DNA from: an uncultured Bacilli bacterium | GTDB taxonomy: Bacteria; Bacillota_I; Bacilli_A; RF39; UBA660 | Assembly: GCA_947589495.1 (NCBI GenBank) | Contig: CANQAK010000003.1 | Location: forward strand, 218-64,217 | Length of the DNA stretch: 64,000 nucleotides | Reading direction: 5' to 3' | In this document: piece by piece, positions 1 to 64,000 of the stretch | Layout: every line of letters begins with the position of its first letter | How positions within the stretch are numbered: position 1 is the first letter of the stretch | Notes under the pieces: model-generated | Told to the model about the DNA's origin: nothing | Databases searched by the model: none | Seen by the model: only the letters and a program-made list of their open reading frames with translations | Translations under genes and position numbers: made by a program

Positions 1-263
1 CCTTTCTAATTGTTGTTTTCTTACCCTTTAACTTTATAATTCCCAATACTAATCCTTTTTCCTTTGATGAATTTATTATTTTCTTTCTAGCTATTTTCCT
101 CCTTTCACTATTATCTATATCTTTTTCTATTTTTTTCTATTTTACTCCTTTACTATTATATATCTTTCTTTTTCTTACCTTTCCTTTTTTTATTTTAAAA
201 TTTTTTAAATTAAATTTAAATTAAAATAGAAATAAAGTTTTTCTTTACTTTTTAAATGCACAA

Positions 264-305
264 AAAAACAATCACTAAATTTTAAAAAACTAGTAATTGT
301 TTTTA
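264..305 (-). terminator. Rho-independent terminator after truB
   Basis: Minus-strand hairpin AACAATTACTA / TAGTGATTGTT (11 bp, one mismatch) followed by a T-run. Confidence 0.55.
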
Positions 306-311
306 ATATTA

Positions 312-1697
312 TTAATTAAATAGAATAATTAATTTACCTAGATTATCTTTAAATTCATATAATGCTACTTCCTTTTGATTTTTTACATATAAAATATAAC
401 CATTCAAAGAATCTTTAATAAGATTACCATTCATAACTAATTTTTCTATAGTAGAAGATAGTTCTACTACGTTTAAATCTAAAACATCTTTTAATTTAAA
501 ATATTTATAATTCTTTTTTATTTCTTCTAAAGAATAAGCATTTTCAATTAAAAAATTACCTTGTTTAGTTCTTATTAAAGAGTTCATTGTACCACATATA
601 TTTAATTTTTCACAAATACTTGCAATAAGACTTCTTATGTAAGTACCTTTACTTACTAATACTCTAAATTTAATAATATCTTTTTGATAATCTAATAATT
701 CTATTTCTTTTATATATACTTCTTTTGTAGGTAAAGTTACTTCAATATTTTCATGTGCATATTCATATAATCTTTTACCATTAACATGAACTGCTGAATA
801 CAAAGGTATTTCTTCTATATATTTTCCTAAAAAACTATTTAAAGTCTTCTCAATTAATATCTTAGAAATTTCTTTAACTTCTTCTTTTTTTATAACACTA
901 CCAGTAATATCCCCAGTATCAGTAGTAATACCTAATTTAATTTCTGCAATATATTCTTTATCATAATTAGTTATTAAAGGAACAAGTTTAGTATATTTAC
1001 CAGTTAAACAAACAAGTACTCCCGTTGCTAAAGGATCAAGAGTACCAGTATGACCTATTTTTTTTATTCCAATTATATTAGTAAGTCTATTTATAACATC
1101 TCTACTTGTATAATTTTGTTCTTTATTTATAATAATAATTTGATTATCATCTAGATTAATATTTTTAGTTAATAAATAATAATAATCATGAATATTTTCT
1201 TCTTCCTCAATAAATCCTAAATCATAAGAAAGTTTTAAAAGAATAATATTTTTTAAAGGTATTCTTAAATACATTTTAGAATACCCTAATTTTTTAAAAT
1301 AACCATTTAAATAATTAATAACTTTTCTCTCAATTATTTTTTCTTCTTCTTTATCCATTTCATCTAAAATAATATCTAATATAACTTTAGATTTTTTATT
1401 AATTAAAACAAAGCCCTTTAACTCATTTAATATATATATTTTAAATAACAAAATTAAACTATTTTCTTTAACAATTTGAATAATATCATAAGCTTCATTA
1501 AAATACTTAGCATAACCATTTATTTTAGAATTTAAAGGATTTGGTTCATCAATATTTTTTACAACTTTTAAATAAGCTTCATAGAAATCATAACCATAAT
1601 ATTTTATATAATATTTCCGATATAAATTAATAAAAATATTTTCTTCTTCACCATTTAAATTATCACTAATTAATATTTTTACATTTTTTAATTCCAT
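312..1697 (-). CDS. truB: tRNA pseudouridine(55) synthase TruB with a ~180-aa N-terminal extension (GNAT-like?)
   Basis: C-terminal 280 aa carry the TruB signature KKIGHTGTLDPLATGVLVCL and lie downstream of rbfA. The N-terminal part is continuous in frame and has no TruB similarity. Confidence 0.85.
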   Translation of the reverse strand: MELKNVKILISDNLNGEEENIFINLYRKYYIKYYGYDFYEAYLKVVKNIDEPNPLNSKINGYAKYFNEAYDIIQIVKENSLILLFKIYILNELKGFVLINKKSKVILDIILDEMDKEEEKIIERKVINYLNGYFKKLGYSKMYLRIPLKNIILLKLSYDLGFIEEEENIHDYYYLLTKNINLDDNQIIIINKEQNYTSRDVINRLTNIIGIKKIGHTGTLDPLATGVLVCLTGKYTKLVPLITNYDKEYIAEIKLGITTDTGDITGSVIKKEEVKEISKILIEKTLNSFLGKYIEEIPLYSAVHVNGKRLYEYAHENIEVTLPTKEVYIKEIELLDYQKDIIKFRVLVSKGTYIRSLIASICEKLNICGTMNSLIRTKQGNFLIENAYSLEEIKKNYKYFKLKDVLDLNVVELSSTIEKLVMNGNLIKDSLNGYILYVKNQKEVALYEFKDNLGKLIILFN

Positions 1698-1705
1698 AAA
1701 ATCCT

Positions 1706-2047
1706 TTAATTATCTTTAATATCTTTTAAAATCTTTTCTATTTTAGTAGCATATTCAATAGAATTATCATAAATAAACTTTAATTCTGGAATATTTCTTA
1801 CTTCTAAAACTTTAGCTAATTTTCCTCTTAAAAAAGGGGATGCTTCTTTCATTTCTTTTTCTATTTCTTGATGAGTTAAATTAGAAATACTTGTAAAAAA
1901 TACTTTAGCGTAACTTAAATCTTTACTAACACTTACCTCGGTTAAAGTAATAGTTTTTAATAATTCATCGTCTGTTTCAGTTAAAATAATATTACTTAAA
2001 TATTTTAAAATATCACTTTCTATTCTTTCTATTTTATGACTAGGCAT
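1706..2047 (-). CDS. rbfA: Ribosome-binding factor A
   Basis: 113 aa with an RbfA-like sequence (VSVSKDLSYAKVFF). Sits in the conserved infB-rbfA-truB order. Confidence 0.9.
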   Translation of the reverse strand: MPSHKIERIESDILKYLSNIILTETDDELLKTITLTEVSVSKDLSYAKVFFTSISNLTHQEIEKEMKEASPFLRGKLAKVLEVRNIPELKFIYDNSIEYATKIEKILKDIKDN

Positions 2048-4148
2048 GTTTTACCTCAACTAATTCAAATACTTCTAAAATATCTCCTTCTTTTATATCA
2101 TTAAATGCTTCTAAAGTAATACCACATTCAAATCCTTTTTTCATTTCTTTTACAGATTCTTTTCCTCTTTGTAATGAAGATATTTTTGTTTCAGTTATAA
2201 CTACACTATCTCTTATAACTCTTACACTTGAATTATTTTTAACTATTCCATCAGTTACATAACAACCAGCAATATTTCCAATTTTAGAATATTTAAAGAT
2301 TTTTCTTATTTCAACTGTTCCAATAACTTTTTCTTCATATTCAGGATCTAACATACCTTGAATAGCTAATTCCATTTCTTCAACTAATTTATAAATAATT
2401 GTATAAAGACGTATATCAACATTATATTCTTTAGCAATTTCTTTAGTAATATTACTTGGTACAACATTAAATCCAATAATAATAGCATTAGATGCATTAG
2501 CTAAAACTACATCACTTTCTGTAATAGTACCAATACCACTTCTTATAACTTTAACAGAAACATCTCCAATATGAATTTTTTCTAAAGCATTTTTAACTGC
2601 TTCTTCACTACCACGAACATCACATTTTAATACGACATTAACTTCTCTATTTCCTGATTCAATTTGTTTAAATAAATCATCTAGAGAAACAACATTATTT
2701 TTATATTTAGAGACATTAGCATTTTTTCTTTTAGAAGCAATTTCTTTAGCTTTACTTTCTGTTTCAAAGGCCATAAATTTATCACCAGCTTCAGGTGTTT
2801 CAGAAATACCAGTTACTTCTACTGGAGTTGATGGCCCTGCTTCTACAATTGATTCTCCTAGATCATTTTTCATCGTTCTTACTTTACCAAAATGTTCTCC
2901 AACTACAATAGGATCTCCAATACGTAATGTTCCATTTTGAATAATAAATGAAGCAATTCCTCCAACATTTTGAACTACTTTAGATTCAATAACAGAACCA
3001 GTTGCATAACGATTAGGATTAGCTTTATAACCATTTACTTCAGCAATTAATTCGATAGTTTCTAAAAGTAAATCAATTCCTTCACCAGTATGAGCAGAAA
3101 TTTTAATAAATGGTGTATCACCACCCCATTCTTCAGGAGTAATTCCATTTTCTACCATTTCTGTTAAAATACGTTCTGGATTAGCTTCTGGTTTATCAAT
3201 CTTATTAATGGCTACAATAATTGGTACATTGGCACTCTTAGCATGATCAATAGCTTCTTTAGTTTGTGGCATAACTCCATCATCTGCTGCTACTATAATA
3301 ATAACTATATCTGTTACACTGGCTCCTCTTGCACGCATTTCTGTAAAAGCTGCATGTCCTGGAGTATCTATAAATGTTATTTTATTACCATTATGTTCTA
3401 TTTGATAAGCCCCAATATGTTGAGTAATACCCCCAAATTCTCCATCAACAACATGAGAATGACGAATGTAGTCTAAAAGAGTTGTTTTACCATGATCAAC
3501 ATGTCCCATAATTGTAACAATTGGAGGTCTTTTAACTAAATCTTCTTCTTTATCAATAATTTCATATTCTTCAAAATTAGCTAAATCTTGTGTTTCTTCT
3601 TTTTTTAATGTTTTATTGTAATCTAGTACAACAATTTCAGCATTATCAAAATCAATTGAATCATTTAAATTTAACATAAGTCCTAAAGACATCAATTTTT
3701 TAATAATTTCAGTTCCACTTACATCTAATTCTTTTGCAAGATCTGATACAGTCATTCCTTGTTTATATAAAACAATATCATCAGAAGTATTAGTATTACT
3801 CATTAATTTTTCTTTATGTTTATACATTTCTTTTTTTAAAGTTTTATAATTATCTTTATTCTCTACTATTTGCATCTTCTTCTTTAATTTTTGCTTTTTT
3901 GATGAATTAGAATCTGAAATATTATTACTTTCCATTATATCCATAGCAACATTTTCTACAAGTTCATCTTCATCATAAGTAATTTCTTCATCAGTACTAA
4001 TTAAGTTAAGAGTATAATCAAGATTTATAACATCTTCATCATTTAAAATGTCATCCCCATTTTTAACATTTATTCCTAACTCCATACATTTTTTTAAAAC
4101 TTCTGCAACTGATAAATTTAGGCTTTCAGCATATGCTTTAACTGTCAT
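2040..4148 (-). CDS. infB: Translation initiation factor IF-2
   Basis: GTPase motifs [17 protein letters not shown] and NKID. Has the IF-2 C-terminal domains and follows nusA-ylxR. Confidence 0.97.
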
Positions 4149-4169
4149 AATACCATCCTTTCTTTTTTA

Positions 4170-4427
4170 TTATAATAAATTATTTAATTCATCATATATT
4201 TCTTCTTTAATTTCTACTTCTAAAATTTTATCTAAAATTTTATTTTTTCGAGCTTTTTCAAAAACTTCTTTATCTTTTTTTAAATAAGCTCCTCGTCCAT
4301 TTTTCTTACCGGTTAAATCAACTTCAACAATTCCCTCTTTATTTCTAACAATTCTAATTAAATCTTTTTTTTCACATTTTTCTTTAGTAACTACACAAGT
4401 TCTTAAAGGTTTCTTTCTCTCTTTCAT
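4170..4427 (-). CDS. ylxR: YlxR/RnpM family RNA-binding protein (DUF448)
   Basis: 85 aa with the RTCVVTKEK...GRGAYL pattern, located between nusA and infB. Confidence 0.85.
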   Translation of the reverse strand: MKERKKPLRTCVVTKEKCEKKDLIRIVRNKEGIVEVDLTGKKNGRGAYLKKDKEVFEKARKNKILDKILEVEIKEEIYDELNNLL

Positions 4428-4435
4428 TTTACCTC

Positions 4436-5587
4436 TTAATCTTGATTACCTTCTCTATTAATTTGAGATAAAGTTTTTATTTCTAATTTATATTTTGTTA
4501 GTTTACTAGCAAGTCTTATATTACTTCCCTTTTTACCAATAGCTAAACTTAAATTATCATCAGTAACAATTGCTAAAGCTTCTTTTTTTACTTCATCTTT
4601 TATGTTAACAATAACATTTTTAGCAGGGCTTAAAGCATTGGCAATAAAAGTTTTAGGATCTTCATCATATAATATTAAATCTATTCTTTCACCAACATTA
4701 TCTTTATCATTTGTTTTAACCATATTACCATTTAATTCTTTTAAAATACTAGCAATACGGCTTCCTTTTTCTCCTATACATGAACCAATGGCATCAATTC
4801 TTTCATTAGTAGAATAAACTGCTACTTTACTTCTATTACCAGCATCTCTAGCAACACCATATAAAATAATTTCTCCGTCTTGTAATTCAGGAATCTCTGA
4901 TTCAAATAAACGTTTAACAAAACCATAATGTTTTCTTGAAGTCATAATTACTGGTCCTTTACTTCCACTTTCAACTTTAGTTATGTATACTTTAATACTT
5001 GAACCCATTTTAATAGATTCCCCAGGAATAATTTCTGATTTTGGTAAAATTGCTCTTGTTCTTCCTAAATCAATATAATAATTTTTAGCATCTTCCATGG
5101 CTACAAGCCCTAACATTAATTCAAATTCTTTATCTTGGAATTCTTCAATAATACTATTTTTTTCAGCTTCTCTAATTTTTTGAGTAACTACTTGTTTAGC
5201 AGTACCAGCAGCAACACGACCAAAATCTTTAGGAGTTACTTCTTTTTCAATTGTATCGCCAACTTTAGCATTAGGATCTATTTCTCTAGCTTCCTCTAAT
5301 AAAATTTGAGCATCAATATTAATTTTAGGAGGTATTTCTACAACATTTCCTTCTTCATCAACAGTTTCAGTTCCTTCATCAATTTCAGGAACTACTACTA
5401 AATAAGAAAATACTTTAATTTCTCCTGTTTCTCTATTAATATCTACTCTTACATTAGTCTTTGAATCAAAATTTTTCTTATATGCTGTTTGTAAAGCTAA
5501 TGTCATGGCTTCATATACAACATCTGGACTAATTTTCTTTTCTTTAACAATTGTATCTAGTGCTTTTATAAATGCTTTACTATCCAT
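4436..5587 (-). CDS. nusA: Transcription termination/antitermination factor NusA
   Basis: 383 aa with NusA N-terminal, S1 and KH (GxxG: IGKKGSNIR) regions in the canonical operon position. Confidence 0.95.
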   Translation of the reverse strand: MDSKAFIKALDTIVKEKKISPDVVYEAMTLALQTAYKKNFDSKTNVRVDINRETGEIKVFSYLVVVPEIDEGTETVDEEGNVVEIPPKINIDAQILLEEAREIDPNAKVGDTIEKEVTPKDFGRVAAGTAKQVVTQKIREAEKNSIIEEFQDKEFELMLGLVAMEDAKNYYIDLGRTRAILPKSEIIPGESIKMGSSIKVYITKVESGSKGPVIMTSRKHYGFVKRLFESEIPELQDGEIILYGVARDAGNRSKVAVYSTNERIDAIGSCIGEKGSRIASILKELNGNMVKTNDKDNVGERIDLILYDEDPKTFIANALSPAKNVIVNIKDEVKKEALAIVTDDNLSLAIGKKGSNIRLASKLTKYKLEIKTLSQINREGNQD

Positions 5588-5591
5588 TTTT

Positions 5592-5846
5592 TTAACCTCT
5601 TTCCTTACTTATTACATCTAAAATATATTCACTTTGACATACATCATACTCATCTACAATTGGATTAACTATATGAGTTGCCTCAACTATACCATCTAAA
5701 TCAATTCCACCGACTTTATCAAGTACTACTGTTAAAAATGTATATTTACCTTTTTTTTGAATAAATATATCATCCACAATTATTTCTTTTTTAGCTAACG
5801 CATCACTAAGGGCGTTTTTTAAATCTTCTAATTTTTCCATATCCAC
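5592..5846 (-). CDS. rimP: Ribosome maturation factor RimP, N-terminal domain only
   Basis: 84 aa aligning to the N-terminal half of RimP and ending at YILDVISKERG (compare LEVSSPGxxRPL). Lies directly upstream of nusA. Confidence 0.6.
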   Translation of the reverse strand: MDMEKLEDLKNALSDALAKKEIIVDDIFIQKKGKYTFLTVVLDKVGGIDLDGIVEATHIVNPIVDEYDVCQSEYILDVISKERG

Positions 5847-5929
5847 CTCAAATTAATAATAAAAGCAGGATTGTAATCCCACTCAAATTTCAATAATATT
5901 ATATCAAATGATTAAAAAATAGACAAGTA

Positions 5930-6724
5930 TTACTTTCTTAAATCTAGTTTTCTACTTAATTCTTCAAATTTTTCATTATTATTAATATGTTCTTTTCCCA
6001 AATTTCTTATAAATTCATAATTTTTATATACATCTTGTATACTTACTAAAAAGCATCTTCCTGTCACAAAAGGACTTGCAAAAAATATACCAGCATTAGA
6101 AATGCTACTTTCAAATATTTCAGTAATATCTTCATTTACATATAAATCTTCAATTTTTTTAATACCTTTAGAGTATAAATAAGTAGTTAAGTCATTTAAA
6201 TTATTTTCATAAGATTTTTGTAAATTAGTTAGTAATTCTTTATCTATTTTTTCTTTTACTTCATCTAAATGAGTTAACTTATTAATTGGAATTTGAAATT
6301 CTTTACTTTCAGGAACAATTATTCCGCTTGAATCATCACCATAGATTCCAAAAAAACGCCAGTCACATATTTCATATATTCCATAACCCGCATGTTCAGT
6401 TAATACATCATCAGGGATAATATATTCACAAATCCATACAGGATCTTTTTCATATCCATTACTTCTAGCAACAAATTTTATCTTAAATAAAGCTTCATCT
6501 AAATAAGCATAAAATGTTTTAAATCCTTTATGACATCTTCTATTACCATTAAATTTACAATAATTAAAATATCTATTTAAATTATTTGAAGGAATTTCCA
6601 TATAACCTAAATCATAAAAAATTTTCTCTGGTGTATTTATACTATGAGATTTATAATTTGAAATAAAATAACTACTTTCTGGTATTGGTATTATTCTATA
6701 TACTAGTGCCAAAATAACCCCCAT
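5930..6724 (-). CDS. Hypothetical protein
   Basis: 264-aa ORF with no recognisable motif. Confidence 0.5.
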   Translation of the reverse strand: MGVILALVYRIIPIPESSYFISNYKSHSINTPEKIFYDLGYMEIPSNNLNRYFNYCKFNGNRRCHKGFKTFYAYLDEALFKIKFVARSNGYEKDPVWICEYIIPDDVLTEHAGYGIYEICDWRFFGIYGDDSSGIIVPESKEFQIPINKLTHLDEVKEKIDKELLTNLQKSYENNLNDLTTYLYSKGIKKIEDLYVNEDITEIFESSISNAGIFFASPFVTGRCFLVSIQDVYKNYEFIRNLGKEHINNNEKFEELSRKLDLRK

Positions 6725-6836
6725 CTCTTTCCAAAAATGATATTATACACGAAAATTTTATTTTAGCAAGTTATTTTAATATAATTTACTCATACAAAAA
6801 AACATTATTAACAATTGTAATAATGTAAACAATTTA

Positions 6837-7346
6837 TTATTTAAGTAATCCATTTTGAACTAATTTTGTTTCATTTACGACCATAAAAGCTTTATTATCA
6901 TAACCTTTTACTAATTTAGTTAATTCTTTTAATTTATTATTATTTATTTGAATATATAACATATCTTTATTATTGCCTTCATAATCATTTTTAAGTTCAA
7001 TAATAGATACAGCATATCCTTTTTTTCTTAATTTTTGAATTAATTTATCTGATTCTTTTTTTAAAACTATTTGGACACCCATAACTCCTTTAACAAATTT
7101 ATTAGATAAAAAAGAACCAATTAAAGTTCCTGTTGCATATCCTCCAGCATAAGATATAGCAATTAAAACGGTATTGCCTCCCGTATTTAAGGCTTCTTTA
7201 GCTACTGCATACCATACTAATACTTCAAAAAATGCTATAACAAAAGGTTCAACTGTTTTACCTTTAACAAAAAAAACAGTTCTTAAGGTTCCTAATGTCA
7301 CATCAACAATTCTTGCTGTAAAAATTTGTAGACATTTTAGTAGCAT
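6837..7346 (-). CDS. UPF0316 / DUF2179 family membrane protein
   Basis: FTARIVDVTLGTLRTVFFVKG motif. Start moved to the ATG at 7346, which is preceded by AGGAGGATT. Confidence 0.75.
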   Translation of the reverse strand: MLLKCLQIFTARIVDVTLGTLRTVFFVKGKTVEPFVIAFFEVLVWYAVAKEALNTGGNTVLIAISYAGGYATGTLIGSFLSNKFVKGVMGVQIVLKKESDKLIQKLRKKGYAVSIIELKNDYEGNNKDMLYIQINNNKLKELTKLVKGYDNKAFMVVNETKLVQNGLLK

Positions 7347-7357
7347 AATCCTCCTTA

Positions 7358-7570
7358 CTAATGTGTAAACACGATTATACAAATTAATAAGATAAAGAAT
7401 AATACAAAGCCAATAACAAATCCCCACATAACTGCATCAGTTGGTTCTTCATCTCTTTTTTGAAGTAGTTCATTATCGTGATTATACATTTCACTTTTTA
7501 ATTTAACTTCTTTAGGTTTCTTTTCTTTTACTTCTTCTTTTTTATTATTATGTTCACCTTTTTTGCTCAT
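7358..7570 (-). CDS. Small membrane protein, K/E-rich N-terminus with one C-terminal TM
   Basis: 70-aa ORF with a hydrophobic tail (WGFVIGFVLFFILLICIIVF). Confidence 0.4.
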   Translation of the reverse strand: MSKKGEHNNKKEEVKEKKPKEVKLKSEMYNHDNELLQKRDEEPTDAVMWGFVIGFVLFFILLICIIVFTH

Positions 7571-7644
7571 TATTATTTTCCTACTTTCTAAAAAAATTAT
7601 ACCAAAAATTTTTATTAATAAATAGTTTTAAATGTTATTTATGT

Positions 7645-7673
7645 AAAAAAACTGTTAAAAAAACAGTTTTTTT
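7645..7673. terminator. Bidirectional hairpin terminator after cotJC
   Basis: AAAAACTGTT aaaa AACAGTTTTT with A/T runs on both sides. Confidence 0.6.
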
Positions 7674-7674
7674 A

Positions 7675-8232
7675 CTAGTAGCCTTTATTTTTATAATATT
7701 CATATAATTCTTTAAATCTATTAAAATGAACAACTTCTCTTTGTCTTAAAAATAAAAGTGGTGCTAAAACATCTTCATCGTTTGTTAAATCAATTAAGTT
7801 TTCATATACTGCTCTTGCTTTTTGTTCAGCAGCCATATCTTCCATTAAATCTGCAATTGGATCAGCTGTAACGGCAAAATATGTTGCTGTAAAAGGTACT
7901 CCTGATGCATCAACTGGATAAATTCCTTTATTATGATCAGCATAATATGATGAAAGTCCTGCTTCTTCTAATTCTTTTAATGTCGCATTCTTAGTCAATT
8001 GGTGAACCATTGAACAAATCATCTCGCAGTGCCCAAGTTCTTCCGTACTAATATCGTTTAAAAGAGCTTTACCTTTGTCATCTGGCATAGTAAATTTTTG
8101 ACTAAAGTAACGCATTGCAGCAGCAAGTTCACCATTGGCTCCTCCAAATTGAGTTAATAAATATTTAGCCATTCTTAAATCTTTTTTACTAATACTTATT
8201 GGATAATTTGTGTGCTTAACATATTTAAACAT
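7675..8232 (-). CDS. cotJC: Spore coat protein CotJC / manganese catalase family
   Basis: FGGANGELAAAMRYFSQ and EELGHCEMI di-metal ferritin-like motifs. Adjacent to a CotJB-like gene. Confidence 0.85.
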   Translation of the reverse strand: MFKYVKHTNYPISISKKDLRMAKYLLTQFGGANGELAAAMRYFSQKFTMPDDKGKALLNDISTEELGHCEMICSMVHQLTKNATLKELEEAGLSSYYADHNKGIYPVDASGVPFTATYFAVTADPIADLMEDMAAEQKARAVYENLIDLTNDEDVLAPLLFLRQREVVHFNRFKELYEYYKNKGY

Positions 8233-8719
8233 AAATATTACCCCCTAAATTTTCCCATGACCATGGTCCATTAATCCATTCATATTTTTCACCACTAGTT
8301 TCATTTATTGTAAGTGGTCCATAACTTTTAATATATTCTTTTTTAGCTTCTTTTTCTTCTTTAATAAATTCTTCTAATAACATTAATGCATTTCTATCTT
8401 CTGGATGTAAATCTAAATATAGATTCATATCGTTAATAGCAAATGAATATTGCATAACATTAAATAATTTAGCTTCTCTATCATTTCTAGGTTTAATATT
8501 TACATATGTTAAATTCTTATATGGTTTATATTCATCTTTAAACATGTTTCCTCTTAAAAATCCTTCTTTGGCAGTTAAAAATTTACTAGAACTCATGTTA
8601 CTCATACTTTTCATATTACTCATGCTACCCATATTAGACATATCTTGTTTAGTATTTTGTAATCCTGCTAAACTTAATAATGAAAAATCTAAATCGATAT
8701 CGTTATTGTCAAATAACAT
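8225..8719 (-). CDS. cotJB: CotJB-like spore coat protein with an N-terminal CotJA-like segment and an MSN repeat
   Basis: The C-terminal half (FAINDMNLYLDLHPED...YGPLT) matches the CotJB pattern. The upstream segment EGFLRGNMFKDEYKPY resembles the CotJA core. Confidence 0.65.
   Translation of the reverse strand: MLFDNNDIDLDFSLLSLAGLQNTKQDMSNMGSMSNMKSMSNMSSSKFLTAKEGFLRGNMFKDEYKPYKNLTYVNIKPRNDREAKLFNVMQYSFAINDMNLYLDLHPEDRNALMLLEEFIKEEKEAKKEYIKSYGPLTINETSGEKYEWINGPWSWENLGGNIYV
8588..8641 (-). repeat. Six imperfect 9-nt tandem units (ATG AGY AAY) encoding MSN/MGS/MKS
   Basis: Read directly from the sequence: DMSNMGSMSNMKSMSNMSS within the cotJB-like ORF. Confidence 0.8.
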
Positions 8720-8777
8720 AAAAAATTACCTCCTACATTAATGTATGAGATAATTATTTAGCCTTCCATGCTTTCGC

Positions 8778-9458
8778 CTATTTTATTGCTTCAAATTCAT
8801 AAATATCTAATAATTCTTCTAAATCATCAGCTTTTAAAGATGTTCCATTAACACCATCTAAAATGTTAGTATCTAATATTTCCCCATTTCTAACATATAT
8901 TATGGCAGGTATTTGTTCTAAATCTTTTATATCTAAACTTTTTTCTATTGTTTCTAAGTAATTATTATCACTTTCTTTTAATTTAGTTAAATCAACATAA
9001 TAAAATATATCATTTAATTTATATTTATCTATTAATCTTTTTAAACCCTTCTCTAAATTATAAACATCTTCATCTTTAGTATATCCTAAATAAATAAAAT
9101 AAGATGATGGTGCTTCTTGCCTTATCTGACTTAAAGAATTTAAGTCATTGATGCTTGAATCAACAGTATTTGATGATATTAAATAACTTGTCATTAACTT
9201 TTCTTCTTCTTTTACTTGATACCATTTAAAGATATATAATACTAAAAGTATTGCTCCTAAAAGTATCGCTAGAGCTATTATATAATTTTTAGAATCTATT
9301 TTCTTTTCAATAACTACTTCTTTTGTCATTTTTTCTTTAGGAGCTTCTTTTTTTACATTGCTACTTTTGGTAGCATTACTCCTTTTTTTAGTAGCAGTTT
9401 TAGTTGATGTTTTAACATTTTCTTTTTCTTTAGTAACATCAGTCTTTTTTTGACTCAT
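8778..9458 (-). CDS. Membrane-anchored thioredoxin-fold-like protein lacking CxxC
   Basis: K-rich N-terminus, one TM, and a C-terminal pattern (FIYLGYTKDED...IPAIIYVRNGEILD) that is thioredoxin-like but has no cysteines. Confidence 0.4.
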   Translation of the reverse strand: MSQKKTDVTKEKENVKTSTKTATKKRSNATKSSNVKKEAPKEKMTKEVVIEKKIDSKNYIIALAILLGAILLVLYIFKWYQVKEEEKLMTSYLISSNTVDSSINDLNSLSQIRQEAPSSYFIYLGYTKDEDVYNLEKGLKRLIDKYKLNDIFYYVDLTKLKESDNNYLETIEKSLDIKDLEQIPAIIYVRNGEILDTNILDGVNGTSLKADDLEELLDIYEFEAIK

Positions 9459-9526
9459 TATTTATCATATCCTTTCATACTAATTTTAACACATTCCATT
9501 TTTATTTGTAAACTTCTTTTCTTAAC

Positions 9527-9562
9527 AAAAAGAAAGTATTTTTATTTTCTAAATACTTTCCC
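9527..9562 (-). terminator. Terminator after modular protein A
   Basis: Hairpin GAAAGTATTT / AAATACTTTC followed by TTTTTG on the minus strand. Confidence 0.6.
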
Positions 9563-9579
9563 TAAATTTTAATTTTTTT

Positions 9580-12045
9580 CTAACTCTCTATGTAGAAAGG
9601 ATTATCATATGTTCCTGAACCTGCAATTTTAACATTGTTCTTTAGATAGAAGACAGGACGAACCGAACGCATAGCGCTCAAATCGAAGATATAGATTTTG
9701 CCATCTATATCCACACCCCATGCATTGAAGTAAACACCTGTACTGAAACGCCCAATACGCGTCATGGTCCATTCTTGATAAGTTGTACTACTTGATTCAT
9801 TATTAATTTCATGTATCCAGCTTCCTTGACATGTTGTGTAATTATTTTTGCAATTGTATGTATGTCCTGTTGCACTTATTGCATATAAATAGTCACTTAC
9901 ATACATCAATCCTATTGATGATTCTTCACTTGTTTGTTGCCACTTTGTTCCTTCACTTTTTGGTACTAAAATTCCATTTGCATTATAATATTGTGTTGCT
10001 ACCTGTCCACTTTCTATTTTATATACTTCTTCTGATGTTATTGTACCCATATATTCTTCTCCTATGTCTCCATACCACCATTTTTGTGGTTCTATTTTTT
10101 CTTGTACTGTACTATCTAATTTACTTAAGAATGAACCACTTCCATCATTCAAAGTTTTATACATGTCACTTTGTTCCCATGCTGGACAGCCTTCTTTTGA
10201 ACCACAATAATTACTCTTTGATGAATCATTAGTTGATTTACTATTCCATGCAAACATATTTGTTCCACTTTTATTATATCTTATTTGTTTTATTACCTTT
10301 ATATTTCCTTCTGGAGTAATTCCTATGATTCGATACATATTATCATCGTATCCACTACTACTTGCATTGCAACTATTTTTTCCAACTTCTTTCAAACATA
10401 TATAGTTTTTTACATTTTTTCCCTTTAATGTATCTGCTCCTTGATATCTATACATTCCCCCAACTAAAGTTTTACTTAAAGTCTCTGTATCATCTGCCAA
10501 TCTTAACGTTTTTTCTTGATCTGTTGGTATTACTTCTGTTAATGTATATGGATCATCTACTGTTCCACTTCCATATAATGTTATATTACTCTTTAAATAG
10601 AAAACTGGGCGAACCGCATATCCAGTACTCAAAACATTATAATCAATATTTCCATTTGAAGTTACATACCATCCACCATAACGATTATCAGAATTACTAT
10701 ACAATCCCATACGCGTCATGATCCATTCATATCTTTCATTTCCAGACGTCGCTATTCCATTATTACTCATATGTATCCAACTGGATTTACATGTACTGTA
10801 ATCACTTTTTCTACAACTTGTATTATGTCCTAAACTGCTTTCTGCATATGCATAGTCATGTATATACATTAATCCTATATTGGCTTGTATTTTATTTGTC
10901 CAAATCCGATCTTCTATATATTTTCCATCATCTGGACTATAATATTTAGTATTTTCTTTACCTGCTTCTATTTTATATACTTCCTCTGTTGATATACTGG
11001 AATCTATATAATCCTTACTTATATCTCCGTATATCCATTGTTGTGGTTCTATTATATTTTTTATTTCTTCTTTTAACGAATTATAATAATCTTCATTTAA
11101 TGTACTATATATTTTACTTTCTGGCCATTCTTTATTTACAGAATTATCATCCCACCATTTTATCGCATTTCCATATCTTGTTTGTTTTATGACTTTTATA
11201 TTTCCTTCAGGAGTGATTCCTATAATCCTGTACATTTCATCACTTTGATTTGAACATTTTCCTTCTAAACATAAATAATTACTTTTTACTTCATTATTTG
11301 TTCCTTGATATCTATACATTCCTCCAACTAAAGTATCACTTAATGTGTTATTTGTATCATCACTTTGTAATTTCTTTACTAATTTTGCTCCACTATCTTC
11401 TCCACATTTTAAGTTATCTGCACTTATTGTTATATCTAACTCTTTATCTGCTAAATAATCTTGTTCATCATTCTTTTTATTAACTAAATATGCATATGCA
11501 TCTATTTTTGATGAACTATTTCCTGTTACTTTAAATGTTATTCCTTCATATACTTTTTTACCTTCATCTTTTATATCAAATAAATCTAGTTCTTGTTCTT
11601 CAAATGTATTATTTTCATCTCCCTTTAAATGTAAAAATAAATCTCCTTGTTCTAATGCTTCTCCCATTGAACCTTGTGTATTAGTCATTGTTACTGTTAT
11701 ATCTGCTGTACATTCATATTTATCTTCATTCGTTGCATCAGTTATTTCAAATTTAGTTATGGTATGTGTTCCTTCTTCTTCAGTTAACACATAATTCTTT
11801 TCATCATCTGCATAATAATTTCTTGCATTATTTGGTGCCATATCTTCTTCATCTACTATTATTTTTAACTTTGGTGTTGGTACTGAAAGAGTTACTAACC
11901 CTGATTCTTCTGTTTGTAGTGTTATTACACTACTATTTGATGTATTTATTACTCCCATATTAAAGTAAGCATATGTAGCTCCAATTACTAACACTATCAT
12001 TATTGCTACTCCAATTATTAATTTTACTTTTGTTTTTTTATCCAT
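9580..12045 (-). CDS. Secreted modular protein A: SipW/TasA-type signal, beta-rich N-domain and two lectin-like modules (family member 1)
   Basis: N-terminus KVKLIIGVAIMIVLVIGATYAYFNM. Two internal repeats each contain LVGGMYRYQG, MYRIIGITPEGNIKVIKQ, IGLMY.(H/S)DY.YA, EW(I/T)MTR, VRPVFYLK and GSGT..(D/N)P(F/Y). Confidence 0.8.
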   Translation of the reverse strand: MDKKTKVKLIIGVAIMIVLVIGATYAYFNMGVINTSNSSVITLQTEESGLVTLSVPTPKLKIIVDEEDMAPNNARNYYADDEKNYVLTEEEGTHTITKFEITDATNEDKYECTADITVTMTNTQGSMGEALEQGDLFLHLKGDENNTFEEQELDLFDIKDEGKKVYEGITFKVTGNSSSKIDAYAYLVNKKNDEQDYLADKELDITISADNLKCGEDSGAKLVKKLQSDDTNNTLSDTLVGGMYRYQGTNNEVKSNYLCLEGKCSNQSDEMYRIIGITPEGNIKVIKQTRYGNAIKWWDDNSVNKEWPESKIYSTLNEDYYNSLKEEIKNIIEPQQWIYGDISKDYIDSSISTEEVYKIEAGKENTKYYSPDDGKYIEDRIWTNKIQANIGLMYIHDYAYAESSLGHNTSCRKSDYSTCKSSWIHMSNNGIATSGNERYEWIMTRMGLYSNSDNRYGGWYVTSNGNIDYNVLSTGYAVRPVFYLKSNITLYGSGTVDDPYTLTEVIPTDQEKTLRLADDTETLSKTLVGGMYRYQGADTLKGKNVKNYICLKEVGKNSCNASSSGYDDNMYRIIGITPEGNIKVIKQIRYNKSGTNMFAWNSKSTNDSSKSNYCGSKEGCPAWEQSDMYKTLNDGSGSFLSKLDSTVQEKIEPQKWWYGDIGEEYMGTITSEEVYKIESGQVATQYYNANGILVPKSEGTKWQQTSEESSIGLMYVSDYLYAISATGHTYNCKNNYTTCQGSWIHEINNESSSTTYQEWTMTRIGRFSTGVYFNAWGVDIDGKIYIFDLSAMRSVRPVFYLKNNVKIAGSGTYDNPFYIES

Positions 12046-12123
12046 TTTTAAACTACTCCTTTTATTAATATGGCTATATTTTAGAAATTAATGTATTTCT
12101 ATTTATCTAGTATCTATAATTTA

Positions 12124-12152
12124 ATTATATTGGTTATATAACCATTAGTCAA
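12124..12152 (-). promoter_or_regulatory. Sigma-A-type promoter of gene A with a palindromic operator in the spacer
   Basis: The minus strand reads TTGACT-N17-TATAAT. The spacer contains the perfect 14-bp palindrome TGGTTATATAACCA (12131-12144). Confidence 0.65.
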
Positions 12153-12180
12153 GTAACAAGTAGTTATTAAATGTAAACTA

Positions 12181-12216
12181 AAAAGAATGTAATTCAATAT
12201 ATTCATACATTCTTTT
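12181..12216 (-). terminator. Terminator after ftsK
   Basis: Hairpin AAGAATGTA / TACATTCTT flanked by A/T runs, immediately after the ftsK stop codon. Confidence 0.55.
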
Positions 12217-14458
12217 ATTCATCTATAGTATCACTATCTTTTTTTATTAATACTTCTCTAGGTTTACTACCATTTTGAGGTCCTACTATTCCTCTTGATT
12301 CTAATAAATCAATCATTCTAGCTGCTCTATTAAAACCAAATCTAAATCTTCTTTGAATTAAGGAAGCACTTATTTTACCAGTATCTTTAGCAAATTCAAC
12401 AATTTCATTATACATTGGATCATCATAACTATCTTCCCCATTACCACTTCCACTTGAAGAATTAGATGAAGCATTAGATACTGTCATATCTTCTTCATAT
12501 TTAACTGTTAATTGTTTAGAACAATAATTAATTAATTTAGCAATCTCTTCATCAGATATGAAACATCCTTGAATACGTTCTGGTTGATTTTCACCCATTG
12601 GTAAAAATAACATATCACCTTTACCCAGTAATTTTTCAGCTCCACTCATATCTAATGCTGTTCTTGAATCTATTTGACTTGCTACTGCAAAACAAATCCG
12701 TGATGGAATATTAGCTTTAACTACTCCAGTAATAACATCTGTTGAAGGTCTTTGAGTTGCGACAATTAAATGTATTCCCGCTGCTCTAGCCATTTGAGTT
12801 ATTCTCATGATAGAATCTTCAACTTCTTTAGAGGCAACAAGCATAAGATCAGCAAGTTCATCAATAATTACAACCCAAAAAGGCATTTTAGGAAGTAAAG
12901 ATTCTGGATGACGTTTATTTTCTTTTTCAATATAAGCATTATATTCACTAATTTTTTTAACACCAGCATCTGCAAAGGTATCATAACGTTTTTCCATTTC
13001 TCTAACAACATTTTGAAGCATTATAGATGCTTTTTTAGGATCACTTACAACAGGACAATATAAATGAGGTGTTCCATTATAATTAGTAAGTTCAACTTTT
13101 TTAGGATCAACCATTATAAGTTTAACTTGAGTTGGTTCATAATTCATTAAAATAGAACAAATAATAGAGTTGATACATACTGATTTACCAGAACCAGTAG
13201 ATCCTGCGACTAAAAGGTGAGGCATTTTTGCTAAATCTGCAACGATTGGTTTACCCATTAAGTTTTTACCTAAAGTAATCATAATATCATATTTATTTTT
13301 TAAACTTAAATTAGCTTCTAATATTTCTCTAAAGGCAACAGCACTAATACTTTCATTAGGTATTTCTATACCAATTGTACTTTTACCAGGGATAGGTGCT
13401 TGAATACGAACATCTTTAGCAGCTAAAGCTAAGGCTATTTCTTTATTAATTGATAAAATACGACTAACTTTAGTACCAGCAGGTACAACTATTTCATATT
13501 GAGTAACTGCAGGTCCTACATGAATTTCTACAACTTTTCCAGATATTTGAAAATCTTTTAATACATTTTCTAATATTTCTTTATTCTTTAAGGTAAATGC
13601 ATCTGAATTTCCTTTTTTTGGAGCTTTTATTTCATTTAAAATATTTATTGGTGGAAGCTTATAATTTCCTGGAGTTATAACTTCTTCTTTTATAACATTT
13701 TCTGTTTCTTTAACTTCTCTTGTTACTTCTAATTGTTTATTTTTTACTTCTTCTAAACTATTAATAATAATTCTTTCATCTTTTTTAGGTACTTCTTTAA
13801 GTTTTTCTTCAACTTCTTCACTTATATCCACTAAGTCTTCTACTGAAGTATCTTCCTCATCATCTTCGGCATGTCTTTTAACAAAACTTTTAATTTTTTC
13901 TAAAATATCTGTTAAAGTAATATTTAAAAGCATTATAACACCAACAATAGCAATTACTACTAAAATTACAACTGTACCAGGTTTGGCAAATAAAAAATAA
14001 AAAGCACTAATAAAGGCTGCTCCTAAAAGCCCTCCTCCAATAGCGATGGAAGTATTACCAGTATTTAAAATAGAATTAGATGGTGTTATTGTATTCATTC
14101 TGTCCATAAATTGTTCAAACGTATTTTTTATTATTTCACCGGGAGTTCCTGCTTTATCTAAAAAGGTAAAATGACTAGCTACAAGAATAACTAACATTAT
14201 TAAATAAAACCCTACTAATCTTGATGAAAAAAATTTAGGCATTTTTCTTTTAAATACCATAAAAAGTCCCACTAATAAAATATAGATAACAAAAACTATC
14301 CACCATGAACCTAATAAAAACATAGCAAATTCTTTAATAAGGGTACCAATATAACCAAATCCAAAACCAATAATACCTACTAAAGCTAGAATTAACCCAG
14401 TTAATTCTACACTCATTCCACTACTATTTGCATCTTTGGATTTTTTCTTCTTTGCCAT
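12215..14458 (-). CDS. ftsK: DNA translocase FtsK/SpoIIIE
   Basis: N-terminal TM segments, Walker A GSTGSGKS, Walker B VIIDELADL and a C-terminal gamma domain. The start may instead be at 14470. Confidence 0.93.
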   Translation of the reverse strand: MAKKKKSKDANSSGMSVELTGLILALVGIIGFGFGYIGTLIKEFAMFLLGSWWIVFVIYILLVGLFMVFKRKMPKFFSSRLVGFYLIMLVILVASHFTFLDKAGTPGEIIKNTFEQFMDRMNTITPSNSILNTGNTSIAIGGGLLGAAFISAFYFLFAKPGTVVILVVIAIVGVIMLLNITLTDILEKIKSFVKRHAEDDEEDTSVEDLVDISEEVEEKLKEVPKKDERIIINSLEEVKNKQLEVTREVKETENVIKEEVITPGNYKLPPINILNEIKAPKKGNSDAFTLKNKEILENVLKDFQISGKVVEIHVGPAVTQYEIVVPAGTKVSRILSINKEIALALAAKDVRIQAPIPGKSTIGIEIPNESISAVAFREILEANLSLKNKYDIMITLGKNLMGKPIVADLAKMPHLLVAGSTGSGKSVCINSIICSILMNYEPTQVKLIMVDPKKVELTNYNGTPHLYCPVVSDPKKASIMLQNVVREMEKRYDTFADAGVKKISEYNAYIEKENKRHPESLLPKMPFWVVIIDELADLMLVASKEVEDSIMRITQMARAAGIHLIVATQRPSTDVITGVVKANIPSRICFAVASQIDSRTALDMSGAEKLLGKGDMLFLPMGENQPERIQGCFISDEEIAKLINYCSKQLTVKYEEDMTVSNASSNSSSGSGNGEDSYDDPMYNEIVEFAKDTGKISASLIQRRFRFGFNRAARMIDLLESRGIVGPQNGSKPREVLIKKDSDTIDE

Positions 14459-14549
14459 GTTAATCACCATAATAATTATAAACTAAATATCTTTTTTTGA
14501 CAATTAATTCTATATTTTATATAATTATTTTACTAAAACGAGGTGGCTT

Positions 14550-15062
14550 ATGATAAATGTTGTTTTATTTGAACCAGAAATTCCTACTAACACAGGAAAT
14601 ATAATGCGTACTTGTATTGCTACTAATACCCATTTACATTTAATTAAACCATTAGGATTTAGTTTAGATGATAAATATGTTAAAAGAAGTGGTGTTAACT
14701 ATATAGATAAATGTAAATACACTTTATATGAAAATATTGAAGAATTTTTTGAAAAAAATAAAGGAGAATATTATTTTTTAACTAGATATGGTCATAAACC
14801 TCATACTTCTTTTGATTACAGTGATAAAGGAAAAAATATTTATTTTTTCTTTGGTAAAGAATCAACAGGTATTCCTCCTAAAATTTTAAAACCATTTATA
14901 GATAGATGTTTAAGAATACCTATGACTAGTGATGTTAGAGCCTTAAATTTATCTAATACCGTAGCAATTGTAGTATATGAAGCTTTAAGACAACAAGGGT
15001 ATCCTAATCTTTTATTTGATGAACCACATAAATCAAAAAATTTTATTGAAGAAAGTGATTAA
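14550..15062 (+). CDS. trmL: tRNA (cytidine/uridine-2'-O-)-methyltransferase TrmL (SpoU family)
   Basis: Begins VVLFEPEIPTNTGNIMRTC and carries the C-terminal SpoU knot motif LNLSNTVAIVVYE. Confidence 0.85.
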   Translation: MINVVLFEPEIPTNTGNIMRTCIATNTHLHLIKPLGFSLDDKYVKRSGVNYIDKCKYTLYENIEEFFEKNKGEYYFLTRYGHKPHTSFDYSDKGKNIYFFFGKESTGIPPKILKPFIDRCLRIPMTSDVRALNLSNTVAIVVYEALRQQGYPNLLFDEPHKSKNFIEESD

Positions 15063-15150
15063 CTACTTTCTTTTTTTTTTAAAAATTGTAACATATTTTT
15101 TCTTTTCGCATATATTATATGCAATCATCATAAATTTATATGGGTGACTT

Positions 15151-17715
15151 ATGATAAATTATAATGGTTTAAATGATGATGAAGTAATTATAAGTAGAAA
15201 AGAACACGGTACTAATGAATTATCTAAAGTAAAACAAAAAACATTTTTAAAAATTTTATTGGAATCATTAGGAGATCCAATTATTAAAATACTTCTTATT
15301 GCCCTTTGTATTAAACTTTTATTTATTTTTTCTAAATATGATTGGTATGAAACAATTGGTATTGCTATTGCAGTAATGTTAGCATCCTTAGTATCAACTA
15401 TATCTGAATATGGCAGCGAAGCTGCTTTTAAAAGATTACAAGAAGAAGTAAGTAAAATAAAAGTTAAAGTATATAGAAATAATTCTTTAAAAGAAATAAT
15501 TATTAATGATATTGTTGTTGGAGATATAGTTAAACTTACAACTGGTGATTCTATTCCAGCAGATGGTATTTTAATAAGTGGATCAATTTCCTGTAATGAA
15601 GCAAGTCTTACTGGTGAATCTAAAGATATTAAAAAAAATACAAATAATAATAAATTATTTAGAGGAAGTGTCGTTACTAATGGTAATGGAAAAATGCTTG
15701 TTAAAAAAGTTGGTAATAATACAGAATATGGAAAAATTTCTTTAGAAATTCAAGAGAAGTCTCCGACTTCTCCACTCAAAAAAAGATTATATGGACTTGC
15801 TAAAGTAATTAGTAAAATTGGTTATATTGGGGCTTTTGTTGTTTCACTTTCTTATCTTTTTAATAAAGTAGTAATGGAAAATAACTTTGATTTAGATTTA
15901 ATTATGACTACCATTACTACTCCTAAAATAATTTTAAACCATTTAATTTATGCATTAACACTTGCAGTCACCATAATAATTGTAGCAGTTCCAGAAGGAC
16001 TGCCTATGATGATAACACTTGTGTTATCATCTAACATGAAAAGAATGCTTAAAGATAATGTTTTAGTTAGAAAACCAACAGGTATTGAAACCAGTGGTAG
16101 TATAAACTATTTATTAACAGATAAAACAGGTACTCTTACTAAAGGAGAATTAGAAGTTACTTCATTTGTATCATCTGACTTAAGAATATGGAAAAATGAT
16201 AATGAATTAAGAAAAACAAAAATATATAATGAAATATATAATTCTCTTATTTTAAATAATGAAAGTACTATTAGTGATGGAAATATTATTGGAGGTAATT
16301 CAACTGATAAAGCTTTAATTAAATTTTTAAAAATGAAAAATGAAAATTTAAAGATAAGTAAAAGAATACCTTTTGATAGTGAATTTAAATATAGTGCTAT
16401 TTATATTGATAATAAAGTTTATTTAAAAGGTGCTAGTGAAGTTATACTTCCTAAATGTAATAAATACTTAAATAGTTTAGGAGAAGAAAAATTAATTTTA
16501 AATAATAAATTAATTTTAAGAGAAATAGAAAAATATACTAAAAAAGGTATTAGAGTTATAACTCTAGCTATGGGTAATAATGAAGTAAGTAATTTAACTT
16601 TTCTAGGATTTGTAACATTAAAAGATGAACTTAGAAAAGAAGCTAAAGAAGGAATTAGTTTAATTAAAAATGCTGGTATTAATGTTATTATGATTACAGG
16701 AGATGCTAAAGATACAGCCAAAAATATTGCTATTGACTCTGGTATTATAAGTGATATAAATGATATTGTTTTATCTAGTGAAGAATTTAATTCCTTAGAT
16801 GAAGATGATATAAAGAAAATAGTTCATAAATTAAAGGTAGTAGCAAGAGCTCTTCCTCAAGATAAAAGTCGTTTAGTAAGTATTTTAGAAAGTATGAATT
16901 ATATTGTTGGAATGACGGGAGATGGAGTTAATGATGCTCCTGCTTTAAAAAAAGCTAATGTAGGTTTTGCAATGGGAAGTGGTACTGAAGTTAGTAAAGA
17001 AGCTAGTGATATTGTTATATTAGATAATAATATTTTATCTATTAGTAAAGCTATTCTTTATGGAAGAACCATTTTTAAAAGTATAAGAAGATTTGTAGTA
17101 TATCAATTAACAGTTAATATGACAGCTTTATTTTTATCAATTGTTGGTTCTTACATTGGTGTAAGTACACCAATAACAATTATTCAAATGTTATGGCTTA
17201 ATATGATAATGGATACCTTTGCAGGCTTAGCCTTCTCTTACGAAGCTCCACTTAAGTATTATATGGAAGAAAAACCTAAAAGATTAGATGAACCAATAAT
17301 TAATAAATATATGTATTCAGAAATAATTATTACTGCTCTTTATTCTGCTTTAATTTGTATATTATTTTTAAAATTACCAATATTTAAAGAAATTATTCGA
17401 AGTGAAGATAAATATTTTATGACATCTTATTTTGCTTTGTTTATTTTTATTGGCATTTTTAATGCCTTCAACAGTCGAACAGAAAGACTTAATATTTTAT
17501 CTAATATTGGAAAAAATAAAGTTTTTATCTTTATTTTTGGATTAATTATTATTGCTCAAATATTCTTAATTTATAAAGGTAATGACTTATTTAGAACTTA
17601 TGGTATGACTTTATTTGAATTATTATTTGTTGTTATTTTAGCTTTTACTGTAATACCAGTAGAATTTATAAGAAAACTTATTTTAAAGAAAAATGGTATT
17701 AAATTAGAAATATAA
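15151..17715 (+). CDS. Calcium-translocating P-type ATPase (P2 type)
   Basis: DKTGTLT phosphorylation site, the TGES-like motif LTGESK, TGDGVNDAPALKKA, and about 10 TM segments. Confidence 0.92.
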   Translation: MINYNGLNDDEVIISRKEHGTNELSKVKQKTFLKILLESLGDPIIKILLIALCIKLLFIFSKYDWYETIGIAIAVMLASLVSTISEYGSEAAFKRLQEEVSKIKVKVYRNNSLKEIIINDIVVGDIVKLTTGDSIPADGILISGSISCNEASLTGESKDIKKNTNNNKLFRGSVVTNGNGKMLVKKVGNNTEYGKISLEIQEKSPTSPLKKRLYGLAKVISKIGYIGAFVVSLSYLFNKVVMENNFDLDLIMTTITTPKIILNHLIYALTLAVTIIIVAVPEGLPMMITLVLSSNMKRMLKDNVLVRKPTGIETSGSINYLLTDKTGTLTKGELEVTSFVSSDLRIWKNDNELRKTKIYNEIYNSLILNNESTISDGNIIGGNSTDKALIKFLKMKNENLKISKRIPFDSEFKYSAIYIDNKVYLKGASEVILPKCNKYLNSLGEEKLILNNKLILREIEKYTKKGIRVITLAMGNNEVSNLTFLGFVTLKDELRKEAKEGISLIKNAGINVIMITGDAKDTAKNIAIDSGIISDINDIVLSSEEFNSLDEDDIKKIVHKLKVVARALPQDKSRLVSILESMNYIVGMTGDGVNDAPALKKANVGFAMGSGTEVSKEASDIVILDNNILSISKAILYGRTIFKSIRRFVVYQLTVNMTALFLSIVGSYIGVSTPITIIQMLWLNMIMDTFAGLAFSYEAPLKYYMEEKPKRLDEPIINKYMYSEIIITALYSALICILFLKLPIFKEIIRSEDKYFMTSYFALFIFIGIFNAFNSRTERLNILSNIGKNKVFIFIFGLIIIAQIFLIYKGNDLFRTYGMTLFELLFVVILAFTVIPVEFIRKLILKKNGIKLEI

Positions 17716-17755
17716 AAAACACTTCAATTTTTATCTTTGAAGTGTTTTATTTTTT
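17715..17755. terminator. Bidirectional terminator between the ATPase and modular protein B
   Basis: Hairpin AAAACACTTCAA / TTGAAGTGTTTT with flanking A and T runs. Confidence 0.65.
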
Positions 17756-20150
17756 ATGATGCTATGTAGAATGGATCAGAAGTTGTACCTGCTCCTTCTA
17801 ATTTTACATCATTCGTTAGATAGAAGACTGGACGAACTGCATAAAAATAATTAAAACTTCCACCTCCGACAGTCCCACTCACGAGAACCGCCCATGCATA
17901 GAAAGTATTGCCCGAACTACCTTGACCAAGTCGTGTCATAATCCATTCATCATTAGAATTATTTCCATTATTACTCATATGTATCCAACTAGTTTTACAA
18001 TTTGCATAATCTACTATACAACTTGATGTTGATCCTGTTCCACCTAATGCATATGCATAATCATGTATATACATTAATCCAATTGGTACTAATTCTGTCC
18101 TTTTTGTCCATTTTTGATCTGTGATACTTTTTTTTGTCAAAGGTTCCAAATATTTTGTTGTTGCTTGACCTGTTTCTATCTTATATGCTTGTTCTGCTGT
18201 TATATGCTCACTATCTACTAAATCATTACCTATATCTCCATACAACCATTTTTGTGATTCAATTTTTTCTTTTATTTCACTATTTAAATTATTATAAAAA
18301 GTTGTATTTAATGACGTATATACATAGCTATTTATCCACTCTATATTTGTTGTATAACTACTAAACCATGTAGTTGTATCTCCATATTTCGTTTGTTTTA
18401 TTACTTTTATACTCCCTTCTTCAGTTATTCCTATAATTCTATACATGTTATCATCGTAACCATTAGTTTTTGCACTAGTACATCCATTTGATCCTACTTC
18501 ACTTAAACATATATAATTGTTTACTTTATTACCATTTAATGTATCTGATCCTTGATATCTATACATTCCTCCGACTAATGTCGAGCTTAACGCATTAGTT
18601 GTATCATATTCTCTTAAATAATTTTCTTGCTCTGTTGGTATTACTTTGGTTAATGTGAATGGATCTTCTGTTGTTCCACTCCCATATAATTGGATATCAT
18701 TTTTCAGATAGAAGACTGGGCGTACCACATACTCAGCACTCAAGTAGCTATAGTTGAACCGTCCATCCGAACTCACAAACCACGCACCGAAGTAAGGGTT
18801 CGGGCTACTATACCTACCACGACGCGTCATAGTCCATTCATATTGCTCCTTTCCGGTTGTTGCTCCACCATTATTACTCATGTGTATCCAACTTGTTTTA
18901 CAATCTGCATAATCTTGTATACAACTTGATGTTGATCCTGTTCCACCTAATGCATATGCGTAGTCATGTATATACATTAATCCTATATTGGCTGATACTT
19001 TTTCTGTCCATTTTTGATCTTCGATATAATCTCCACTATCTGGGTCATAATATTTTGTATTTTCTTGCCCTGTCTCTATTTGATATGCTGTATCTGTAGA
19101 TATATTAGAATTTATATACTCATTACTTATATCTCCATACATATATTCCCATTCTTGTATTTTTCCCTGTATTATTGTATCTAAACTATTATAGAAATTT
19201 GTATTTAGTGTTTCAAATATATCTGCATCTAGCCACTCTTTATTATTCTCTATTCCTGAATAACCTGTCCACCACTTCATTGCACTTCCATACCTTGTTT
19301 GTTTTATGACTTTTATATTTCCTTCAGGGGTTACTCCTATAATTCTATACATATCATCTGATCCTGAAGAACATTTTCCTTCTAAACATAAGTAATTATT
19401 AACTTGATCGTTAGTACCTTGATATCTGTACATTCCTCCGACTATTTCTTTACTTAATCCACTATTTTTTTGTGATTTTAAATATGCTGTTACTGGACCA
19501 TCTACATTATTTACACATTTTAGGTTTTCTGTTTTAATTGTTAAATTTAATGCCTTACCTGCTAAATGATTTTGTTCATTTTCTGTATTTTCTATATAAG
19601 CATACGCTTGTATATCTTGTGATGTGTTTCCCTCTATATTAAATGTTACATTACTATATGTTTTTGTTCCAATTGTTGATAGTTCACTTAAATCTAATTC
19701 TTCTTCATTTAAACTTGCTCCACTTAAATGGATAAACATATCTCCTTCTTTTAATGCTGCTCCCATTGAACCATCTGTTACATCTAATTCTAATTTTATA
19801 TCTGCTGTACATTGGTATTTAGCTGTCTCTTTTCCATCTGTTACTGTTAATCGTGCTATAGAATATGTTGCTGCATTTTGTTCTGTTTTATATGATTCTG
19901 TGTCTAAATTGGTTGCATAATACTTTCTTTGATTTGCTAAAGACATATCTGATGCTTTTAGTTTTATATATAACTCTGATACTGGACTTGATAATGTTAC
20001 TAATCCATTATTTCTTGCTTGTACTCTTATGACACTACTATTTCCTAAAGTTGTTACTCCCATTGTAAAGTAAGCATATGTTGCTCCTACTACTAAGACA
20101 AATAAAACTGCTACTGCTATTATTATTTTTACTTTATTTTTCTTATCCAT
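17754..20150 (-). CDS. Secreted modular protein B (family member 2)
   Basis: N-terminus KVKIIIAVAVLFVLVVGATYAYFTM. Same N-domain as A and two modules with the same motif series. Confidence 0.8.
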   Translation of the reverse strand: MDKKNKVKIIIAVAVLFVLVVGATYAYFTMGVTTLGNSSVIRVQARNNGLVTLSSPVSELYIKLKASDMSLANQRKYYATNLDTESYKTEQNAATYSIARLTVTDGKETAKYQCTADIKLELDVTDGSMGAALKEGDMFIHLSGASLNEEELDLSELSTIGTKTYSNVTFNIEGNTSQDIQAYAYIENTENEQNHLAGKALNLTIKTENLKCVNNVDGPVTAYLKSQKNSGLSKEIVGGMYRYQGTNDQVNNYLCLEGKCSSGSDDMYRIIGVTPEGNIKVIKQTRYGSAMKWWTGYSGIENNKEWLDADIFETLNTNFYNSLDTIIQGKIQEWEYMYGDISNEYINSNISTDTAYQIETGQENTKYYDPDSGDYIEDQKWTEKVSANIGLMYIHDYAYALGGTGSTSSCIQDYADCKTSWIHMSNNGGATTGKEQYEWTMTRRGRYSSPNPYFGAWFVSSDGRFNYSYLSAEYVVRPVFYLKNDIQLYGSGTTEDPFTLTKVIPTEQENYLREYDTTNALSSTLVGGMYRYQGSDTLNGNKVNNYICLSEVGSNGCTSAKTNGYDDNMYRIIGITEEGSIKVIKQTKYGDTTTWFSSYTTNIEWINSYVYTSLNTTFYNNLNSEIKEKIESQKWLYGDIGNDLVDSEHITAEQAYKIETGQATTKYLEPLTKKSITDQKWTKRTELVPIGLMYIHDYAYALGGTGSTSSCIVDYANCKTSWIHMSNNGNNSNDEWIMTRLGQGSSGNTFYAWAVLVSGTVGGGSFNYFYAVRPVFYLTNDVKLEGAGTTSDPFYIAS

Positions 20151-20207
20151 AAACGATACTCCTTTTATTAATATGGCTATTATTTAAATCTATTATTCTA
20201 TATATTA

Positions 20208-20236
20208 ATTATATTGGTTATATAGCCAATAGTCAA
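20208..20236 (-). promoter_or_regulatory. Sigma-A-type promoter of gene B with a palindromic operator in the spacer
   Basis: The minus strand reads TTGACT-N17-TATAAT. The spacer holds TTGGCTATATAACCAA, a 16-bp palindrome with one mismatched pair. It lies in the divergent intergenic region shared with the HTH gene. Confidence 0.65.
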
Positions 20237-20281
20237 GTAACAAGTAGATTGTTACAATTGATTTAGGAAAGGTTAAGTAAA

Positions 20282-20548
20282 ATGACTAATATTAATAAAG
20301 TTAAAATAGGTAATGGTTATTATTACTTTAAATTAGATAGTATTCTTAAAGAAAAACATATAAGTATCAACAAGTTAATGAGAGACACTGAAACAGATTT
20401 CAAAGTATTAAAAAGAATGATTACTGGTGATTTAGTAAGAATAGATATTATTGTTTTAGCAAGACTTTGCAATTATTTTAACTGTAAAATTGAAGATATA
20501 ATAGAATATAAAATAGAAGAAAAAGAAAGTAATTTAGTTGTTAATTAA
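20282..20548 (+). CDS. Small XRE/Cro-type HTH regulator (YozG / HTH_26-like)
   Basis: 88 aa with ISINKLMRDTE...LARLCNYFNCKIEDIIEY, the typical HTH_26 C-terminal pattern. Confidence 0.75.
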   Translation: MTNINKVKIGNGYYYFKLDSILKEKHISINKLMRDTETDFKVLKRMITGDLVRIDIIVLARLCNYFNCKIEDIIEYKIEEKESNLVVN

Positions 20549-22651
20549 ATTACTTTCTTTTATTAGTTTACTTATATTTTTATAATTATATTTTTCATAT
20601 TCACTTTTACTTATTATTTCATCAATATTTTTAATATTTCTTTGTTTTAAATAATTTATTAAATCATCTTTAGTTAATTCATCAAAATGAATAATTTCAT
20701 CTACTAAATCATTTAATTCATTAAATTCATCTAATTTTGTAGAGTTATTAAAACCAACTTTTTTATGTTTAATAGAATCAATAGTTATAAAGATAAATGT
20801 ATTATTAAAACATATTTTACTACCTTTATTATCTATAATATAACCTTCTTTTAATATTTCTTTAATTAAATCTTTTACTCTGGGGTGACTTACTTCATAA
20901 TTATCAAATAAAATTATAGTAAAATTATTATTTTTTAATTTACTTAATAAATGTTCATCATTATACCCTATATAACCTTGAGTAGTTCCAATTAATTTAT
21001 TTATATCTATAGAACTTCTAAATTCTTTTAAATCAATTCTAATAAAATTAGCATCTTTAAATGATTCTGCTACCATTTTGGCAATAGTACTTTTGCCGAG
21101 GAAGGATTCTCCTTCCAAACAAACTTTTAAAAATACTTCTTTATTCAATAATTTATTTTTAATTAATTCTTTTATTCTTTTAATATATTTATCTACTCCA
21201 TATAAATTTTTATTAACATTCTTTTCTAAAGTATTTAAAAAATTTAATTTTTCTTTAGTAAGTATTACATTAGTTTTATTTTCTAATACTTTAATAATAT
21301 CACTTTCTTTTACTACATATTTAACACCTTTATTATAATTTTTAATTTTTTTATTAACTAACAACTCTTCACTATAAATACTTAAAGCTTTATCATAATC
21401 ATTTTCTTTAATAGCTTCTTCTTTAACTTTCTTTAATTCATCTAACTTTTTATATAATAATTTTTTCTCTTTATTTTTATTATTATCTGTTTTTACTTTT
21501 GAACAAACTGAATCTAAAAAATCAATTGCTTTATCAGGGTTCTTCTTATTAGTAATAAATTTATCTGTGTAATCTACAATTAAATCAATAATTTTATTAG
21601 GTATCTTTACAAAATGATGCAATTCATATTCATCTTTTACTTTATATAAAATATCTTTAGTTTCTTCTTTATTTGGTTCAGAAACATTTATTACTTCAAA
21701 TCTTCGCATTAAAGCTTTATCATGAGAAAAGTATTTATTATATTCTTCGGTAGTAGTAGCTCCAATACACTTTATTTTACCTCTTGCTAAAGCTGGTTTA
21801 AAAATATCTCCTGCGGTGATAGCTCCTTCTGCTCCTCCAGCACTTACCATAGCGTGAATTTCATCTATAAACAATATAATATTATCATGTTCTTCTAATT
21901 CTTTAATAATTTTAGTTAATTTTTCTTCAAATTCTCCTCGATACTTAGTACCAGAAACTAAAGAACCCATTTCTAAAGAAACTACTTTTGCATTAAATAA
22001 AGTATCTGGTACTTCTTTTCTTTCAATTCTTCTTACTAATTCTTCTACTATAGCAGTTTTACCTACACCAGCATCTCCAATTAAAATGGGATTATTTTTT
22101 TTCTTTCTTAAAAGAGTTTCTATAATTAAAGTTATTTCTTTATCTCTACCTATAACATTTTCATTATAATCAATAATATCATTTAAAATATTACCTGTTT
22201 CAAATATTTCTAATTTTTTATGAGTAAGTTTATTATTTTTATTTAAATTATCATATACTTCATCAATATCTATACCCATACTAACAAGTAATCTTATTGC
22301 TATTCCTTCTCCTTCTTCTAAAATAGATAACACTAAATGTTTTGGAGTAACTAAACCATTATTATTTTCTTTAGCATTTTCAATTGCATTATTTATAACT
22401 CTTTTTAAAAGAGGAGTATATAAATTAATATCACTAGCTTTAGTAGCGTTACCTACTACCATATTCAATTCTTTTTTAAAATTATCATATGTTAAATTAT
22501 ATTCTTTTAAATAATCACGCATACTTTCTGAAACATACATAATTGCTAACAATAAATGTTCTGTTCCCACATAGGGATGATGTAATTCTTTTCTTTCATA
22601 TTCTGCTCTTCTAAAAATATTAGATCCTTCAATTCCAAAATTATTAAACAT
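20534..22651 (-). CDS. ClpC-like AAA+ chaperone with a degenerate second ATPase domain
   Basis: Clp N-domain (YVGTEHLLLAI) and an intact D1 Walker A GDAGVGKTAIVEEL. The D2 Walker A reads GESFLGKST and the D2 Walker B reads LFDNYE. Confidence 0.8.
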   Translation of the reverse strand: MFNNFGIEGSNIFRRAEYERKELHHPYVGTEHLLLAIMYVSESMRDYLKEYNLTYDNFKKELNMVVGNATKASDINLYTPLLKRVINNAIENAKENNNGLVTPKHLVLSILEEGEGIAIRLLVSMGIDIDEVYDNLNKNNKLTHKKLEIFETGNILNDIIDYNENVIGRDKEITLIIETLLRKKKNNPILIGDAGVGKTAIVEELVRRIERKEVPDTLFNAKVVSLEMGSLVSGTKYRGEFEEKLTKIIKELEEHDNIILFIDEIHAMVSAGGAEGAITAGDIFKPALARGKIKCIGATTTEEYNKYFSHDKALMRRFEVINVSEPNKEETKDILYKVKDEYELHHFVKIPNKIIDLIVDYTDKFITNKKNPDKAIDFLDSVCSKVKTDNNKNKEKKLLYKKLDELKKVKEEAIKENDYDKALSIYSEELLVNKKIKNYNKGVKYVVKESDIIKVLENKTNVILTKEKLNFLNTLEKNVNKNLYGVDKYIKRIKELIKNKLLNKEVFLKVCLEGESFLGKSTIAKMVAESFKDANFIRIDLKEFRSSIDINKLIGTTQGYIGYNDEHLLSKLKNNNFTIILFDNYEVSHPRVKDLIKEILKEGYIIDNKGSKICFNNTFIFITIDSIKHKKVGFNNSTKLDEFNELNDLVDEIIHFDELTKDDLINYLKQRNIKNIDEIISKSEYEKYNYKNISKLIKESNLINN

Positions 22652-22731
22652 ATATATTCTCCCTTACAATTCTATGTTTATAATGAAGAATTTAGAAAAT
22701 ATTTATTCAAAATAAAAAGAGATTACTCTCT

Positions 22732-22959
22732 TTAATATGGTCTTGGATAAGTTGGATAATAGTAACTATAACTATAATTACCATAAGGCATATTTGGATT
22801 AAATCCTCCACCAGTTGGAGCAACATTATAAATTGGTCGAGGTCTTGTTAGTCCAACTGCAGCACCTCCAACTAAAGCTCCACCTAAAAATGGTAATAAA
22901 AAGTATCTATCATTGTTATAAAAAGTATTTGGTCTATACATATTAGGGTAATATTTCAT
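22732..22959 (-). CDS. Small Y/P/G-rich protein with a central glycine-zipper hydrophobic segment
   Basis: 75-aa ORF with low-complexity Tyr/Pro/Asn ends around LLPFLGGALVGGAAVGL. Confidence 0.4.
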   Translation of the reverse strand: MKYYPNMYRPNTFYNNDRYFLLPFLGGALVGGAAVGLTRPRPIYNVAPTGGGFNPNMPYGNYSYSYYYPTYPRPY

Positions 22960-23018
22960 AATACCATCCTTTCTTTTATATATTATGAAATAATTACTTT
23001 AACTCCTAATATAAATAC

Positions 23019-23543
23019 CTATTCTTCCTTTTTTCTAATTCTACAAACATCTTTATTTAACATTCTTTTTAAATTATCATAATTACTTTTAAGTAATGAA
23101 AAATCCCCTTTAAATACTAATTGAACAGTGGTATATAATTTACCCATTACTTTGTGAGTTTCACTTTCATAAAATTCTTTTTCTTCTATTTCTAATGAAA
23201 CACTTATATAAGGAGATAAAAATTCTCTTAAAATATATAAACTAATTAAATCATATTTATATTTTCTATTAACACTTATTATTACATCACTAATTAAACC
23301 ATTTTTACTATTTTTTATATTTATAGGTTCATCACATATAGTATAATTTATTTTTTCTTTTTTACAGTCTACATTACGATTAATAAATCTATCTAAAAAC
23401 ATATAAGTATTATCTATAACTTCATCTAAATAATCATCACTAAATGTATTTAATAAATAATTTCTTCTCTCTTCTAAATAATCATCATTGGCACCATAAT
23501 TAATTAAATATTCTTTATAATTATCTTTAGTAATTTTTTTCAA
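23019..23543 (-). CDS. Hypothetical protein
   Basis: 174-aa ORF with no recognisable motif. Confidence 0.45.
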   Translation of the reverse strand: MKKITKDNYKEYLINYGANDDYLEERRNYLLNTFSDDYLDEVIDNTYMFLDRFINRNVDCKKEKINYTICDEPINIKNSKNGLISDVIISVNRKYKYDLISLYILREFLSPYISVSLEIEEKEFYESETHKVMGKLYTTVQLVFKGDFSLLKSNYDNLKRMLNKDVCRIRKKEE

Positions 23544-23584
23544 AAATTTTCACCTCCCGCAAGAAAACCTATTATATCATAAAT

Positions 23585-24109
23585 TTATTTATATAACAAA
23601 AAATTACCTTTATAAATTTCTGTAATATTCTTTATTTTTTCAAAATCTTTGGGTTCAATAAAATGAACTTCTTTAGGAAATTTATATATACCTGATTCTT
23701 CTAAAAGTTTGGCAATTAAATAACTACATACATATTTATTTTTAAAAATAATTGGTAATTTAAAATAACGAAAAATTAAACCAAAATAATCATATTTAAA
23801 TAATTCTTCATGATCTCTTATATAAATAATTTTTTCTTTCAATTTATTATATTGTTCATTAGTAACATTTAATTCATAAATACGACACGAAGTGTCTTTA
23901 AACTTTTTAAAAAATTCACCATATTTATAATCTTCAACAAAACCAGCATCTAAAATAGTATTATATTTTTTTCTTCCTACACTATAAATAACATTACAAC
24001 TTTTATCAAAGGATATAGCAATATGACTATATTTATATCTTGTAAACAATTTTATAAACCGTGATGGAATTGTCTTAGTATGCATTTGAATAATATATAT
24101 TTTTTTCAT
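23585..24109 (-). CDS. Possible permuted papain-like (YiiX/NlpC-P60-like) protein
   Basis: A His-containing motif (YSHIAISF) precedes a Cys motif (YVCSYLIAKLLEESG), as in the permuted C92-type fold. The similarity is weak. Confidence 0.35.
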   Translation of the reverse strand: MKKIYIIQMHTKTIPSRFIKLFTRYKYSHIAISFDKSCNVIYSVGRKKYNTILDAGFVEDYKYGEFFKKFKDTSCRIYELNVTNEQYNKLKEKIIYIRDHEELFKYDYFGLIFRYFKLPIIFKNKYVCSYLIAKLLEESGIYKFPKEVHFIEPKDFEKIKNITEIYKGNFLLYK

Positions 24110-24132
24110 TTAATACCTCATTATAATTAATT

Positions 24133-24984
24133 CTAATTTAAAATTATTGTAATATATTTAACTTTAAAGGAACGATGTCTTATTACTTTTAATTTTATTC
24201 TATTTATTAATCTTGTAATTTGTTTTAAAGTTAATTTTGGATCTATTACTAAAGAAAGTTGTAATTTATAATATGATCCATATTTAATTAAACTTGGAGT
24301 AATACTTAAAATTCCTTTTTCATCTTTTAAAAAATCTATTATTTGTTTTTCTAATGTTTCATTATTTTCTACTTCTCCTAAAAGAGTTAAAGAATTATGA
24401 ATAATTATTGATATTGATGTTTTTAAAATTATTAACCCAATTAATATTGACCCAATTAAATCAGCATATTTAAAAATTGTTATCTCTTTAGATAAATGAA
24501 GTAAAAATATTATAATAACTACTCCAATACTAGAATATAAATCAGTTAAAGATTCTCTAGCAGAAGTAATTAAAATAGCTTCTTGTTCTTTTTTACCAGT
24601 TTGAAAAAGAATTATTATTGCTATTAATTTAAGAAGTATAACAACTAATAAAAGAATTAAAACTGAATAACTTGGAATAATACTTTTTTTATTAAAACTA
24701 GTTATTATTATAAATATTCCTAAAAGAAAAAGAATTACTCCAATAAATAAGTTACTTAAATATTCAATTTTTCCAAAACCAAACGGATGCTCCTTTGTAG
24801 CTCTTTTTTTAGATATATTGGTAGCAATTAAAGAAATAATATCTGTAATAAAATCACTAAAAGTATGCATTCCATCAGAAAAAAGTGAACTTAAATGAAA
24901 AAATATTCCTCCCCATACTTTAATAAGAGCAATTAAAAAATTATTAATCATACTGTATATAAGCACTTTTTTCTTTAATTTCAT
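24133..24984 (-). CDS. Cation diffusion facilitator (CDF) family transporter
   Basis: Six TM segments, the FSDGMHTFSDFITD motif and a C-terminal cytoplasmic domain. Confidence 0.8.
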   Translation of the reverse strand: MKLKKKVLIYSMINNFLIALIKVWGGIFFHLSSLFSDGMHTFSDFITDIISLIATNISKKRATKEHPFGFGKIEYLSNLFIGVILFLLGIFIIITSFNKKSIIPSYSVLILLLVVILLKLIAIIILFQTGKKEQEAILITSARESLTDLYSSIGVVIIIFLLHLSKEITIFKYADLIGSILIGLIILKTSISIIIHNSLTLLGEVENNETLEKQIIDFLKDEKGILSITPSLIKYGSYYKLQLSLVIDPKLTLKQITRLINRIKLKVIRHRSFKVKYITIILN

Positions 24985-25084
24985 TGTTGATCTTCCTTAC
25001 ATATTAATTATACAATACTAAAGTAATAAATAAAAGAAATACTAGTTTTAAACTAGTAATTTCTAAATATATTAACATTATAAT

Positions 25085-25161
25085 TGGTGTTCTTGGAGGG
25101 AGTTGAACCCTCGGCCTTACGCGTCGGAGGCGTACGCTCTATCCAGCTGAGCTACAAGAAC
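25085..25161 (-). tRNA. tRNA-Arg (anticodon CCG), CCA encoded
   Basis: 77-nt cloverleaf folded by hand: acceptor GTTCTTG/CAAGAAC, D arm GCTC-AGCTGGATA-GAGC, anticodon arm TACGC-CTCCGAC-GCGTA, T arm GAGGG-TTCAACT-CCCTC, then ACCA. Confidence 0.9.
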
Positions 25162-25376
25162 ACTTTAATTATAGCACTTCATATAAAAAGTAAGCAAGGT
25201 AGCGGTTCTAGAATTTCTGGTGTGAAGTAAAATTTAGTAAAAATGTAGGTCTAACCTAACAAAAACAGGTATTTTTAATATTAAATTTTTAATACCTGTT
25301 TTTTTCTTGTTTTTTAGTGATTTTTTATGTTTCTTAAAATTGCTATTTTTGGAAAAAATGAAAACCATCTAAATAG

Positions 25377-25577
25377 CTACTTTTGAGAATTTTTATTATC
25401 TAAAATTAAGTATATTATTTCGGTTATTTCCTCATCTATTTTAGAAAGTGCTGTAAGTTCTTCTAATTCTTTTTTATATTCTATTATATTTTCTAAATCT
25501 ACTTCTTTTTTTATCATATTAAATACTATTCTTACTTTTTGTTTACTTTTTCTTAATTTATTTATTATTTCTTCCAC
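25377..25577 (-). CDS. Small hypothetical ORF inside the IS, downstream of the transposase
   Basis: 66-aa helical K/E-rich ORF overlapping the transposase 3' end. Confidence 0.3.
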   Translation of the reverse strand: MEEIINKLRKSKQKVRIVFNMIKKEVDLENIIEYKKELEELTALSKIDEEITEIIYLILDNKNSQK

Positions 25578-26851
25578 TTTTACTTCCTCCTCCTAATTGT
25601 TTATTAAATATGTATAATATCCTTCTTCTAAAAAAGTTAAAATTTTTATATCCAAAGCCATTCCTTTTTATTACTTTTATTTTATTATTTATTCCTTCAG
25701 TAAATCCATTACTATATCTTTTATCTATGAAAGAATTTACTATATATTCTATCCATCTCTCTATTGTTCCTGATGCCTCAACAAATTCTTCTATATAACT
25801 TTTTCTACATAAATCTATCCAATTCCTTATTTGTTCTTCGGCATCTTCATATGTTGCATGATTTATTATATCTAAAAATAATTCTTTTAAATTGTATCCT
25901 CTTTTTAATTCTTCTGATATCTCTAATATATCTCTTAATATATCCACAGGTAACATTTTTACCATATGACCATTTTTATATCTTTCTACTTCTACCCACC
26001 ATTCTATTTCATTTCCATACTTTCTTAACAGATTTACATTCTTTTTGTTTTTTAAAAGTTTATACTCTTTACTTCTTTCATCATAACTTTTTTGTAATCT
26101 TATTCTTATTTTATCTAGTGCATCCATTATATATCTGGTATAATGAAAGCGGTCAACAACATATTTTGCTTTTGGAAACATTACTGTTGTGACTATTAGA
26201 TATGGTTCGTACATATCACTTATGACGAACTCAACGGAATATCTATTTTCGGTATATGTAAAATACTGAATTAGATATTCTTTTTTTCTATTCGGCAATA
26301 TATCTAATACTTTCTTATGTATCGGATCATTTATTATAAATGCATATTTCCCTTCTTTAGTATCTGCTTTAAATTCATCAAATGATATTACTCTTGGTAA
26401 GTTCTTTAAGTGTTCTGGTATTGTACTTGTTGCTTCTTCTAATTCCCTTCTCACAATATATTTTGAAACATGATTCTCGTTTGCTATATAATTTATTGTT
26501 AAATTATAATCCAGTAAATCTTTTCTTATCTCTATCCCTTACTGCATTACTTATACTTCCATTTATACTTGTTAAAGCAAGTTCTTCTGTAAATATTTTA
26601 TTACATTTATAACAATGAAATCTCCTTTTATGTATTATTAAATTTACTTCCTGTCCACAGCTATCTAAATATACACTTCTTATTGGTTTTAATTTCCCAT
26701 GAACACTACTTGTAAAATTATTACATACAGGACACCTTACTTTCTTCTTTCTACTTCTTATTTCAACCTCTATTTTTCCTTTCTCTTCTCTTATTTTCAT
26801 TATTTCATATTCCTTCCTATTTAATCTTAATAAGGTATAATATTCTTTCAA
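25558..26851 (-). pseudogene. ISL3 transposase split into two frames (N-terminal zf/HTH part 26504-26851, DDE part 25558-26454)
   Basis: The N-terminal ORF has CPVCN...CYKC zinc-ribbon motifs. The C-terminal ORF has the ISL3 DDE pattern (ISFDEF..., DMYEPY, VVDRFH). The frame changes near 26455-26520. Confidence 0.7.
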
Positions 26852-27082
26852 TTTTTCACCTTCTTTCTTTAATTATCTCTTAATAAGATTAATCTATATT
26901 GTAATATCTTTTTTATTTTTTACCACTGAAAAAGAGTGAGGTTTTTCTCACTCTTTACTTCACACTAGAAATCCTAGTTTTTTTTCTTATTTTCACACTA
27001 CAAATTCTTGCTTTTCTTTTTTTCGCTTTCAATTTTTATTGCTTTTACTTCACACCAGAAATTCTAGAGCCCAAGTAGCTTA

Positions 27083-28135
27083 CTAAAATAGTCTCATAAT
27101 ATCATTAATTGTAACAAATAAGATTAAAATCATTAAAAGAATAAAACCAATAGTATGACACCAATTTTCAAATTTTTGATTAACTGGACTACCTTTTATT
27201 TTTTCAATTATTAAGAATAATATTCTTCCTCCATCAAATGCTGGGAATGGAATAATATTAATAACTCCAACATTTATTGATAAATATGCAATTAAATAAA
27301 CAACATAGTAAACACCATAGCTGACGCTTTGTCCTACTACAGAATAAATTCCTACCGGACCAGATAAAGCATTAACAGATATTTTACCAGTAACAAGTCC
27401 TGCAATGGTTAACCACATTGATGAAACTACTGCCCCAAATTTTTGAAAAGCAAATTTAACTTTATTTAATAATCCTAAAGTTTCTTCTTGATTAATATTA
27501 ACTCCAAATACCTTTGTTTCATTACCAGATTCATCTTTTTCTACTTTAGGAGTAATCTTATAATTTTCTACTTTACCATCAACATGTTCTATAGAAAATT
27601 CATAATAATCTTTATTATTTTTGTAATATAGTAATATTTGAGCTTCATCCCAGGTACTAATTTTCTTATTATTAATTGATAAGATAACATCCCCTTTAGT
27701 TATACCAGCTTCATACATTGGATAACCTTCTATAACAGAGTCAATTTTTGGTGTTAAAGAATTACTTCCCCATATAAGTGACATAATAAATAAAAGTAAA
27801 ATAGCCATAATAAAGTTATTCATAACTCCTGCTGCCATAACAATTATTCTTTGCCAAATTGGTTTGTTACATAAACATTTATCTTTCGGAATATCTTTAT
27901 CATCTTCATATACTTCTCCTGCTAAAGATACAAATCCTCCAATTGGAAGAGCTCTAATATTGTAAGTTATACCATCTTTTTTACCCTTTTTAGAATAAAT
28001 AACTGGTCCCATACCTATAGAAAATTCATAAATATAAACTCCAAATTTTTTAGCCCAGAAGAAATGTCCTGCTTCATGAACTAAAACAATTATTCCTAAA
28101 ATAAATATAAATAATATTAAAGTTAAAAACCACAT
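27083..28135 (-). CDS. rseP: RIP metalloprotease RseP (site-2 protease)
   Basis: HEAGHFFWAK (HExxH), a PDZ region, and the C-terminal NxxPxxxxDG motif (NIIPFPAFDGG). Confidence 0.92.
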   Translation of the reverse strand: MWFLTLILFIFILGIIVLVHEAGHFFWAKKFGVYIYEFSIGMGPVIYSKKGKKDGITYNIRALPIGGFVSLAGEVYEDDKDIPKDKCLCNKPIWQRIIVMAAGVMNNFIMAILLLFIMSLIWGSNSLTPKIDSVIEGYPMYEAGITKGDVILSINNKKISTWDEAQILLYYKNNKDYYEFSIEHVDGKVENYKITPKVEKDESGNETKVFGVNINQEETLGLLNKVKFAFQKFGAVVSSMWLTIAGLVTGKISVNALSGPVGIYSVVGQSVSYGVYYVVYLIAYLSINVGVINIIPFPAFDGGRILFLIIEKIKGSPVNQKFENWCHTIGFILLMILILFVTINDIMRLF

Positions 28136-28150
28136 TGTTTTACACTCTCC

Positions 28151-28954
28151 TTATAAAATTACTCTTAAAACGATATATGCTAATACAACAAATGATAAAC
28201 TATCAATTCTATCTAAAATTCCACCATGTCCTGGTATTAAATTAGAAAAATCTTTAATATCATTTTCTCTTTTTATTTTACTGAAAAGTAAATCTCCAAC
28301 TTGACCTATTACTGATAAAATAATTGTCATAATTACTACATTTATACTAAAATCTCCAAGTAAATTAGTAAAGACAATAACAGAAATAGTTACTCCCCCA
28401 ATTAATCCTGCTATAGCACCTTCCCAAGTCTTATTAGGACTAATTTTAGGACACATTTTATGTTTACCAATTAAATTACCAATAATATAAGCAAATGTAT
28501 CTGTTAAAAAATCAACACATAACAAATAAATTAATAAATAAATACTTATACTTCTAATATTTATAAGAGAATTAAATAATAATCCAAGTAAATAAACAAC
28601 CCCTATTAAATAAAAGGCATTATTAGTATTATATTTATCTTTTTTATAAAAAACAGTTGGAAGTAAAAGTAAAATTATCGGCACCATTAACTTTGGAGTA
28701 CTAATATACCCAAGTCCATCAAGCATATAATTACCTAAAACTAAATAAATAAGAGAAACTAGTCCTAAAATAACAACAATTATTGGAAATTCTTTATGTG
28801 ATTTTTTTAAATCAATAAATTCTTTATACGCTAATACACTTAAAAGTCCTATAACAATTGCATAAGGTATACCTCCAATAATTACTATAGGAATGATTAT
28901 TGCTAAGGCAACTAATGCACTAATTACTCTTTTTTTCATAAATCCTCCATACAT
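28151..28954 (-). CDS. cdsA: Phosphatidate cytidylyltransferase
   Basis: Multi-TM protein with the CTP-transferase signature SKIKRENDIKDFSNLIPGHGGILDRIDS. Confidence 0.92.
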   Translation of the reverse strand: MYGGFMKKRVISALVALAIIIPIVIIGGIPYAIVIGLLSVLAYKEFIDLKKSHKEFPIIVVILGLVSLIYLVLGNYMLDGLGYISTPKLMVPIILLLLPTVFYKKDKYNTNNAFYLIGVVYLLGLLFNSLINIRSISIYLLIYLLCVDFLTDTFAYIIGNLIGKHKMCPKISPNKTWEGAIAGLIGGVTISVIVFTNLLGDFSINVVIMTIILSVIGQVGDLLFSKIKRENDIKDFSNLIPGHGGILDRIDSLSFVVLAYIVLRVIL

Positions 28955-29020
28955 TATATTCTATTAAAAGTATACTATTATTTATTAGTTTAGTAAAGAA
29001 AAAGTGTATAAAATATACAC

Positions 29021-29455
29021 CTAATTTTCAATCTCTAATCTTTCTATTTCTTCTAATTCTCTTTCTAAAATATCTTTATATCTTCTTTTATAAATTGCTA
29101 CATGTCTTCTTAAATTATTAGCTTCATTTTCAACTTTTTCAGCTTTAATTAAAGCATTATTAATAATTCTTGAAGCATTCTTTTTAGCATCTTCTATGAT
29201 TAGTTTTGACTCTTCAAATGTTGTCTTCTTAATATTTTGTGTTGACTCTTCTGCTATTAAAATAGCTCTATTTAAAGTATTTTCTAAATTTTTATAATGG
29301 GACAACTCCCCTTTTAATTTAAGAATTTCTTCATCCCTTGCTTTTAAATTATTTAGCATACTTTCATACTCAGTTGTAACATTTTTAACAAAAGAATTCA
29401 CTTCATTTTTATTATAACCAGGAATACTTGTATTAAATTTTTTCATAAAACCCAC
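29021..29455 (-). CDS. DivIVA domain protein
   Basis: N-terminal GYNKNEVNSFV motif followed by coiled coil. Lies next to sepF. Confidence 0.8.
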   Translation of the reverse strand: MGFMKKFNTSIPGYNKNEVNSFVKNVTTEYESMLNNLKARDEEILKLKGELSHYKNLENTLNRAILIAEESTQNIKKTTFEESKLIIEDAKKNASRIINNALIKAEKVENEANNLRRHVAIYKRRYKDILERELEEIERLEIEN

Positions 29456-29469
29456 AACCGTTCTTTATT

Positions 29470-29880
29470 TTACCACTCTAATTCGTCTTCTCTTTCATTT
29501 TTAGCTTTATCAGAATCATCAGTTATTTTTCCTTGAACATTAACATTCTTTGGAGTACATAAATAAATACCTACTCCAATTTTTTGCATATTACCACCAA
29601 TGGCATATATACAACCACTTAGAAAATCAATAATTCTTTTAGCTTGAGCTGAAGTTACTCTTTTTAGATTAACTACAACACTATTACGAGCTTTTAAATG
29701 ATCTGCAATTGCTTGAGCTTCTGAAAAAGAACGAGGTTCTAATAAAATCATTTTATTTCCTACTTTATCTGCTTCTTTTAAAGCATCTGCTTCTGATACA
29801 GCATAATATTCATCTTCTGTACCTAATACATCTGTATCTTCATCATCTTTAAACAAACTTTTTAATTTACTAAGTGCCAT
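29470..29880 (-). CDS. sepF: Cell division protein SepF
   Basis: 136 aa with the DUF552 core (LEPRSFSEAQAIADHLK...VVNL...RIIDFLSG). Confidence 0.88.
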   Translation of the reverse strand: MALSKLKSLFKDDEDTDVLGTEDEYYAVSEADALKEADKVGNKMILLEPRSFSEAQAIADHLKARNSVVVNLKRVTSAQAKRIIDFLSGCIYAIGGNMQKIGVGIYLCTPKNVNVQGKITDDSDKAKNEREDELEW

Positions 29881-29937
29881 AACTTATCCTCCGTATTATT
29901 TAGATTACTATTTTATTCTATCAAATAAATAAGATTT

Positions 29938-31314
29938 TTACAAGACTATTTTGCTTTCAATATAATCTTTTATTTCATCTACTTTTAAAGTAATTTGTTT
30001 CATCGTATCACGTTCTCTTATAGTAACTGTATCTTCATTTAAAGTGTTATCATCAATTGTAATTGTAAATGGAGTACCAACTGCATCACTTCTTCTATAT
30101 CTTTTACCAATACTTCCTGCTTCATCGTATGTACAGTAAAAATGTTTACTTAACTGTGCATATACATCTTGAGCTTTTTCAGCATGAATTTTTTTAACTA
30201 AAGGTAAGATAGTTGCTTTTATTGGTGCTAGTGATGGATCTATTTTTAATACTAATCTTTCTTCATCATCAATTAATTCTTTAGTATAAGCATCAGTAAG
30301 TATTGCTAAAAGTAGTCTTTCAACTCCTACAGAAGGTTCAATTACATATGGTAAATATTTTTCATTTGTTTCAGGATCTAAATATCTTAAATCTTCTTTA
30401 GAGTGTTCCATATGAACACCTAAATCATAATCAGTTCGATCAGCTATTCCCCAAAGTTCTCCCCATCCAAATGGAAATTTATATTCAATATCAGTAGTAG
30501 CTTTACTATAGAATGATAATTCTTCTTTTTTATGATCTCGATAACGTAAATTTTCTTTTTTAAGTCCTAAAGATTTTAAAAAATCTATACAATAATTTTT
30601 CCAAAAACCAAACCATTCTAAATCAGTCCCTGGTTTACAAAAGAATTCTAATTCCATTTGTTCAAATTCTCTCATTCTAAAAATAAAATTACCTGGTGTT
30701 ATTTCATTTCTAAAACTTTTACCATATTGTCCTATTCCAAAAGGAATTTTAGCTCTCATACTTCTTTCAACATTTTTAAAGTTAACAAAAATTCCTTGGG
30801 CAGTCTCTCCTCTTAAATATATTTTATTTTTAGCATCTTCCGTAACACCTTGACTAGTTTCAAATAATAAATTGAATTTACGAATATTAGTAAAGTCATG
30901 ACTGCCACACTTAGGACATAAAATATTTTCTTTATTTATTAAATCAATTAATTCTTCTTCACTTAAACCATCACCAGTAATTTCTCCCTTAGTAGCATCT
31001 TCAATTAATTTATCAGCTCTAAATCTACTTTTACAATGTTTACAATCTATTAAAGGATCTGAAAATGATGCAACATGACCAGATGCTACCCACACTTTAG
31101 GATTCATTAAAATAGCAGAGTCTAGTCCATAATTATATGAACTTTCTTCAATAAATTTTTTCCACCAGGCTTTTTTAATATTTTGTTTTAATAAGACTCC
31201 TAATGGACCATAATCCCATGCATTGGCAAGACCTCCATATATTTCACTTCCTTGAAAGATGAATCCATATTGTTTAGAATAATTAACTAATTCTTCCATT
31301 GTAACTTTTTCCAT
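29938..31314 (-). CDS. glyQS: Glycine--tRNA ligase (dimeric GlyQS type)
   Basis: [22 protein letters not shown] and class II motifs. Start set at the ATG at 31314, which is preceded by AAGGAGA. The upstream in-frame extension belongs to the T-box leader. Confidence 0.95.
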
Positions 31315-31317
31315 AAA

Positions 31318-31455
31318 ATTTCTCCTTCTAATAAAAAAACTCCTAGTTCTTGTAAGGACGGGTAATCCCCGCGGTTCCACCTTACTTATTCCTAGAAGAA
31401 TCTCTCTTAATTATATAGCTCGGGTTTTCCACACCGTCATCACTTGTATATTTAG
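31318..31455 (-). promoter_or_regulatory. T-box leader (glycine) upstream of glyQS
   Basis: The minus strand contains AAGGTGGAACCGCGGGG (T-box consensus core GGTGGNACCGCG), an upstream GTGATGA kink-turn-like element, and a T-run before the RBS. Confidence 0.7.
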
Positions 31456-31467
31456 ATTATATCTAAA

Positions 31468-32109
31468 CTATTTAATTTTATCAACTAAATTTGTTAATTT
31501 TTTAACTTCTATACTGTTAATTTTAACGTATTTAAGATAACAATCAGAACAAAGTGGGACATATTCTATGTCCTTTACCATTCCATCATCAATCATTATT
31601 GTAGGACCATTATCAGTATATTTACCATTTACTTTTCTAGCATTAAAAATAGCTTTCTTACCACACCGACATAAACTACTACTACCTATTTCTTCTATTA
31701 TGTCGGCAATTGCAAATATTTGCGATATGCCCTTATCAAATATTTCTCCTTTAAAGTTACTTTTAAGTCCATAGCATATAACAGGAATGTTTATAAGATG
31801 TGATATAGTCCATAATTCTCTTATTTGTTTTTCATTTAAAAGTTCTACTTCATCTACTAGTATAACTTTAGCAGTATAATATTTTTTATAATATTTTTCT
31901 TTTAATAAAGATTCTTCATCTTTAAGTAAAATATCTACTGCTCTTTTCATTCCATTTCTTGATATTATGTTATTTCTACCTTTAGTATCTTTTATTGATT
32001 TAATAATTATTACTTTAAAATTATTCTCTTCATAATTGTATGCTGTTTGTAAAATATTTAATGTTTTACCACCATTCATTGCACTATACTTAAAAACCAT
32101 TTCTGCCAT
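31468..32109 (-). CDS. tdk: Thymidine kinase
   Basis: P-loop-like YSAMNGGKT, VDEVELL, and C-terminal Zn cysteines CRCG...CSDC. Confidence 0.9.
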   Translation of the reverse strand: MAEMVFKYSAMNGGKTLNILQTAYNYEENNFKVIIIKSIKDTKGRNNIISRNGMKRAVDILLKDEESLLKEKYYKKYYTAKVILVDEVELLNEKQIRELWTISHLINIPVICYGLKSNFKGEIFDKGISQIFAIADIIEEIGSSSLCRCGKKAIFNARKVNGKYTDNGPTIMIDDGMVKDIEYVPLCSDCYLKYVKINSIEVKKLTNLVDKIK

Positions 32110-32234
32110 TATTTACCACCTACCTATAGTATAATTTAGAATACTATTAGTTACAACTATAATATTACTTTTCTAATTTATTAATAAAAAAGTATAAATA
32201 TTATTTTATCAATATCTATACTTTTAATGGATCA

Positions 32235-34400
32235 TTATTTTATGTAGAATGGATCAGTGGTTGATCCTGAACCTCCAAGTTCTATATCAGACTTCAGATA
32301 GAAGACAGGGCGAACCGCATTCGTAACGTCCAAGGAGTTGCGGTAGACAGCGCCAGTCTGACCCAAATACCAAGCATAGAAGACAGTACTTGAGCTACTA
32401 TACCGACCTACACGTGTCATGGTCCATTCAGAATCAGATGCATTTCCATTTTGTTTCAAATGAATCCACCCATTATCTATACATTTTTTATTGGAACTGT
32501 CTGTTTTTGAATAATGACATCCATCTTCTTTTGATTGGTAATAATAATCATGTAAGTAGATTAATCCTATGTTACCTGTTTTTTTTCCATCCCATTTTTT
32601 TGTTATGATTCCATTTTCTTTTTCTGATGGTAATTTTCCATAGTATTGACTATTTTGTTTCCCTGTTTCTATTTGATATAAATTTTCTCCTGTTAAATTT
32701 GTTACATATTGATATTCTATATCACCATACCACCAGTCCCATTCCTGAATTTTATTTTTTATTTCTTCACTTAGTGAATTGTAAAATGTTTCATTTAGTG
32801 TTGTATACATTTCACTATTTGGCCATTCGGGACAGCCATTTGTTTGATCACATTTATATTTTTCATTTGAATCAGTTTCACTATATTTCGTGTTCCATCT
32901 ATATGTACTTCCATATTTTGTTTGTTTTATGACTTTTATATTTCCTTCTGGGGTTATTCCTATGATTCGGTACATATCTTCACTTTTATATCCACATTTT
33001 TCATCATTTAGTTTTCCTAAACATATATAGTTATCTACACTACTTCCTTGATAACGATACATTCCTCCGACTAAGGTTGAACTTAACGTTTTATTCGAAT
33101 CTTTATCTCTTAAATAATTTTCTTGATTTGTTGGTTCGGTTAATGTAAATGGATTATCTACTGTTCCACTTCCATATAATTTTATATTATTCTTTAAATA
33201 GAAAACTGGGCGCACCGCAAACGGAGCGTGCAAGCCGTTGCTGTTGACATGGCCAAGTGCATTTACATACCACGCGCCAAAGAAAGTGCTCGCGCCATTA
33301 TGCCGACCTATACGCGACATGGTCCATTCGTTATCAGATGTATTCCCATTTTGCGACAAATGCATCCAACCATCATTCATACATTTTTTATATACACTAT
33401 CTCCTTTTTCATAATGACAATTGTTTTGTTGTGATTGATAATAATAATCATGTAAGTATATTAATCCTATATTAGCTTTGTCGCTCATTTTTGTCCATTT
33501 TATATCTTTTGTCGATTCTATTAATGTTCCACTTTTATCATAATATTGTGTTGATGCATTTCCTGTTTCTATATTATACACTTCATCTGCTGTAGTTAAC
33601 GTTCCAAGATAATCATATCCTATATCTCCATACCACCATTTTTGTGGTTCTATTTTATTTTGTATATTATCATTAAGTGAATTGTAAAATGTGTCATTTA
33701 ATGTTTTATATATTTCACTTTGTTCCCATGTTGGACAATCTTCACCTGTACAATAATAATCTTCAGAACTATAGTTTGAATCTACACTATATTTTGTATC
33801 CCATTTATATTTCCCTATACTGGTTTGTTTTATAACTTTGATATTTCCTTCAGGAGTGATTCCTATGATTCGATACATATCATCTGATTTTTCAGAACAT
33901 TTTCCTTCTAAACATAAGTAATTATTTACTTGGGCATTTGTTCCTTGATATCTATACATTCCTCCAACTGGTTCAGAACTTAACCCATTACTCTTTTTTA
34001 ATTGTTCTATTAATTCTTTTGCATTACTCTTATCAAAATATACATAACAATATACTGCTTGATTTGTTCTTACACTAAATTTTTTATCTGTATATGTTAA
34101 TACATTTGCTACTGCTAATCCTTTAGAATCTATACATCCTGATTTATCTGCATTATAATTATATCCTTCTGTTGGAAAATCATTTTTAGTACTTTGTTTA
34201 TATTCTCCATTTTCTTCTTGTAACATAATTGCAAACATTCCACTTTTTGATGAATTATTATTAACAAGTTTTACTTCATCTAATTGTGTTTCTTTATCCG
34301 ATAATTTATTGTTTATTAAAAATATACTACTTACTATTGTTAGTATTACTATTATTAATATTATATATATTCTATTTTTTGTATTAAGTTTATTTTTCAT
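32235..34400 (-). CDS. Secreted modular protein C (family member 3, different N-terminal domain)
   Basis: Signal anchor IYIILIIVILTIVSSIF, a ~130-aa N-domain, then two modules with PVGGMYRYQG/LVGGMYRYQG, MYRIIGITPEGNIKVIKQ, IGLIYLHDYYYQS, EWTM(S/T)R, VRPVFYLK and GSG..(D/N)PF. Confidence 0.8.
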   Translation of the reverse strand: MKNKLNTKNRIYIILIIVILTIVSSIFLINNKLSDKETQLDEVKLVNNNSSKSGMFAIMLQEENGEYKQSTKNDFPTEGYNYNADKSGCIDSKGLAVANVLTYTDKKFSVRTNQAVYCYVYFDKSNAKELIEQLKKSNGLSSEPVGGMYRYQGTNAQVNNYLCLEGKCSEKSDDMYRIIGITPEGNIKVIKQTSIGKYKWDTKYSVDSNYSSEDYYCTGEDCPTWEQSEIYKTLNDTFYNSLNDNIQNKIEPQKWWYGDIGYDYLGTLTTADEVYNIETGNASTQYYDKSGTLIESTKDIKWTKMSDKANIGLIYLHDYYYQSQQNNCHYEKGDSVYKKCMNDGWMHLSQNGNTSDNEWTMSRIGRHNGASTFFGAWYVNALGHVNSNGLHAPFAVRPVFYLKNNIKLYGSGTVDNPFTLTEPTNQENYLRDKDSNKTLSSTLVGGMYRYQGSSVDNYICLGKLNDEKCGYKSEDMYRIIGITPEGNIKVIKQTKYGSTYRWNTKYSETDSNEKYKCDQTNGCPEWPNSEMYTTLNETFYNSLSEEIKNKIQEWDWWYGDIEYQYVTNLTGENLYQIETGKQNSQYYGKLPSEKENGIITKKWDGKKTGNIGLIYLHDYYYQSKEDGCHYSKTDSSNKKCIDNGWIHLKQNGNASDSEWTMTRVGRYSSSSTVFYAWYLGQTGAVYRNSLDVTNAVRPVFYLKSDIELGGSGSTTDPFYIK

Positions 34401-34575
34401 AACTTAACCCTTCCTTTACTACCTATTATGTATAATTTATTTATCTTTTATACATTGTAACGACTTACGGTATTTATAACATTATTCTTAATATAACTAT
34501 AAATTATCTAACTTAATTTGTCAATAACAACAGATGTGTTTTACAAAAAATTAGTAAACTAAAAAAAACAATTGT

Positions 34576-35319
34576 TTATAATTTAGCAATTGTTTTTAAA
34601 AAATCTTTACTCTTTAAATATAAACCAGTATAATCATCATAAAAGTTAGTTAGAAATTTATTAATTTCGTTAATAATATCTTCTTTTAATGATAATTTAG
34701 AAATACTTTTTATATCTACTATATAATACATATTTAATACTTTAATTATACTTATAGGAATTATTCTTTCATTTGTATAACAATTTTTACAAATAAGACC
34801 ACCTTTCTCACTAGATAATGTAACTATTTCTTTTTTACTTCCACAGTTAACACAACTAACTAAGTTTAATCCTACTCCTAAATAATCTAAAAGTCTTAGT
34901 TCAATTATATTAGTGATGACGATGGGATTTAATCCCTCGTCTATTTTAATTAAAGCATTAATAAAATCATCATAGATAGCATTATTGTTAGTTTGTTTTA
35001 ATACTTGATTTACTAAATCTAAAAGGTATGATGCATAGCTTATTAATAAAATATCATTTTTAATATTTTTAAATGGATTAATAATATCAACATTATTTAA
35101 TAAAGATAATTTATTTTTTTTATAATATATATGAAATATACCATAACTAAGTTTCATAGTACTGCTTCTTAATTTACTTTTAATACCCATAGCACCTTTA
35201 CATAAAATACCTATAATACCATATTCTTTAGTAAATACATTAATAATTTTTGAAGTATCACCATAAGGTGTTTCTTTTAATACAATACCTTCAACACTTA
35301 TAAGTGTACTACTACCCAT
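34576..35319 (-). CDS. recO: DNA repair protein RecO
   Basis: 247 aa with an OB-fold N-terminus and Zn motif CVNCG...CKNC. Sits in the era-recO order. Confidence 0.88.
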   Translation of the reverse strand: MGSSTLISVEGIVLKETPYGDTSKIINVFTKEYGIIGILCKGAMGIKSKLRSSTMKLSYGIFHIYYKKNKLSLLNNVDIINPFKNIKNDILLISYASYLLDLVNQVLKQTNNNAIYDDFINALIKIDEGLNPIVITNIIELRLLDYLGVGLNLVSCVNCGSKKEIVTLSSEKGGLICKNCYTNERIIPISIIKVLNMYYIVDIKSISKLSLKEDIINEINKFLTNFYDDYTGLYLKSKDFLKTIAKL

Positions 35320-35334
35320 AAAATCACCAACTAC

Positions 35335-35415
35335 TTATTTACATTTTTTATAATTAAGGTAATCTTCTACTTTACCACTATTTTTAAATTTTTCCCAAGC
35401 TTCTTTTTTATTCAT
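35335..35415 (-). CDS. yqzL: YqzL-family small protein (not in the ORF track)
   Basis: Hand-translated as MNKKEAWEKFKNSGKVEDYLNYKKCK, with RBS GGAGGAAATAAG upstream. Lies between era and recO, as yqzL does in Bacillus. Confidence 0.6.
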   Translation of the reverse strand: MNKKEAWEKFKNSGKVEDYLNYKKCK

Positions 35416-35457
35416 CTTATTTCCTCCTACTAATATGATGGAGAAAATATTTATTTT

Positions 35458-36348
35458 TTATTCATAATCAAAGAAACCTAATTCTTTTAAATATTTTTCT
35501 TTATCTTTCCAATTTTCAATAACTTTAACATATAGTTCTAGGTAAACTTGTTTACCCAACATTTCTTCTAAATCTTTTCTAGCTAAAATACCAACCTTTT
35601 TTAGCATTTCTCCTTCATGTCCAATAATAATTTTTTTAATATTTTGTTTATCTACTATTATATCAACATTTATATTTACAATATCTTTTTTATATTCAAT
35701 ATTAGTAGTATGACATGTAATAGAATGTGGTATTTCTTCAGTTGTATTTTGAAGTAATTTTTCTCTAACAAATTCAGATGCTAAAAAAGGAATACTACTA
35801 CTAGTAATTATTTCATCATCATAATATTTTAAATTATCTTTTAAATACTTTTTAATTACTTCAATTAAATGATCAATATTATCATATTCTTTAGCAGATA
35901 CTGGTACTATTTCAGAAAAAGAATAATCTTTATATTCATTTATAGCCATTATTAATGTTTCTTTAGAAACTTTATCTATTTTATTTATTACTAAAATAAC
36001 AGGAATTTTATTTTTTAAGACATTTTCCATTAAAAATTTATCGCCTTTACCTATTCCTGATGATATATCCACTACTAATAAAATTAAATCAACATCTTTA
36101 GTTAAAGCATAAGCTTGTTTATTTAAAACTTTACCTAATTTATTTAATGGTTTAGCTATCCCTGGTGTATCAACAAAAATAATTTGAGTATCATTACCAT
36201 GATATATTCCTTCAATAATATTTCTAGTTGTTCCCGATACATTAGATGTAATAGCTACTTTATGTTCAATAATACTATTTAAAAGAGTACTTTTACCTAC
36301 ATTTGGTCTACCAACAATACTTACAAATCCACTTTTCATATAAATCAC
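35458..36348 (-). CDS. era: GTPase Era
   Basis: GRPNVGKST, DTPG and NKID motifs plus a C-terminal KH domain. Confidence 0.95.
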   Translation of the reverse strand: MIYMKSGFVSIVGRPNVGKSTLLNSIIEHKVAITSNVSGTTRNIIEGIYHGNDTQIIFVDTPGIAKPLNKLGKVLNKQAYALTKDVDLILLVVDISSGIGKGDKFLMENVLKNKIPVILVINKIDKVSKETLIMAINEYKDYSFSEIVPVSAKEYDNIDHLIEVIKKYLKDNLKYYDDEIITSSSIPFLASEFVREKLLQNTTEEIPHSITCHTTNIEYKKDIVNINVDIIVDKQNIKKIIIGHEGEMLKKVGILARKDLEEMLGKQVYLELYVKVIENWKDKEKYLKELGFFDYE

Positions 36349-36759
36349 CTAAAAAATACTTAAAATTAATTTTAAAACATAAGGAACAAATATAATTAAA
36401 TTAACTATAATAGCTAAAACTGTCATTATTCCAGTTGCAGCAGAACCACAATCTTTAGCTATTTTAGCATATTCATTATATTCTTGTGTAACCATATCAA
36501 CAGTAGCTTCAATCGCTGTATTAATAAGCTCTATAATAGTTATAAGAGCAAGACTTCCAAATGATATAACCCATTCTAAAAATTCAATATCAAAAATTAT
36601 ACCTAAAATAATGATAAAACATGCTGATAGAGCTTCCACTAAAAAACTTGATTCATTTTTAAAACAATATGCTAAACCTTGATATGAATACTTACATTTA
36701 TTAAAAATATTTCTTATTAAACTAACATTCTTTTTTTCTTCTTGTTTTTTCATCTTCAT
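36349..36759 (-). CDS. dgkA: Diacylglycerol/undecaprenol kinase DgkA
   Basis: Three-TM protein of 136 aa with the ELINTAIEATVD motif, between ybeY and era. Confidence 0.85.
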   Translation of the reverse strand: MKMKKQEEKKNVSLIRNIFNKCKYSYQGLAYCFKNESSFLVEALSACFIIILGIIFDIEFLEWVISFGSLALITIIELINTAIEATVDMVTQEYNEYAKIAKDCGSAATGIMTVLAIIVNLIIFVPYVLKLILSIF

Positions 36760-37180
36760 CTAAATACTTCTCCTGTAAAGCAAACATTACTACTTCATCT
36801 TCTTTTTTAATGTGATCATATGAAAGAAGATGTAAAAGTCCATGACATGTAAGAAAAGCTAATTCCCTTTCTTCACTATGTCCATATATTTTTGCTTGTT
36901 CTATCATTCTAGGAATACATATATATATTTCCCCTAAAAAGCGAATATTATTATACACCTGTTTCTGGTTATCTTCAAATGCAAATGATATAACATCAGT
37001 AATATTATCAATATTACGATAAGTTTTATTTAAATATTGGATTTTTTCATTACCTACAAAAACAATACTAAAATTAGCATTTTTAACTTTTTCACCCTTT
37101 AATACTCTTTCAATTAAAGAATTTAAATAACTATAATCTTTATTATAACCATATTCATTTGTAATACTATAATCACTCAT
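36722..37180 (-). CDS. ybeY: rRNA maturation endoribonuclease YbeY
   Basis: HGLLHLLSYDH metal-binding motif. The start ATG overlaps the upstream stop codon (TAATG). Confidence 0.92.
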   Translation of the reverse strand: MSDYSITNEYGYNKDYSYLNSLIERVLKGEKVKNANFSIVFVGNEKIQYLNKTYRNIDNITDVISFAFEDNQKQVYNNIRFLGEIYICIPRMIEQAKIYGHSEERELAFLTCHGLLHLLSYDHIKKEDEVVMFALQEKYLDEDEKTRRKKEC

Positions 37181-37794
37181 TAAAATATAACTCCCCAATA
37201 ACCAAAAATATAAATTCCAAATAATACGAGTAATATTATATAAACTATATTATAAAACATATCACTTTTAAAAATATCTGGTAAATGTCTATTTATTGCA
37301 GAAAGGCCAATATGTAATAGATACCCAATTAAACCTCCAACAACATTTAATATGACATCATCAATATCAAACGAACGACCAATCTGTAATTGAACAAATT
37401 CAACAACTATACTAGTAAAAAAAGTAGTAATAATAACTGGCCATATTTTTTTAGGTTCAACATAAACTCCGATTAAATAACCAAAGGGTAAAAAAATTAA
37501 AATATTTCCAAGAACATTATAATAAAATAATGTTGAACCAAATTCATAACGAGTCATTTCCACAAATGGTACTAAATTCATTCCTCCCGATCCATTTAAC
37601 TCTGTCATAGTAAGAATTTCAAAAAGTAACCAAATATATATAATGGATATTAAATAACTTAATTCTTTATGTAAACAAAATCTTTCACGATGATTTTGTA
37701 AATAAAAAAATCTTAAAAAAGCAATTGCTACAATAAATACCACTAGCATTGGCCATATGTTATTGAACACTTTCATTATTAGACTCGACACCAT
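37180..37794 (-). CDS. VanZ-like family membrane protein
   Basis: GRSFDIDDVILNVVGGLIGY motif and four to five TM segments. Start set at the ATG preceded by GAGGAGG. Confidence 0.7.
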   Translation of the reverse strand: MVSSLIMKVFNNIWPMLVVFIVAIAFLRFFYLQNHRERFCLHKELSYLISIIYIWLLFEILTMTELNGSGGMNLVPFVEMTRYEFGSTLFYYNVLGNILIFLPFGYLIGVYVEPKKIWPVIITTFFTSIVVEFVQLQIGRSFDIDDVILNVVGGLIGYLLHIGLSAINRHLPDIFKSDMFYNIVYIILLVLFGIYIFGYWGVIF

Positions 37795-38950
37795 TAGGAA
37801 TTTCCTCCTCAACCACTTTTAATTTTCCGATATTTTCTTTTGTAACTATAAATATCTCTAAATATATTGTACTATCATTTGCTTCATTTTTCAAAACTTT
37901 TTTTAATAATATCTTTTCATCTTTATCCAAAGTTAATTTTACTTTTTCTTCTGCTAATTTAACTCCTTTAGTATAAGCCTCAGTTTCTGTTAATTCTCTA
38001 GTCTTTTCTATATACTCTTTTTCTTTAACTAAATTGATTTCAAAATCATTTAATTTATATAAATTAATTTCTTCTTCTTTACTTTTATCTATTCTACTTT
38101 TAAAAATTTTATATTTATTTTCATTAAATACAACATTTAAATTATAACGATTTTTACCAGTATAATAAGTATAAGTTTCATTAAGTGGTACTGTAACACT
38201 TACTTTATACCAAACATCACCATATACTTCTCCACTTGCACATACTGTATTTTTAACTTCTTCATTATATAAAATATCTCCCGATAAAATAACTTCTCCT
38301 TTTAAAACATAATCATTTATTTCTTTTAAGGCTACGCCTCTATAAATATTTAAACTTGATATTTTAGCATCTGTACTTGCTACTATATCACAATGAGCAT
38401 ACTCTAATTCATTTTTAGTTGGAGTCTTTTCAGTAACATTAACAATCATTATTAATCCATCATATTTTATTTCTAACCATTCTAAAGTATCTTTATTATT
38501 ATCTAAAATTTTATTAACTATAACTTCAATTTGTTTATGACTTTTTTTTAAACTTAGAGTCTTTAAACCATTTTCTTTTAACTGTTCTAAAATTAAATTT
38601 CTAATATTTTTATTAGCGCTTTTAACTTCTATTTTAAAAATAATATTATTGGCTAAAAATAAAATAAAAATACTTAAAATAATACCTATAGTAAAAACTT
38701 GATATTTTTTTAATATATTTTTTAATTTATCTAAACCTGTTTCATCATAAATAGTAGTATTATAACTAACTAAATATTTTTTTATTTTTTTATAATCAGA
38801 ATATTTTGTTTTAATTAAGATATAATCTTTTTCTTTTTTATTATCATATAAAGTTATACCAATATCATTTAATTTAACCAAAATATTATAATAACTACTA
38901 CTATTAATTTTTAACCATACTATTTTTTCTTTATTCATATTTAAACTCAA
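37760..38950 (-). CDS. yqfD: Sporulation protein YqfD
   Basis: 396 aa with a single TM near residue 90. Position after yqfC and upstream of the ybeY-dgkA-era block matches the Bacillus yqfCD locus. Confidence 0.65.
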   Translation of the reverse strand: MSLNMNKEKIVWLKINSSSYYNILVKLNDIGITLYDNKKEKDYILIKTKYSDYKKIKKYLVSYNTTIYDETGLDKLKNILKKYQVFTIGIILSIFILFLANNIIFKIEVKSANKNIRNLILEQLKENGLKTLSLKKSHKQIEVIVNKILDNNKDTLEWLEIKYDGLIMIVNVTEKTPTKNELEYAHCDIVASTDAKISSLNIYRGVALKEINDYVLKGEVILSGDILYNEEVKNTVCASGEVYGDVWYKVSVTVPLNETYTYYTGKNRYNLNVVFNENKYKIFKSRIDKSKEEEINLYKLNDFEINLVKEKEYIEKTRELTETEAYTKGVKLAEEKVKLTLDKDEKILLKKVLKNEANDSTIYLEIFIVTKENIGKLKVVEEEIPNGVESNNESVQ

Positions 38951-39185
38951 CTTTCATTATTTTTCCATTGATAAGAAGTTCTTGTTTAGTCATTTGTTTA
39001 ATTTTTAAATTAATTCCATCAATTGTAACTATAAATTTTTCCATAGTTAAAATAATTTCTGTATCACTTAATTTATTTAATTTTAGATAATTAAAAACAT
39101 GTAAAGAATTATCATATATAGTTATGAAATCTTCTAAATCATATAAATAGTTTTTAAAAAAATCTCTAAAATGTAAATTTTTCAT
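38931..39185 (-). CDS. yqfC: Sporulation protein YqfC
   Basis: 84 aa, overlapping the start of yqfD. Assigned from size and context. Confidence 0.6.
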   Translation of the reverse strand: MKNLHFRDFFKNYLYDLEDFITIYDNSLHVFNYLKLNKLSDTEIILTMEKFIVTIDGINLKIKQMTKQELLINGKIMKVEFKYE

Positions 39186-39247
39186 CTCTATATTATATTT
39201 TTACGTATATAAAAAAAGACTATTTAGTTAGTCTTAATTATTAAATA

Positions 39248-39934
39248 CTACAAACTTATATAACATTTTTCTTTAATAAATTTCTTTATTTCTTTTTCAT
39301 CTTTTCCTTCATAATATAAAATAAGTAATTTTTTAAATTGTTCAGTTAATTCTGCTGGTATTACTATTATTCCTTTTCCTTTAGAAATTAAATAATGATT
39401 ACAATAAATTACTGATGTCCTTTTATTACCATCAATAAATATTTGACTTTTCATCGTATATAATAATAAATTTATAGCCTTATCAACAATACTTATTTTT
39501 TTAGAAAAGATATTTTGTAATTCTTCTTTTATAACGGTTTCAATTGGTAATTTTGGTTCCCAACTAGTTCCTCCAATTTTAACTGGAACATTTCTAATTT
39601 TTCCCGCTGAATAGTAAAAACCTTCTTCCACTATTTTATTTATTTCACATAACAAAGCAAAATTAGTTTTAGATAAAATTACATTTTCATTTAATATAAA
39701 TTCCCAAGCATGCTTTAAATTTACTATTTTTAAATTATCTTCAGATGTCATATTACTAACTTTTCTACCTTCAATAATATTTTTAACATCTATAAACGTA
39801 GTCACTACACCTTCTAAAATTGCTTGTTTATAAATAGTTTGAGCTAAATACTTTTTGGCAAAATCTATACTTTGTTTTACTTTTTCGGAAAGTTCACTTT
39901 CTTTATAATCTATTATTTTAATTTTTTCATTCAT
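39248..39934 (-). CDS. Fic/Doc family protein with a non-canonical active-site motif
   Basis: Reads QIFIDGNKRTS where Fic/Doc proteins have HxFx(D/N)(G/A)N(G/K)R. The catalytic His position is Gln. Confidence 0.6.
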   Translation of the reverse strand: MNEKIKIIDYKESELSEKVKQSIDFAKKYLAQTIYKQAILEGVVTTFIDVKNIIEGRKVSNMTSEDNLKIVNLKHAWEFILNENVILSKTNFALLCEINKIVEEGFYYSAGKIRNVPVKIGGTSWEPKLPIETVIKEELQNIFSKKISIVDKAINLLLYTMKSQIFIDGNKRTSVIYCNHYLISKGKGIIVIPAELTEQFKKLLILYYEGKDEKEIKKFIKEKCYISL

Positions 39935-39954
39935 TATTTCCCGTCCTTTTTAAG

Positions 39955-39995
39955 TGTGAAACAAAATTGTAAAAAAATAGTGATTTTGTTTCACA
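39955..39995. promoter_or_regulatory. 13-bp inverted repeat (operator-like) upstream of the Fic/Doc gene
   Basis: TGTGAAACAAAAT (39955-39967) and ATTTTGTTTCACA (39983-39995) are perfect complements separated by 15 nt. The repeat starts about 20 nt upstream of the ATG. Confidence 0.5.
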
Positions 39996-40000
39996 TATTG

Positions 40001-40035
40001 AAAAAGAATAGAATTTTTTAGTTCTATTCTTTTTT
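40001..40035 (-). terminator. Terminator after the yqeY-like gene
   Basis: Hairpin AAGAATAGAA / TTCTATTCTT with flanking A/T runs. Confidence 0.55.
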
Positions 40036-40037
40036 GG

Positions 40038-40475
40038 CTATTTACTTAATTTTTCTTTAACAATTGAGCTTACTTTCGTCATGTCAGCATTACTTAATTT
40101 TTCAGAGACATATTTCATAATTTGTCCCATATCTTTCATACTAGAAGGTTTTAATTCTTCAAAAGCCATAGAAATTGTTTTTTCAATTTCTTCTAATGAA
40201 GCTTCTTCAGGTAAATATTCATTGATAATAAGGACTTCTTTTTTTAAATCACTTACTACATCCATTTTACCTAATGATTCATATTCTTTAATAGAATCAT
40301 TTCTTTGTTTAGCTTGTTTTTTTAATACACTTATAACTAATTCATCATTTAACTCTGCTTTTTTATTAATAGCTTCTAATTGCAAAGCACTCTTTAACAT
40401 TCTTAAAACAGATAATTTGAATTTGTCTCCACTTTTTAAAGCATCTTTTAAATCGGTATTAATTTTCTCAAACAT
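40038..40475 (-). CDS. yqeY: GatB/YqeY domain protein
   Basis: 145 aa with DLKDALKSGDK...LSVLRMLKSAL, located downstream of rpsU as in Bacillus. Confidence 0.85.
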   Translation of the reverse strand: MFEKINTDLKDALKSGDKFKLSVLRMLKSALQLEAINKKAELNDELVISVLKKQAKQRNDSIKEYESLGKMDVVSDLKKEVLIINEYLPEEASLEEIEKTISMAFEELKPSSMKDMGQIMKYVSEKLSNADMTKVSSIVKEKLSK

Positions 40476-40487
40476 TAAAGTTCCTCC

Positions 40488-40673
40488 TTAGTTATGATTT
40501 CTTTTATGAGAATTTTTTATGCCTTCTTCTTTCTTAATTCTTCTTTCCACTCCTGGTTTAACATGGAATTTTCTCTTCTTAAGTTCTGAAGGGACACCGC
40601 TTCTAGCAAATTTTACTTTAAATTTCTTTAAAGCTCCATCTATGTTGCCATTTTGTACTACAACCTTTGTCAT
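40488..40673 (-). CDS. rpsU: 30S ribosomal protein S21
   Basis: 61 aa, basic, with the ALKKFK...ELKKRKF..KPG..RR pattern. Confidence 0.9.
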   Translation of the reverse strand: MTKVVVQNGNIDGALKKFKVKFARSGVPSELKKRKFHVKPGVERRIKKEEGIKNSHKRNHN

Positions 40674-40705
40674 AAATCGCCCTCCCTTCGCTTTTAACTG
40701 AAGTT

Positions 40706-40734
40706 ATTATAACACTTAAACAATTATTTGACAA
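40706..40734 (-). promoter_or_regulatory. Sigma-A-type promoter for rpsU
   Basis: The minus strand reads TTGTCA-N17-TATAAT, about 30 nt upstream of the rpsU RBS GGGAGGG. Confidence 0.55.
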
Positions 40735-40795
40735 CAATAAAGCCAATAGTTTGTAAAAATATTTGTAAATAGTCTTATCATTGACAATATAATTA

Positions 40796-40945
40796 TTAAC
40801 AGTATTTTTGTTTGACAACTCTTCTAATTAAAGTACCTAAAGTTCTTCCCATTTCAAAGACTTTGTCAATAGCAGATAAAACTGCTGTAATTACAGCTCC
40901 AGAAACTCCACCTTTTATTTCTAGTAATTCTTCATCTCTTAACAC
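40796..40945 (-). CDS. Double-glycine-leader bacteriocin-like peptide B (not in the ORF track)
   Basis: Hand-translated, GTG start 7 nt after AAGGAGG. Leader and mature peptide: MLRDEELLEIKGG / VSGAVITAVLSAIDKVFEMGRTLGTLIRRVVKQKYC. Confidence 0.7.
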   Translation of the reverse strand: MLRDEELLEIKGGVSGAVITAVLSAIDKVFEMGRTLGTLIRRVVKQKYC

Positions 40946-40957
40946 AATTACACCTCC

Positions 40958-41113
40958 TTATTTTCTGCAAGCATTTGGATGTAAATAACCATCCCACACT
41001 CCAATTGCGAATGAAATAAGCCCAGCAGCTATGCCAGTAATTAATCCAGCTAAACCAATGCTGATAGCTCCTCCTTTAACTTGTAACATTTCTTCACTAT
41101 TTAAATTTTTCAT
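40958..41113 (-). CDS. Double-glycine-leader bacteriocin-like peptide A (not in the ORF track)
   Basis: Hand-translated, ATG start after GAGGAGG. Leader and mature peptide: MKNLNSEEMLQVKGG / AISIGLAGLITGIAAGLISFAIGVWDGYLHPNACRK. Confidence 0.75.
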   Translation of the reverse strand: MKNLNSEEMLQVKGGAISIGLAGLITGIAAGLISFAIGVWDGYLHPNACRK

Positions 41114-41126
41114 TATATTACCTCCT

Positions 41127-41537
41127 CTACTTAAATAATTCGAAAATATATTTTATCAATTTTTGTTTTCCATAATGAATAGTTACTATACCTACTTCAT
41201 TATCATACAAAACGTTATCAATTGTTAAATTTATTTGTTCATATATTCCATTTTCAATTAATTCATATTCCCCAAAACTATTAACTTTATAAGTTAATTT
41301 ATGCCCATTAAAAGTTAAATCATGATTATCTTTAATTATTTGTGATTGTTCACTACTAACTTTAACTATTAATAATCCATTATTATAAATACCGTAACAT
41401 TCTAATTTTTTATATACAGTAACTTTAAAACTTATAATAATTAAAATTACGAAAACAACACATAATAATAAGATTATTCTATGAAATTTAATTTGAGAGA
41501 GTTTTTTTAAACTATCATAGTTAATTTGAAAATTCAT
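41127..41537 (-). CDS. Small single-TM protein co-transcribed with the exporter (miniature HlyD/ComB-like accessory, or an immunity protein)
   Basis: 136 aa with an N-terminal TM (IILLLCVVFVILIIISF) and a beta-rich C-terminus. Its start overlaps the 3' end of the ABC gene. Confidence 0.45.
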   Translation of the reverse strand: MNFQINYDSLKKLSQIKFHRIILLLCVVFVILIIISFKVTVYKKLECYGIYNNGLLIVKVSSEQSQIIKDNHDLTFNGHKLTYKVNSFGEYELIENGIYEQINLTIDNVLYDNEVGIVTIHYGKQKLIKYIFELFK

Positions 41538-43581
41538 GATTACATCTTCCTAATTCAATAATATTTTGAAAATTTTTAGTTTGGTTTTTATGAGAAATAT
41601 AAATAATTGTTTTATCATGAAAATATTCTTTAATATTTTTAATAATAATACTTTCTAAAGTTTTATCAACTTCACTTAAAGCTTCATCTAAAATAATAAT
41701 ATTAGCATTCTTAATAAGGCCTCTAGCTAAAATAATTCTTTGTTTTTCACCACCTGAAATATTTTTAGAATTAGCTTCAATCAAAGAATTATATCTAAGA
41801 GGTTTTTTAGAAACTATTTTTTCTAATTCACATATTTTACATACGTTATTTAAATATTCTTCTGAAACTTTTCGACCAACTAAAATATTTTCTAAAATAG
41901 TTCCTGTAAAAAGTTCTTCATTTTGTGAAACATATAAAATATTTTCTCTTATAGTTTTCATATTAATATCTTTAATATTTTTACCGTCCAGATAAATATC
42001 TCCTAAAAAATTTAGATTTTCTTTATAAAGAAGTTTACAAATAGTACTTTTACCAGAACCAGATAAACCATTTAATAAAGCATGAGTTCCCTTACTTATT
42101 TTAAAATTCAAATTTTTTAAAATATAATCATAATTATTATAAGAATAACTCACATTTTTAAAAGTAATTTCTCCATCTAACTCTATATAATCTTCTTCTA
42201 ATTTTTCTTCTTCAATATTAATAAACTCTGTAATTTTAGTATAAGTAGCTTTTATGTAATTATATTTAGGTAATAAGTTAATTATATTTTTCACAGGTTC
42301 TACAAAATAGCTAAGAATGATATTAAATGTAAATAAATTAACAACATTTAAATCTCCTTTTAAAATATACCAAAGTCCAAATGAATTTATTAAGAAAAAG
42401 CAACTTTCTAAAAGAAAATCTTTTCCTAAATTAGTTATGTTAAAAAAACTATTAAATTGGTAATTATTAAATAGAAACTTAGATAAATATTTTTCAATCT
42501 TGTCTAATATTATTTTACCAATATTTAAATTTTTAATGCTTTCTAGCATTGTAATATTTTCAACTAAAATTGAATTAAAATCAGTTTGATAATTTATATT
42601 TTCTAAAACTTTTTTATACAATATTTTGCTTATTATAAAGCCATAAATTGCATAAATAGCTATAAATATAAATAATATCAAAAATAATTTACTATTAATA
42701 ACAAATAAAATAACTATTGATATTAGCATCATTAAAGTATCTAAAAAACCTGATACAAATATATCTGAAAATAAACTTTTAATATTTGCAAGTTCATCAA
42801 CTCTCGTTATAATTTCTCCAGTTGTTCTACTCTTGATGCTTTTTAAAGGAAGAGAAAATATATGTTTTAAAAATTCCGGATATAAGTAAACATCAACTAT
42901 ATTACTTAAATGATTTTCATAATATGTTCTTATATAGTACATAAATATTTTACTTAATGTAAATATTCCAAAAATGATTACTAAATACTTAAATATATGA
43001 CTATTAAAAGTTAGAAAACCACTACCAATTTTTAAATAGTAACTTCCTATAATAGATAAAATTGTCCATATAAGACTAGTTATAATTATTTTAACAATGA
43101 GAAACTTTTCCTTCTTTATAATATTTAAAAATAATTTACTAATGGATAGTTCTTTATTCATTTTAATAATATTACTTCTTGGATAAGCCAAAATAATATT
43201 ACCACTAAAAACTTCATTAAATTCTGTTAAAGTCATTTTTTTATTTCCAATACCTGGATCCATTAAATATACAGTATCTTTATAAACATTTTTGACTACA
43301 ACAAAATGTTCAAATCCATTTTTAAGTCTTAAATGAGCTATAAAAGGAAATTTTAAATTCTTACTTTGGATGTCATGCTCCAAAACCCCTGATGAATCAA
43401 ATCCCCATTTTTTAAAAGCCGAAACAATATGATAAGCATTAGTTCCATTTATATTAGTATAAGTATCATCTCTTAATTTTTCTAAAGAGATATACCCATC
43501 ATAATAAATAAACAGCCACTGCATACAGCACACTCCACAATCTTTAAAATCATTTTGAAGAACTGGTTTTATATTCTTCAT
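41521..43581 (-). CDS. Bacteriocin-processing ABC transporter with an N-terminal C39 peptidase domain
   Basis: C39 motifs QNDFKDCGVCC and HFVVVKNV...YLMDPG, six TM segments, Walker A GLSGSGKST, signature ISGGEKQR and Walker B IIILDEALS. Confidence 0.9.
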   Translation of the reverse strand: MKNIKPVLQNDFKDCGVCCMQWLFIYYDGYISLEKLRDDTYTNINGTNAYHIVSAFKKWGFDSSGVLEHDIQSKNLKFPFIAHLRLKNGFEHFVVVKNVYKDTVYLMDPGIGNKKMTLTEFNEVFSGNIILAYPRSNIIKMNKELSISKLFLNIIKKEKFLIVKIIITSLIWTILSIIGSYYLKIGSGFLTFNSHIFKYLVIIFGIFTLSKIFMYYIRTYYENHLSNIVDVYLYPEFLKHIFSLPLKSIKSRTTGEIITRVDELANIKSLFSDIFVSGFLDTLMMLISIVILFVINSKLFLILFIFIAIYAIYGFIISKILYKKVLENINYQTDFNSILVENITMLESIKNLNIGKIILDKIEKYLSKFLFNNYQFNSFFNITNLGKDFLLESCFFLINSFGLWYILKGDLNVVNLFTFNIILSYFVEPVKNIINLLPKYNYIKATYTKITEFINIEEEKLEEDYIELDGEITFKNVSYSYNNYDYILKNLNFKISKGTHALLNGLSGSGKSTICKLLYKENLNFLGDIYLDGKNIKDINMKTIRENILYVSQNEELFTGTILENILVGRKVSEEYLNNVCKICELEKIVSKKPLRYNSLIEANSKNISGGEKQRIILARGLIKNANIIILDEALSEVDKTLESIIIKNIKEYFHDKTIIYISHKNQTKNFQNIIELGRCNHEFSN

Positions 43582-43709
43582 ATTTTCCTCCCTTCATAAC
43601 TAATATTACCCATCATAATTTAGATTTCCTTTTTTTTAAAAAAATTTTTTTAAAATTGTTATTTTTTTTAGTTAATTTCATAATATTTAATAGCAATAGG
43701 AGAGATTAT

Positions 43710-44204
43710 ATGATTAATAAACAAAACTTGTGGTTTGTAACGTTATTTTCTTTAATTCTTATATTAGGAATATATTATGTTAGTATTGATGATGAAGTAG
43801 CAAGTGTCTTAAAAACAGAAAATGAAGATGATACAAGTGAAGTAATTGAAATTACAGAATCTGATGTTTTAGTAGCATTAGAAGTTGAAAACGATGAAGA
43901 AAAACAAGCTCTTATGGAAGAATATCAAAATGTCTTATTAGATACTTCATCTACTTTGGAAGAAAAAAATGTAGCATATGAAAATATGCAAAAATTAAAT
44001 AATTCTAAAGCTGAAGAAAATAAAATTAAAAATTTATTAAAAGAAAAATTTAAATACAATTCTTTTGTTAAAATTAAAGATGAACAAATAAGTATTGTTA
44101 TAACAGAAAAAGAACATAATTCGGAAGTTGCCAATAATATTATTAGAAGTGTTCAAGAACTTTATGATGATGAAAAGTATATAACTGTTAAATTTAATGA
44201 ATAA
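43710..44204 (+). CDS. SpoIIIAH-like sporulation protein
   Basis: N-terminus MINKQNLWFVTLFSLILILGIYYV resembles the SpoIIIAH signal anchor, followed by an acidic linker. Start set at the ATG after TAGGAGAG. Confidence 0.55.
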   Translation: MINKQNLWFVTLFSLILILGIYYVSIDDEVASVLKTENEDDTSEVIEITESDVLVALEVENDEEKQALMEEYQNVLLDTSSTLEEKNVAYENMQKLNNSKAEENKIKNLLKEKFKYNSFVKIKDEQISIVITEKEHNSEVANNIIRSVQELYDDEKYITVKFNE

Positions 44205-44210
44205 CAAAAA

Positions 44211-44236
44211 AAAGAAACCTTGAGTGTTTCTTTTTA
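44211..44236 (+). terminator. Terminator after the spoIIIAH-like gene
   Basis: Hairpin AAGAAAC cttgagt GTTTCTT followed by TTT. Confidence 0.6.
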
Positions 44237-44333
44237 AGTATTACTTTTCAATATCGTTAGTAAAGAATACTAGAGTGATATCAAAATAAAAATATGTACT
44301 AAGTAATACCTGTGTACATATTTTTATTATTTA

Positions 44334-45209
44334 CTACTTCTTCTTTTTTATAGTTCCAGTTTTTAACAAATTATTTTCATCTTGTTGACTATTTAAAGCT
44401 ATGCCTATTGTAAATATATATGATAAGTAATAAAACCAGATCATTAATACTACAATACTTGCTAAGCTACCATATAATGTACTATATTCAGCATAATTTG
44501 TTACATATATAGAATAAATTTTAGTTCCAAGAATCCAACAAACGGTTGTAAATATAGCTCCATAATTAATTACTCTTCCCTTTACTTTTTTATTAGGAGC
44601 TATTGCATAGATAACTCTAATAATGATAAACATAATTACCCAAGAAGCTGGACCCTTAATTAGTTCTAATATTGCTACTATATTTTTGGAAATTAATTCT
44701 TTAAAATGAACTTCTTTAATAAGGGTAATAATAGTATTACCAAATACAGGAACAATTAACATAAATATTAAAAGTAACACTATCAAGAAAGTAAGTCCAA
44801 AGGCTTTAATTCTTCTTTTAATCCAAGATTTGTTTTCAATTCCATAAATAGTATTACTAGCAGTAATAATTGAATCAGCACCATTACTAGCAACATAAAA
44901 TCCAATTAATAATGTTACAAAGAATTGAAAACCAACTTTATTTACTAAAGATGTACCTAATACCATTTGAGCAAGTTCATCAGAAAAAGAATGAGCTACA
45001 AAATCATAAAGAAAATCAACTGATAAATTTAATAAAGATGCTAGGTATGTAATTAAACTGATTAAAGGGATTACTGCTAAAACAAAAAAGAAAGAAAGAT
45101 TACCAGGAAGAACTATCATATCTGGTCTTCTTAAGACTTTAAAAAGATTTTTAAAAAATTCTTTAGCTCCTCCTTTTACTTTTTCTATTCTACCCTTCAT
45201 TATTTTCAC
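44334..45209 (-). CDS. YihY/BrkB family membrane protein
   Basis: 291 aa with six TM segments and the family's typical LSFFFVLAVIP...YG.LASIVVLMIWFY pattern. Confidence 0.75.
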   Translation of the reverse strand: MKIMKGRIEKVKGGAKEFFKNLFKVLRRPDMIVLPGNLSFFFVLAVIPLISLITYLASLLNLSVDFLYDFVAHSFSDELAQMVLGTSLVNKVGFQFFVTLLIGFYVASNGADSIITASNTIYGIENKSWIKRRIKAFGLTFLIVLLLIFMLIVPVFGNTIITLIKEVHFKELISKNIVAILELIKGPASWVIMFIIIRVIYAIAPNKKVKGRVINYGAIFTTVCWILGTKIYSIYVTNYAEYSTLYGSLASIVVLMIWFYYLSYIFTIGIALNSQQDENNLLKTGTIKKKK

Positions 45210-47208
45210 TCGCTTTTTTCTCTAACATATCATTAGTGGCTTCATTTATTGCATCTTCAATAGTTTTTAAATTACTATCTATTATACTATAACCAAATTC
45301 AGCCCCATAGTTATAAGGTAATTTTTTTAATTCTTTATTTAACTTATGAATATAATTAATTATTTGTTTTTGGTTATAACCTATTGTATAAATAATAAAT
45401 TCATTACCATCACTTCTTATTAAATCACTATTATCAAGTTGAGTTTTAATAAGAGCATTCGCTGCTGCTTGAATTTGTTTATCTCCCTCACCAACACCAT
45501 ATTGATTATTTATTTCTTTTAATCTATTTAAATCAACAACAATTATAGTTTGAGGATATATTGTATTATTACTCCAAGATTTCATAAAATCACTTAAATA
45601 AGCTCTATTTTTTAAACATGTAAGTTCATCAATAAATCTTATTTTTTCATCTTTTTTAAGTCTTCTTGCTATTCTTATCTTTTTACTATTTTTATAAACA
45701 ACTACTCCAATTACTAATATAGCTACAATACTAATTATAAAATATTTAGCTATATTATTTAAAATATTACCACTCATAATTGTTTCTAAATGACTATTAA
45801 TACCATCATTAATAGTTTTATTACTATCTAAATAATTTATATATTTATTAAGAAGTAAATATAAAGTACTATATTTTTCATTTATTTTAAAAGTATATTT
45901 ACTATTTATAAATGAATTATATTTACTAATATAGTGATTTAATTTACTATTTTGATAATAATTAAATATGTAAGTATCCATTACAATAATAACGTCTTTA
46001 TTATTTAACTTAAATAATTCTTTAGAACTATTATAAGTATTAATTTTAATATCAGGGATACTTTCTAAATATCTATATAAATTACTATTTGCTTCAACAT
46101 ATACTTCTTCACCTTGTAATCCATATATGGAATTAAATACTTTATTATTATCTTTATTAGTTAAAATAGATATACTACTATTTATACCATTTTCTGTACT
46201 TTTATAATCAGATGATATATTATCATTAAAATCAAAATATAAATCAACTTTTCCTTTGTTAATAGCACTAGCTAATTTGTTATTATTTTTATACTTAGTT
46301 ATATCAAAATATACTCCTGAAAATTTACTAAATTCTTGTAAATATTCAGAAATAATTCCTCCATAATTACCACTCATAATGACTTCATATGGAGAATTAT
46401 TTATAAATCCATAGTTATAATTAATACTTAATAAATCATCAACTGAGGCATCGCTTATATTTAAAGTATCTGTAAATATTTTAAACTCTTCTTCTTTAAT
46501 TTTAGCATTAATATTTTCTTCCCATTTAACAAAATATTTACTTAAAATACTACTTAATATATCATCTACCCCATTTAGAGTATATGAGATATTTATATCA
46601 CTAAAATGATAAACAATTTCTAAATTATTAGAAAGAATTTCTGTTAAATATTTCATTCTTGGAACAATTATATAACTATCATTATCTTCTAAACTTTTAA
46701 ATAATTCATCTTTATTATCGAAAGTATTATAAGTTATATTAACTTCTTTTAAATAACTTTTAATAAATTCTAAATCACTTTGTAAAACATTAACTTTAAT
46801 ACCTTCTAAATCAGAATTTACATTAAATATTTTATTTTCTTTACTTAATAAAACATAATGATCTTTATAAAATACATTATTATTTTCTGTAATATCTTTA
46901 GTATAATTTAAATTTATATAATTTGCTTCTGTATCTGGAAGAAATGTTATAACATTTATATTTATACCATATTCTTTAGAAAAATCATTCAAAAAATCAT
47001 AAAATACTCCATGACCATCTTTACTGAAAATATTTTCATCTTTAACAACATAAATATTTTGAACGTTGTTAATATTTCCATTTATCCATGTTCTTTCTTC
47101 ACTTGTAAGTTTATTTTCATCAGAAAGTATTTTATATGTAAATACTCCCCCGACTAAGAGGACAATTAAAACTATTATTATTGGTATTAACCATTTTTTC
47201 TTTTTCAT
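45190..47208 (-). CDS. Membrane protein with a large extracytoplasmic domain and a degenerate GGDEF domain
   Basis: N-terminal TM, ~480-aa external region, second TM, then DELTCLKNRAY...VVDLNRLKEIN...RSDGNEF (canonical RxGGDEF). Confidence 0.7.
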   Translation of the reverse strand: MKKKKWLIPIIIVLIVLLVGGVFTYKILSDENKLTSEERTWINGNINNVQNIYVVKDENIFSKDGHGVFYDFLNDFSKEYGININVITFLPDTEANYINLNYTKDITENNNVFYKDHYVLLSKENKIFNVNSDLEGIKVNVLQSDLEFIKSYLKEVNITYNTFDNKDELFKSLEDNDSYIIVPRMKYLTEILSNNLEIVYHFSDINISYTLNGVDDILSSILSKYFVKWEENINAKIKEEEFKIFTDTLNISDASVDDLLSINYNYGFINNSPYEVIMSGNYGGIISEYLQEFSKFSGVYFDITKYKNNNKLASAINKGKVDLYFDFNDNISSDYKSTENGINSSISILTNKDNNKVFNSIYGLQGEEVYVEANSNLYRYLESIPDIKINTYNSSKELFKLNNKDVIIVMDTYIFNYYQNSKLNHYISKYNSFINSKYTFKINEKYSTLYLLLNKYINYLDSNKTINDGINSHLETIMSGNILNNIAKYFIISIVAILVIGVVVYKNSKKIRIARRLKKDEKIRFIDELTCLKNRAYLSDFMKSWSNNTIYPQTIIVVDLNRLKEINNQYGVGEGDKQIQAAANALIKTQLDNSDLIRSDGNEFIIYTIGYNQKQIINYIHKLNKELKKLPYNYGAEFGYSIIDSNLKTIEDAINEATNDMLEKKASENNEG

Positions 47209-47705
47209 TATTCTTCCGTACTACTTTCATCAGTTGTTATAGTTCTATTATTCCACACTACAGAGTCACTACCATTACAATTTCTGGCTCCCATTAAAGT
47301 AAACCCATTTTCAGTATTAACTGTTCTTATAATAAATTGAAGATCGTATACTTCTAATTCATCTTCATTAAAAAGTGGTACTACTCCTTCCGCTATTTGT
47401 TTGGCATTTTCAATGTCTGTTCCATCCATAAAATCAATATCGATATAAATTATTTTACCTCTTAATCGAAGTGCAGAATCAGATACACTTTCATTAGCAT
47501 CTAAAGTATTTTTAATATCTTCAAATAACTTATCACTTAAAGGAACATTTTTAATGACATCTAGTCTATCACCATAGACATTATTACTTGAACCATAAAA
47601 ATATGTTAATGAAACAATTCCAAATACTGCTAAACAGACTAAAAGAATTATTGCAAGTACTAATAATACTTTATTTTCTGTCCAAACTTTTTTAATCTTA
47701 TTCAT
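47208..47705 (-). CDS. Membrane-anchored hypothetical protein
   Basis: 165 aa with an N-terminal TM. Its stop is directly adjacent to the start of the GGDEF gene. Confidence 0.5.
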   Translation of the reverse strand: MNKIKKVWTENKVLLVLAIILLVCLAVFGIVSLTYFYGSSNNVYGDRLDVIKNVPLSDKLFEDIKNTLDANESVSDSALRLRGKIIYIDIDFMDGTDIENAKQIAEGVVPLFNEDELEVYDLQFIIRTVNTENGFTLMGARNCNGSDSVVWNNRTITTDESSTEE

Positions 47706-47849
47706 AAACTAAACACCTCTTTGGCAATAATATTATACTATATTATAAATTTTATGGCAAACTGTAACTTTTTTTGTATACTTTTGTAAATTTACATTTT
47801 ACATTCTTAATTATTTAATTTATAATAAAATTTATTTGGGGAATAAATT

Positions 47850-48791
47850 ATGATAAATAAAAGAATAATGAAAGAAAGAACAAAATTAGATAAGTATGAA
47901 AATTATTTGAATGATTCTTTAACTACTTTAGAGAAAATTAAAATTTTAAAAGATTTATATATGGAAGTAAAAGAATTTTCACTAAAATGTTGGCTTCAAG
48001 AACCAGAAGCATTAAGTGATTTTTGGATTATTAAATTTAAAATTCTTGATTGTGAAAATTATTTAGCTAATAAGTTAATAACGGATGTTAAACCTCTTCT
48101 AAATTTTAATTTTCCTCAATACCTTACTTTAAATTCTTTAAGTGATGAAGAAATACTTGATTATTTAATTAGTAAAACTAGAAAATATTTAAAAAATATA
48201 TCTTTAAAAGATGAAAAAGAATTTGAAAAATTACCATTAACTAATTTTTGTAAAATGGCTTCAAAAAATATCATGAGACTTTGTAAAAATTATAATATTA
48301 ATGCTAAATTATTAAGAATTAACCCTGGTTTTACTTACAAAGAACAACTTTATGATGGTTCTGGTTATCATTATTTTGTTATTGTTACTTTAAATAACCA
48401 AAAATATTTATTAGATGCTACTTATAATCAATTCTTTTTATTAGAAAGAAGTATTTTATCTCGCTTAGGAGTATTAGAGCTTACAGGTTGTAATCCTGGA
48501 ATATTTATGTATATAAAAGAAGAAAGAAAAAGGATTGCAGAAAAAATATTAAAAGATGGATGGATTAAATTAGAAAGTGATACTTTAAAACATTATTTAG
48601 ATGGTTTTGCACTTTCATTTAGAAATGGCCTATACTATGAAATGACTCATGATTTTTCTTATGAAACTAATTATACAACGCAAAATTATGAAGACTTTTT
48701 AAATGATGAAGATACTCAATTAGCTCATGAAGGAAAATTAGTTTTAGGTTATCAAACAAGACCACTTAAAGAGCCAAAATTAAAATTTTAG
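47850..48791 (+). CDS. Transglutaminase-like (Cys-His-Asp) fold protein, tandem paralog 1
   Basis: Candidate triad NFCKMAS ... GYHYFVIV ... LLDATYNQF. No signal peptide. Confidence 0.45.
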   Translation: MINKRIMKERTKLDKYENYLNDSLTTLEKIKILKDLYMEVKEFSLKCWLQEPEALSDFWIIKFKILDCENYLANKLITDVKPLLNFNFPQYLTLNSLSDEEILDYLISKTRKYLKNISLKDEKEFEKLPLTNFCKMASKNIMRLCKNYNINAKLLRINPGFTYKEQLYDGSGYHYFVIVTLNNQKYLLDATYNQFFLLERSILSRLGVLELTGCNPGIFMYIKEERKRIAEKILKDGWIKLESDTLKHYLDGFALSFRNGLYYEMTHDFSYETNYTTQNYEDFLNDEDTQLAHEGKLVLGYQTRPLKEPKLKF

Positions 48792-48800
48792 GAGGTTTTT

Positions 48801-49754
48801 ATGAAAAGATGGGATTTAATTAATAAATATATGGAAAGTATGGATGACTATTACAATAAAATATTTAAAGAAAAAGATGTTACTAAAAAAATTGAAATCT
48901 TAACAAAATTATATGAATATGTAAGAGAAATTTCTTTAGAATGGTGGGAACAAGATGAAAATATGGCAAGGAATTTCGTTTACATTTTAAGAGAGATATT
49001 TGCTTGTGAAAAAGAATTACCAGATATTTTTATTTTAAATGTTAAACCTAAATATGAAGTTGTAAATTATCCAAAAAATACTAAAAATGATGAAGAAGTT
49101 TTAAATTATATTGTCCATCAAACGAGAATATTTTTACATGCTAAACTTACTTTTGGAACATTTATTGCTGATTTTTCTAATTTAGATTTAGTAAATGAAT
49201 GTGAAAGAAGTTCTAATTTTGTTATTAAAGTGTGTAAACAACTGGGATTAGAAGCTAAAAAAATTAAGATAACTTCTGGTTTTGCACCATATTATCATTT
49301 AGAAGGAGATACTGGTTATCATTATTTTGTTATTGTTAATTTAAATAATAATGAATATTTAATAGATTGTACTTATAACCAATTTTTCTTATTAAAAAGA
49401 TGTTTAATTGAAAGACTTGGAATTATGCATGTACGTAGTACTGCTCCAGGAATTTTTATGATAATTAATGACCAAAGAAAAAAGGTAGCGGAAAAAATAT
49501 TAAAAGATGGATGGATAAAGTTAGATGGAATAGTTCTAAAACATTATTTAGATGGCTTTGCCATCTCACATAGAAATGGTCTTTATTATGAAAAAAATCC
49601 TAATAGTTCATTTGATACATCATATACACCATCTGATTATGAAAATTTTTTAAAAGGAATAGATAACCAAATTAATTATGAAGGAAAAGAAGTTTTAGGC
49701 TTTCAAAAAAAGCCTTTAGAAAATCCAAAATTAATTTTAAAAAAAGAAACGTAA
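48801..49754 (+). CDS. Transglutaminase-like (Cys-His-Asp) fold protein, tandem paralog 2
   Basis: Shares GYHYFVIV, (D/C)TYNQFFLL, AEKILKDGWIKL and KHYLDGFA with paralog 1. Candidate Cys lies in NECERSS. Confidence 0.45.
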   Translation: MKRWDLINKYMESMDDYYNKIFKEKDVTKKIEILTKLYEYVREISLEWWEQDENMARNFVYILREIFACEKELPDIFILNVKPKYEVVNYPKNTKNDEEVLNYIVHQTRIFLHAKLTFGTFIADFSNLDLVNECERSSNFVIKVCKQLGLEAKKIKITSGFAPYYHLEGDTGYHYFVIVNLNNNEYLIDCTYNQFFLLKRCLIERLGIMHVRSTAPGIFMIINDQRKKVAEKILKDGWIKLDGIVLKHYLDGFAISHRNGLYYEKNPNSSFDTSYTPSDYENFLKGIDNQINYEGKEVLGFQKKPLENPKLILKKET

Positions 49755-49775
49755 TGAGAAAAATTCACTACGTTT

Positions 49776-50174
49776 TTAATTGTCATTTTCTGTTCGAAGA
49801 AGTCTAACAAATTTACTAAAAGAATACATAATAAGTCCAAGTACAATAATTACATAAAATGAAGAAAATGTATCACTAAATTTTTCGGGAACAAAATTAT
49901 AAATTAACTCTATTCCTAAAGAATTAGCTTTATCATTTAAAATAAGAAATAAATAAATTATTAATATCCAACCCACAGTTTTACTTATAGTAAGTTTACC
50001 CAGTAAATAAATATTACAAATAGGTATCCATGCTAATGGAGTTTTTTTACCATACATTTTTTGATTAATTTTATTTAAAACTATTGCTAATAAAACATAA
50101 ATAATTATAAAAAAAGCTAAAAAAGTAATAATTACAAAAACTATTAAATTAAGAATTTTTAAATCTTCATTCAT
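49776..50174 (-). CDS. Small multi-TM membrane protein
   Basis: 132 aa with three to four hydrophobic segments. Confidence 0.45.
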   Translation of the reverse strand: MNEDLKILNLIVFVIITFLAFFIIIYVLLAIVLNKINQKMYGKKTPLAWIPICNIYLLGKLTISKTVGWILIIYLFLILNDKANSLGIELIYNFVPEKFSDTFSSFYVIIVLGLIMYSFSKFVRLLRTENDN

Positions 50175-50239
50175 AAGTAACCAACTTTCTATAGAAATTA
50201 TACATGCAAACTGGATGAAAAGTAAATGAAAAAAAGCTA

Positions 50240-51652
50240 CTAATTTGTAACTTTTTCATTTACATATTCACCATCTAAACTAAAACTTTTAGCGTCTGTA
50301 ATTTTAACATTGACTATTTTTCCAATAATAGTTTTAGGTCCTTCAATATTTACTAATTTATAAGTATCAGTATAACCATATAATTTTTCTTTATTTTTTT
50401 CACTTTCTCCTAAAACTAAAACTTCTACAACTTTTCCTAATAATTTTTGATTACTTTTATTTGAATAATAATTAACTAATTTATTTAATTCTTGTAATCT
50501 TTCTTCTTTTTCTTCTTGAGATATAGTATCTTCCATTTTAGCTGCTGGTGTACCTTCTCTTTTAGAAAAAATAAAAGTAAATGCACCATCAAATTCACAA
50601 GTTTTGACTACATCTAAAGTTTCTTCAAAATTTTCTCTAGTTTCATTAGGAAACCCTACTATAATATCAGTAGTAATAGCAATTCCAGGAATTTTTTCTT
50701 TCATTTTATGAAATAATTCTAAATATTCTTTTTTAGTATAACGACGATTCATTCTTTTTAAAATTTCATCACTACCAGATTGAATTGGTAAATGAATATA
50801 AGGCATAATATTTTTATATTTAGCTATTACATTAATCATTTCATCAGTAAAATTCCAAGGATGACTTGTTACAAATCTAATTCTTTCAATATTTGTTTTT
50901 GCAACACATTCTAATAAATGACTAAAAGTTTCACCAATATCTTTACCATAAGCATTAACATTTTGACCAAGAAGTGTTACTTCTTTATAACCTTTATTTT
51001 TTAAATCATTTACTTCTTCAATAATACTTTCTAATTTACGACTTCTTTCTCTACCTCTTGTGTAAGGAACAATACAATATGTACAAAACTTATCACAACC
51101 ATACATAATATTAACCCAAGCAGAAATTTTAGAATCTCTTTCATAATGCATTCCTTCTACTATTTCATCACTATTAGAATAAACTTCAATAACTTGTTTT
51201 TTAAATTCTTGCATTAAAAGTTTAGGAAGTTCATAAATATTATGGGTACCAATTATAATATCTATATATTTATGATTTTTTAAAATATCATCTACAAAAT
51301 CAGGTTGTTCACTCATACAGCCTGCTAAAACAATTTTAAAATCATCTCTATTTTTCTTTAAATATTTACATTTGCCTAAAAAACCAATAACTTTATCACG
51401 AGCATTTTCTCTTATTGCACATGTATTTAAAACAACGACATTGGCTTCTTCAATATTTTCAGTATTTGTAAGTCCTAATGATTCTAAATATGATCTAATC
51501 GCTTCACTATCATGAACATTCATTTGACAACCATAAGTTCTTAAAAAATACTTTTTATCTGCAAATATCTTTTGATAATTTTCTTCTAAATTTATATATT
51601 TATTTTCTTTTTTTATTCTACTTTTAGCAACATTTAGATCTGGTAAATGCAT
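50240..51652 (-). CDS. miaB: tRNA-i6A37 methylthiotransferase MiaB
   Basis: UPF0004 domain (RTYGCQMN), radical SAM CDKFCTYC and a C-terminal TRAM domain. Confidence 0.9.
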   Translation of the reverse strand: MHLPDLNVAKSRIKKENKYINLEENYQKIFADKKYFLRTYGCQMNVHDSEAIRSYLESLGLTNTENIEEANVVVLNTCAIRENARDKVIGFLGKCKYLKKNRDDFKIVLAGCMSEQPDFVDDILKNHKYIDIIIGTHNIYELPKLLMQEFKKQVIEVYSNSDEIVEGMHYERDSKISAWVNIMYGCDKFCTYCIVPYTRGRERSRKLESIIEEVNDLKNKGYKEVTLLGQNVNAYGKDIGETFSHLLECVAKTNIERIRFVTSHPWNFTDEMINVIAKYKNIMPYIHLPIQSGSDEILKRMNRRYTKKEYLELFHKMKEKIPGIAITTDIIVGFPNETRENFEETLDVVKTCEFDGAFTFIFSKREGTPAAKMEDTISQEEKEERLQELNKLVNYYSNKSNQKLLGKVVEVLVLGESEKNKEKLYGYTDTYKLVNIEGPKTIIGKIVNVKITDAKSFSLDGEYVNEKVTN

Positions 51653-51949
51653 ACTCTCACTTCCCTATGTGGTATTTTAACATATAAATTAATATTTTGA
51701 AAGCGGATTTAAGTAGGATAAAGTTAGGGTAGATAAAAGAAATAAAGTAAATAGAAATTTAATTTTTTCCCCAGCTAAGGGATATGTCAATTTTCATTTT
51801 ATAATTTAAAATACTTATAGTACGACCGACCGTACAACATAAAAATACAACCAAAACCCGCTTTCAATTAAGAATATAAAACTTTCATTTTTTATTTTCA
51901 ATACTTTCGACAAAACATGTCAAAACTTCTCAAAATATGACATATACTA

Positions 51950-53080
51950 CTAATTTTTACTAATATATTTTAATCTTTTTCCTAATCTACCAAATAGTTC
52001 AGGAGATATTGTTTTTAATTTAGTAGATAAATATTCTGCTCTTATATATTTTTCTTTACCTATTAAAGTAACAATGTCTCCTTCACATACATTAGGTATA
52101 TCTGTTACATTAATCATTAATTGATCCATACATATTTTACCTACTAATTTAGCATAATGTTTATTTAATAGAAAGACAATATTTTTATTTTCTAAAGATT
52201 TAGGAATACCATCAACATAACCAATGGATACAGAAGCTATTTTTTCTTTTCTTTTAGCTTTATAACATCTTCCATAACCTACTGTTTCTCCTTTTTGAAT
52301 TTCTATAATGCTAGTAACTCTTGCTTTTAGAGTTAAAACTGGTTTTAACTCCAACTTAATCTTATGATAAGTTAAATTATCATTATAATTACCATACATT
52401 AAAATACCTATTCTTACATATTCATATTTATATTCAGAATAATTTAATAATCCATAACTACTTTGTAAGTGTGACTTTAAATGAATATTAACTTTTTCTA
52501 ATTCTTTTAAAACATTATTAAAACGATCTATTTGTAATTTAGTAAATTTTTTATCATTTTTATTATTACTATTAGAAACACATAAGTGAGAATAAATTCC
52601 CAAAATATTTAATTTCTTTTCTAAACATAATTTTTTTATAAAATCAATATTTTGGTAATTTATTCCAATTCTATTCATACCTGTATTAATTTTTAAATGA
52701 ACTTTTATATTTTGAGCATCTTTTAAATCTTTCAACTTTAAAGCATAATCTTCAGATACAACCGTTTGAATTAAATCATACTTAATAATATAGGAAATAT
52801 TTTCTAATTTAGTATATCCTAATATTAAGATATTACCTACAATATTATTCTCTCTTAAAATTATGGCTTCATCTAAAGATGCAACTGCAAAGTCAGTTAT
52901 TCCCATTTCCATTAATTTTTTAGCTATAATAACTAAATCATGTCCATAAGCATTAGCTTTTAAAACAGCCATAATTTTAGTATCTTTAGAAATTATTTTT
53001 TCTATTTCTTTAATATTATGTGATAAATTATTTAAATCTATTTCACACCATGCTCTATTTGTTAAATAATCATAATTCAT
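51950..53080 (-). CDS. vanT: PLP-dependent Ala/Ser racemase, VanT-like but lacking the membrane domain
   Basis: AVLKANAYGHD PLP-lysine motif. Last gene of the van-type cluster. Start ATG at 53080 sits one nt after the vanXY stop and follows GGAGAA. Confidence 0.7.
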   Translation of the reverse strand: MNYDYLTNRAWCEIDLNNLSHNIKEIEKIISKDTKIMAVLKANAYGHDLVIIAKKLMEMGITDFAVASLDEAIILRENNIVGNILILGYTKLENISYIIKYDLIQTVVSEDYALKLKDLKDAQNIKVHLKINTGMNRIGINYQNIDFIKKLCLEKKLNILGIYSHLCVSNSNNKNDKKFTKLQIDRFNNVLKELEKVNIHLKSHLQSSYGLLNYSEYKYEYVRIGILMYGNYNDNLTYHKIKLELKPVLTLKARVTSIIEIQKGETVGYGRCYKAKRKEKIASVSIGYVDGIPKSLENKNIVFLLNKHYAKLVGKICMDQLMINVTDIPNVCEGDIVTLIGKEKYIRAEYLSTKLKTISPELFGRLGKRLKYISKN

Positions 53081-53081
53081 T

Positions 53082-53807
53082 TTATTTCTCCACATTCTTT
53101 TTAGTAATTATAAATCCATCAATATTATTTCCAGATATATTTTCAATATTCTCTAAATTAATAACTAAATTATCTTTATATGGTAAATAATAAATTTCAT
53201 AATTTTTATAATTAATTTTATTATTTTTTAAGTATTCGATATATTCTTCTAAACAAAAATGATATTTATTTATTATTTCACTATGAGGAATTCCTACAAA
53301 TCTAAAATGCCATTCTTCTTCACTTATATTAGTTATACATTCTTTATCTTTAGTATATCTTTCAATAAAGCCATACTTTACTGCTAACTTTCTAAAATCA
53401 TTACAAACTCCTTCATGAGGAAAGCTTGGTCTAATAAAATCAATAACATCTTTTTTTATCCCTAAATCAATCGCAAGAGATGCTTCATGTTCACTAGAGC
53501 AAGGCTTTGCTACAAACTTTTTTGTAAAAAGTATGCCATTTTCTTTAATTGAATCTTCATAAATTTTCTTTTGTTCTTCGTTAGTTCTAAAACCACTTAC
53601 GGGAATTATTTTATCTTGTGCTTTTATTTCATTTAAAATAAATTGTAAATATTTATTAGCGTTTTTATCTAAAAGAATATTGGGATATTTTTCATTATAT
53701 TCTTCTAAAGAATCTTTATTTATTTTTTTCTTTAATTTATGTTCTTTATTTATAAGTATTAGATTTCCTTTATATATATCTTCTTTTAATAATTTTATTT
53801 TATTCAT
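53082..53807 (-). CDS. vanXY: D,D-dipeptidase/carboxypeptidase of the VanXY / VanY (M15) type
   Basis: Zn-site motifs SEHEASLAIDL and EEWHFRF, plus the SGFRTNEEQ motif. Sits between the ligase and the racemase. Confidence 0.75.
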   Translation of the reverse strand: MNKIKLLKEDIYKGNLILINKEHKLKKKINKDSLEEYNEKYPNILLDKNANKYLQFILNEIKAQDKIIPVSGFRTNEEQKKIYEDSIKENGILFTKKFVAKPCSSEHEASLAIDLGIKKDVIDFIRPSFPHEGVCNDFRKLAVKYGFIERYTKDKECITNISEEEWHFRFVGIPHSEIINKYHFCLEEYIEYLKNNKINYKNYEIYYLPYKDNLVINLENIENISGNNIDGFIITKKNVEK

Positions 53808-54843
53808 TATCTAAGGCCATTTTTATTAATTTTTCAATAATATCTTTAAAATTATAACCAATATAATTAAGCATTAAAGGAAATCTACTGTGGGTTGTAA
53901 ACCCTGGTATAGTATTTATTTCATTAAATACTATTTCTTTATCTATTGTATAAAACATATCTACTCGAGCATAATCTTTACAATCTAAGATTTGATATAA
54001 CTTTTTAGCAACACATTTTATTTTTTCTCTTTCTTCTTTATTTAAAGTTGCTGGTATAATACTACTACTGGTGGCTTTTTTGTACTTTTTATCATAGTCA
54101 AAAAAGCCTTTATCCAAAGATATTTCATCTACTTCTGATACTATTAAATCTTTATTTCCTATAATAGCACATCCTACTTCAAAACCTTTTATCTCTTCTT
54201 CAATAACAATTTTATCATCATACTTAAATGCTTCTTTTAAACATTTATCTAAATCATCTAAATTAGTTAATTTATTTATTCCAAAGGAAGAACCTGCTCT
54301 TAAAGGTTTTATAAATACTGGTAATTTTAAAATACTTATGGATTTTTTTATATCTTCTTTAGAACTTTCTTTATTAAATAGAAAAGAATTAGGAACTTTT
54401 ATATTATTTAATTTTGCTATTTCATGAGCCATATATTTATTCATACATAAAGCAGATGATAATAAAGAAGAACCAACATATGGAATACCAGCAAGGCATA
54501 GTAAACCTTGAAGTGTTCCATCTTCACCATTTTTGCCGTGTATTAAACTAAAGACTAAATCAATTTTAACTAACTCATTAGTTTTTAATTTAATAAAGCC
54601 ATGATCTTTTTTATTAACAGATATAGTAATACTTTCAGTATTACCATTACTCCAAGTATCATTTAAAATATTTTCTATTTTTCCATTATATAGTAAAAAA
54701 TTACCAAGTTTAGTTACACCGATTAAATAAACATCATATTTATTATTATCAATATTTTGAATTACGGAACTAGCAGATTTTAAAGATACTTCATATTCAC
54801 TAGATTCTCCTCCAAAAATAACTGCTAATTTTATTTTTTTCAT
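53800..54843 (-). CDS. vanG: Van-type D-alanine--D-serine(-like) ligase
   Basis: Recalled VanG/VanC-type blocks: AVIFGG.S.EYEVSL, HGKNGEDGTLQG, GFEVGCA, GFFDY..KY and NTIPGFT.HSRFP. The operon context is vanG-like. Confidence 0.75.
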   Translation of the reverse strand: MKKIKLAVIFGGESSEYEVSLKSASSVIQNIDNNKYDVYLIGVTKLGNFLLYNGKIENILNDTWSNGNTESITISVNKKDHGFIKLKTNELVKIDLVFSLIHGKNGEDGTLQGLLCLAGIPYVGSSLLSSALCMNKYMAHEIAKLNNIKVPNSFLFNKESSKEDIKKSISILKLPVFIKPLRAGSSFGINKLTNLDDLDKCLKEAFKYDDKIVIEEEIKGFEVGCAIIGNKDLIVSEVDEISLDKGFFDYDKKYKKATSSSIIPATLNKEEREKIKCVAKKLYQILDCKDYARVDMFYTIDKEIVFNEINTIPGFTTHSRFPLMLNYIGYNFKDIIEKLIKMALDNE

Positions 54844-54844
54844 C

Positions 54845-55663
54845 TTACAACTCCTCATCTATAATATCTTCCTTTACTTTATAAGTTACTTCTTTTTCTT
54901 CTTCATATAATTTTTTTCTAAGTAAAACTTTATTATTATTTTTATTTCTTAATTCTTTTACAACATCAAGTTTTTCATAAACTTTATTATTCTTTTTGAT
55001 ATATTTTAAATTTTCATTAATAATACGTGCTTCAATAAAACTATCATGGTTAGAAAATATTTTAATAATCATATCTTTATTATTAAAAGTAATATTTATT
55101 TGATATGTATAATTAGTATCATTTTTAACTTTTAAATCTAACCATCCACTATTAATGGTGGCGTCAATTCCTTCTAAATCATTTTCACTAGCATTAGGTA
55201 AGGACTTAACATGATGAGCATGTCTTTCAATAACTTTTAATGGGGTAAGTAAAAAGGCATAGTATAAAAGATTACTGAGTCCACATATGCCGCCACCTTT
55301 CATGGGAATAATTTTATCGTTTACTAAAACTAATCCTTTTTTATATTTTCCATATTTTTTATGTTTTCTTTGTAAATTGCAAAAAGAAAAAACTTCATTG
55401 GGAAAAATTAATAAATTATTCATGGTTTGAGCAGTTATTTTTATATTATCGACTTTATTATATTGATATTTTATATCATAACCACTAAATTCATTTATTA
55501 ATGGGCATTTTACTTCACAAATTTTATAAGGTAATAATTCATTATCTATAACATTTGCATAAGTATTTTTATCAAATTTCATTTTTAAAAAATAAAAACA
55601 TTCTCTTTGCCATTTTCTTATGGGAATTAAAAAAGGAAATATTTGTGTTAATCTTTTTCGCAT
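54845..55663 (-). CDS. vanW: VanW family protein
   Basis: The GGGICGLSNLLYYAFLLTP...ERHAHH pattern is typical of VanW domains. Confidence 0.8.
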   Translation of the reverse strand: MRKRLTQIFPFLIPIRKWQRECFYFLKMKFDKNTYANVIDNELLPYKICEVKCPLINEFSGYDIKYQYNKVDNIKITAQTMNNLLIFPNEVFSFCNLQRKHKKYGKYKKGLVLVNDKIIPMKGGGICGLSNLLYYAFLLTPLKVIERHAHHVKSLPNASENDLEGIDATINSGWLDLKVKNDTNYTYQINITFNNKDMIIKIFSNHDSFIEARIINENLKYIKKNNKVYEKLDVVKELRNKNNNKVLLRKKLYEEEKEVTYKVKEDIIDEEL

Positions 55664-55747
55664 TCTAAATCACCTCACAAAAAAACAATCATTAAATTAA
55701 CACAAAAAAATTGTACTAATTTTTAAATGATTGTTTTTTAATTTTAT

Positions 55748-55774
55748 CTTATAAATTTCTTAATATTTACTTAA
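55748..55774. promoter_or_regulatory. Three tandem 11-bp CTTA-N7 direct repeats (candidate VanR box) upstream of vanW
   Basis: CTTATAAATTT CTTAATATTTA CTTAA, with CTTA at 55748, 55759 and 55770. Matches the box at 58549-58575 at 25 of 27 nt. Confidence 0.5.
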
Positions 55775-56880
55775 GATAAAGGAATTCTTACATAAAATTT
55801 AGTATCTTCTTTATCACTTGTAGCTAAAATGCTTCCCCCATGTAATTCAATTATCTCTTTAGCTATTGCAAGTCCTAAGCCACTTCCCCCTGTTTTGGTT
55901 GTTCTAGATGTATCAACACGATAAAATTTTTCAAAAATTCTTTTTAATTTTTCAGGAGGTATTTCTTTTCCTTTATTTTCCACAATTATTAAAGCATTAT
56001 TATCTTCTTTAAGCAATTTAATTGTTATTAACTTATCAGTACTATAATAAATAGCGTTCTTAATCAAATTACTAAATACTCTTGCTAATTTATTAGAATC
56101 TCCCATTAATTCTATTTTACTTTCTAATTCTAAATTAATTTCTTTATTATTTTCTTTTAAAATCAATTCAAAATCATCAACAATTTGTTCTAAAAATAAA
56201 TTTAAATTTAATTTTTCTTTTTCAATAATAATCTTTTCTGAATTAAATCTTGCTATATCAAATAATTCATTAATCAAATCTTCTAATTTATAAGCTTTAT
56301 CTAAAGTTGTATTAAGATATTTTTCTCTTTGTTTTTTAGGCATATCTTTTACTTCATCTAATAAAGATAAATAACCAATAATGGATGTTAAAGGGGTTTT
56401 TAAATCATGAGCTAAATATACTATTAAATCATTTTTACGTTGTTCATTTTCTAATGCTAATTTTTCATTTTTTTCATTTTCTTTTTTTAAATGATTTAAT
56501 GTTTTTTGAAACTCTTCTAATTCACTAGGTAACTCAATATAATCAATATCTTTATTAAAAAGACTGCTTGCAGCATTACTTAAAGCTTTAATTAATTCAT
56601 TATATTTTTTTACAAATTTATATAAAATATAAACCATTCCTAAAACCCAACAAATTAAAACAAAAATATAAAATAAATCATTATCAAAAATATTATAAAA
56701 AATATCCCTACAAAAATAATATAAGTTTGGAGATATATTATATAACCATTGATAATCGAAAGAAAGAATCAAATTAGATAAAATTAATATTGTTAAAGGA
56801 AATAAAACTGACCATAAAACTAATTTAATAATTATATCTTTAAGTGTATTATATAAGAATTTATCATCACTATTTTTCAA
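55771..56880 (-). CDS. vanS: Sensor histidine kinase (VanS-like)
   Basis: Two N-terminal TM segments, H-box LAHDLKTPLTS, N box NLIKNAIYYS and G box GGSGLGLAIAKEI. Confidence 0.85.
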   Translation of the reverse strand: MKNSDDKFLYNTLKDIIIKLVLWSVLFPLTILILSNLILSFDYQWLYNISPNLYYFCRDIFYNIFDNDLFYIFVLICWVLGMVYILYKFVKKYNELIKALSNAASSLFNKDIDYIELPSELEEFQKTLNHLKKENEKNEKLALENEQRKNDLIVYLAHDLKTPLTSIIGYLSLLDEVKDMPKKQREKYLNTTLDKAYKLEDLINELFDIARFNSEKIIIEKEKLNLNLFLEQIVDDFELILKENNKEINLELESKIELMGDSNKLARVFSNLIKNAIYYSTDKLITIKLLKEDNNALIIVENKGKEIPPEKLKRIFEKFYRVDTSRTTKTGGSGLGLAIAKEIIELHGGSILATSDKEDTKFYVRIPLS

Positions 56881-57559
56881 TTTTATATCCTACTCCCCAT
56901 ACAGTTAAAATATATTTTGGATTCTTACCATTATCTTTTATTTTTTCTCTTAAATGTCTTATATGAACCATAATTGTATTATTATCATTTTCATAATATT
57001 TTTCTTGCCAAACTTCCATAAATAAATCTTCTGTTTTTACAACATTACCCCTATTTTTACATAAACACCACATTATTTCAAATTCTGTTTTAGTTAATTC
57101 TATTTTTTCTTCATTAAAATAAAATTCATGAGTATTATTATTTATTAAAATATTACGAAAATCAATAATATTTTCATCATTTGTTTTTAAATCATTATAC
57201 TTAGTATATCTTCTTAATTGAGCTTTTACTCTTGCTACTAATTCTAAGGGTTGAAATGGTTTTGTTATATAATCATCTGCTCCAATAGTAAGACCACTAA
57301 TTTTATCAATATCTTCTACTTTAGCAGTTACAAATATAACAGGGAAATTATATTTTTCACGTATTTTTTGACATAATTCAAAACCATTAATATTAGGCAT
57401 CATTACATCTAAAATTGCTAAATCAATTTTATATTCATCTAAAACTTTTAAAGCTTCTTTACTTTCATAACATTTATAAATATTAAAATTTTCATTTTTT
57501 AAATAAATTTCAATTAAATCTGCAATAGCTTTTTCATCATCAACAACTAAAATATTCAT
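56870..57559 (-). CDS. vanR: OmpR-family response regulator (VanR-like)
   Basis: Receiver domain (ILVVDDE...DLAILDVMMP) and a winged-helix C-terminus (TVWGVGYK). Confidence 0.88.
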   Translation of the reverse strand: MNILVVDDEKAIADLIEIYLKNENFNIYKCYESKEALKVLDEYKIDLAILDVMMPNINGFELCQKIREKYNFPVIFVTAKVEDIDKISGLTIGADDYITKPFQPLELVARVKAQLRRYTKYNDLKTNDENIIDFRNILINNNTHEFYFNEEKIELTKTEFEIMWCLCKNRGNVVKTEDLFMEVWQEKYYENDNNTIMVHIRHLREKIKDNGKNPKYILTVWGVGYKIEK

Positions 57560-57574
57560 ATTTTATCACCAAAT

Positions 57575-58492
57575 TTATAAATAAAATTCCCATAAATTTT
57601 TAATTTGACTTTTAATTCTATCATATTCCCAAAGCATACTGCTTCTTTCTTTACTATTAGGATCATTTATTTTAATTTTATCATCTACAATACTTGATAA
57701 AACAAGATAATGCCCATTAATAGTAAAGTCTCCTTTACGCATATTACAAATAATTGGATGACCATTTTTTAAAGCATTATAAATAACATTTTTAGATAGA
57801 GCTATTTCTTTTACTTTTACTCCATAAGATGCTGGTCCTTTACGCATTAAATCCCAAGTTGTTCCTGAATTTTCTTTATAAAATCCTTTTTCTTCAGCAA
57901 GTTTAGCTATTTTATATGGAGTAATAGTATTATCATTTTTTAAATATGCTATAACCATAGCTAAAGAAGTTGGACCACATCCACTTATAGCAATATTACT
58001 AGTTCCATATTTACCATAACCCCATCTTTCATCCCATTGATATAATAAAGGAACTACACCACTTTCTAAATTTCCAATGTCTTCACTATAAACTTTATCT
58101 TTTTTACTTTGATAATTTAAAACAAAATCTGTTAATTCAATATTTCTTGATAAAGCTTCCATTAATTTTTCTGGATATTTATCATAATTTTCTATAATCT
58201 TTTTAATTCTTTTATCTTTTTTACTAAAAAGATTAAGTCTTTCTAAAATAGTTCCATCTTCATATTGTAACATTGATACATCATCATAAGTTTTTACTCT
58301 TGATTCATCATTATCATCATCTTCTTCAATAATTTCATTATTATCTTCTTCACCGGGAGTAATATTTTCTATTTTTTCATCATTAATATTATTTACTTTT
58401 TTTAAAAAAATTACTGATGAAAAAATTAAAATTATTACTAATACAACTACTAGCATTACTCTTTTTATTTTCTTTTTTTTATTTCTCCTCAT
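57575..58492 (-). CDS. Membrane-anchored C39-like (peptidase_C39_2) cysteine peptidase
   Basis: Signal anchor, acidic linker, then SGCGPTSLAMVIAYL (Cys) and HYLVLSS...INDPNS (His/Asp). Confidence 0.65.
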   Translation of the reverse strand: MRRNKKKKIKRVMLVVVLVIILIFSSVIFLKKVNNINDEKIENITPGEEDNNEIIEEDDDNDESRVKTYDDVSMLQYEDGTILERLNLFSKKDKRIKKIIENYDKYPEKLMEALSRNIELTDFVLNYQSKKDKVYSEDIGNLESGVVPLLYQWDERWGYGKYGTSNIAISGCGPTSLAMVIAYLKNDNTITPYKIAKLAEEKGFYKENSGTTWDLMRKGPASYGVKVKEIALSKNVIYNALKNGHPIICNMRKGDFTINGHYLVLSSIVDDKIKINDPNSKERSSMLWEYDRIKSQIKNLWEFYL

Positions 58493-58548
58493 AATTAAAA
58501 CTCCTCACTCAATAATATCATAAAACTAAAAATTTTTATTAATTTAAA

Positions 58549-58575
58549 CTTATAAAATTCTTAATATTTTCTTAA
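58549..58575. promoter_or_regulatory. Second copy of the 3 x 11-bp CTTA-N7 box, upstream of the C39-like-vanR-vanS genes
   Basis: CTTATAAAATT CTTAATATTTT CTTAA, with CTTA at 58549, 58560 and 58571. Confidence 0.5.
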
Positions 58576-58579
58576 ATTA

Positions 58580-59812
58580 TTATTTTACTATATCATTTAT
58601 TTTAACATTTCTAGTATGTTTAATTTCATCCCATTTATTTGGCCTTTTAATAAGACATATAATATTTATTGGTATCCATGTTAAGACAAATAAAACAAAT
58701 AAGAACATACCACTTAAAACTGATTTAACTTTTTTATGTTTTAAACGTAAAACAATTATATCTACAATAATACCTAGTACATAAGTTATAATGAAATATA
58801 ACCATCCATATGCAAAAAAATAAGAGAAAATATCATGTAAATATATGCCACATAATCGAAAAGTTATTAAAAGTAATAAAAGGAAAAATGCTAAAACTTG
58901 CATTAAAGGTCCCAAATATATTAAAGACATATCAAGAGAAGCAATATTGCCAGTTTTTAAATAATTAATAAATAGTTTAACTGAATAGAATTTTTGACAT
59001 TCAAAAATTCCTGCAGACCATCTTTTTCTTTGTTTCCATGATTCTGAAAATTTACTAGGATATTCATCATAAGTAATTGCTTTTTCAACAAAGGCAATTT
59101 TTTCATTATTTAAAGCACATATACCTGTAAATTCTACATCTTCAGTTAAAGTATGTGTATTAAATCCCATTTCATCTATTAAAGATTTTTTAATCATAAA
59201 TCCGGTTCCATTTATTGAAGAAGAGGCATTTAATCCCATTCGAGAACGATTAAAAAAAACATTTTGAAATAAATAAAATAATGCATAGCTTCCACTTAAC
59301 CAATTATCAGATGGATTTTTAGCATCTCTATATCCTTCTGCAACACGATAACCACTTTCTATACATTTATTCATTTCTTTAAGAAAATCTGGATGAATAA
59401 TATTATCAGCATCAAAAATTATATAAGCATCAATTTCTTTGTTATCTTTTAGCTTATTAAAAGTATATTTTAAAACTTCACCTTTAGTTTTAACTTTTTC
59501 ATCACACTCTATTACTTTAGCATTATGATTATTAGCTACTTGTTTTGTATTATCTACACAATTATTAGAAATTACATATATTTGATATTTATCTTTCGGA
59601 TAATTTTGAGAATGCAAACTATCAATTAAATTACCAATTACTTTTTCTTCGTTTCGAGCTGGTATTAATATTGCAAAATTATTATTTTTCTTAGATTCTT
59701 TTTCTATATATTTACTTTTTTTAATTACTCCAATTAAACCGGTTATTGCAAAATAAATTCCATAAACTAATGTAATACTAAATATGATGTAATATATTAT
59801 TACAATTAACAT
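58580..59812 (-). CDS. Processive family-2 glycosyltransferase (IcaA/PgaC-like)
   Basis: FAILIPARNEE, DADN, TEDVEF and QRKRWSAG (QxxRW) motifs, with N- and C-terminal TM segments. Confidence 0.8.
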   Translation of the reverse strand: MLIVIIYYIIFSITLVYGIYFAITGLIGVIKKSKYIEKESKKNNNFAILIPARNEEKVIGNLIDSLHSQNYPKDKYQIYVISNNCVDNTKQVANNHNAKVIECDEKVKTKGEVLKYTFNKLKDNKEIDAYIIFDADNIIHPDFLKEMNKCIESGYRVAEGYRDAKNPSDNWLSGSYALFYLFQNVFFNRSRMGLNASSSINGTGFMIKKSLIDEMGFNTHTLTEDVEFTGICALNNEKIAFVEKAITYDEYPSKFSESWKQRKRWSAGIFECQKFYSVKLFINYLKTGNIASLDMSLIYLGPLMQVLAFFLLLLLITFRLCGIYLHDIFSYFFAYGWLYFIITYVLGIIVDIIVLRLKHKKVKSVLSGMFLFVLFVLTWIPINIICLIKRPNKWDEIKHTRNVKINDIVK

Positions 59813-59910
59813 AATTACTCCTTTATTTTTATTTTAACCCATTTTTACTTTTATATTTACCCCACCTATAAGGATAACACAAACTTATTTAAAATACATT
59901 AATTTTAAAT

Positions 59911-59935
59911 AAAAAAAGGTTAATTAACCTCTTTT
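59911..59935 (-). terminator. Terminator after the AAA ATPase gene
   Basis: Palindrome AGGTTAATTAACCT flanked by A and T runs. Confidence 0.55.
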
Positions 59936-59966
59936 AACATTTATTTTACAGTTCATCACCTAAATT

Positions 59967-61169
59967 TTAAAATTTATCATCCATTAAAAAGTCAAAAATA
60001 TTAAGATGTTTAATTCCATCTTGAGAATAATCTTCTTTATTAGTTGAAATTACATATTTAGGATAATTATCACTTATACTATTAAAAGCATTAAATTCTC
60101 TATTTCTAGTTTCTTCGTTTTTTAAATCATAACAAGCTTGAATATATTTAACACTCTTATTTTTAGATGCTATAAAATCTATTTCACCATCTTTAGTTTT
60201 TCCAACATAAACATCATACCCTTTTTTTATTAATTCATTGTAGATTAAATTTTCAAATGCTCGTGAGTAGTTAATCTCTTTACTATTAGTTTTAATTCTT
60301 TTTATACCCAAATCTGTAGCATAAAACTTATTTAATGATTTCAAAATAGCTTTTCCATTTACATCATATCTATAAACTCTGTTAATAATAAAAGTTGAAC
60401 AAAGTGCTTCTAAATATTTATACAACGTATCTGTAGCAACTTTATTGCCAGTTTTATCTAAATACTCTAACACATTGGTTGCAGAAAATTCTCTGGTTTC
60501 AGTTTCTAAAATGTATTGAAGTATTTTATTAAATGAAGTTACATCCGATATTCCAAGCCTTTCTACTACATCTTTAAGAAGTATTGAATCATAAACATCT
60601 CTAATATAATTTTCTTTTGAATCATTATTTTCGAAAGAAAATCTTTGAGGCAAAGTTCCCCATTCAAAGATATCTAATAATAAATCAAAATAATTTTCTG
60701 GTTTAGTATTAGTTATCTCTACAGCTTCTTTAAATGATAAAGGATTTATTCTAAAACTTACATATCTACCTGATAAATCTGTTGATAATTCTAAAAAGGT
60801 CATTTTACTATTTGAACCAGTAATAAAAATACTAAATTGGTTTGTAATTCTTAAAGAATTAATTGCTTTTTCAAAATCTTTTACTTTTTGAACTTCATCT
60901 AAAAATACATAGTAAGTCTTTTTATCTTTCGCTAAACTTTTAATATAGTTATTTAACTCTATTGCATCTGTTATATTAGCATAATCAAGTGATTCAAAAT
61001 TTATATATATTATATGATCATCTTTAACTCCACTTTTTTTAATTTCCTCGATAATTTGTTGCAATATTACAGATTTTCCACTTCTTCTTAATCCACACAA
61101 AATTTTTATTAATGAGTTTACATGATAAAAATCTTTAATTTTATTTAAATAGTAACTTCTCTTTAACAT
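59967..61169 (-). CDS. AAA+ ATPase with a DUF4143-type C-terminus
   Basis: Walker A GLRRSGKS, Walker B VFLDEVQ, and a 400-aa architecture typical of AAA_14/DUF4143 proteins. Confidence 0.7.
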   Translation of the reverse strand: MLKRSYYLNKIKDFYHVNSLIKILCGLRRSGKSVILQQIIEEIKKSGVKDDHIIYINFESLDYANITDAIELNNYIKSLAKDKKTYYVFLDEVQKVKDFEKAINSLRITNQFSIFITGSNSKMTFLELSTDLSGRYVSFRINPLSFKEAVEITNTKPENYFDLLLDIFEWGTLPQRFSFENNDSKENYIRDVYDSILLKDVVERLGISDVTSFNKILQYILETETREFSATNVLEYLDKTGNKVATDTLYKYLEALCSTFIINRVYRYDVNGKAILKSLNKFYATDLGIKRIKTNSKEINYSRAFENLIYNELIKKGYDVYVGKTKDGEIDFIASKNKSVKYIQACYDLKNEETRNREFNAFNSISDNYPKYVISTNKEDYSQDGIKHLNIFDFLMDDKF

Positions 61170-61381
61170 AGTATTTCACCTCATTAATATTATATAATAA
61201 AATTATTTTAATGAAAAGTTTTTTTGATGAATTGGAAAAACTTTTCATTTTTACATTTTTTTTGGTTGAATTGGAAAAACTTTTTTTAAAACAAAAAAGA
61301 AGTATTGCAATTTCTTTAATTTCTAAAGAATTTTGTTACTTCTTTTAATAAGAACTTATCTTTGTTTTATAAACATTACAT

Positions 61382-62665
61382 CTATTTCTTCTCTATCTTT
61401 GTCATTCCACCCATATAAGGTTGTAGTGCTTTTGGAATTAAAATACTTCCATCTTTTTGATAGTTATTTTCAATTACTGCAATTAAACCTCTTGGTGTTG
61501 CTACTACTGTATTATTTAAAGAACATAAATATTTATTACCTTCTTTACTTTTATAACGAACAGATAATCTTCTAGTTTGAGCATCACCCAAAATTGAACA
61601 AGAACCTACTTCAAAATATTTCTTTTGTCTTGGACTCCAAGCTTCTACATCACAAGATTTAACTTTTAAATCTGCAAGATCTCCACTACAACATTCAAGT
61701 GTTCTAACTGGAACATCTAAACTTCTAAAAAATTCAACAGTATATTGCCACATTTTATTATACCAGTTCATTCCATCTTCCATTTTACACAAAACAACCA
61801 TTTCTTGTTTTTCAAATTGATGAACACGATATAATCCTCTTTCTTCAAGACCATGAGAACCACCTTCTTTTCTAAAGCATGGTGAATAACTAGTCATAGT
61901 TACAGGTAATTCTTCTTCTTTTAAAATTTGATTAATATATCTTCCCATCATTGAATGTTCACTAGTACCAATTAAGTATAAATCTTCACCTTCAATTTTA
62001 TACATCATTGCTTCCATTTCTTTAAAACTCATTACTCCAGTTACAACATTACTTCTAATCATAAAAGGAGGAATATAATAAGTAAATCCTTTATCAATCA
62101 TAAAATCTCTTGCATAAGCAAGCATTGCACTATGAAGTCTTGCTATATCTCCTTTTAAAAAGTAGAATCCTTCTCCACTAGTTCTTCCTGCTGCTTCTTT
62201 ATCAAGACCTTCTAAAACATTAATAATATCAGCATGATAAGGTATTTCATAATCAGGAACAATTGGTTCTCCAAATTTTTCTAACTCAACATTTTTAGTA
62301 TCATCTTCCCCGATTGGAACACTATCATCAATTATATTAGGTATAACTAACATTCTTTTTCTTATTTCTTCTTCTAATGAAGTTTCTTCTTTTTCAAGTT
62401 CAGGAATTTCTTTAGCTATTTCAGCTACTTTTTCTTTTACTAATTTTGCTTCTTCTTGCTTTTTATCACGCATTAAAGAACCTATACTATCACTTAATTT
62501 ATTTTTTTCAGCTTTTAAGTTATCAACTTTTGTTTTACATTCTCTATATTTTTTATCTAACTCATAAACTTCATCTACTAAAGGTAATTTTTCATCTTGA
62601 AACTTTTTCTTAATATTCTCTTTTACTAAATCTCTATTTTCTCTAATTAATTTTATATCTATCAT
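61382..62665 (-). CDS. serS: Serine--tRNA ligase
   Basis: N-terminal coiled-coil arm (MIDIKLIRENRDLV) and class II motifs (FRKEGGSHG, TLNNT-like SLNNTVVATPR). Start set at 62665 after AGAAGGA. Confidence 0.95.
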   Translation of the reverse strand: MIDIKLIRENRDLVKENIKKKFQDEKLPLVDEVYELDKKYRECKTKVDNLKAEKNKLSDSIGSLMRDKKQEEAKLVKEKVAEIAKEIPELEKEETSLEEEIRKRMLVIPNIIDDSVPIGEDDTKNVELEKFGEPIVPDYEIPYHADIINVLEGLDKEAAGRTSGEGFYFLKGDIARLHSAMLAYARDFMIDKGFTYYIPPFMIRSNVVTGVMSFKEMEAMMYKIEGEDLYLIGTSEHSMMGRYINQILKEEELPVTMTSYSPCFRKEGGSHGLEERGLYRVHQFEKQEMVVLCKMEDGMNWYNKMWQYTVEFFRSLDVPVRTLECCSGDLADLKVKSCDVEAWSPRQKKYFEVGSCSILGDAQTRRLSVRYKSKEGNKYLCSLNNTVVATPRGLIAVIENNYQKDGSILIPKALQPYMGGMTKIEKK

Positions 62666-62679
62666 TTTAATCCTTCTTT

Positions 62680-62880
62680 CTATTAGAAAAGGATGGTACA
62701 TATAAGGAGTCTTATAAGACGGTACCATCCTTTTCTTACTTAATTAATTTAACGGTTTTACCGGTATTTGTTAAATACACTCTGAAAGTAGATTCGCATA
62801 TAATTATTTATTAGTTTCCACCAACCACTAATTCTCTATCTAATAATTATTATGTTACTATTCTTTCTTCATCGATTTTA
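62680..62880 (-). promoter_or_regulatory. T-box leader (serine) upstream of serS
   Basis: The minus strand has a GA motif (CGATGAAG), an AGAGA bulge and GGTGGAAAC distal-loop-like sequence. A candidate specifier GAA-TCT-A is present, with T-box core GGATGGTACCG. The terminator is AAGGATGGTAC...GTACCATCCTTTT. Confidence 0.8.
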
Positions 62881-62901
62881 CTTTTATAAATTATTCCCTA
62901 A

Positions 62902-63111
62902 TTATTTAAATCTATTCATTTGATTCATAACTTGTTTAACTTGTTTTTGACTTGGTTTTCTTCCCATGCTAGTCATCATTGTTTCAATCATTTTTTCATT
63001 GATGGGAGGATTTTTTTCTAAAAACTTTTTCATTATAGTACGTGCCACAATAAATCCAATAACAAATCCTACTACAAGTCCAATAACTAAATATAGAATA
63101 TTTTGTAACAT
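62902..63111 (-). CDS. yneF: UPF0154 (YneF) small membrane protein
   Basis: 69 aa with an N-terminal TM, then NPPINEKMIETMMTSMGRKPSQKQV. Confidence 0.8.
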   Translation of the reverse strand: MLQNILYLVIGLVVGFVIGFIVARTIMKKFLEKNPPINEKMIETMMTSMGRKPSQKQVKQVMNQMNRFK

Positions 63112-63545
63112 TATTTATTCTTTCCTTTCTTAACAGTTACTTTTTCATTTTTAAGTAAATCTCTAATTTCTTCTAATAAAAGAACTTCTTCACTTTTCTT
63201 TGGAGCTTCTTCTTTTACTTCTTCTCCATTTTTACCTTTTTTACCAAGTTTATGAATATTACTATTTAAATTATTCATAATTTTAACAACAATAAATAAA
63301 CAAAAAGCAGTAATTAAAAAGTCAATAATATTTTGAATAAACACTCCATATAATATTTTTGCACTTCCTACTGTTATCGCAAGACTAGAAAAATCAACTC
63401 CTCCTAGTATCATTCCAATGATAGGACCAAAAACATTATCTACTAAGCTACTAACAATTTTGCTAAAAGCACCACCAATAATTACACCGACAGCTAAGTC
63501 AACAACGTTTCCTCTTGCTATAAATTTTTTAAATTCTTGAAACAT
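63111..63545 (-). CDS. mscL: Large-conductance mechanosensitive channel
   Basis: Begins EFKKFIARGNVVDLAVGVIIGGAF and has two TM segments. Confidence 0.92.
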   Translation of the reverse strand: MFQEFKKFIARGNVVDLAVGVIIGGAFSKIVSSLVDNVFGPIIGMILGGVDFSSLAITVGSAKILYGVFIQNIIDFLITAFCLFIVVKIMNNLNSNIHKLGKKGKNGEEVKEEAPKKSEEVLLLEEIRDLLKNEKVTVKKGKNK

Positions 63546-63679
63546 TTACATCACCTACGCTTATTTTAATATAAATATAATTTTATTGCAATATTCAAGT
63601 TGCTTTTTTGTTTAAACTTAAAAAATAAGATGCAATCCTTTGTTATAATAGGATAGCATCTTTTAAAACTATTAATACT

Positions 63680-64000
63680 TTAAGAAACTATGTAGAATGG
63701 ATCATCGGATGTTCCATTTCCTTGAATTTCTGTACCAGACGATAGATAGAAGACTGGACGAATCGCGTTTAGAGTCTTTAAACTATTTTCGTAGACACTG
63801 CCACTCGAACGCACTAACAACGCACCGAAGTTATTGTTCGATTTATCCCAACGACCTATACGTGTCATGATCCATTCATCATCTAATGAATTTCCGTTAT
63901 TTTTCATATGCATCCATCCTTGCGTCTGACAATTAGTATATTGTGGATTTTTATCTGATTGACAATTGCCTTGTTTTGATTGGTAATAATAGTCATGTAA
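63680..64000 (-). CDS. Secreted modular protein D, C-terminal part only (family member 4, truncated by the window edge)
   Basis: The reading frame stays open to position 64000 (hand translation LHDYYYQSKQGNCQSDKNPQYTNCQTQGWMHMKNNGNS...). Ends with EWIMTR...IRPVFYLS...GNGTSDDPFYIVS. Confidence 0.75.
   Translation of the reverse strand, partial: LHDYYYQSKQGNCQSDKNPQYTNCQTQGWMHMKNNGNSLDDEWIMTRIGRWDKSNNNFGALLVRSSGSVYENSLKTLNAIRPVFYLSSGTEIQGNGTSDDPFYIVS

Follow-up and report, generated by a model that had tools for sequence, protein, structure and literature searches.

Predicted surface proteins with C-terminal DUF6273-type modules in an uncultured gut bacterium of the class Bacilli

The window analyzed here, a 64-kb stretch of contig CANQAK010000003.1, comes from an uncultured spore-forming gut bacterium of the class Bacilli with about 24% GC. 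Three complete genes (A, B, and C) and a fourth that the window end truncates (D) lie on the minus strand, together occupy 11.5% of the window, and most likely encode surface binding proteins. The explanation favored, with moderate confidence, is that A to D are exported, N-terminally tethered binding proteins whose C-terminal DUF6273 heads were diversified by paralogy. What is new is the architecture; the DUF6273 domain family itself is already known, and the result is a well-supported annotation of a surface-protein family that has expanded, with no new mechanism. The genes and their parts are as follows.

9580..12045, minus strand: gene A, 821 aa, with signal peptide, jelly-roll N-domain, and two tandem DUF6273-type modules (ORF, translation)
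11968..12045, minus strand: signal of A, residues 1-26, with K-rich start, hydrophobic core, and GATYA followed by YF (predicted SipW/TasA-type cleavage after Ala26)
11341..11967, minus strand: N-domain of A, residues 27-235 (AlphaFold pLDDT 85.6, conserved columns)
10534..11340, minus strand: module A_M1, residues 236-504 (module profile, 424.8 bits)
9583..10476, minus strand: module A_M2, residues 524-821, reaching the C-terminus of A (module profile, 435.9 bits)
17754..20150, minus strand: gene B, 798 aa, architecture as in A (ORF, translation)
20073..20150, minus strand: predicted signal peptide of B (architecture as in A)
19455..20072, minus strand: N-domain of B (architecture as in A)
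18645..19454, minus strand: module B_M1, residues 233-502 (module profile, 438.0 bits)
17757..18587, minus strand: module B_M2, residues 522-798 (module profile, 409.5 bits)
32235..34400, minus strand: gene C, 721 aa, with N-terminal hydrophobic anchor, small N-domain, and two modules (ORF, translation)
33981..34400, minus strand: small N-domain of C, residues 1-140 (translation)
33135..33980, minus strand: module C_M1, residues 141-422 (module profile, 453.4 bits)
32238..33083, minus strand: module C_M2, residues 440-721, used for the structure model (AlphaFold pLDDT 92.6)
63680..64000, minus strand: gene D, partial, covering the final 106 residues of a module that extends beyond the window (translation)

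The first-pass annotation had described four ORFs sharing seven copies of one module, and these were confirmed at the coordinates above, six copies being complete and that of D partial. The modules are 270 to 298 aa long and share 39 to 63% pairwise identity within the window (39 to 50% for the D fragment against the others), with 22 alignment columns invariant across all window modules that cover them. A module profile scored 350 to 450 bits on each copy, placing the repetition far beyond chance, and the motif order proposed earlier (VGGMYRYQG, MYRIIGIT.EG.IKVIKQ, IGLMY.HDY.Y, W.H, EW.M.R, RPVFYL, G.G...P) was recovered in the alignment. Protein A is identical to database protein P0001. Protein B has the same length as P0004, which lies on the same contig, and protein C corresponds to P0011, found in a second assembly (L080) beside the same RecO and thymidine kinase genes.

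The Pfam model PF19789 (DUF6273) matched A with 25.5 bits and C with 31.4 bits, both above the gathering cut-off of 23.5, while B scored slightly under it (21.4 bits); precomputed PF19789 matches are present on P0001, P0003, P0006, and P0011. Only 6 of 43 relatives matched DUF6273 even at an E value of ≤1, so the window subfamily is peripheral to that family. The module (about 280 aa, against the 172 positions of the Pfam model) exceeds the Pfam domain by some 100 residues, and the Pfam match starts approximately 55 residues into it. AlphaFold modeled C_M2 with a pLDDT of 92.6 and a pTM of 0.92. When this model was compared with the viral structure library BFVD using Foldseek, 19 matches had E values below 1e-3, and the named ones were mostly phage DUF6273 proteins (best E value, 6e-10; probability, 1.0; TM, 0.45 to 0.53 over about 250 to 300 columns). 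One match carries a receptor-binding protein annotation, and DUF6273 is a receptor-binding head in many gut phages.

Among solved structures (Foldseek, PDB), the C_M2 model recovered Lcl/DUF1566 and C-type lectin domains weakly. The top match was the C-terminal domain of Legionella Lcl (8q4e; E value, 0.18; 55 columns), and the lectin-type matches aligned over 55 to 105 columns with a TM of about 0.3. DUF1566 phage proteins stood low in the BFVD match list. Pfam matched neither DUF1566 (PF07603) nor Lectin_C in the window proteins, with none for DUF1566 at E ≤1, and searching PDB sequences with the module profile gave no match up to E 10. The canonical Ca2+/sugar motifs of C-type lectins are EPN or QPD, plus WND. 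All three were absent from all seven window modules, and among 122 related modules EPN occurred in 4 and WND in 11. Of the fold families proposed from the motif order (DUF6273, DUF1566, and C-type lectin), DUF6273 was confirmed on the Pfam cut-off and the Foldseek E value; DUF1566 and the C-type lectins were only faintly traceable. On the structure model, we infer a C-type-lectin-like fold for the DUF6273 module; neither a solved structure nor a known ligand of DUF6273 was found in the literature.

Four residues, E139, D179, E219, and R258 (module numbering), show little or no variation across divergent modules and could equally form a catalytic or a metal site. Together with the additional 100 or so residues of the module and the joining of DUF6273 to an M64 peptidase in ThomasA (PMC12402451), they would suit modules that act as enzymes or enzyme-accessory domains, such as relatives of the formylglycine-generating enzyme or a ThomasA-like substrate-positioning domain. 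This is judged improbable. Pfam, NCBIfam, and PDB sequence searches of the window proteins matched no enzyme family, A, B, and C lack a catalytic partner domain, and the tandem repeats, the hypervariable loops, and the phage relatives, of which some carry tail or receptor-binding annotations, fit binding better. The HMM and structure checks assigned the module to DUF6273 and to no unrelated enzyme family.

Sequence entropy over the 122 related modules peaked in three loop regions, and the cores were conserved. The variable tip described in the first-pass annotation is real, being the one of these three stretches that precedes RPVFYL; the closing motif itself, (V/I)RPVFYL, is kept in 110 of the 122. 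A search with the module profile returned 6694 clusters. Representative genomes contained 437 module copies, and single assemblies could have at least seven loci; the best 80 of the 437 copies all came from Mycoplasma-labelled assemblies or from uncultured gut Bacilli (rabbit, goat). Within gene B, one repeat stood out.

17965..18083, minus strand: 119-nt tract in B_M2, 93% identical to 18868-18986 in B_M1 (repeat family D10)

B_M1 and B_M2 as whole modules are 55% identical at the protein level, and the tract is a putative gene-conversion tract between them. Its mismatches (T/C, A/G, T/A, and GT/CA) are not adenine-specific and thus do not carry a retroelement signature.

The mismatch pattern bears on whether A to D might descend from phage receptor-binding proteins, as prophage remnants, or might be targets of a diversity-generating retroelement. 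Phage DUF6273 proteins are the closest structural relatives of the module, and DUF6273 is a common retroelement target with its variable region at the C-terminal end (PMC11792537), the position that one variable stretch of the modules also occupies. However, no phage genes flank any of the window loci, and a reverse transcriptase was detected neither in the 44 scanned window ORFs of at least 150 aa nor, using a motif scan, in 79 related loci. The tract in B is the sole high-identity repeat, no template and variable repeat forming a near-identical pair, and a two-motif pattern scan of 2.9 million viral contigs identified no relative of the window subfamily. The window proteins also bear cellular export signals, and in another species (L055) the thymidine kinase gene close to a family member encodes a product with 76% identity to that of the window. 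A retroelement target was rejected on the lack of a reverse transcriptase or template repeat and on the mismatches in B, and a prophage origin on the housekeeping neighbors and the empty pattern scan of viral contigs. For this window the phage or retroelement reading is already largely refuted and retains only a very slight probability.

Throughout the family the free C-terminus is formed by the heads, one to three in number and rarely more, and what varies is how the N-terminus is built. Among 217 relatives, 129 start with a hydrophobic anchor, 51 with a ..TYAYF.. signal, and 5 with a prepilin N-terminus (P0080 and P0092 are examples); the prepilin cleavage/methylation motif, G|F(T)L.E (N_methyl, PF07963), is absent from A, B, and C. 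In some relatives, anchor and head are separated by Ig-like, fn3, or Big_2 domains, which are read as stalks. An LPXTG-like motif was found in the last 60 residues of none of the 217, and the modules of A, B, and C run up to the stop codon without a C-terminal sortase signal. The proteins are acidic, and their cysteines are always even in number and mostly lie in close pairs. Export, as proposed earlier, is supported by the predicted N-terminal signals or anchors and by the even, mostly paired cysteines.

The N-terminus MDKK.KVK....GATYAYF is common to A and B, as is an N-domain measuring about 210 aa (46% identity); the N-terminus of C is different. In an hhalign comparison, IMIVLVIGATYAYFN of A paired with LGLALVGGGTWAAFN of TasA at 47% identity over 15 columns. 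The signal of A covered TasA residues 16-30, spanning the TasA cleavage site (the mature N-terminus of TasA is A28, from 8AUR), and the pairing of ..VIGATYAYFN with ..VGGGTWAAFN places the predicted cut in A at the known TasA cleavage site. G22, T24, A26, and F28 of the signal are near-invariant among 43 relatives. NCBIfam model TIGR04088, with a cut-off of 19, scored 13.3 bits on the whole of A and 15.2 bits on its N-terminal 240 aa; it matched 9 of the 43 relatives (best E value, 0.017), none of them shown to reach the cut-off. The SipW/TasA-type signal suggested for A and B hence aligns at the cleavage site but scores under the family threshold, and is plausible but not proven from sequence. 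No SipW was identified among 44 of the 47 window ORFs of at least 150 aa, the scan covering all of these but the three at 57575-61169. In related loci, a motif scan gave S26-like candidates only in L059 and L069; in L059 the S26 signal peptidase gene (26.8 bits) is the immediate upstream neighbor of a family member.

Downstream of the signal, the AlphaFold model of the A N-domain (pLDDT, 85.6) is a beta-sandwich of the jelly-roll type, with residues 28-38 disordered or of low confidence and with conserved Cys112 and Cys214. These features invite an extension of the favored explanation, which it would not exclude: A and B could be subunits of TasA-like fibers in which residues 27-38, the flexible N-terminus freed by SipW cleavage, are donated as a strand into the next jelly-roll and the lectin-like heads decorate the fiber. 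Donor-strand assembly is established for TasA and AbpA fibers (PMC9674648, PMC9245690), and a cleaved protein with no other anchor must stay on the cell somehow. The aligned cleavage region fits such an assembly. Weak Foldseek matches of the A N-domain to jelly-rolls included the TasA-like archaeal AbpA bundling pilus (7ueg; probability, 0.92; TM, 0.30/0.38), and hhalign paired the conserved QDYLADKELDITI with TasA QNKYQGNSIKLQF in the last strand. Against this, RANKL and picornavirus capsid jelly-rolls scored like AbpA, TasA was absent from the top 50 Foldseek matches, and hhalign of the N-domain against TasA gave probabilities of just 4.7% and 1.9%. Peptidase_M73 matched weakly in 4 of the 43 relatives (best E value, 0.022), none passing, and neither a TapA-like nor a SipW gene is nearby. 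Homology of the N-domain to TasA was rejected as not significant by profile comparison and by PDB sequence search, which returned no match. Homology searches with the N-domain alone recovered nothing or a single fragment and missed even the self match, which makes their negatives unreliable. A fiber of this kind is considered unlikely. The broader proposal that the family is a germline-encoded set of lectin-like receptor heads in this gut Bacilli lineage, that one head is combined with interchangeable N-terminal devices (anchor, type IV pilin, SipW-cleaved jelly-roll), and that the jelly-roll polymerizes in the manner of TasA is regarded as distinctly doubtful.

Each locus had been described as a monocistronic island between core genes. 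The housekeeping flanks were borne out, A to D being bordered by genes for FtsK, a P-type ATPase, Clp ATPase, thymidine kinase, RecO, and MscL (the last assigned by reading its sequence), and a DUF6568 gene and cotJB/cotJC lie downstream of A on the same strand. Separate transcription of the genes was not established, since no terminators were detected at them. Promoter-like sites were found 60 to 95 nt upstream of A, B, and C.

12124..12152, minus strand: promoter-like site upstream of A, TTGACT-17-TATAAT (11/12, consensus match only)
20208..20236, minus strand: promoter-like site upstream of B, TTGACT-17-TATAAT (11/12, consensus match only)
34496..34524, minus strand: promoter-like site upstream of C, TTGACA-17-TATAGT (11/12, consensus match only)

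For A, such sites were no more frequent in the region than in shuffled sequence. When 811 ORFs neighboring family members at 79 loci were clustered, no conserved operon partner emerged; the commonest neighbor, an ABC-type ATPase (by reading its sequence), occurred at just 9 of the 79.

The position of A directly upstream of the DUF6568 gene and cotJB/cotJC, with the presence of CotJB, CotJC, YqfD, and SpoIIIAH genes in the organism, raises the possibility that A to D are made during sporulation and laid on the coat or an exosporium-like layer; TasA, too, was first described as spore-associated, and entry 5OF1 is named "Spore coat-associated protein N". Yet spore genes are close to just one of the four loci, and no spore-gene neighbor is conserved across the 79 loci. 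The best promoter-like sites match the sigma-70 consensus, and N-terminal Sec-type signals and membrane anchors suit proteins that leave the cell, not proteins deposited out of the mother-cell cytoplasm. A spore-surface location is accordingly thought highly improbable.

Under the favored explanation of tethered binding proteins, A to D would be held by their N-terminal parts, C through a membrane anchor that stays uncleaved and is followed by a short stalk. In A and B a SipW-type signal peptidase would cut after ..TYA, and the jelly-roll domain would then carry the heads. The heads would face outward and bind, for example, glycans or proteins on host, dietary, or microbial surfaces. Different specificities would be encoded by different paralogues, reshuffled through gene conversion, and would not arise by targeted hypermutation.

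Gut bacteria and their phages commonly carry DUF6273, which in the phages is a hypermutated head for host recognition. In the present case a cellular genome has invested heavily in that head, judging by the head's share of the window and by the number of loci in related assemblies; the heads appear diversified by paralogy and gene conversion and are presented on at least three different N-terminal display devices. This heavy genomic investment and diverse display make A to D good candidates for the attachment of a herbivore-gut lineage to host, diet, or microbes. The small, confidently modeled module offers a practical entry to finding DUF6273 ligands. If the N-domain of A and B does polymerize as TasA does, a new class of adhesive fiber would be added, and its head-decorated fibers would represent a previously undescribed type of Gram-positive surface filament.

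Of the known systems, the Legionella Lcl DUF1566 domain (8q4e) and animal C-type lectins are the best matches among solved structures, at nonsignificant scores, and the window modules differ from them in lacking EPN/QPD, WND, and any Pfam match to DUF1566 or Lectin_C. The likeness to TasA/camelysin lies in a signal ending ..G(A/G)T(Y/W)A before the cut and (Y/A)F(N).. after it, followed by a beta-sandwich with a flexible N-terminal stretch, and the archaeal bundling pilin AbpA is a weak fold match to the N-domain of A. TasA, unlike A and B, lacks C-terminal head domains, and in contrast to the TasA system no sipW or tapA adjoins the window genes and TIGR04088 and Peptidase_M73 remain below threshold.

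ThomasA, the IgA protease of Thomasclavelia ramosa, has an N-terminal DUF6273 domain at residues 31-322 (PMC12402451). By description it resembles the window proteins in being cellular and secreted and in coming from a low-GC gut Firmicute, and its DUF6273 domain is close to theirs in size (about 290 aa). That domain is single and N-terminal and is joined to an M64 peptidase plus a sortase motif (PMC12402451), whereas in the window proteins DUF6273 is C-terminal and tandem, with neither peptidase nor LPXTG. The phage DUF6273 proteins (tentaclins and Faecalibacterium prophage targets) belong to the same family as the window modules by HMM and predicted structure. Their variable regions lie near the C-terminal end (PMC11792537), as does one variable stretch of the window modules. 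Unlike them, the window proteins are cellular, have signal peptides or anchors, and occur outside a phage or retroelement context, and their modules are tandem, larger, and of a divergent subfamily. By analogy, an exposed binding-head role is probably common to the phage DUF6273 proteins and the window proteins.

Four minus-strand loci within the window encode the module, a DUF6273-type domain:

9580-12045, minus strand, A, open reading frame of 821 amino acids
17754-20150, minus strand, B, open reading frame of 798 amino acids
32235-34400, minus strand, C, open reading frame of 721 amino acids
63680-64000, minus strand, D, final 106 residues of a gene truncated by the window end

Together they occupy 7,350 nt (11.5%) of the window, which is very AT-rich (GC content of ∼20 to 31% in 2-kb windows). 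Each of A, B, and C closes with two tandem modules of 270 to 298 amino acids. The four loci and seven modules proposed in the first-pass annotation were borne out by the open reading frames and the module alignment, and every one of its ordered motifs was recovered. Six modules are complete; identity across the set is 39 to 63%, with 22 invariant columns. The standard bacterial code is used, as A, B, and C carry 15 to 17 TGG codons per gene and in-frame TGA is absent.

The modules belong to DUF6273, one of the families put forward in the first-pass annotation: PF19789 (gathering cut-off, 23.5 bits) matched A (25.5 bits) and C (31.4 bits) and fell slightly below the cut-off for B (21.4 bits). 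Because this 172-position model matches only from ∼55 residues inside the module, the module is a DUF6273 core that has been extended at the N terminus (VGGMYRYQG..NY.C....C) and interrupted by several insertions. An AlphaFold2 model of the second module of C (residues 440 to 721), built on an alignment of 66 sequences, was confident (pLDDT, 92.6; pTM, 0.92). It matched 19 predicted viral structures at an E value of <1e−3 (top match, 6e−10; TM, about 0.5); those with names were mostly DUF6273 proteins, and a few bear tail or receptor-binding protein annotations, although some of the labels seem spurious. That the modules act as enzymes rather than binding heads is improbable. No solved structure matched the model significantly, the closest being the Legionella Lcl C-terminal domain (DUF1566; E value, 0.18; 55 columns), followed by several animal C-type lectin domains (TM, about 0.3), and a module profile search of PDB sequences returned zero matches. 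The modules also lack the Ca2+/sugar motifs that are canonical in true C-type lectins. A C-type-lectin-like fold is plausible only, and a lectin function would be purely putative.

A and B both start with MDKK.KVK, 14 hydrophobic residues, and GATYAYF. The motif thus follows the hydrophobic core, as in signal peptidase I substrates, whereas in prepilins it precedes the core. Of the proposed SipW/TasA-type signal, the TasA likeness held, as hhalign paired this stretch with ..LVGGGTWAAFN of TasA, but the NCBIfam SipW-dependent signal model gave 13 to 15 bits, under its threshold of 19. Given this alignment and the start of mature TasA at A28 in 8AUR, cleavage of A and B is predicted after Ala26. 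Over the ∼210 residues after the signal, A and B share 46% identity; this N-domain, with two nearly invariant cysteines, was modeled as a β-sandwich (pLDDT, 85.6; low confidence at residues 28 to 38). Its fold matches were weak, generic jelly-rolls, among them the TasA-like archaeal pilin AbpA (probability, 0.92; TM, 0.30/0.38), and profile comparison with TasA was not significant. Polymerization of this domain in the manner of TasA, which would be the main extension of the explanation we favor, is a possibility we consider rather unlikely. C instead begins with one hydrophobic segment without an obvious cleavage motif, followed by a ∼100-amino-acid domain. Cysteine counts are all even, mostly in closely spaced pairs. 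This layout suggests N-terminally tethered proteins with binding heads (the C-terminal modules) facing outward.

Among 217 relatives, a hydrophobic anchor as in C was found in 129, the ..TYAYF.. signal in 51, and a prepilin N-terminus in 5; 32 had no recognizable signal, several being apparently truncated gene calls, and none carried LPXTG. In the 94 mapped by domain, one to three modules were present per protein, and the last nearly always reached the C terminus or stopped a few residues short of it. Giant relatives hold more (12 profile-matching stretches in one 4,905-amino-acid protein), and Ig-like, fn3, or Big_2 domains separate anchor and head in some. In the related rabbit-gut assembly L059, a 390-amino-acid protein (5580-6752) whose C-terminal part is an S26 signal-peptidase domain (..ASGSMEP..) lies directly upstream of a 1,266-amino-acid family member (7937-11737) with three module-profile matches and an N terminus ending ..SIGYSAF.

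Column entropy across 122 modules separated conserved core motifs from three hypervariable stretches, one of which is the tip before RPVFYL. Within the domain, this tip sits close to the C-terminal end, matching the position of the variable regions in phage DUF6273 targets (PMC11792537). Reverse transcriptase genes were absent from the 44 scanned window open reading frames of at least 150 amino acids and from 79 loci, and no template/variable repeat pair was found in the window, largely excluding retroelement-driven variation for this window. A pattern scan of viral contigs recovered zero members of this DUF6273 subfamily; despite the phage resemblance, a phage or retroelement origin is highly improbable. 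A 119-nt tract of B is 93% identical between its two modules, against 55% protein identity overall, and its mismatches are not adenine-specific, which indicates gene conversion. Many paralogues are present in place of a retroelement.

The protein database held copies identical to A and C and a 798-amino-acid match to B, all from the same contig, with relatives on other contigs being 43 to 74% identical. When 1.84 billion cluster representatives were searched with the profile, 6,694 proteins were found at an E value of ≤1e−3 and 625 at ≤1e−30. Species-representative genomes contained 437 copies, the best 80 of which were all in uncultured Bacilli or "Mycoplasma"-labeled assemblies from rabbit, goat, and other samples; some housekeeping proteins of these assemblies are 73 to 76% identical to those of the window. 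Within one assembly, the number of loci can reach seven or more.

The loci are flanked mostly by housekeeping genes, as first noted (FtsK, P-type ATPase, Clp ATPase, thymidine kinase, RecO, and, by sequence reading, MscL). Their description as monocistronic is unproven, since no terminator was detectable at A, B, or C, although each has a good promoter-like site upstream. One related locus (L055) also places a family member near thymidine kinase, as for C. No neighbor was conserved across the 79 loci. A secreted CxxC-motif protein, thioredoxin-like by sequence reading, lies near family members in six of these. The organism is a spore-former, with genes for CotJB, CotJC, YqfD, and SpoIIIAH; deposition of the proteins on the spore surface is very unlikely. 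Downstream of A, after a gap of 121 nt, comes a DUF6568 gene (8778-9458, minus strand; 226 amino acids with one predicted membrane segment), with cotJB/cotJC farther downstream.

Elsewhere in the window, a minus-strand cluster (51950-57559) resembles vanG/vanC-type operons, with a response regulator (56870-57559), histidine kinase (55771-56880), VanW (54845-55663), D-Ala-D-Ala ligase family protein (53800-54858), VanY carboxypeptidase (53082-53807), and alanine racemase (51950-53095). The sole mobile-element gene seen encodes an ISL3-family transposase (25558-26454, minus strand; DDE_Tnp_ISL3; E value, 9.5e−58). Two adjacent plus-strand paralogues without Pfam matches (47850-48791 and 48801-49754; 313 and 317 amino acids) share a 198-nt repeat (72% identity) near their 3′ ends. 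A Fic/DOC family protein (39248-39934, minus strand; 228 amino acids) lies amid housekeeping and sporulation genes, and an ABC exporter has an N-terminal C39 peptidase domain (41521-43581, minus strand). C39-type exporters process and export double-glycine bacteriocins or peptides.

The analysis establishes the domain family, a confidently modeled fold, signals for export, heads placed at the C terminus, loops that vary, an expansion of paralogues, and the lack of a retroelement. From these, we consider it reasonably probable that these are exported, N-terminally held proteins with two outward binding heads and specificity spread over paralogues. The A-D family would be exported by Sec, with a SipW-type peptidase cutting A and B after ..TYA and a membrane anchor retaining C; the two heads may then bind surface molecules of host, dietary, or microbial origin, each paralogue contributing part of the specificity. 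Confidence is far higher in fold and export than in the predicted binding function. Relative to known systems, the DUF6273 domain itself is familiar, as automatic annotation would give "DUF6273 domain-containing protein." The novelty lies in architecture and scale rather than in a demonstrated new mechanism: cellular proteins that carry an enlarged DUF6273 head in tandem copies; three or more N-terminal display devices used as alternatives, one of them a TasA-like signal followed by a jelly-roll domain; and a large, retroelement-free paralogue family in an uncultured gut lineage.

Follow-up and report, generated by a model that had tools for sequence, protein, structure and literature searches.

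Probable DGR-type variable regions in a two-module DUF6273 protein of an uncultured gut Bacilli lineage

Gene B (17754..20150, minus strand; 798 amino acids in the ORF list) lies in a very A+T-rich window, i.e., the whole 64-kb stretch of DNA analyzed here, and carries two short segments that depart strongly from their surroundings in base composition and codon usage. What could have placed a G+C-rich patch at the end of each of two tandem modules in such a gene? The answer preferred here, to which a probability of about 0.75 is assigned from sequence comparison, is that these segments (“tips”) are probably VR segments (variable regions) of DGR-type variable proteins. DGRs (diversity-generating retroelements) are known to rewrite loops that bind ligands. 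A DGR footprint in the tips is likely, whereas current rewriting activity is unproven.

Composition and family context of the tips

From its N-terminus, the product of gene B consists of a signal/anchor (...VVGATYAYFT, SipW-type-like), a beta-rich domain and two tandem DUF6273 modules, and each tip corresponds to the last ~45 codons of one module, at its C-terminal end. Tip B1 (EWTMTRRGRYSSPNPYFGAWFVSSDGRFNYSYLSAEYVVRPVFYL) closes the internal module at 18705..18839 and tip B2 (EWIMTRLGQGSSGNTFYAWAVLVSGTVGGGSFNYFYAVRPVFYL) closes the C-terminal module at 17817..17948, both on the minus strand and both recognizable as EW.MTR...RPVFYL tips; the VR-equivalent parts lie at ~18719-18830 in B1 and ~17831-17939 in B2. 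These coordinates agree within 1-2 nt with those of the first-pass annotation, whose G+C estimates (44% and 48%) are likewise close to the measured values of 43.9% for B2 and 50.4% for B1, against 24.5% for the whole window. When non-overlapping 135-nt stretches of the window are ranked by G+C, tips of this family (C1, B1, C2, A2, B2, and D1) take six of the top seven places, and a tRNA takes the remaining one; a tRNA was also the sole match in an Rfam search of the window. The ORF list contains, as that annotation had pointed out, a spurious antisense ORF of 79 amino acids (18690..18929, plus strand), a product of the G+C-rich tip B1; a similar spurious ORF (8310-8522, plus strand) covers the VR/TR region of L096, a related locus discussed below.

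A shift of the tips toward codons that are rare elsewhere had been noticed by eye, and it proved highly significant in a formal codon test, in which synonymous codons were drawn for each tip codon from the usage of 16,486 background codons in non-family genes. GC3 is 0.56 in B1 (0.14 expected, z=11.2) and 0.30 in B2 (0.14 expected, z=4.1), and the seven tips of the window pooled reach 0.44 (0.14 expected, z=21); outside the tips, GC3 in genes A, B, and C is 0.13, and the genome background is 0.09. Since this excess is measured over synonymous expectation, the shift reflects codon choice and not amino-acid composition alone. The symmetry originally ascribed to both tips was overstated, however: the footprint is much weaker in B2. 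The closest sisters of B1 are G1 (69% identical) and C1 (64%), and every sister tip of B2 is at most 58% identical. B1 looks as if it was written recently, whereas B2 looks older and in part decayed toward A+T.

Gene B belongs to a family of at least eight genes with at least 11 tips in this genome (including paralogues E, F, and G), with tip GC3 values of 0.24-0.60. Within the window, the minus strand also encodes paralogue A (9580..12045, 821 amino acids; tips A1, 10594-10728, GC3 0.24, and A2, 9643-9774, GC3 0.45), paralogue C (32235..34400, 721 amino acids; tips C1, 33195-33329, GC3 0.56, and C2, 32295-32429, GC3 0.53) and the 3' part of paralogue D (63680..64000; tip D1, 63743-63877, GC3 0.44), which is adjoined by an IS element and which is complete in assembly L002 as a single-module gene of 417 amino acids. 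Three genes carry a mid-gene tip (A1, B1, and C1). Gene B is 52% identical to paralogue A and 48% to paralogue C, and the family genes are interspersed with genes of housekeeping function (thymidine kinase, RecO, Era, FtsK, CotJ).

Pfam DUF6273 (PF19789) matches the modules up to the module end, with 25.5 bits for A and 31.4 bits for C (both pass) and 21.4 bits for B, just under the cut-off of 23.5. The SipW-dependent-type signal peptide model TIGR04088 scores A below its cut-off of 19 (E=0.071, 13.3 bits), and this NCBIfam model gave no match in gene B. AF2 models reach a pLDDT of 75 for full-length protein B and 88.7 for a single module, in which the tip region is predicted to form a beta-hairpin at the surface (strands 221-264 of the module model). 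Compared by Foldseek with viral models (BFVD), the module model has 21 matches at E<=1e-3, many of them named DUF6273 (best 4e-9); compared with the PDB, its top matches are CLEC9A, MBP-C, CD23, langerin, and the mannose receptor, all at E>1 and TM<0.3, and PDB sequences searched with a profile yielded no match. The full-length B model was uninformative against the PDB, as jelly-roll proteins matched only the N-terminal beta domain. The family likely consists of secreted or surface proteins with DUF6273 (C-type-lectin-like) modules that end in a VR-type stretch of ~110 nt.

Adenine avoidance and variability

If a DGR wrote the tips, a separate template repeat (TR) would be transcribed, the DGR reverse transcriptase (RT) would copy the transcript with misincorporation opposite template adenines, and the cDNA would replace the VR as far as a fixed 3' boundary (...CGC CCA G). 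Constant residues would then be encoded without adenine (CGN for Arg, GGY for Gly, GTC, TTC, TGG), and variable residues would derive from AAY codons turned into NNY. In a genome of 24% G+C, A-free constant codons combined with AAY-to-NNY changes would make a written patch stand out by its high G+C, its low A content, and its many “rare” codons. The template itself is expected to be a non-coding repeat of ~110 nt that fits GCNTGGNNTNTNNNTNNNNNNGGNNNNNTCNACNNNANCNNCTTGNNNGNTNNGNNTGNGGTNCGCCC, most of the N positions being A.

Several features of the tips bear on this mechanism. The Arg codons of nine tips (genes A-D plus paralogue E) include no AGA (0/32) and a single AGG (1/32), and AGA is the commonest Arg codon outside the tips in every gene, which upholds an earlier remark on Arg usage. 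Third positions hold A in 16% of tip codons vs. 53% elsewhere in these genes. In an alignment of the seven window tips, none of the 22 invariant core columns holds A, and among G1, C1, C2, and B1 the proportion of invariant columns with A is 4/50, compared to 43/92 in conserved control blocks. Over the 33 codons of C2 and G1, 24 differences fall at codon positions 1 and 2 and only two at position 3, i.e., 2/33 third positions differ in the tip vs. 32% over the remaining module. To judge from the aligned codons, this pattern is the AAY-to-NNY signature on a common, apparently recently written scaffold. The skew is weaker between B1 and G1, with 24 differences at positions 1 and 2 vs. nine at position 3. 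The fraction of pairwise differences that involve an A was dropped as a statistic, as it amounts to ~63% in the control blocks of this A-rich genome, too. A single TR behind all seven window tips is ruled out: 67 of the 105 core columns vary, which would demand a template of ~64% A, and genuine TRs contain 30-37% A.

Comparisons among paralogues and homologues show that the tips are localized hypervariable elements within a repeated module, as the first-pass annotation had proposed: the tip core is 23-41% identical, compared to 43-74% for the flanks. B1 and its homologue P0012, for example, are ~85% identical in the flanks and share 7/28 core residues (25%). Further indel-rich segments of the module diverge as much as the tips at the protein level. 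The term “hypervariable” does not extend to the assemblies of this strain, among which no tip variation was seen: L001 has the same B tips (two assemblies in all), and L002-L006 have the same D tip (six in all). Identical tips had been named in the first-pass annotation as counter-evidence, and this outcome is thus observed in part, but the comparison has little power, as the contigs are ~100% identical overall and represent the same strain at 2-6x coverage. A1 and a near-identical copy in P0008 (P0008.1) differ by S-to-N and T-to-I alone, all changes being of the G-to-A and C-to-T type, as in ordinary drift. Modules also occur in mosaic arrangements: in P0008, a C-like N-terminus is joined to an A1-like module, and in P0007, an A-like N-terminus is joined to different modules.

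DGR cassettes in relatives and the search for a retroelement

Genuine DGR cassettes occur in related low-G+C Bacilli. A DNA pattern drawn from the 3' end of the window tips (GTNCGYCCWGTYTTCTATYT) retrieved the DGR targets of loci L096 and L133. Cassettes in relatives (L096/L133, L186-L193, and L196) share the order target, TR, MutS_I-like ORF, Avd, and RT, the RT of L096/L133 being an RVT_1 protein with IGNMTSQ and YMDD motifs. In six VR/TR pairs of these relatives, 98 of 99 mismatches fall at TR adenines, and L096 and L133 have one TR in common and different VRs. The L096 target aligns with protein B at E=2e-18, the ...VVGATYAYF signal is present in both (which have the GATYAYF motif in common), and the L096 VR falls on B1 and B2. 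The targeted diversification implied by the first-pass annotation is supported by alignment of the tips with the VR of a proven DGR target, but the window itself contains neither RT nor TR.

The likeness extends to sequence details and composition. The relatives' targets are homologous, have an equal signal peptide, contain the module motifs GGMYRYQG-like, MYRIIG, and EWT.SR...VRPVFYL, and carry the identical 3' boundary sequence GTGCGCCCAGTCTTCTATCT; their VRs, too, are G+C-rich islands in A+T-rich DNA (TRs 46-48%, VRs 50-62%, and whole loci 26-28% G+C). The VR/TR homology of L096 and L186 ends at “CGCCCAG” or “CGCCCG”, and every window tip ends in CGY CCW GTY TTC TAT YTR, the codons at which the homology of the relatives stops. 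By likeness to these end points, IMH-like 3' boundaries are placed at CGC CCA GTC TTC TAT CTG in B1 (18705..18722, minus strand) and at CGT CCA GTC TTC TAT CTA in B2 (17817..17834, minus strand), with a putative role as IMH.

On the other hand, the cassettes of the relatives differ from the window genes in four respects. Their targets have a single module, whereas the window proteins usually have two; their G+C-rich codon usage runs to the stop codon, which is not the case in the window genes; a TR lies 230-400 nt downstream, which the window genes lack; and a conserved G+C-rich hairpin is formed by GSGTAxDP codons. This hairpin, located 35-45 nt 3' of the VR and with compensatory changes in its stem, was found in 6/6 genuine targets and is absent behind all seven window tips, G1, F1, and the GC3-rich tips of relatives. 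The 110 nt downstream have 24-32% G+C at window tips vs. 43-54% at genuine targets.

An RT was detected neither in the window, by the pattern Y[AVILMFC]DD in six frames or by tblastn with Bordetella bRT as query (which does pick up genuine DGR RTs, the one of L096 at E=1e-21), nor on the examined contigs that carry paralogues D, E, F, and G. With blastn at word size 7, the seven coding tips alone were recovered from the window, with no extra copy that could represent a TR; no TR was found on the examined contigs of paralogues E, F, and G, and the TRs of the relatives did not match the window tips. A scan of GTDB genomes with a module profile yielded 57 loci of relatives (630 kb), all from rabbit-gut Bacilli MAGs, with no RT within 10 kb and no TR. 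The scaffold pattern matched B1 and G1 only among 201 loci and nothing in IMG/VR; another scan of IMG/VR DNA gave a single match, in an SNF2 helicase, which was set aside as chance. Two RT homology searches (3465 and 1947 hits) contained no RT assignable to the source genome among the matches listed, and the RTs P0144, P0165, P0167, P0187, and P0180 stem from other samples or species. The source genome's own TR and RT may sit on another contig or may have been lost recently, and we infer that the window tips are either remote targets or copies of DGR-written cassettes.

Remote DGR targets are known from other bacteria. Treponema denticola has eight DGR targets, with hairpins behind only some of them (PMC6602519), and cyanobacteria also have remote targets, termed “remote VPs” (PMC7517822). 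Like the window genes, the TvpA paralogues of T. denticola and the cyanobacterial VPs (PMC6602519, PMC4891356, PMC7517822) are paralogous CLec-type genes scattered far from the RT, with recognizable hairpins in only some cases and transposases nearby at times. In contrast to the window tips, for which no TR was found, each of these remote VRs agrees with a known TR at its non-A positions; furthermore, known VRs are located almost exclusively at the 3' end of a gene, and A1, B1, and C1 are mid-gene. It is a tentative and rather doubtful extension of the preferred reading that one DGR serves the entire dispersed family, i.e., at least eight surface-protein genes and at least 11 VR-like tips, mid-gene VRs included and all without the downstream hairpin. 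This could be achieved by hairpin-independent retrohoming in trans, or in two tiers, with DGR-written cassettes being passed on to paralogues via gene conversion.

Competing explanations

The strongest competitor, which we regard as a serious possibility short of an even chance, is that a DGR wrote the tips in the past and that they persist as relic VRs: they would now be drifting toward A+T, the working RT and TR being gone or the copies being no longer competent targets. Three protein searches and the contigs examined revealed no RT or TR for the source genome, the hairpin of all genuine targets is missing downstream, the tips are identical across assemblies, GC3 forms a gradient from 0.24 to 0.60 over the genome's 11 tips, and the changes between A1 and P0008.1 are of the drift type alone; all of this would fit decay. 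However, the third positions of C2 and G1 are far closer than those of the flanks, which implies that writing, or copying followed by diversification, took place in these tips long after the paralogues had split, and GC3 values of 0.53-0.60 against a background of 0.09 speak against long neglect. In addition, a missing RT contig is to be expected from a fragmented MAG, given that breaks in the assemblies of this strain often fall right at these genes.

A two-step spread is unlikely, if conceivable: a DGR would rewrite only one RT-adjacent target, and homologous recombination or gene conversion, making use of the conserved flanks (EW.MTR ... VRPVFYL), would subsequently carry its freshly written VR cassette into paralogous modules. 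The module-level mosaicism of P0008 and P0007 is consistent with this idea, as is the sharp end of the G+C richness just past ...TTCTATCT, beyond which the hairpin region is not carried along, and relatives repeatedly show G+C-rich tips with neither an RT nor a hairpin close by. Yet no donor locus was identified, the best-matching tip pair in the genome is only 74% identical, whereas recent conversion would give nearly identical pairs, and direct writing of remote DGR targets in trans is well documented (PMC6602519, PMC7517822).

Ordinary divergence of paralogues, with diversifying selection on a surface loop and no retroelement, is already disfavored and appears highly improbable. G+C richness would then be a by-product of the amino acids used, of rare codons that tune translation, or of gene conversion biased toward G+C. 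It is true that the abundance of Gly, Arg, Ala, Ser, and Trp in the tips lifts the expected G+C from 24% to 33%, and that other module segments are equally divergent at the protein level; but the amino acids account for part of the shift only, GC3 being three times the expectation. Nor does the fold demand G+C richness, as tip GC3 ranges from 0.05 to 0.67 across 55 homologous modules of rabbit-gut MAGs, many of them at baseline. Ordinary divergence also gives no reason to expect that invariant columns are poor in A, that AGA is completely absent among Arg codons, that changes are in excess at positions 1 and 2 with conserved C/T third positions, or that the tips coincide exactly in position with the VRs of proven DGR targets. 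That the tip segments were acquired horizontally and recently from a donor richer in G+C, such as a phage receptor-binding protein, is barely credible: the fold resembles many phage DUF6273 proteins and an IS element adjoins gene D, but a tblastn search with the B2 module had 0 matches in 50,697 phage records, the genes are set among housekeeping genes, and a patch of just ~120 nt recurs at least 11 times in one genome at the same module position with conserved boundaries.

As for phages, DUF6273 has itself been described as a domain targeted by DGRs, the VR lying at the C-terminus, and DUF6273/C-type-lectin-like DGR targets include those of Faecalibacterium prophages as well as the “tentaclins” and Mtd-like targets of gut phages (PMC11792537, PMC10743442). 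The window genes share with them the Pfam domain, the position of the VR at the C-terminal end in a surface beta-hairpin region, and the AAY-rich, A-avoiding codon design. The phage targets, however, are tail or decoration proteins, each encoded beside its own RT and TR, whereas the window genes are chromosomal genes of a spore-forming low-G+C Bacilli bacterium, encode signal peptides and usually two modules, hence two VR-like tips, and have no RT or TR within 64 kb and no phage match. The prototype DGR, Mtd/bRT/Avd of Bordetella phage BPP-1, would resemble the present case in adenine-specific mutagenic retrohoming, a CLec-type C-terminal VR, and a fixed IMH boundary; it differs in that Mtd has no detectable sequence similarity (the C-type-lectin matches in the PDB being weak, E>1) and in that a cruciform with a GRNA loop lies 4-34 bp from its VR, which is absent in the window.

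If the tips are VRs, as preferred here, a ~120-nt G+C-rich, A-poor patch that ends a lectin-like module can flag DGR-written DNA in a very A+T-rich genome. This flag works from sequence alone and does not require the retroelement to be on the contig, from which it will often be missing in MAGs because assemblies break at VR/TR repeats. The tips also suggest that secreted two-module proteins, predicted to function in binding, form a large and dispersed family in this uncultured gut lineage of Bacilli, plausibly its variable surface or adhesion repertoire. Should they still be rewritten, the mid-gene VRs and the missing hairpin would bear on how DGRs recognize remote targets. RTs of this DGR family are present, in other samples and MAGs, within the same rabbit-gut ENA series (ERZ272491xx-2492xx), including the MAG CANQIU01, which has a VR/TR pair.

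Gene B and its paralogues

Gene B (17754-20150, minus strand, 798 aa) encodes a protein with a signal/anchor (...VVGATYAYFT) and a beta-rich domain at the N-terminus, followed by two modules of ~285 aa in tandem, which start with GGMYRYQG and end with EW.MTR...(32 aa)...RPVFYL. The C-terminal ~45 codons of a module are referred to as its tip; those of gene B span 18705-18839 (B1) and 17817-17948 (B2), within 1-2 nt of the positions proposed in the first-pass annotation. Seven tips are spread over four paralogues in the window: A (9580-12045), B, C (32235-34400) and D, which is represented by its 3' end only (63680-64000) and is found at full length (417 aa) in the contig L002. The paralogues E (P0006), F (P0014) and G (P0018) come from assemblies of samples holding the window strain and extend the set to 11 tips, with a third-position G+C (GC3) of 0.24 to 0.60. 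Gene D has an IS element for a neighbour: immediately upstream of it (L002:3-1180, just past window position 64000), a DUF6431 protein of 178 aa is encoded together with a partial, integrase/transposase-like ORF of 189 aa.

The Pfam family DUF6273 is matched by A (25.5 bits) and C (31.4 bits), while B (21.4 bits) falls below the cut-off of 23.5. The AlphaFold model of module B2 (pLDDT 88.7) is matched at E<=1e-3 by 21 predicted phage proteins, many of them named DUF6273; in the PDB, C-type-lectin domains top the list, yet only at E>1. A tblastn search of 50,697 phage records returned no homologue, and the locus, surrounded by housekeeping genes (FtsK, P-type ATPase, Clp-type ATPase, thymidine kinase, RecO, Era, CotJB/CotJC-like), is not a prophage. 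The paralogues are mosaics, with whole modules shuffled among genes or genomes. The homologue P0008 joins the N-terminus of paralogue C to a module almost identical to A1, including the tip, and P0007 joins the N-terminal domain of A to unrelated modules.

Composition and variation of the tips

Both tips of gene B had been described as GC-enriched, rich in rare codons and hypervariable, and the first two properties are confirmed. G+C amounts to 50.4% in B1 and 43.9% in B2, compared to 24.5% in the window, and when non-overlapping 135-nt stretches of the 64 kb are ranked by G+C, tips take six of the first seven places, the remaining one going to a tRNA. In a formal test, in which every amino acid of a tip was placed on the synonymous codons of a background of 16,486 codons from non-family genes, GC3 of the seven window tips was 0.44 against an expected 0.14 (z 21), with 0.56 against 0.14 for B1 (z 11.2), 0.30 against 0.14 for B2 (z 4.1), and 0.13 against 0.10 for the rest of genes A, B and C (z 4.2). 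From amino-acid composition, the tips would be expected to reach a total G+C of 33% only, whereas 45.6% is observed. Third-position A drops from 53% elsewhere in the same genes to 16% in the tips, while third-position G goes up from 8% to 21% and third-position C from 5% to 20%. AGA, which outside the tips encodes Arg more often than any other codon, is used for none of the 32 Arg residues in nine tips (A-D and E), and the antisense ORF at 18690-18929 is indeed an artefact of the G+C patch.

A G+C-rich tip is not a requirement of the fold, since GC3 ranges from 0.05 to 0.67 among the tips of 55 homologous modules from rabbit-gut MAGs, only ~8 of which reach 0.4. About 15 tips distant from any reverse transcriptase (RT) in other rabbit-gut MAGs (L013, L015, L017, L018, L032, L035, L040, L048, L050) have a GC3 of 0.4-0.67 and NNC-rich codons; G+C-rich tips that have no RT close by thus occur across the clade. 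Tips of one MAG, Lapin-002__bin25, share a scaffold (L040, L017, L035), and those of L017 and L032 are 75% identical.

The proposed hypervariability is borne out between homologues, where the tip core is 23-41% identical compared to 43-74% for the flanks, but not between assemblies of the window strain: a second assembly has the same B tips and five others have the same D tip, a weak test, as these contigs are ~100% identical throughout at 2-6x coverage. The clearest case is B1 and its homologue in P0012 (flanks ~85% identical, core 7/28). Mean pairwise identity of the tip core (0.30) is among the lowest in the module and is equalled in indel-rich segments (alignment columns 85-126); the combination of length-preserving variation and a composition shift is unique to the tips. 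A1 differs from its near-identical copy in P0008 solely by S-to-N and T-to-I, which looks like ordinary A+T-ward drift.

Diversity-generating retroelements and their probable footprint

In gut-phage targets of diversity-generating retroelements (DGRs), the variable region (VR) lies at the C-terminal end of DUF6273 (PMC11792537, PMC10743442). The window tips have a conserved 3' end, and a degenerate 20-mer drawn from it, GTNCGYCCWGTYTTCTATYT, was used to scan metagenome contigs; two matches, L096 and L133, contain both a module homologue and an RT. L096 carries a complete DGR in the order target, G+C-rich hairpins, 100-nt template repeat (TR), MutS_I-like ORF, Avd (NCBIfam DivGenRetAVD, E=4e-8; Pfam bAvd) and RT (359-aa RVT_1, motifs IGNMTSQ and YMDD). 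The alignment of its target (529 aa, ...VVGATYAYF signal as in B) with B runs from the signal peptide through the whole of module 1 (E=2e-18), and the VR of the target coincides exactly with B1 and with B2. RT homologues led to cassettes of like design (L186-L193, L196-L201), one of them in CANQIU01, a rabbit-gut MAG of the ENA sample series to which the window strain belongs too. The order is fixed in these cassettes of low-G+C Bacilli (L096:5932-8232; L186, L187, L191, L196): TR, a 123-126-aa ORF with a weak match to MutS domain I (21.6 bits, cut-off 20.6), Avd, RT and a conserved 75-85-aa ORF without family match.

In six VR/TR pairs, 98 of 99 mismatches fall on TR adenines. TRs have 46-48% G+C and VRs 50-62%, in loci of only 26-28%; what a DGR writes in this clade is thus bound to form a G+C-rich island amid A+T-rich DNA, and this is what the first-pass annotation picked up in the tips. 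L096 and L133 have one TR in common and different VRs, so that their system is active.

The DGR footprint itself is present in the window tips, on four counts, two of which (third-position composition, and a fold that does not require G+C-rich tips) are given above. The 22 invariant core columns of the seven tips comprise T11, G7, C4 and A0, and A occupies 4/50 invariant columns in the four most similar tips (G1, C1, C2, B1), compared to 43/92 where conserved blocks of these modules served as control; constant residues are thus encoded without adenine, as a TR requires. Over 33 codons, C2 and G1 differ 24 times at first/second codon positions and only twice at third positions, whereas 32% of third positions differ in the remainder of their modules. 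Such NNY codons on a common scaffold, with an inverted codon-position pattern, are what AAY codons in a TR yield, and shared third positions beside diverged flanks imply that the template of both tips is far more recent than the ancestry of their flanks. The skew is less pronounced between B1 and G1 (24 against 9). A strong template footprint is still carried by B1, C1, C2, G1, A2, D1 and F1; it is fainter in B2, A1, E1 and E2, which are probably older.

How the tips might be written

The best-supported reading, to which we assign a probability of roughly three in four, takes the tips for variable regions written by a DGR. None of the explanations without a retroelement (composition, codon tuning, G+C-biased conversion, horizontal transfer) predicts the A-avoidance, the inverted codon-position pattern or the placement of tips where proven VRs lie. 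The gene B family belongs to a known class, CLec/DUF6273 DGR variable proteins with RT-distal VRs, and departs from the textbook case in that its genes carry two VR-like tips, one of them mid-gene, in that the family is large and dispersed (8 or more genes, in a small A+T-rich genome), and in that the tips consistently lack a hairpin typical of RT-adjacent targets in this clade.

Neither an RT nor a TR was found in the 64-kb window, none of 57 loci of relatives has an RT within 10 kb, the TRs of relatives do not fit the window tips, and no RT of the window genome turned up, those looked up belonging to other samples. A single TR for all seven tips was rejected, as 67 of 105 core columns vary and real TRs contain 30-37% A; the G1/C1/C2 trio (39% of columns vary) is borderline compatible with one TR.

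In all six genuine targets of related low-G+C Bacilli, a G+C-rich hairpin follows the VR by 35-45 nt, inside the GSGTAxDP codons (G-S/T-G-T-A-x-D-P; L096:8470-8500, L186:4610-4630, L196:135-155; also L133, L188, L192), and G+C-rich codon usage continues to the stop codon. Its stem shows compensatory changes (AGCGGC/GCCGCT vs ACTGGC/GCCAGT), and it probably serves this DGR family in recognising targets. Unlike these RT-adjacent targets, the seven window tips as well as G1 and F1 show neither the hairpin nor the extended G+C-rich codon usage, and the hairpin is also absent behind the G+C-rich tips of rabbit MAG relatives and from every RT-distal tip examined.

A DGR on another contig could be rewriting the tips in trans at present; remote DGR targets are well known, and hairpins stand behind only some of them (PMC6602519, PMC7517822). 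Alternatively, they might receive written cassettes through gene conversion from one RT-adjacent target, or they might be relics. The third positions shared by C2 and G1 speak for recent writing, while the missing hairpin and the invariant assemblies call for caution. Ongoing rewriting of the tips is a tentative proposition, somewhat on the doubtful side.

Metagenome contigs of the window strain stop within 30-90 nt past genes F and G (L194, L195), due either to a repeat, possibly the TR, or to low coverage. Past the stop codon of gene G (L195:2120-2195) lie an imperfect hairpin rich in G+C (ATCGCCCAGGGTGGCTTTTGGCGCCCAGGCGAT) and, after it, one resembling a terminator.

Elsewhere in the window, a 75-aa ORF at 22732-22959 (minus strand) contains little besides Tyr, Pro, Asn and Gly (MKYYPNMYRPNTFYNNDRYF...YYYPTYPRPY) and lies on a local G+C peak (0.385), without Pfam match. 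Two adjacent paralogous genes unrelated to the tip family (47850-48791 and 48801-49754, plus strand) share a 198-nt repeat of 72% identity (48586-48783 and 49537-49734). At 7675-8719 (minus strand), a CotJB gene lies beside a Mn-catalase (CotJC-like) gene, a pair that suggests an endospore-forming organism despite 24.5% G+C; the adjoining ORF (8778-9458) is a DUF6568 member.

Follow-up and report, generated by a model that had tools for sequence, protein, structure and literature searches.

Two codon-discordant variable regions in a tandem DUF6273 protein of an uncultured Bacilli bacterium as probable remote targets of a diversity-generating retroelement

The gene C locus and its two tips

The stretch of DNA analysed here, 64 kb from an uncultured Bacilli bacterium (the window), encodes several related surface proteins. 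One of them, gene C, lies between recO on one side and a thymidine kinase gene on the other, and each of its two modules is closed by a variable region, here called a tip. The gene, its tips and the 3' ends of the tips are located as follows.

32235 to 34400, minus strand: gene C, an open reading frame with translation; a 721-aa membrane-anchored protein with two tandem DUF6273 (C-lectin-like) modules
32298 to 32429, minus strand: tip C2, the variable region of module 2, from EWTMTR to RPVFY; 132 nt, 50% G+C and 19% A
32298 to 32318, minus strand: IMH-like junction of C2, a G+C-rich 3' end GCGGTTCGCCC followed by GTCTTCTAT; homology to the template described below stops here
33198 to 33329, minus strand: tip C1, the variable region of module 1, mid-protein; 132 nt, 54% G+C and 19% A
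33198 to 33218, minus strand: IMH-like junction of C1, GCGGTGCGCCCAGTTTTCTAT

A first-pass annotation, made from the letters of the window, had already pointed to both tips. The peptides that it quoted were recovered at 32298-32429 and 33198-33329, its G+C values of about 48% and 54% lie close to those measured, and the depletion of adenine that it described is seen on the coding strand of both tips. The whole window has a G+C content of 24.5%, and among its 130-nt segments the only ones above 42% are the tips of this protein family, except the tip A1 of gene A, and one tRNA-Arg; an Rfam search of the window likewise returned tRNA-Arg alone. The codon discordance claimed for the tips is also present, since GC3 reaches 0.5-0.7 in the tips (about 0.7 in C1 and C2) compared with about 0.1 in the rest of gene C. 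When C1 and C2 are compared over the last 15 or so codons before AVRPV, 50% of the first and second codon positions differ and 7% of the third positions. The sole other copy of gene C that is available, on contig L001, is identical.

The view that the patch ends a lectin-like module was borne out by the match of gene C to Pfam DUF6273 (E=2e-7) and by a structure model of the module (pLDDT 85.6) that matches phage DUF6273 proteins with E-values down to 3.5e-7, while a PDB fold search with the same model returned only C-type lectins, at non-significant scores. DUF6273 is a published C-lectin-like target domain of diversity-generating retroelements (DGRs), with the variable region (VR) at its C-terminal end (PMC10743442, PMC11792537).

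A template repeat and its cassette on another contig

An adenine-tolerant scan of the 64-kb window for a template copy found the tips themselves only, and tblastn of the window with reverse transcriptase (RT), Avd and MSL proteins gave a best E-value of 0.85, in agreement with the earlier statement that the window holds neither RT nor template. The same annotation had read the tips as DGR-like variable regions that would depend on an RT and a template elsewhere, and a cassette of this kind was indeed found in the ENA assembly ERZ27249221. In this assembly, contig L001 is 100% identical to positions 30998-36572 of the window, and a 3.3-kb contig (L081) carries a template repeat (TR) followed by genes for MSL (MutS-like), avd and a DGR-type RT. 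L081 begins inside the TR, so that 84 nt of it were recovered and the first 35 nt or so lie beyond the contig edge. The recovered TR is 36% A, with 29 of its 30 adenines at codon position 1 or 2. The RT (P0142), about 1 kb downstream of the template, matches RVT_1 (E=1e-16) and contains the motifs LPIGNMTSQ and YMDD; MSL matches MutS_I (E=4e-5, 24.2 bits against a cut-off of 20.6), and Avd matches NCBIfam DivGenRetAVD (E=8e-9) and Pfam bAvd (E=8e-6), both under the curated cut-offs. All three reading frames are intact, with 1 SNP in about 3 kb across three ENA assemblies, and a paralog of gene C (P0023), which shares a 36.6-kb contig with RT P0142, stands next to the cassette. L081 and L001 have close coverages (4.2x and 3.5x), and RT, template and variable region are all found within ERZ27249221, on contigs of 3.5x, 4.2x and 2.2x coverage. 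From the shared metagenome assembly, the similar low coverage and the match between TR and VR, we infer that cassette and window probably belong to one genome.

Searches of wider collections returned no further copy of the template. A degenerate pattern made from C1 and C2 had 0 matches in genome_contigs, metagenome_contigs and viral_contigs; such a pattern would match C1 and C2 themselves, hence the source genome lies outside these collections and the result is no evidence against a template. The exact template also had 0 matches in the metagenome and viral collections.

The relation between this TR and the two tips of gene C is given by the following segments.

32307 to 32354, minus strand: 3' 48 nt of C2; 11/11 mismatches at TR adenines and 0 non-adenine mismatches, P=1.4e-6
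32355 to 32390, minus strand: upstream 36 nt of C2; aligns to the TR but is diverged, with 7 adenine and 6 non-adenine mismatches
33207 to 33254, minus strand: 3' 48 nt of C1; 10/11 mismatches at TR adenines, P=6e-5, with one non-adenine mismatch (GTT to GTG)

The expectation that a tip would differ from its template at template adenines only was thus upheld over the last 48 nt (C2 11/11, C1 10/11), but it failed over the preceding 36 nt, where C1 too has six non-adenine mismatches to the TR. Among 79 tips of the family, the number of non-adenine mismatches in the last 48 nt is 0 for C2 and 1 for C1, compared with 4 in the tip that ranks next and a median of 15. The tip of P0023, next to the cassette, differs from the TR at 16 positions over 84 nt, 14 of them TR adenines (P=3e-6). 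A template had been written out from C1 and C2 alone, before L081 was available, and of its 39 nt, 37 are the same as in the TR of L081, both misfits falling at TR adenines. Judging from these alignments, the 3' 48 nt of C2 appear to have been rewritten recently, and the template as recovered leaves part of C1 and of C2 unexplained; the six non-adenine differences upstream in each tip suggest either that rewriting was partial and anchored at the 3' end or that there is a second template. Two mutated codons, GCT and TTT, are identical in C1 and P0023, which could reflect common descent or selection and not independent retrohoming.

The junction reads GCGGTTCGCCCAGCCCACTAT in the template compared with GCGGTTCGCCC(T/A)GTCTTCTAT in the variable regions. 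Past the common GCGGTTCGCCC, the template goes on with AGCCCACTATAAC and the variable regions with GTCTTCTATCTGAAG, which is the divergence that separates an IMH from an IMH*. A G+C-rich hairpin-like element is located about 82 nt after the tips of the cassette-adjacent targets L083, L033 and L022; when it was looked for downstream of C1 and C2, none was found. Among DGRs in general, a hairpin or cruciform after the variable region is not universal.

Related organisms provide the complete arrangement. In Bacilli MAGs from the rabbit gut, complete DGR cassettes are located directly downstream of homologous genes. One of these loci (L033), where MSL, avd and RT follow downstream, has 22 VR/TR mismatches, every one of them at a TR adenine (P=3e-14), and it holds the single tRNA that Rfam recognized in the cassette loci; another (L022) has four TR units, then MSL, avd and RT. 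Dozens of paralogous DUF6273 surface proteins are encoded in the rabbit-gut and related uncultured Bacilli.

Seven tips in the window and their possible origins

Gene C shares the window with three paralogs, and their tips are listed here with their fit to the template.

9580 to 12045, minus strand: gene A, two-module paralog (P0010)
9646 to 9774, minus strand: tip A2; 45% G+C, 19 adenine and 14 non-adenine mismatches, P=9e-4
10597 to 10728, minus strand: tip A1; 36% G+C, 20 non-adenine mismatches to the template, apparently the most decayed
17754 to 20150, minus strand: gene B, two-module paralog (P0014)
17820 to 17948, minus strand: tip B2; 44% G+C, 19 non-adenine mismatches in 84 nt
18708 to 18839, minus strand: tip B1 (gene B, module 1); 50% G+C
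63680 to 64000, minus strand: 3' part of gene D (P0012, 417 aa, one module); the gene extends past the window end
63746 to 63877, minus strand: tip D; 42% G+C, 13 non-adenine mismatches

The first-pass annotation had described conserved flanks in all seven modules, and the two flank motifs in fact occur exactly seven times each, always on the minus strand, where shuffled sequences would give 0.3 and 0.0. The difference of one codon in length that it reported for two tips is explained by A2 and B2, which are shorter than the remaining tips of the family. Its remark that the tips differ at almost every position was somewhat too strong; they are highly variable, yet the columns G, W, G and L are conserved in the alignment. 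One template for all seven tips was rejected, because most alignment columns vary and such a template would be mostly adenine. C1, C2 and, in B1, the 5' part are the only tip sequences that agree with the recovered template; in B1 the 5' 36 nt match it (8 adenine and 1 non-adenine mismatches), and the 3' part shows no fit (8 non-adenine mismatches). The seven tips are thus not equivalent, and A1, A2, B2 and D, to judge from their many non-adenine mismatches, are probably decayed variable regions, with a weak residual adenine bias in A2. Over the seven tips there is a gradient in G+C content (36-54%) and in non-adenine mismatches (6-20 of 84), and the five tips A1, A2, B1, B2 and D, all of them poor matches to the template, look like former variable regions in the course of decay. 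The peptide of A1 is almost the same as that of a tip in P0004, a protein on another contig and probably from another genome, so that A1 looks fixed rather than hypervariable. Tip D is unchanged between P0012 and P0121, the two recorded variants of its protein.

It is probable, in our view, that C1 and C2 are variable regions of a chromosomal DGR whose cassette lies outside the window. A different history would make them fossils, written by the DGR in the past, no longer targeted and merely younger than the other five tips. This is possible but rather unlikely. The gradient in G+C and non-adenine mismatches over the seven tips does resemble progressive decay, the 5' parts of C1 and C2 have already diverged, the G+C-rich junction of C1 contains the non-adenine change GTT to GTG, and the two available copies of gene C are without variation; however, C2 has 0 non-adenine changes in 48 nt despite the strong A+T mutational pressure that eroded the other tips, and the RT, avd and MSL frames are still intact and near-identical in the three ENA assemblies. 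Another scenario, which we regard as improbable, is that the DGR rewrites the adjacent P0023 only, and C1 and C2 received DGR-derived sequence second-hand, through homologous recombination between paralogous modules, or gene conversion, across their flanks. In each of the seven tips these flanks show strong conservation of the DNA sequence, C1 and the variable region of P0023 have their first 31 nt in common along with the two doubly mutated codons GCT and TTT, and the G+C-rich element of the cassette-adjacent targets is absent after C1 and C2. Moreover, P0004, the likely counterpart of gene C, has a module-1 tip almost identical to A1, indicating that modules or tips move between paralogs. 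On the other hand, the sets of substitutions at template adenines are all different in C1, C2 and P0023, and 11 template-adenine sites in 48 nt differ between C1 and C2, so that conversion would need two donors or more, each a different past state of P0023. Positions other than the adenines are intact, including the G+C-rich third positions, which argues for very recent writing, and direct remote targeting is well documented in non-phage DGRs (PMC5758913).

The notion that no retroelement was involved, and that the G+C-rich patch arose by selection (rare-codon pausing or amino-acid composition) or from horizontally acquired DNA, has next to no probability. It agrees with a window lacking RT and template, but the mismatches fall at adenines of a real template adjoining an RT, codons are scrambled at their first two positions but conserved at the third, and the same anatomy accompanies complete DGRs in relatives; it is effectively refuted by the TR/VR fit and by those DGRs. 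Rare-codon pausing and horizontal transfer were both set aside, as the composition of the tips is accounted for by the template. Returning to the remote DGR as the preferred origin, we infer that retrohoming has acted on gene C directly, and it may still operate there.

A model of remote rewriting and its place among known systems

The cassette would be arranged as target paralog P0023, TR with a conserved spacer-like RNA region, MSL, avd and RT. The TR would be transcribed, and the RT together with Avd would make cDNA from it, misincorporating opposite template adenines. This cDNA would then replace the homologous stretch that ends each DUF6273 module, with the G+C-rich junction GCGGTTCGCCC as anchor. 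Since the TR consists of AAC and AAT codons amid G+C-rich invariant positions, its product is expected to be depleted in A and rich in NNC codons, and the same make-up would lift the tips far above the roughly 24% G+C of the host genome. The clean adenine-only signature, present in C1 and C2 only over the 3' 48 nt or so, implies that rewriting is 3'-anchored and partial or that a second template exists. The remaining five tips of the window would be older variable regions drifting back to host composition.

A broader proposal, which we advance tentatively and consider possible but less than even, is that a single chromosomal MSL-avd-RT DGR in a very A+T-rich uncultured Bacilli lineage serves a scattered family of tandem C-lectin proteins with membrane anchors, and rewrites remote variable regions, two of them in one protein and one of these mid-gene, by 3'-anchored partial retrohoming that uses about 48 nt of template and does without the G+C-rich element found after the VR of the cognate target. 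If true, the family shows a cycle of birth and decay of variable regions that is legible in their G+C content, and in the relatives there are, in addition, four template-plus-spacer units in tandem that yield mosaic variable regions.

The tips of gene C probably belong to a known type of DGR, and there is no novelty in the mechanism; targets remote from the cassette and MSL accessory genes have both been published (PMC5758913). What the locus adds is a poorly known host group for DGR biology and a DUF6273 family whose variable regions, be they presumably active, partly rewritten or fossil, can be put in order of their decay towards host composition. Within an A+T-rich genome, a G+C-rich, A-depleted and codon-discordant patch that closes a lectin-like module can also flag remote targets, which standard DGR finders miss because they require a nearby RT. 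Roux et al. (2021) stated that their own approach was unable to detect remote targets (PMC8144416).

The system resembles the DGR of Treponema denticola, which is cellular rather than phage-borne and supplies several dispersed targets from one RT and template. The Treponema variable regions also end a C-type-lectin-type fold; the targets there are FGE-sulfatase-type, in contrast to DUF6273 here. Seven non-adjacent targets and an HRDC accessory gene in the cassette have been described in Treponema (PMC5758913), whereas the present cassette has MSL and avd, two variable regions occur in one protein, and the clean template fit is confined to the 3' 48 nt or so. The combination of a small MutS-domain-I protein with avd and RT is shared with the MSL-containing DGRs (architecture D, Wu et al., 2018), for example that of Legionella pneumophila (PMC5758913), from which the present case differs in its uncultured, very A+T-rich Bacilli host and in its targets, a large paralog family of membrane-anchored proteins with tandem DUF6273 modules. 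The phage DUF6273 targets (tentaclins, Faecalibacterium prophage targets and Toutatisvirus) are of the same domain family with a C-terminal variable region, and two-target DGRs have been described among them (PMC10743442, PMC11792537, bioRxiv 10.1101/2024.10.15.618418). Those are receptor-binding or decoration proteins adjoining their cassette, unlike the cellular genes of the window, which lie amid era, recO, tdk, ftsK and infB with no RT, avd or MSL in the 64 kb. The prototype DGR, Mtd/Brt of Bordetella phage BPP-1, has in common with gene C the adenine-specific changes from template to VR, the AAC-type codons, the C-lectin-type fold, and a G+C-rich end of homology after which VR and template diverge. 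Transfer in BPP-1 has a 3'-to-5' polarity, which would explain partial rewriting. In contrast to BPP-1, no hairpin directly follows the variable regions of gene C, MSL is present, and the targets are remote and multiple.

Composition and codon pattern of the module tips

Gene C encodes a protein with a membrane anchor at its N-terminus, a small domain rich in beta structure and two copies of a ~290-aa module. The gene lies among era, recO and tdk, and infB, ftsK and a gene for a Clp ATPase are near by; the setting is one of housekeeping genes, not a prophage. Four genes of its surface-protein family, DUF6273, occur within these 64 kb of housekeeping genes:

9580-12045, minus strand, gene A, paralog carrying tips
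17754-20150, minus strand, gene B, paralog carrying tips
32235-34400, minus strand, gene C, open reading frame of 721 aa
32298-32429, minus strand, tip C2, 50% G+C and 19% A
33198-33329, minus strand, tip C1, 54% G+C and 19% A
63680 to beyond 64000, minus strand, gene D, paralog carrying a tip

The first-pass annotation had described the tips of C as G+C-rich, A-depleted and discordant in codon usage, and measurement bears this out: the window has 24.5% G+C overall, and GC3 is 0.5-0.7 in the tips versus ~0.1 in the remainder of gene C. In a 130-nt window scan, values >42% G+C are found only in the family tips, except A1, and in one tRNA-Arg. This tRNA-Arg(CCG), at 25085-25161, is the sole G+C-rich segment of the window apart from the tips. 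The two flank motifs said to be conserved over seven modules each occur exactly 7 times in the window, all on the minus strand, against chance expectations of 0.3 and 0.0. In the stretch of ~15 codons leading up to AVRPV, C1 and C2 disagree in 50% of first and second positions and in only 7% of third positions, whereas third-position differences reach 20-60% elsewhere in the modules. Scrambled first and second positions combined with frozen, G+C-rich third positions are the pattern produced by templating from AAC/AAT codons.

Template repeats and reverse transcriptases outside the window

Scans of the window found no template copy and no homologue of a reverse transcriptase (RT) or of the accessory proteins Avd and MutS-like (MSL), as had been stated from the sequence. 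Comparison of all tips by BLAST with fetched relative loci revealed non-coding tip copies. At L033, a locus of a related Bacilli MAG, such a template repeat (TR) lies ~200 nt downstream of the variable region (VR), all differences over 112 nt (22/22) are template A to VR non-A (P=3e-14), and a MutS-domain-I protein, bAvd and an RVT_1 reverse transcriptase follow. At L022 (Lapin-017__bin4, CANQZN010000011.1), four tandem units of ~326 nt each (8940-10234) all stand upstream of one MSL-avd-RT set, each with its own distinct TR and a conserved ~110-nt spacer-like region, and each preceded by the conserved motif TTATAATAA, which resembles a promoter -10 box. Individual units are closest to VRs that the same MAG carries on separate contigs (L036, L057, L048). 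Term searches of two DGR surveys (PMC5758913, PMC8144416) for multiple template repeats gave no match. A PD-(D/E)XK-family transposase-like ORF (L022:7781-8668) lies between target gene and template array. Since complete diversity-generating retroelements (DGRs) adjoin homologous genes at L033 and L022, the family is a proven DGR target family.

With the L033 RT as query, we recovered a cassette whose RT, P0142, is 66% identical to it; P0023, a family member adjacent to the cassette, is 52% identical to C. For both proteins the longest contig is 36,590 bp and the sources are NCBI and ENA, as for the window proteins.

Contigs of ENA assembly ERZ27249221
NODE_9709 (L081): RT P0142 and cassette, coverage 4.2x
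NODE_15199 (L083): P0023, coverage 2.2x
NODE_5447 (L001): exact protein C, 100% identical to window 30998-36572, coverage 3.5x

L081 opens inside its TR (AACACTAACTTCAATGCGTGGAATGTGAATTCGAGTGGCAATGTCAACAACAACAACTTGAACAATACGAATGCGGTTCGCCCA), the first ~35 nt of which are not on the contig, and continues with a ~110-nt spacer-like stretch, MSL (MutS_I, E=4e-5), Avd (DivGenRetAVD, E=8e-9), the RT (375 aa, motifs LPIGNMTSQ and YMDD) and a 95-aa ORF; beyond the cassette is a gene for a nucleotidyltransferase-family protein, not for a phage protein. The TR contains 36% A, with 29 of 30 adenines at codon positions 1 or 2. The stretch after it (L081:85-200, CTATAACTTG..GATAATATGGTTA.GGCTATATTTT..GAAAGATAGAGGACAAAGATTATCTAGGA...) is shared with the units of L022 and L033, so that it is conserved in three lineages; it matches no Rfam family and is probably the spacer RNA priming cDNA synthesis. 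The DGR-type RT and non-coding tip copy that the first-pass annotation proposed to seek outside the window are both on L081, which resolves its main caveat that neither was visible. Three things alone tie the cassette to the window: presence in the same assembly, comparable coverage, and the fit of TR to VR.

Cassette-adjacent targets carry a conserved, G+C-rich hairpin-like element (e.g. ATCGCCCAGGGTGGCTTTTGGCGCCCAGGCGAT) just past their stop codon, ~82 nt away from the tip:

L083:2112-2144, hairpin-like element
L033:1575-1610, hairpin-like element
L022:~7575-7605, hairpin-like element

Neither C1 and C2 nor further remote G+C-rich tips in relatives are followed by it; either it is dispensable for remote targeting, or remote tips obtain their sequence otherwise, e.g. 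by gene conversion. It may serve as a hairpin for target recognition, act as a terminator or mark where the template transcript starts.

Adenine-confined mismatches and their limits

Mismatches were scored at adenine (A) and other (non-A) sites of the recovered TR.

Mismatches to the TR (A/non-A) and G+C of each region
Region; first 36 nt; last 48 nt; G+C
P0023 (cassette-adjacent); 8/2; 6/0
C2; 7/6; 11/0; 50%
C1; 7/6; 10/1; 54%
B1; 8/1; 10/8; 50%
D; 6/3; 6/10; 42%
A2; 8/7; 11/7; 45%
B2; 8/8; 11/11; 44%
A1; 7/10; 8/10; 36%

The expectation that mismatches fall only at template adenines holds over the last 48 nt of C2 (11/11; hypergeometric P=1.4e-6), holds with one exception over those of C1 (10/11; P=6e-5) and fails over the first 36 nt, with 6 non-A mismatches in each. 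A strong excess at adenine sites is likewise found in P0023 (14/16 over 84 nt, P=3e-6) and in the 5' part of B1 (P=1.3e-4, both hypergeometric). Among 79 family tips compared with the last 48 nt of the TR, C2 and C1 are the top two; the third-best tip already carries 4 non-adenine mismatches, against a median of 15. A template predicted from the C1/C2 comparison alone, before L081 was known, matches the real TR at 37 of 39 nt, both differences being at TR adenines. Together with the TR, MSL, Avd and RT of L081, the adenine-confined mismatches support the DGR reading of the C tips. Composition is explained quantitatively: with 50-54% G+C and 19% A, the C tips fall between the TR (43% G+C, 36% A; 67% G+C at non-adenine positions) and the product expected if its adenine sites were fully randomised (61% G+C, 9% A). 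The homology ends at GCGGTTCGCCC, past which the TR has AGCCCACTATAAC and the VRs GTCTTCTATCTGAAG, the customary layout of IMH versus IMH*.

In their 5' parts, C1 and C2 depart from the TR and from one another mainly at third positions (C/T, G/A), which looks like ordinary drift. The likeliest account of this partial fit is 3'-anchored partial rewriting, in which cDNA would enter at the G+C-rich junction and resolve at internal homology, consistent with the 3'-to-5' polarity described in the Bordetella system. Use of a second template is possible too. The L022 VR adjoining the array (7363-7492) is a mosaic whose 5' part follows unit 4 and 3' part unit 3, which points to several rounds of partial rewriting, each 3'-anchored, from more than one template.

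The seven window tips are graded both in G+C and in their number of non-adenine mismatches. Tip A1 (10597-10728) is 2 residues apart from the module-1 tip of P0004, which is on a different contig, probably from another genome, and shares the N-terminus of protein C, of which it is likely the counterpart; this means that exchange of modules or tips has taken place, whether among paralogs or among lineages. Tip D is invariant between two recorded variants. Among the seven, the recovered TR fits only C1 and C2 (last 48 nt) and the 5' part of B1; A1, A2, B2 and D we take to be fossil VRs.

The target family and published DGRs

Proteins A and C score above the Pfam cut-off for DUF6273 and B just under. 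P0012, the one-module paralog D, was modelled with AlphaFold (pLDDT 85.6); the model matches predicted phage DUF6273 proteins (E down to 3.5e-7), and its only PDB matches are C-type lectin-like domains, none significant. DUF6273 is a C-lectin-like domain and recurrent DGR target with the VR at its C-terminal end (PMC10743442, PMC11792537, bioRxiv 10.1101/2024.10.15.618418). The protein family has >795 matches, the closest among those listed being 58% identical. Among GTDB representative genomes, the expansion is seen in uncultured Bacilli MAGs, and almost all of these derive from rabbit-gut ("Lapin") samples; the related-locus search gave fifteen to >20 loci in single rabbit-gut MAGs, a very large investment for small genomes of ~25% G+C. 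Tips of relatives range from <36% to 59% G+C in host genomes of 22-31%.

These tips show cleanly that remote DGR targets can be recognized from composition alone, and their host belongs to a lineage that has been little studied and whose target family is unusually large. Remote targets, MSL genes, G+C-rich flanks and DUF6273 targets are all already known, and the C tips join this known system. Published DGR features include MSL as an accessory gene and G+C-rich flanks bordering the mutagenic region, and remote targets occur in 45 of 372 DGRs, confined to non-phage DGRs (PMC5758913). Seven such targets are counted for the Treponema DGR (PMC5758913).

Follow-up and report, generated by a model that had tools for sequence, protein, structure and literature searches.

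A conserved four-gene exporter operon with two bacteriocin-like peptides in an uncultured gut bacterium of the Bacilli

The peptides of two-peptide (class IIb) bacteriocins such as lactococcin G and plantaricins EF and JK pack against each other via GxxxG motifs; their operons carry an immunity gene, and their exporters use an accessory protein of 450 aa. A smaller accessory, PedC, belongs to the pediocin-like bacteriocins: a membrane-anchored, thioredoxin-fold oxidoreductase of ~170 aa with a CxxC motif, encoded beside the exporter, which aids the maturation of a Cys-containing bacteriocin. Concerning cysteine, class IIb peptides mostly have none, and those of lactococcin G and plantaricin EF/JK have none at all (PMC10100652). 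Gallocin A of Streptococcus gallolyticus, with the peptides GllA1 and GllA2, the immunity peptide GIP and the exporter BlpAB, is reported to be the first case of a class IIb peptide that contains an intramolecular disulfide; its Cys residues are essential to activity, and GIP is proposed to mimic the toxin peptides (PMC10100652).

The locus described here, from an uncultured gut bacterium of low GC content, lies in a 64-kb stretch of DNA, hereafter the window; it is a genuine operon of four genes and is conserved. Its four ORFs occupy the minus strand from 43581 to 40796, tightly packed or overlapping, and encode an exporter, a 136-aa membrane protein and two peptides, A and B. The peptide coordinates and translations given in the initial annotation match these ORFs exactly; its description of them as unannotated holds for the first-stage ORF track only, both being called proteins in public collections (P0189, P0291). 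A regular-expression scan of the whole window for a double-glycine leader with a ribosome-binding site returned peptides A and B and one false positive.

The exporter gene (41521..43581, minus strand) encodes a peptidase-containing ABC transporter (PCAT) of 686 aa, as assigned by Pfam and by alignment with solved transporters of this kind. Three Pfam domains, all above their cut-offs, correspond to a C39 peptidase at residues 5-136 (nt 43569-43174; PF03412, E=7.9e-31, 107.1 bits against a cut-off of 22), a six-helix membrane domain at residues 165-430 (ABC_membrane, PF00664, E=1.1e-28, 101.1 bits) and an ATPase at residues 488-635 (ABC_tran, PF00005, E=1.2e-25, 91.2 bits). The protein aligns over its full length with PCAT1 (4ry2, E=1.4e-94) and ComA (8hf4, E=1.1e-88), its catalytic motifs DCG (Cys15), HFVV (His92) and DPG (Asp108) line up with those of PCAT1, and the ATPase motifs are readable as Walker A GSGKST, signature SGGEKQR and Walker B ILDEA. 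What had first been called a C39-ABC exporter is hence a complete PCAT with intact Cys-His-Asp peptidase and ATPase motifs. Against NCBIfam TIGR01193 (bacteriocin_ABC) it scores 372.9 bits, under the curated cut-off of 523.85; judged by its domains, it is a genuine PCAT that is divergent at the subfamily level. These features make it highly probable that the C39/PCAT protein cleaves the leaders and exports both peptides.

Peptide A is made as a precursor of 51 aa from an ATG start (40958..41113, minus strand; ORF plus ribosome-binding site), preceded at 7 nt by the ribosome-binding site AGGAGG (41126-41121). The leader MKNLNSEEMLQVKGG (nt 41113-41069) is followed by a mature part of 36 aa (nt 41068-40961) ending in GVWDGYLHPNACRK, which is hydrophobic (GRAVY 0.98) and carries its GxxxG motif as GVWDG. 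The class IIb assignment proposed at the outset is borne out for this peptide by a formal match to TIGR03949 (lactobin A/cerein 7B), with 25.5 bits against a cut-off of 21.5; nine relatives match the same model too (best E=2.4e-7 over the ten, score and cut-off being listed for the window's peptide only), and some relatives already bear the name 'class IIb bacteriocin, lactobin A/cerein 7B family' from NCBI and JGI. The lactococcin G-beta/enterocin 1071B model (NF038034) gave 12.7 bits, under its cut-off of 37. Among 321 relatives the tail G-x-x-D-G-x-x-x-P-x-x-C is nearly invariant, and the tail GVIDGFVRPLKC hardly varies over more than 100 clusters.

Peptide B, a precursor of 49 aa with a GTG start (40796..40945, minus strand; ORF plus ribosome-binding site), has its ribosome-binding site AAGGAGGTG at 40959-40951, 5 nt before the start. 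Its leader is MLRDEELLEIKGG (nt 40945-40907) and its mature part, again 36 aa (nt 40906-40799), ends in GRTLGTLIRRVVKQKYC; the latter is amphipathic (hydrophobic moment 0.73), has a net charge of +4 and shows GRTLG as its GxxxG motif. Its 276 relatives share the motif LG(R/Q)xxGSAIRR followed by six residues and a Cys, with a mean net charge of +4. Named bacteriocin families gave sub-threshold matches only, among them NF038034 with 17.2 bits against the cut-off of 37, and both peptides score far below the cut-offs of the lactococcin G-alpha and G-beta models. By its sequence, peptide B is a member of an unnamed partner family.

Both leaders fit the double-glycine consensus: positions -4, -7 and -12 are hydrophobic and position -8 is Glu. 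The proposed double-glycine-leader genes with strong ribosome-binding sites are real ORFs, conserved in hundreds of relatives, and dN/dS is below 1 for both peptides, on saturated dS. As class IIb membership demands, two adjacent double-glycine-leader genes share one operon with the exporter, an arrangement conserved in all related loci. The Gly pair of the GxxxG motif is invariant in both alignments (120/120 relatives for A, 120/120 for B).

Each mature peptide here has a single Cys within its last four residues, and one Cys per mature peptide is found in 116 of 120 relatives, for A and for B alike. Its distance from the preceding GxxxG is exactly 6 residues in A (119/120) and exactly 11 in B (120/120). 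One Cys each at a fixed spacing from GxxxG fits an inter-peptide disulfide, and the idea of such a bond, first raised on the window's peptides alone, is strengthened by these counts and this register; that A and B are joined in this way is possible, although we would put it at somewhat under an even chance. That the pair is non-covalent, like every characterised class IIb system, is comparably plausible and likewise falls short of being the expected outcome; the Cys would then be a free receptor-contact thiol or would serve a homodimer or a transient mixed disulfide with a third peptide that some relatives encode (see below). In keeping with such a pair, the host organisms live in anoxic guts and digesters, a motif scan of the window for thioredoxin-type CxxC proteins came back empty, members of the 136-aa family share no conserved Cys pair (0.9 Cys per protein on average, none conserved), and a search of the class IIb literature for disulfides found no precedent for an inter-peptide link. 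Moreover, the third peptide retains the same C-terminal Cys, which could therefore serve something besides the A-B link. Against it, a single odd Cys per partner has been kept in 116/120 relatives of each family, invariably close to the C-terminus and with constant spacing from the helix-packing motif, as a paired cross-link predicts. The case of gallocin A also makes clear that a two-peptide bacteriocin of the gut, an anaerobic niche, may be unable to do without disulfides (PMC10100652). It should be noted that the anoxic habitat in itself counts against a disulfide.

Between exporter and peptides lies the gene of a 136-aa single-pass membrane protein (41127..41537, minus strand; ORF and AlphaFold2 model). 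In the window its start overlaps the stop of the exporter gene by 17 nt; six further loci show overlaps of 4-20 nt (7/7 measured). The model (pLDDT 89.9) predicts a short cytoplasmic N-terminus, a transmembrane helix at 18-38, an extracytoplasmic six-strand beta-barrel at 40-126 and a C-terminal helix at 127-135, and the positive-inside rule favours the N-in orientation in 89 family members versus 10. The family counts 143 cluster representatives, with full-length members of about 130-156 aa apart from one repetitive outlier of 580 aa.

The 136-aa protein has no sequence match in Pfam or PDB and no NCBIfam match at E<=1, HlyD/accessory models (TIGR01000) included, and for the family (132 members, E<=0.1) no HlyD family occurs among the 25 most-matched Pfam families. 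Profile alignment (hhalign) against six HlyD-type PCAT adaptors from Clostridium, Bacillus and E. coli nevertheless relates both ends to them, with a similarity that is nominally significant only: the N-terminal 44 columns give P=6e-4 (probability 29%) and the C-terminal 78 columns, collinear to the terminal helix, P=0.026 (probability 2%). Neither score was reached by any of 50 column shuffles or by the reversed controls; for the C-terminus it was 18.1 against a shuffle maximum of 15.5. Foldseek searches with the model returned recurrent weak matches to the beta-barrels of the membrane-fusion proteins Spr0693, MacA, AcrA and CusB (TM-score 0.32-0.40 on the full query, none at E<=0.001). The model has neither a lipoyl domain nor a coiled-coil hairpin, only the six-strand barrel and two short helices. 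On these comparisons, the protein is probably a HlyD-derived exporter partner that lacks the lipoyl and hairpin domains. The label of accessory protein given to it at first remains plausible, since both ends resemble HlyD-type adaptors, but no family HMM matches, and at least 11 related loci, between a fifth and a quarter of the total, do without the gene, so that it is optional and not essential to the system. A PedC-type thioredoxin accessory was rejected: the protein has no CxxC motif and no thioredoxin match, and its fold is a beta-barrel.

Concerning immunity, about 16 related loci encode a third peptide, a leaderless paralogue of peptide B that retains the C-terminal Cys and is, on sequence grounds, a likely candidate immunity peptide. 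In the window, the interval from peptide B to rpsU contains no other ORF, and a profile of the third peptide matched only peptide B itself over the 64 kb. The initial annotation had seen no obvious immunity gene unless the 136-aa protein filled that role; the operon indeed encodes none, while the second part is weakened by the separate candidate in relatives. As an immunity protein, the 136-aa protein would use its membrane-anchored acidic ectodomain to bind the cationic peptides and block their insertion, much as LanI lipoproteins bind lantibiotics. The window's operon offers no other candidate, the gene is directly upstream of the structural genes, and the ectodomain, predicted to face outward, is acidic (family mean net charge -1.7 versus +4 for peptide B). 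It is also the fastest-evolving of the four genes (23-49% identity versus 35-68% for the exporter), and immunity genes often evolve quickly. We nonetheless regard this role as quite improbable: about 15 distinct loci have the 136-aa protein together with the leaderless paralogue, which is the better candidate, and at least 11 loci without the 136-aa protein retain both peptides. Besides, its start always overlaps the stop of the exporter and never that of a peptide gene, both its ends resemble HlyD-type adaptors, and the 50 best fold matches include no NisI- or SpaI-type structure. In at least 11 related loci both the 136-aa protein and the third peptide are missing; loci without any immunity candidate in cis are odd for a self-toxic bacteriocin.

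Every relative of peptides A and B and of the 136-aa protein belongs to uncultured "Bacilli" sampled in gut or digester metagenomes. Wherever the flanking sequence is long enough, the core genes for exporter, peptide A and peptide B occur together, in about 49 distinct loci from rabbit, mouse and human gut, rumen and digesters. The initial annotation had named a lack of conservation of the small ORFs beside the same exporter as one ground for refuting it; in every related locus examined the peptides do adjoin that exporter. The module is often found at the same site, in the order spoIIIAH-like gene, module, rpsU-yqeY-yabP-yqfD, in deeply diverged genomes whose rpsU is 60-89% identical and whose exporter is only 42-68% identical. 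It is found at different genomic positions as well, and mobile elements interrupt it in some strains, which indicates that it is dispensable.

As for the boundaries in the window, a consensus scan placed a promoter-like site (TTTAAA, 17 nt, TATGAT; 43612..43640, minus strand, 9/12 matches) 5' of the exporter gene, in the short divergent spacer common to the exporter and the spoIIIAH-like gene; it is weak, the region holding about as many such sites as shuffled sequence. At the other end, peptide B and rpsU are separated by 122 nt with no canonical terminator, only an AT-rich hairpin that is not significant. Within this gap rpsU has a near-consensus promoter-like site of its own (TTGTCA, 17 nt, TG-TATAAT; 40734-40706, minus strand, 11/12 matches plus the extended -10 TG), a boundary feature outside the module. 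The earlier statement that the locus abuts rpsU directly without a terminator is therefore right on the terminator but overlooks the gap and its promoter-like site, and adjacency to rpsU does not imply co-transcription.

A conserved housekeeping position and a near-invariant peptide A tail are unusual for bacteriocins. The pair might be no weapon at all but a conserved, self-directed exported factor of this lineage, for instance a membrane-active or signalling pair linked to the physiology of sporulation or of the cell envelope, its likeness to bacteriocins reflecting a shared export route only. In its favour speak the shared core-genome site between the spoIIIAH-like gene and rpsU-yqeY-yabP-yqfD despite the exporter divergence, the constancy of the peptide A tail over more than 100 clusters (most bacteriocin families are more variable), the many loci without a cis immunity candidate, and the operon's ORFs, none of which encodes a dedicated regulator. 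PCAT cargo also includes pheromones and other double-glycine peptides (PMC7018657). We consider such a factor unlikely, given that peptide A passes a curated class IIb threshold and that a hydrophobic helix and a cationic amphipathic helix, each with GxxxG, follow the class IIb design. Furthermore, the leaderless paralogue in the ~16 loci is best read as an immunity mimic, as proposed for gallocin GIP, and the occurrence at other sites with mobile-element disruption points to dispensability.

The peptides, then, resemble two-peptide bacteriocins, of which they may form an uncharacterised, perhaps disulfide-linked variant, and we favour, with some reserve, the view that the operon is chromosomal, has been passed on mostly by vertical descent and makes a two-peptide bacteriocin of class IIb type; an antimicrobial function of the pair is, on sequence, the reasonable though far from secure expectation. 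In the favoured scheme the C39 domain would cut each precursor after Gly-Gly and the transporter would export the two 36-aa products. Peptide A, as a hydrophobic membrane-spanning helix, would pair with the amphipathic cationic helix of B via the invariant GxxxG motifs, in the manner of lactococcin G and the plantaricins, a disulfide joining the lone C-terminal Cys of one peptide to that of the other would lock the pair, and the pair would permeabilise the membranes of competing bacteria. The 136-aa protein would be a remnant of a HlyD/ComB-type adaptor that keeps the cytoplasmic N-terminus, membrane helix, beta-barrel and C-terminal helix, has lost the lipoyl and coiled-coil hairpin domains, and docks on the exporter to assist release, being helpful and not essential. 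Immunity in this genome would be encoded outside the operon. A bolder joint reading, which we hold only tentatively and think rather doubtful, is that A and B form the first disulfide-linked heterodimeric class II bacteriocin, with the third peptide mimicking B and capturing A via the same Cys, and that no smaller exporter adaptor is known than the 136-aa protein, a HlyD relative reduced to membrane helix and beta-barrel. If true, uncultured small-genome gut Bacilli, human-gut members included, would share a peptide system that belongs to the core genome throughout the lineage.

Compared with described exporters, PCAT1 of Clostridium thermocellum and ComA of Streptococcus have the same three-domain architecture over the full length with aligned motifs, at an identity of only about 30%. 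The exporter here is coupled to the 136-aa partner and ComA instead to ComB, while PCAT1 is not known to have a partner protein. HlyD/ComB/LcnD adaptors are likewise encoded directly after the exporter, with overlapping stop and start, and share with the 136-aa protein a cytoplasmic N-terminal motif followed by a single membrane helix and, going by its model, a C-terminal beta-barrel ending in an amphipathic helix; the 136-aa protein differs from them in being about 330 residues shorter, with no lipoyl domain or hairpin. PedC, compared by its description, is similarly small, membrane-anchored and encoded beside the exporter.

Lactococcin G and plantaricin EF/JK likewise combine two helical peptides, one more hydrophobic and one cationic. 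Gallocin A is, like this locus, a gut two-peptide system with double-glycine leaders, and the analogue of its GIP would be the leaderless peptide B paralogue of the relatives; the window has no such immunity peptide and no thioredoxin-like helper. The gallocin peptides (42 and 60 aa) have two Cys each, bonded intramolecularly in a helical hairpin, whereas one Cys per peptide here leaves only an intermolecular bond possible. The lactobin A/cerein 7B family also comes close, with its double-glycine leader, Gly-rich hydrophobic mature peptide and GxxxG motifs, likewise encoded beside a partner peptide and a PCAT. Within this comparison only the peptide A group has the strongly conserved tail D-G-x-x-x-P-x-x-C and the single invariant Cys, and the hosts are lactobacilli and Bacillus cereus in the one case and uncultured low-GC Bacilli in the other.

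The four genes of the module are closely packed on the minus strand, from 43581 to 40796: an ABC exporter (43581-41521, 686 aa), a small membrane protein of 136 aa (41537-41127), peptide A (41113-40958, 51 aa) and peptide B (40945-40796, 49 aa, with a GTG start). The exporter stop and the start of the 136-aa gene overlap by 17 nt. The initial annotation had proposed the two peptide genes beside exporter genes, and every detail of it that the sequence itself can confirm, including coordinates, ribosome-binding sites and leaders, is correct. The best-supported reading, derived from sequence comparison, is that of a two-peptide bacteriocin operon of the class IIb type, with a peptidase-containing ABC transporter (PCAT) that would cleave and export its peptides.

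The exporter contains the three PCAT Pfam domains, each far over its cut-off, and aligns full-length with two transporters of solved structure, PCAT1 (E=1.4e-94) and ComA (E=1.1e-88); both the ATPase motifs and the catalytic Cys, His and Asp motifs are intact in this alignment. It is a divergent member, scoring 372.9 bits, under the NCBIfam subfamily cut-off of 523.85. Its best plasmid relatives include those of Clostridium botulinum pRSJ13_1 (locus L027) and C. perfringens pCPCPLi6-1_4 (locus L028). The former is annotated with a PCAT and a Blp-family bacteriocin and no adaptor gene, and a tblastn match (H46) there corresponds to an unannotated HlyD-like N-terminal stretch directly after the PCAT; the latter carries a 500-aa HlyD adaptor alongside a lantibiotic.

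Concerning the peptides, the leaders of A (MKNLNSEEMLQVKGG) and B (MLRDEELLEIKGG) match the double-glycine consensus, with hydrophobic residues at -4, -7 and -12 and Glu at -8, and AGGAGG-type ribosome-binding sites lie 7 nt before the start of A and 5 nt before that of B. The predicted mature, unmodified peptides, AISIGLAGLITGIAAGLISFAIGVWDGYLHPNACRK for A and VSGAVITAVLSAIDKVFEMGRTLGTLIRRVVKQKYC for B, are 36 aa long in the window and 31 to about 40 aa among relatives; A is hydrophobic, and B amphipathic with a net charge of +4. Their calculated average masses are about 3640.3 and 3923.7 Da as monomers, and a heterodimer would have about 7561.9 Da. Scanning the whole window for double-glycine leaders with a ribosome-binding site yielded these two peptides and one false positive, a 75-aa Tyr/Pro/Gly-rich ORF (22732-22959, minus strand) which has a ribosome-binding site and was rejected as a double-glycine-leader peptide.

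Both small ORFs are conserved: alignment-based searches found 321 relatives of peptide A and 276 of peptide B at E<=0.01, from hosts labelled, where a label exists, 'Bacilli bacterium'. For the module's hosts in general, source records go no finer than 'Bacilli bacterium', 'Bacillota bacterium' or 'Firmicutes bacterium'. Automatic naming had already labelled a few A-type peptides 'class IIb bacteriocin, lactobin A/cerein 7B family'. Comparison with bacteriocin-family HMMs upholds the class IIb assignment for peptide A, which scores 25.5 bits against the corresponding NCBIfam model (cut-off 21.5), a model matched by 10 out of 10 A-type peptides tested; it does not extend it to peptide B, which reaches none of the NCBIfam curated thresholds. 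The A family shows a nearly invariant G-V-I-D-G-F-V-R-P-L-K-C motif, present in the window in a divergent version (GVWDGYLHPNAC), and the B family an LG(R/Q)xxGSAIRR motif followed by six residues and a Cys. Literature searches found no publication containing these motifs, and no experimentally characterised member of the family was found.

Exactly one Cys is present in 116 of 120 mature relatives of A and likewise in 116 of 120 of B, and its distance from the GxxxG motif is fixed at 6 residues in A (119/120) and 11 residues in B (120/120). An inter-peptide A-B disulfide predicts one Cys per partner at a fixed register to the helix-packing motif, in line with the observed spacing; a single in-register Cys per partner is what such a link would be expected to show, short of proof; we predict this disulfide only tentatively. 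Class IIb peptides are mostly devoid of Cys, and gallocin A was the first of the class with an intramolecular disulfide (PMC10100652). Our literature search on two-peptide bacteriocins found no report of an inter-peptide one. The CxxC thioredoxin motif is absent from all window ORFs of at least 80 aa, so that no thioredoxin-like helper was found.

The closest relatives of the module occur in rabbit-gut MAGs (136-aa protein about 50% identical) at the same genomic site, where it is likewise found in much more distant relatives, with exporters 42-46% identical. The shared order is a divergent spoIIIAH-like gene, the module, rpsU and yqeY, often followed by yabP and yqfD. In other lineages the module adjoins rnc or the glycyl-tRNA synthetase gene, or lies beside IS605-type or cell-wall hydrolase genes. 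Scanning metagenomes with the peptide A tail confirmed 121 loci, drawn from human gut, rumen and digesters among other sources. The module lies on two metagenome contigs of more than 0.8 Mb (L077, Ga0074193_1000001, 833,746 bp; L112, Ga0334900_1000001, 820,305 bp), which could aid the taxonomic placement and genome-size estimate of the lineage. Some strains have the module disrupted by mobile elements: a serine-recombinase element is joined within the 3' end of peptide A in one locus (L024:5285-7000), with a flank 99.3% identical to the intact locus L023, and a Tn916-like integrase/excisionase element within the 3' part of the exporter gene in another (L026:4541-6424, compared with L025).

In the window, G+C around the locus is about 22%, and sporulation genes, encoding YqfD, a YabP-like protein and a SpoIIIAH-like protein, lie near the module. 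A Fic/DOC-family gene (39248-39934, minus strand) separates yqeY from the yabP-like gene; in related loci L014 and L015 yqeY is directly followed by yabP-yqfD, which makes this site a variable insertion spot. In the adjoining stretch 38500-39500, G+C is only 15-17%. Elsewhere in the window, a 672-aa membrane protein (45190-47208, minus strand) has, by reading of its translation, a GGDEF-like C-terminal part with 'SDGNEF' replacing the GGDEF motif.

Peptide B and rpsU are separated by 122 nt containing a near-consensus promoter-like site for rpsU. The lack of a terminator at this point, noted in the initial annotation, is borne out, since a scan of the spacer detected no canonical terminator. 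It yielded a long imperfect AT-rich hairpin (40741-40800, minus strand) between the peptide B stop and rpsU, overlapping the rpsU -35 box, whose fold is not significant (z=-1.66). TTGTCA is present three times in the spacer. Two 'terminator-like' matches, both inside the peptide genes, were dismissed as chance.

The remaining gene of the module belongs to a family with 143 cluster representatives in an exhaustive profile search. Its small size relative to ComB/LcnD-type accessory proteins (about 450 aa), already remarked on from the sequence, is a family-wide trait: full-length members span about 130-156 aa, the exceptions being a few fragments and a single repetitive outlier of 580 aa, and none comes near the ComB/LcnD length. 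Neither the single protein nor a 132-member profile gave a meaningful family match in sequence searches of Pfam, NCBIfam and PDB; hits to DUF4738 and BPA_C were sub-threshold and inconsistent between members, and were discarded. An AlphaFold2 model built from 132 sequences is confident (pLDDT 89.9). From the N-terminus it runs through a short helix, a membrane helix (residues 18-38) and a six-strand beta-barrel that includes one short helix, and it ends in a C-terminal helix. By the positive-inside rule, the N-terminus is cytoplasmic (89 members vs 10), and the ectodomain is acidic.

Foldseek searches with this model returned nothing at E<=0.001, the recurrent weak matches being to the beta-barrels of the membrane-fusion proteins Spr0693, MacA, AcrA and CusB and to the HerA barrel. 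Using hhalign, the family was compared with an adaptor profile of six sequences, comprising HlyD-type proteins encoded next to PCATs on Clostridium/Bacillus plasmids plus E. coli HlyD. The N-terminal 44 columns, i.e. the cytoplasmic motif, membrane helix and first strand, aligned with P=6e-4, and restricting the comparison to the last 130 residues aligned the C-terminal 78 columns collinearly through the terminal helix (P=0.026). Neither score was reached by any of the 50 column shuffles or by the reversed controls; with a single HlyD sequence as the target, alignment told little (probability 1.8%). The protein is probably an HlyD-family adaptor minus the central ~330 residues that form the lipoyl and hairpin domains. 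A literature search on small PCAT accessory proteins found nothing relevant.

The 136-aa protein is not essential: at least 11 distinct related loci lack its gene altogether, and in them the exporter stop abuts the peptide A start. Such loci include L081, L101, L102, L069 and L113, with the exporter stop -17 to +51 nt from the peptide A start, and locus L048 retains just a 44-aa N-terminal remnant of the gene. It should be noted that some homologues end in '...KGGxx' (L016:2530-2973 and the similar proteins P0110, P0128, P0131 and P0163); we rejected this 'KGG' as a cleavage site, since these residues arise by translation of the ribosome-binding site AAAGGAGG that serves the overlapping peptide A gene.

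In about 16 of about 49 distinct related loci, the 3' end of peptide B is overlapped by a third small gene (e.g. L018:6748-6912, L094:1696-1860, L112:6309-6488 and L044:1153-1317). Its 36-59 aa product has no double-glycine leader, a basic N-terminus, a Pro-containing membrane helix and a peptide-B-like tail, F..G...GT.IR and then a C-terminal Cys, and it matches the peptide B profile with E=1e-4 to 2e-6. These features make it a natural immunity candidate, a putative leaderless, membrane-anchored mimic of peptide B. The gene is absent from the window and its closest relatives: within the window, the third-peptide profile matched peptide B alone (E=1.3e-4), in agreement with the initial annotation, which saw no obvious immunity gene. 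A 66-aa ORF overlapping the end of peptide B (40818-40618), examined as a possible degenerate third peptide, was rejected as spurious; it extends through the rpsU promoter and start and gives E=0.16 against the profile.

The 136-aa protein had itself been suggested as a possible immunity factor, a role we now consider improbable, given that it co-occurs with the third peptide, a separate immunity candidate, in about 15 loci. At least 11 loci have neither gene, and in several of these rpsU comes directly next. With no cis immunity gene in the window operon, a core-genome position and an unusually conserved peptide A, some weight is left for a non-antimicrobial, lineage-specific role of the module, which we regard as unlikely. 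The conserved position raises the question of competition versus a housekeeping role in reduced genomes.

Nothing in the bacteriocin-like module is categorically new, and three of its features are directly testable; the peptides, short and unmodified, are within practicable reach of chemical synthesis. If correct, this reading would define a large two-peptide bacteriocin-like family of hundreds of sequence clusters, restricted to uncultured low-GC Bacilli living in the guts of animals and humans, in rumen and in digesters. It would depart from the class IIb design first in the candidate inter-peptide disulfide, and second in an immunity candidate derived from a toxin peptide, to which the immunity model proposed for gallocin GIP offers a parallel as a toxin-peptide mimic. 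The third departure would be the partner of the exporter, which may show the minimal part of an HlyD-type adaptor that is useful without an outer membrane.
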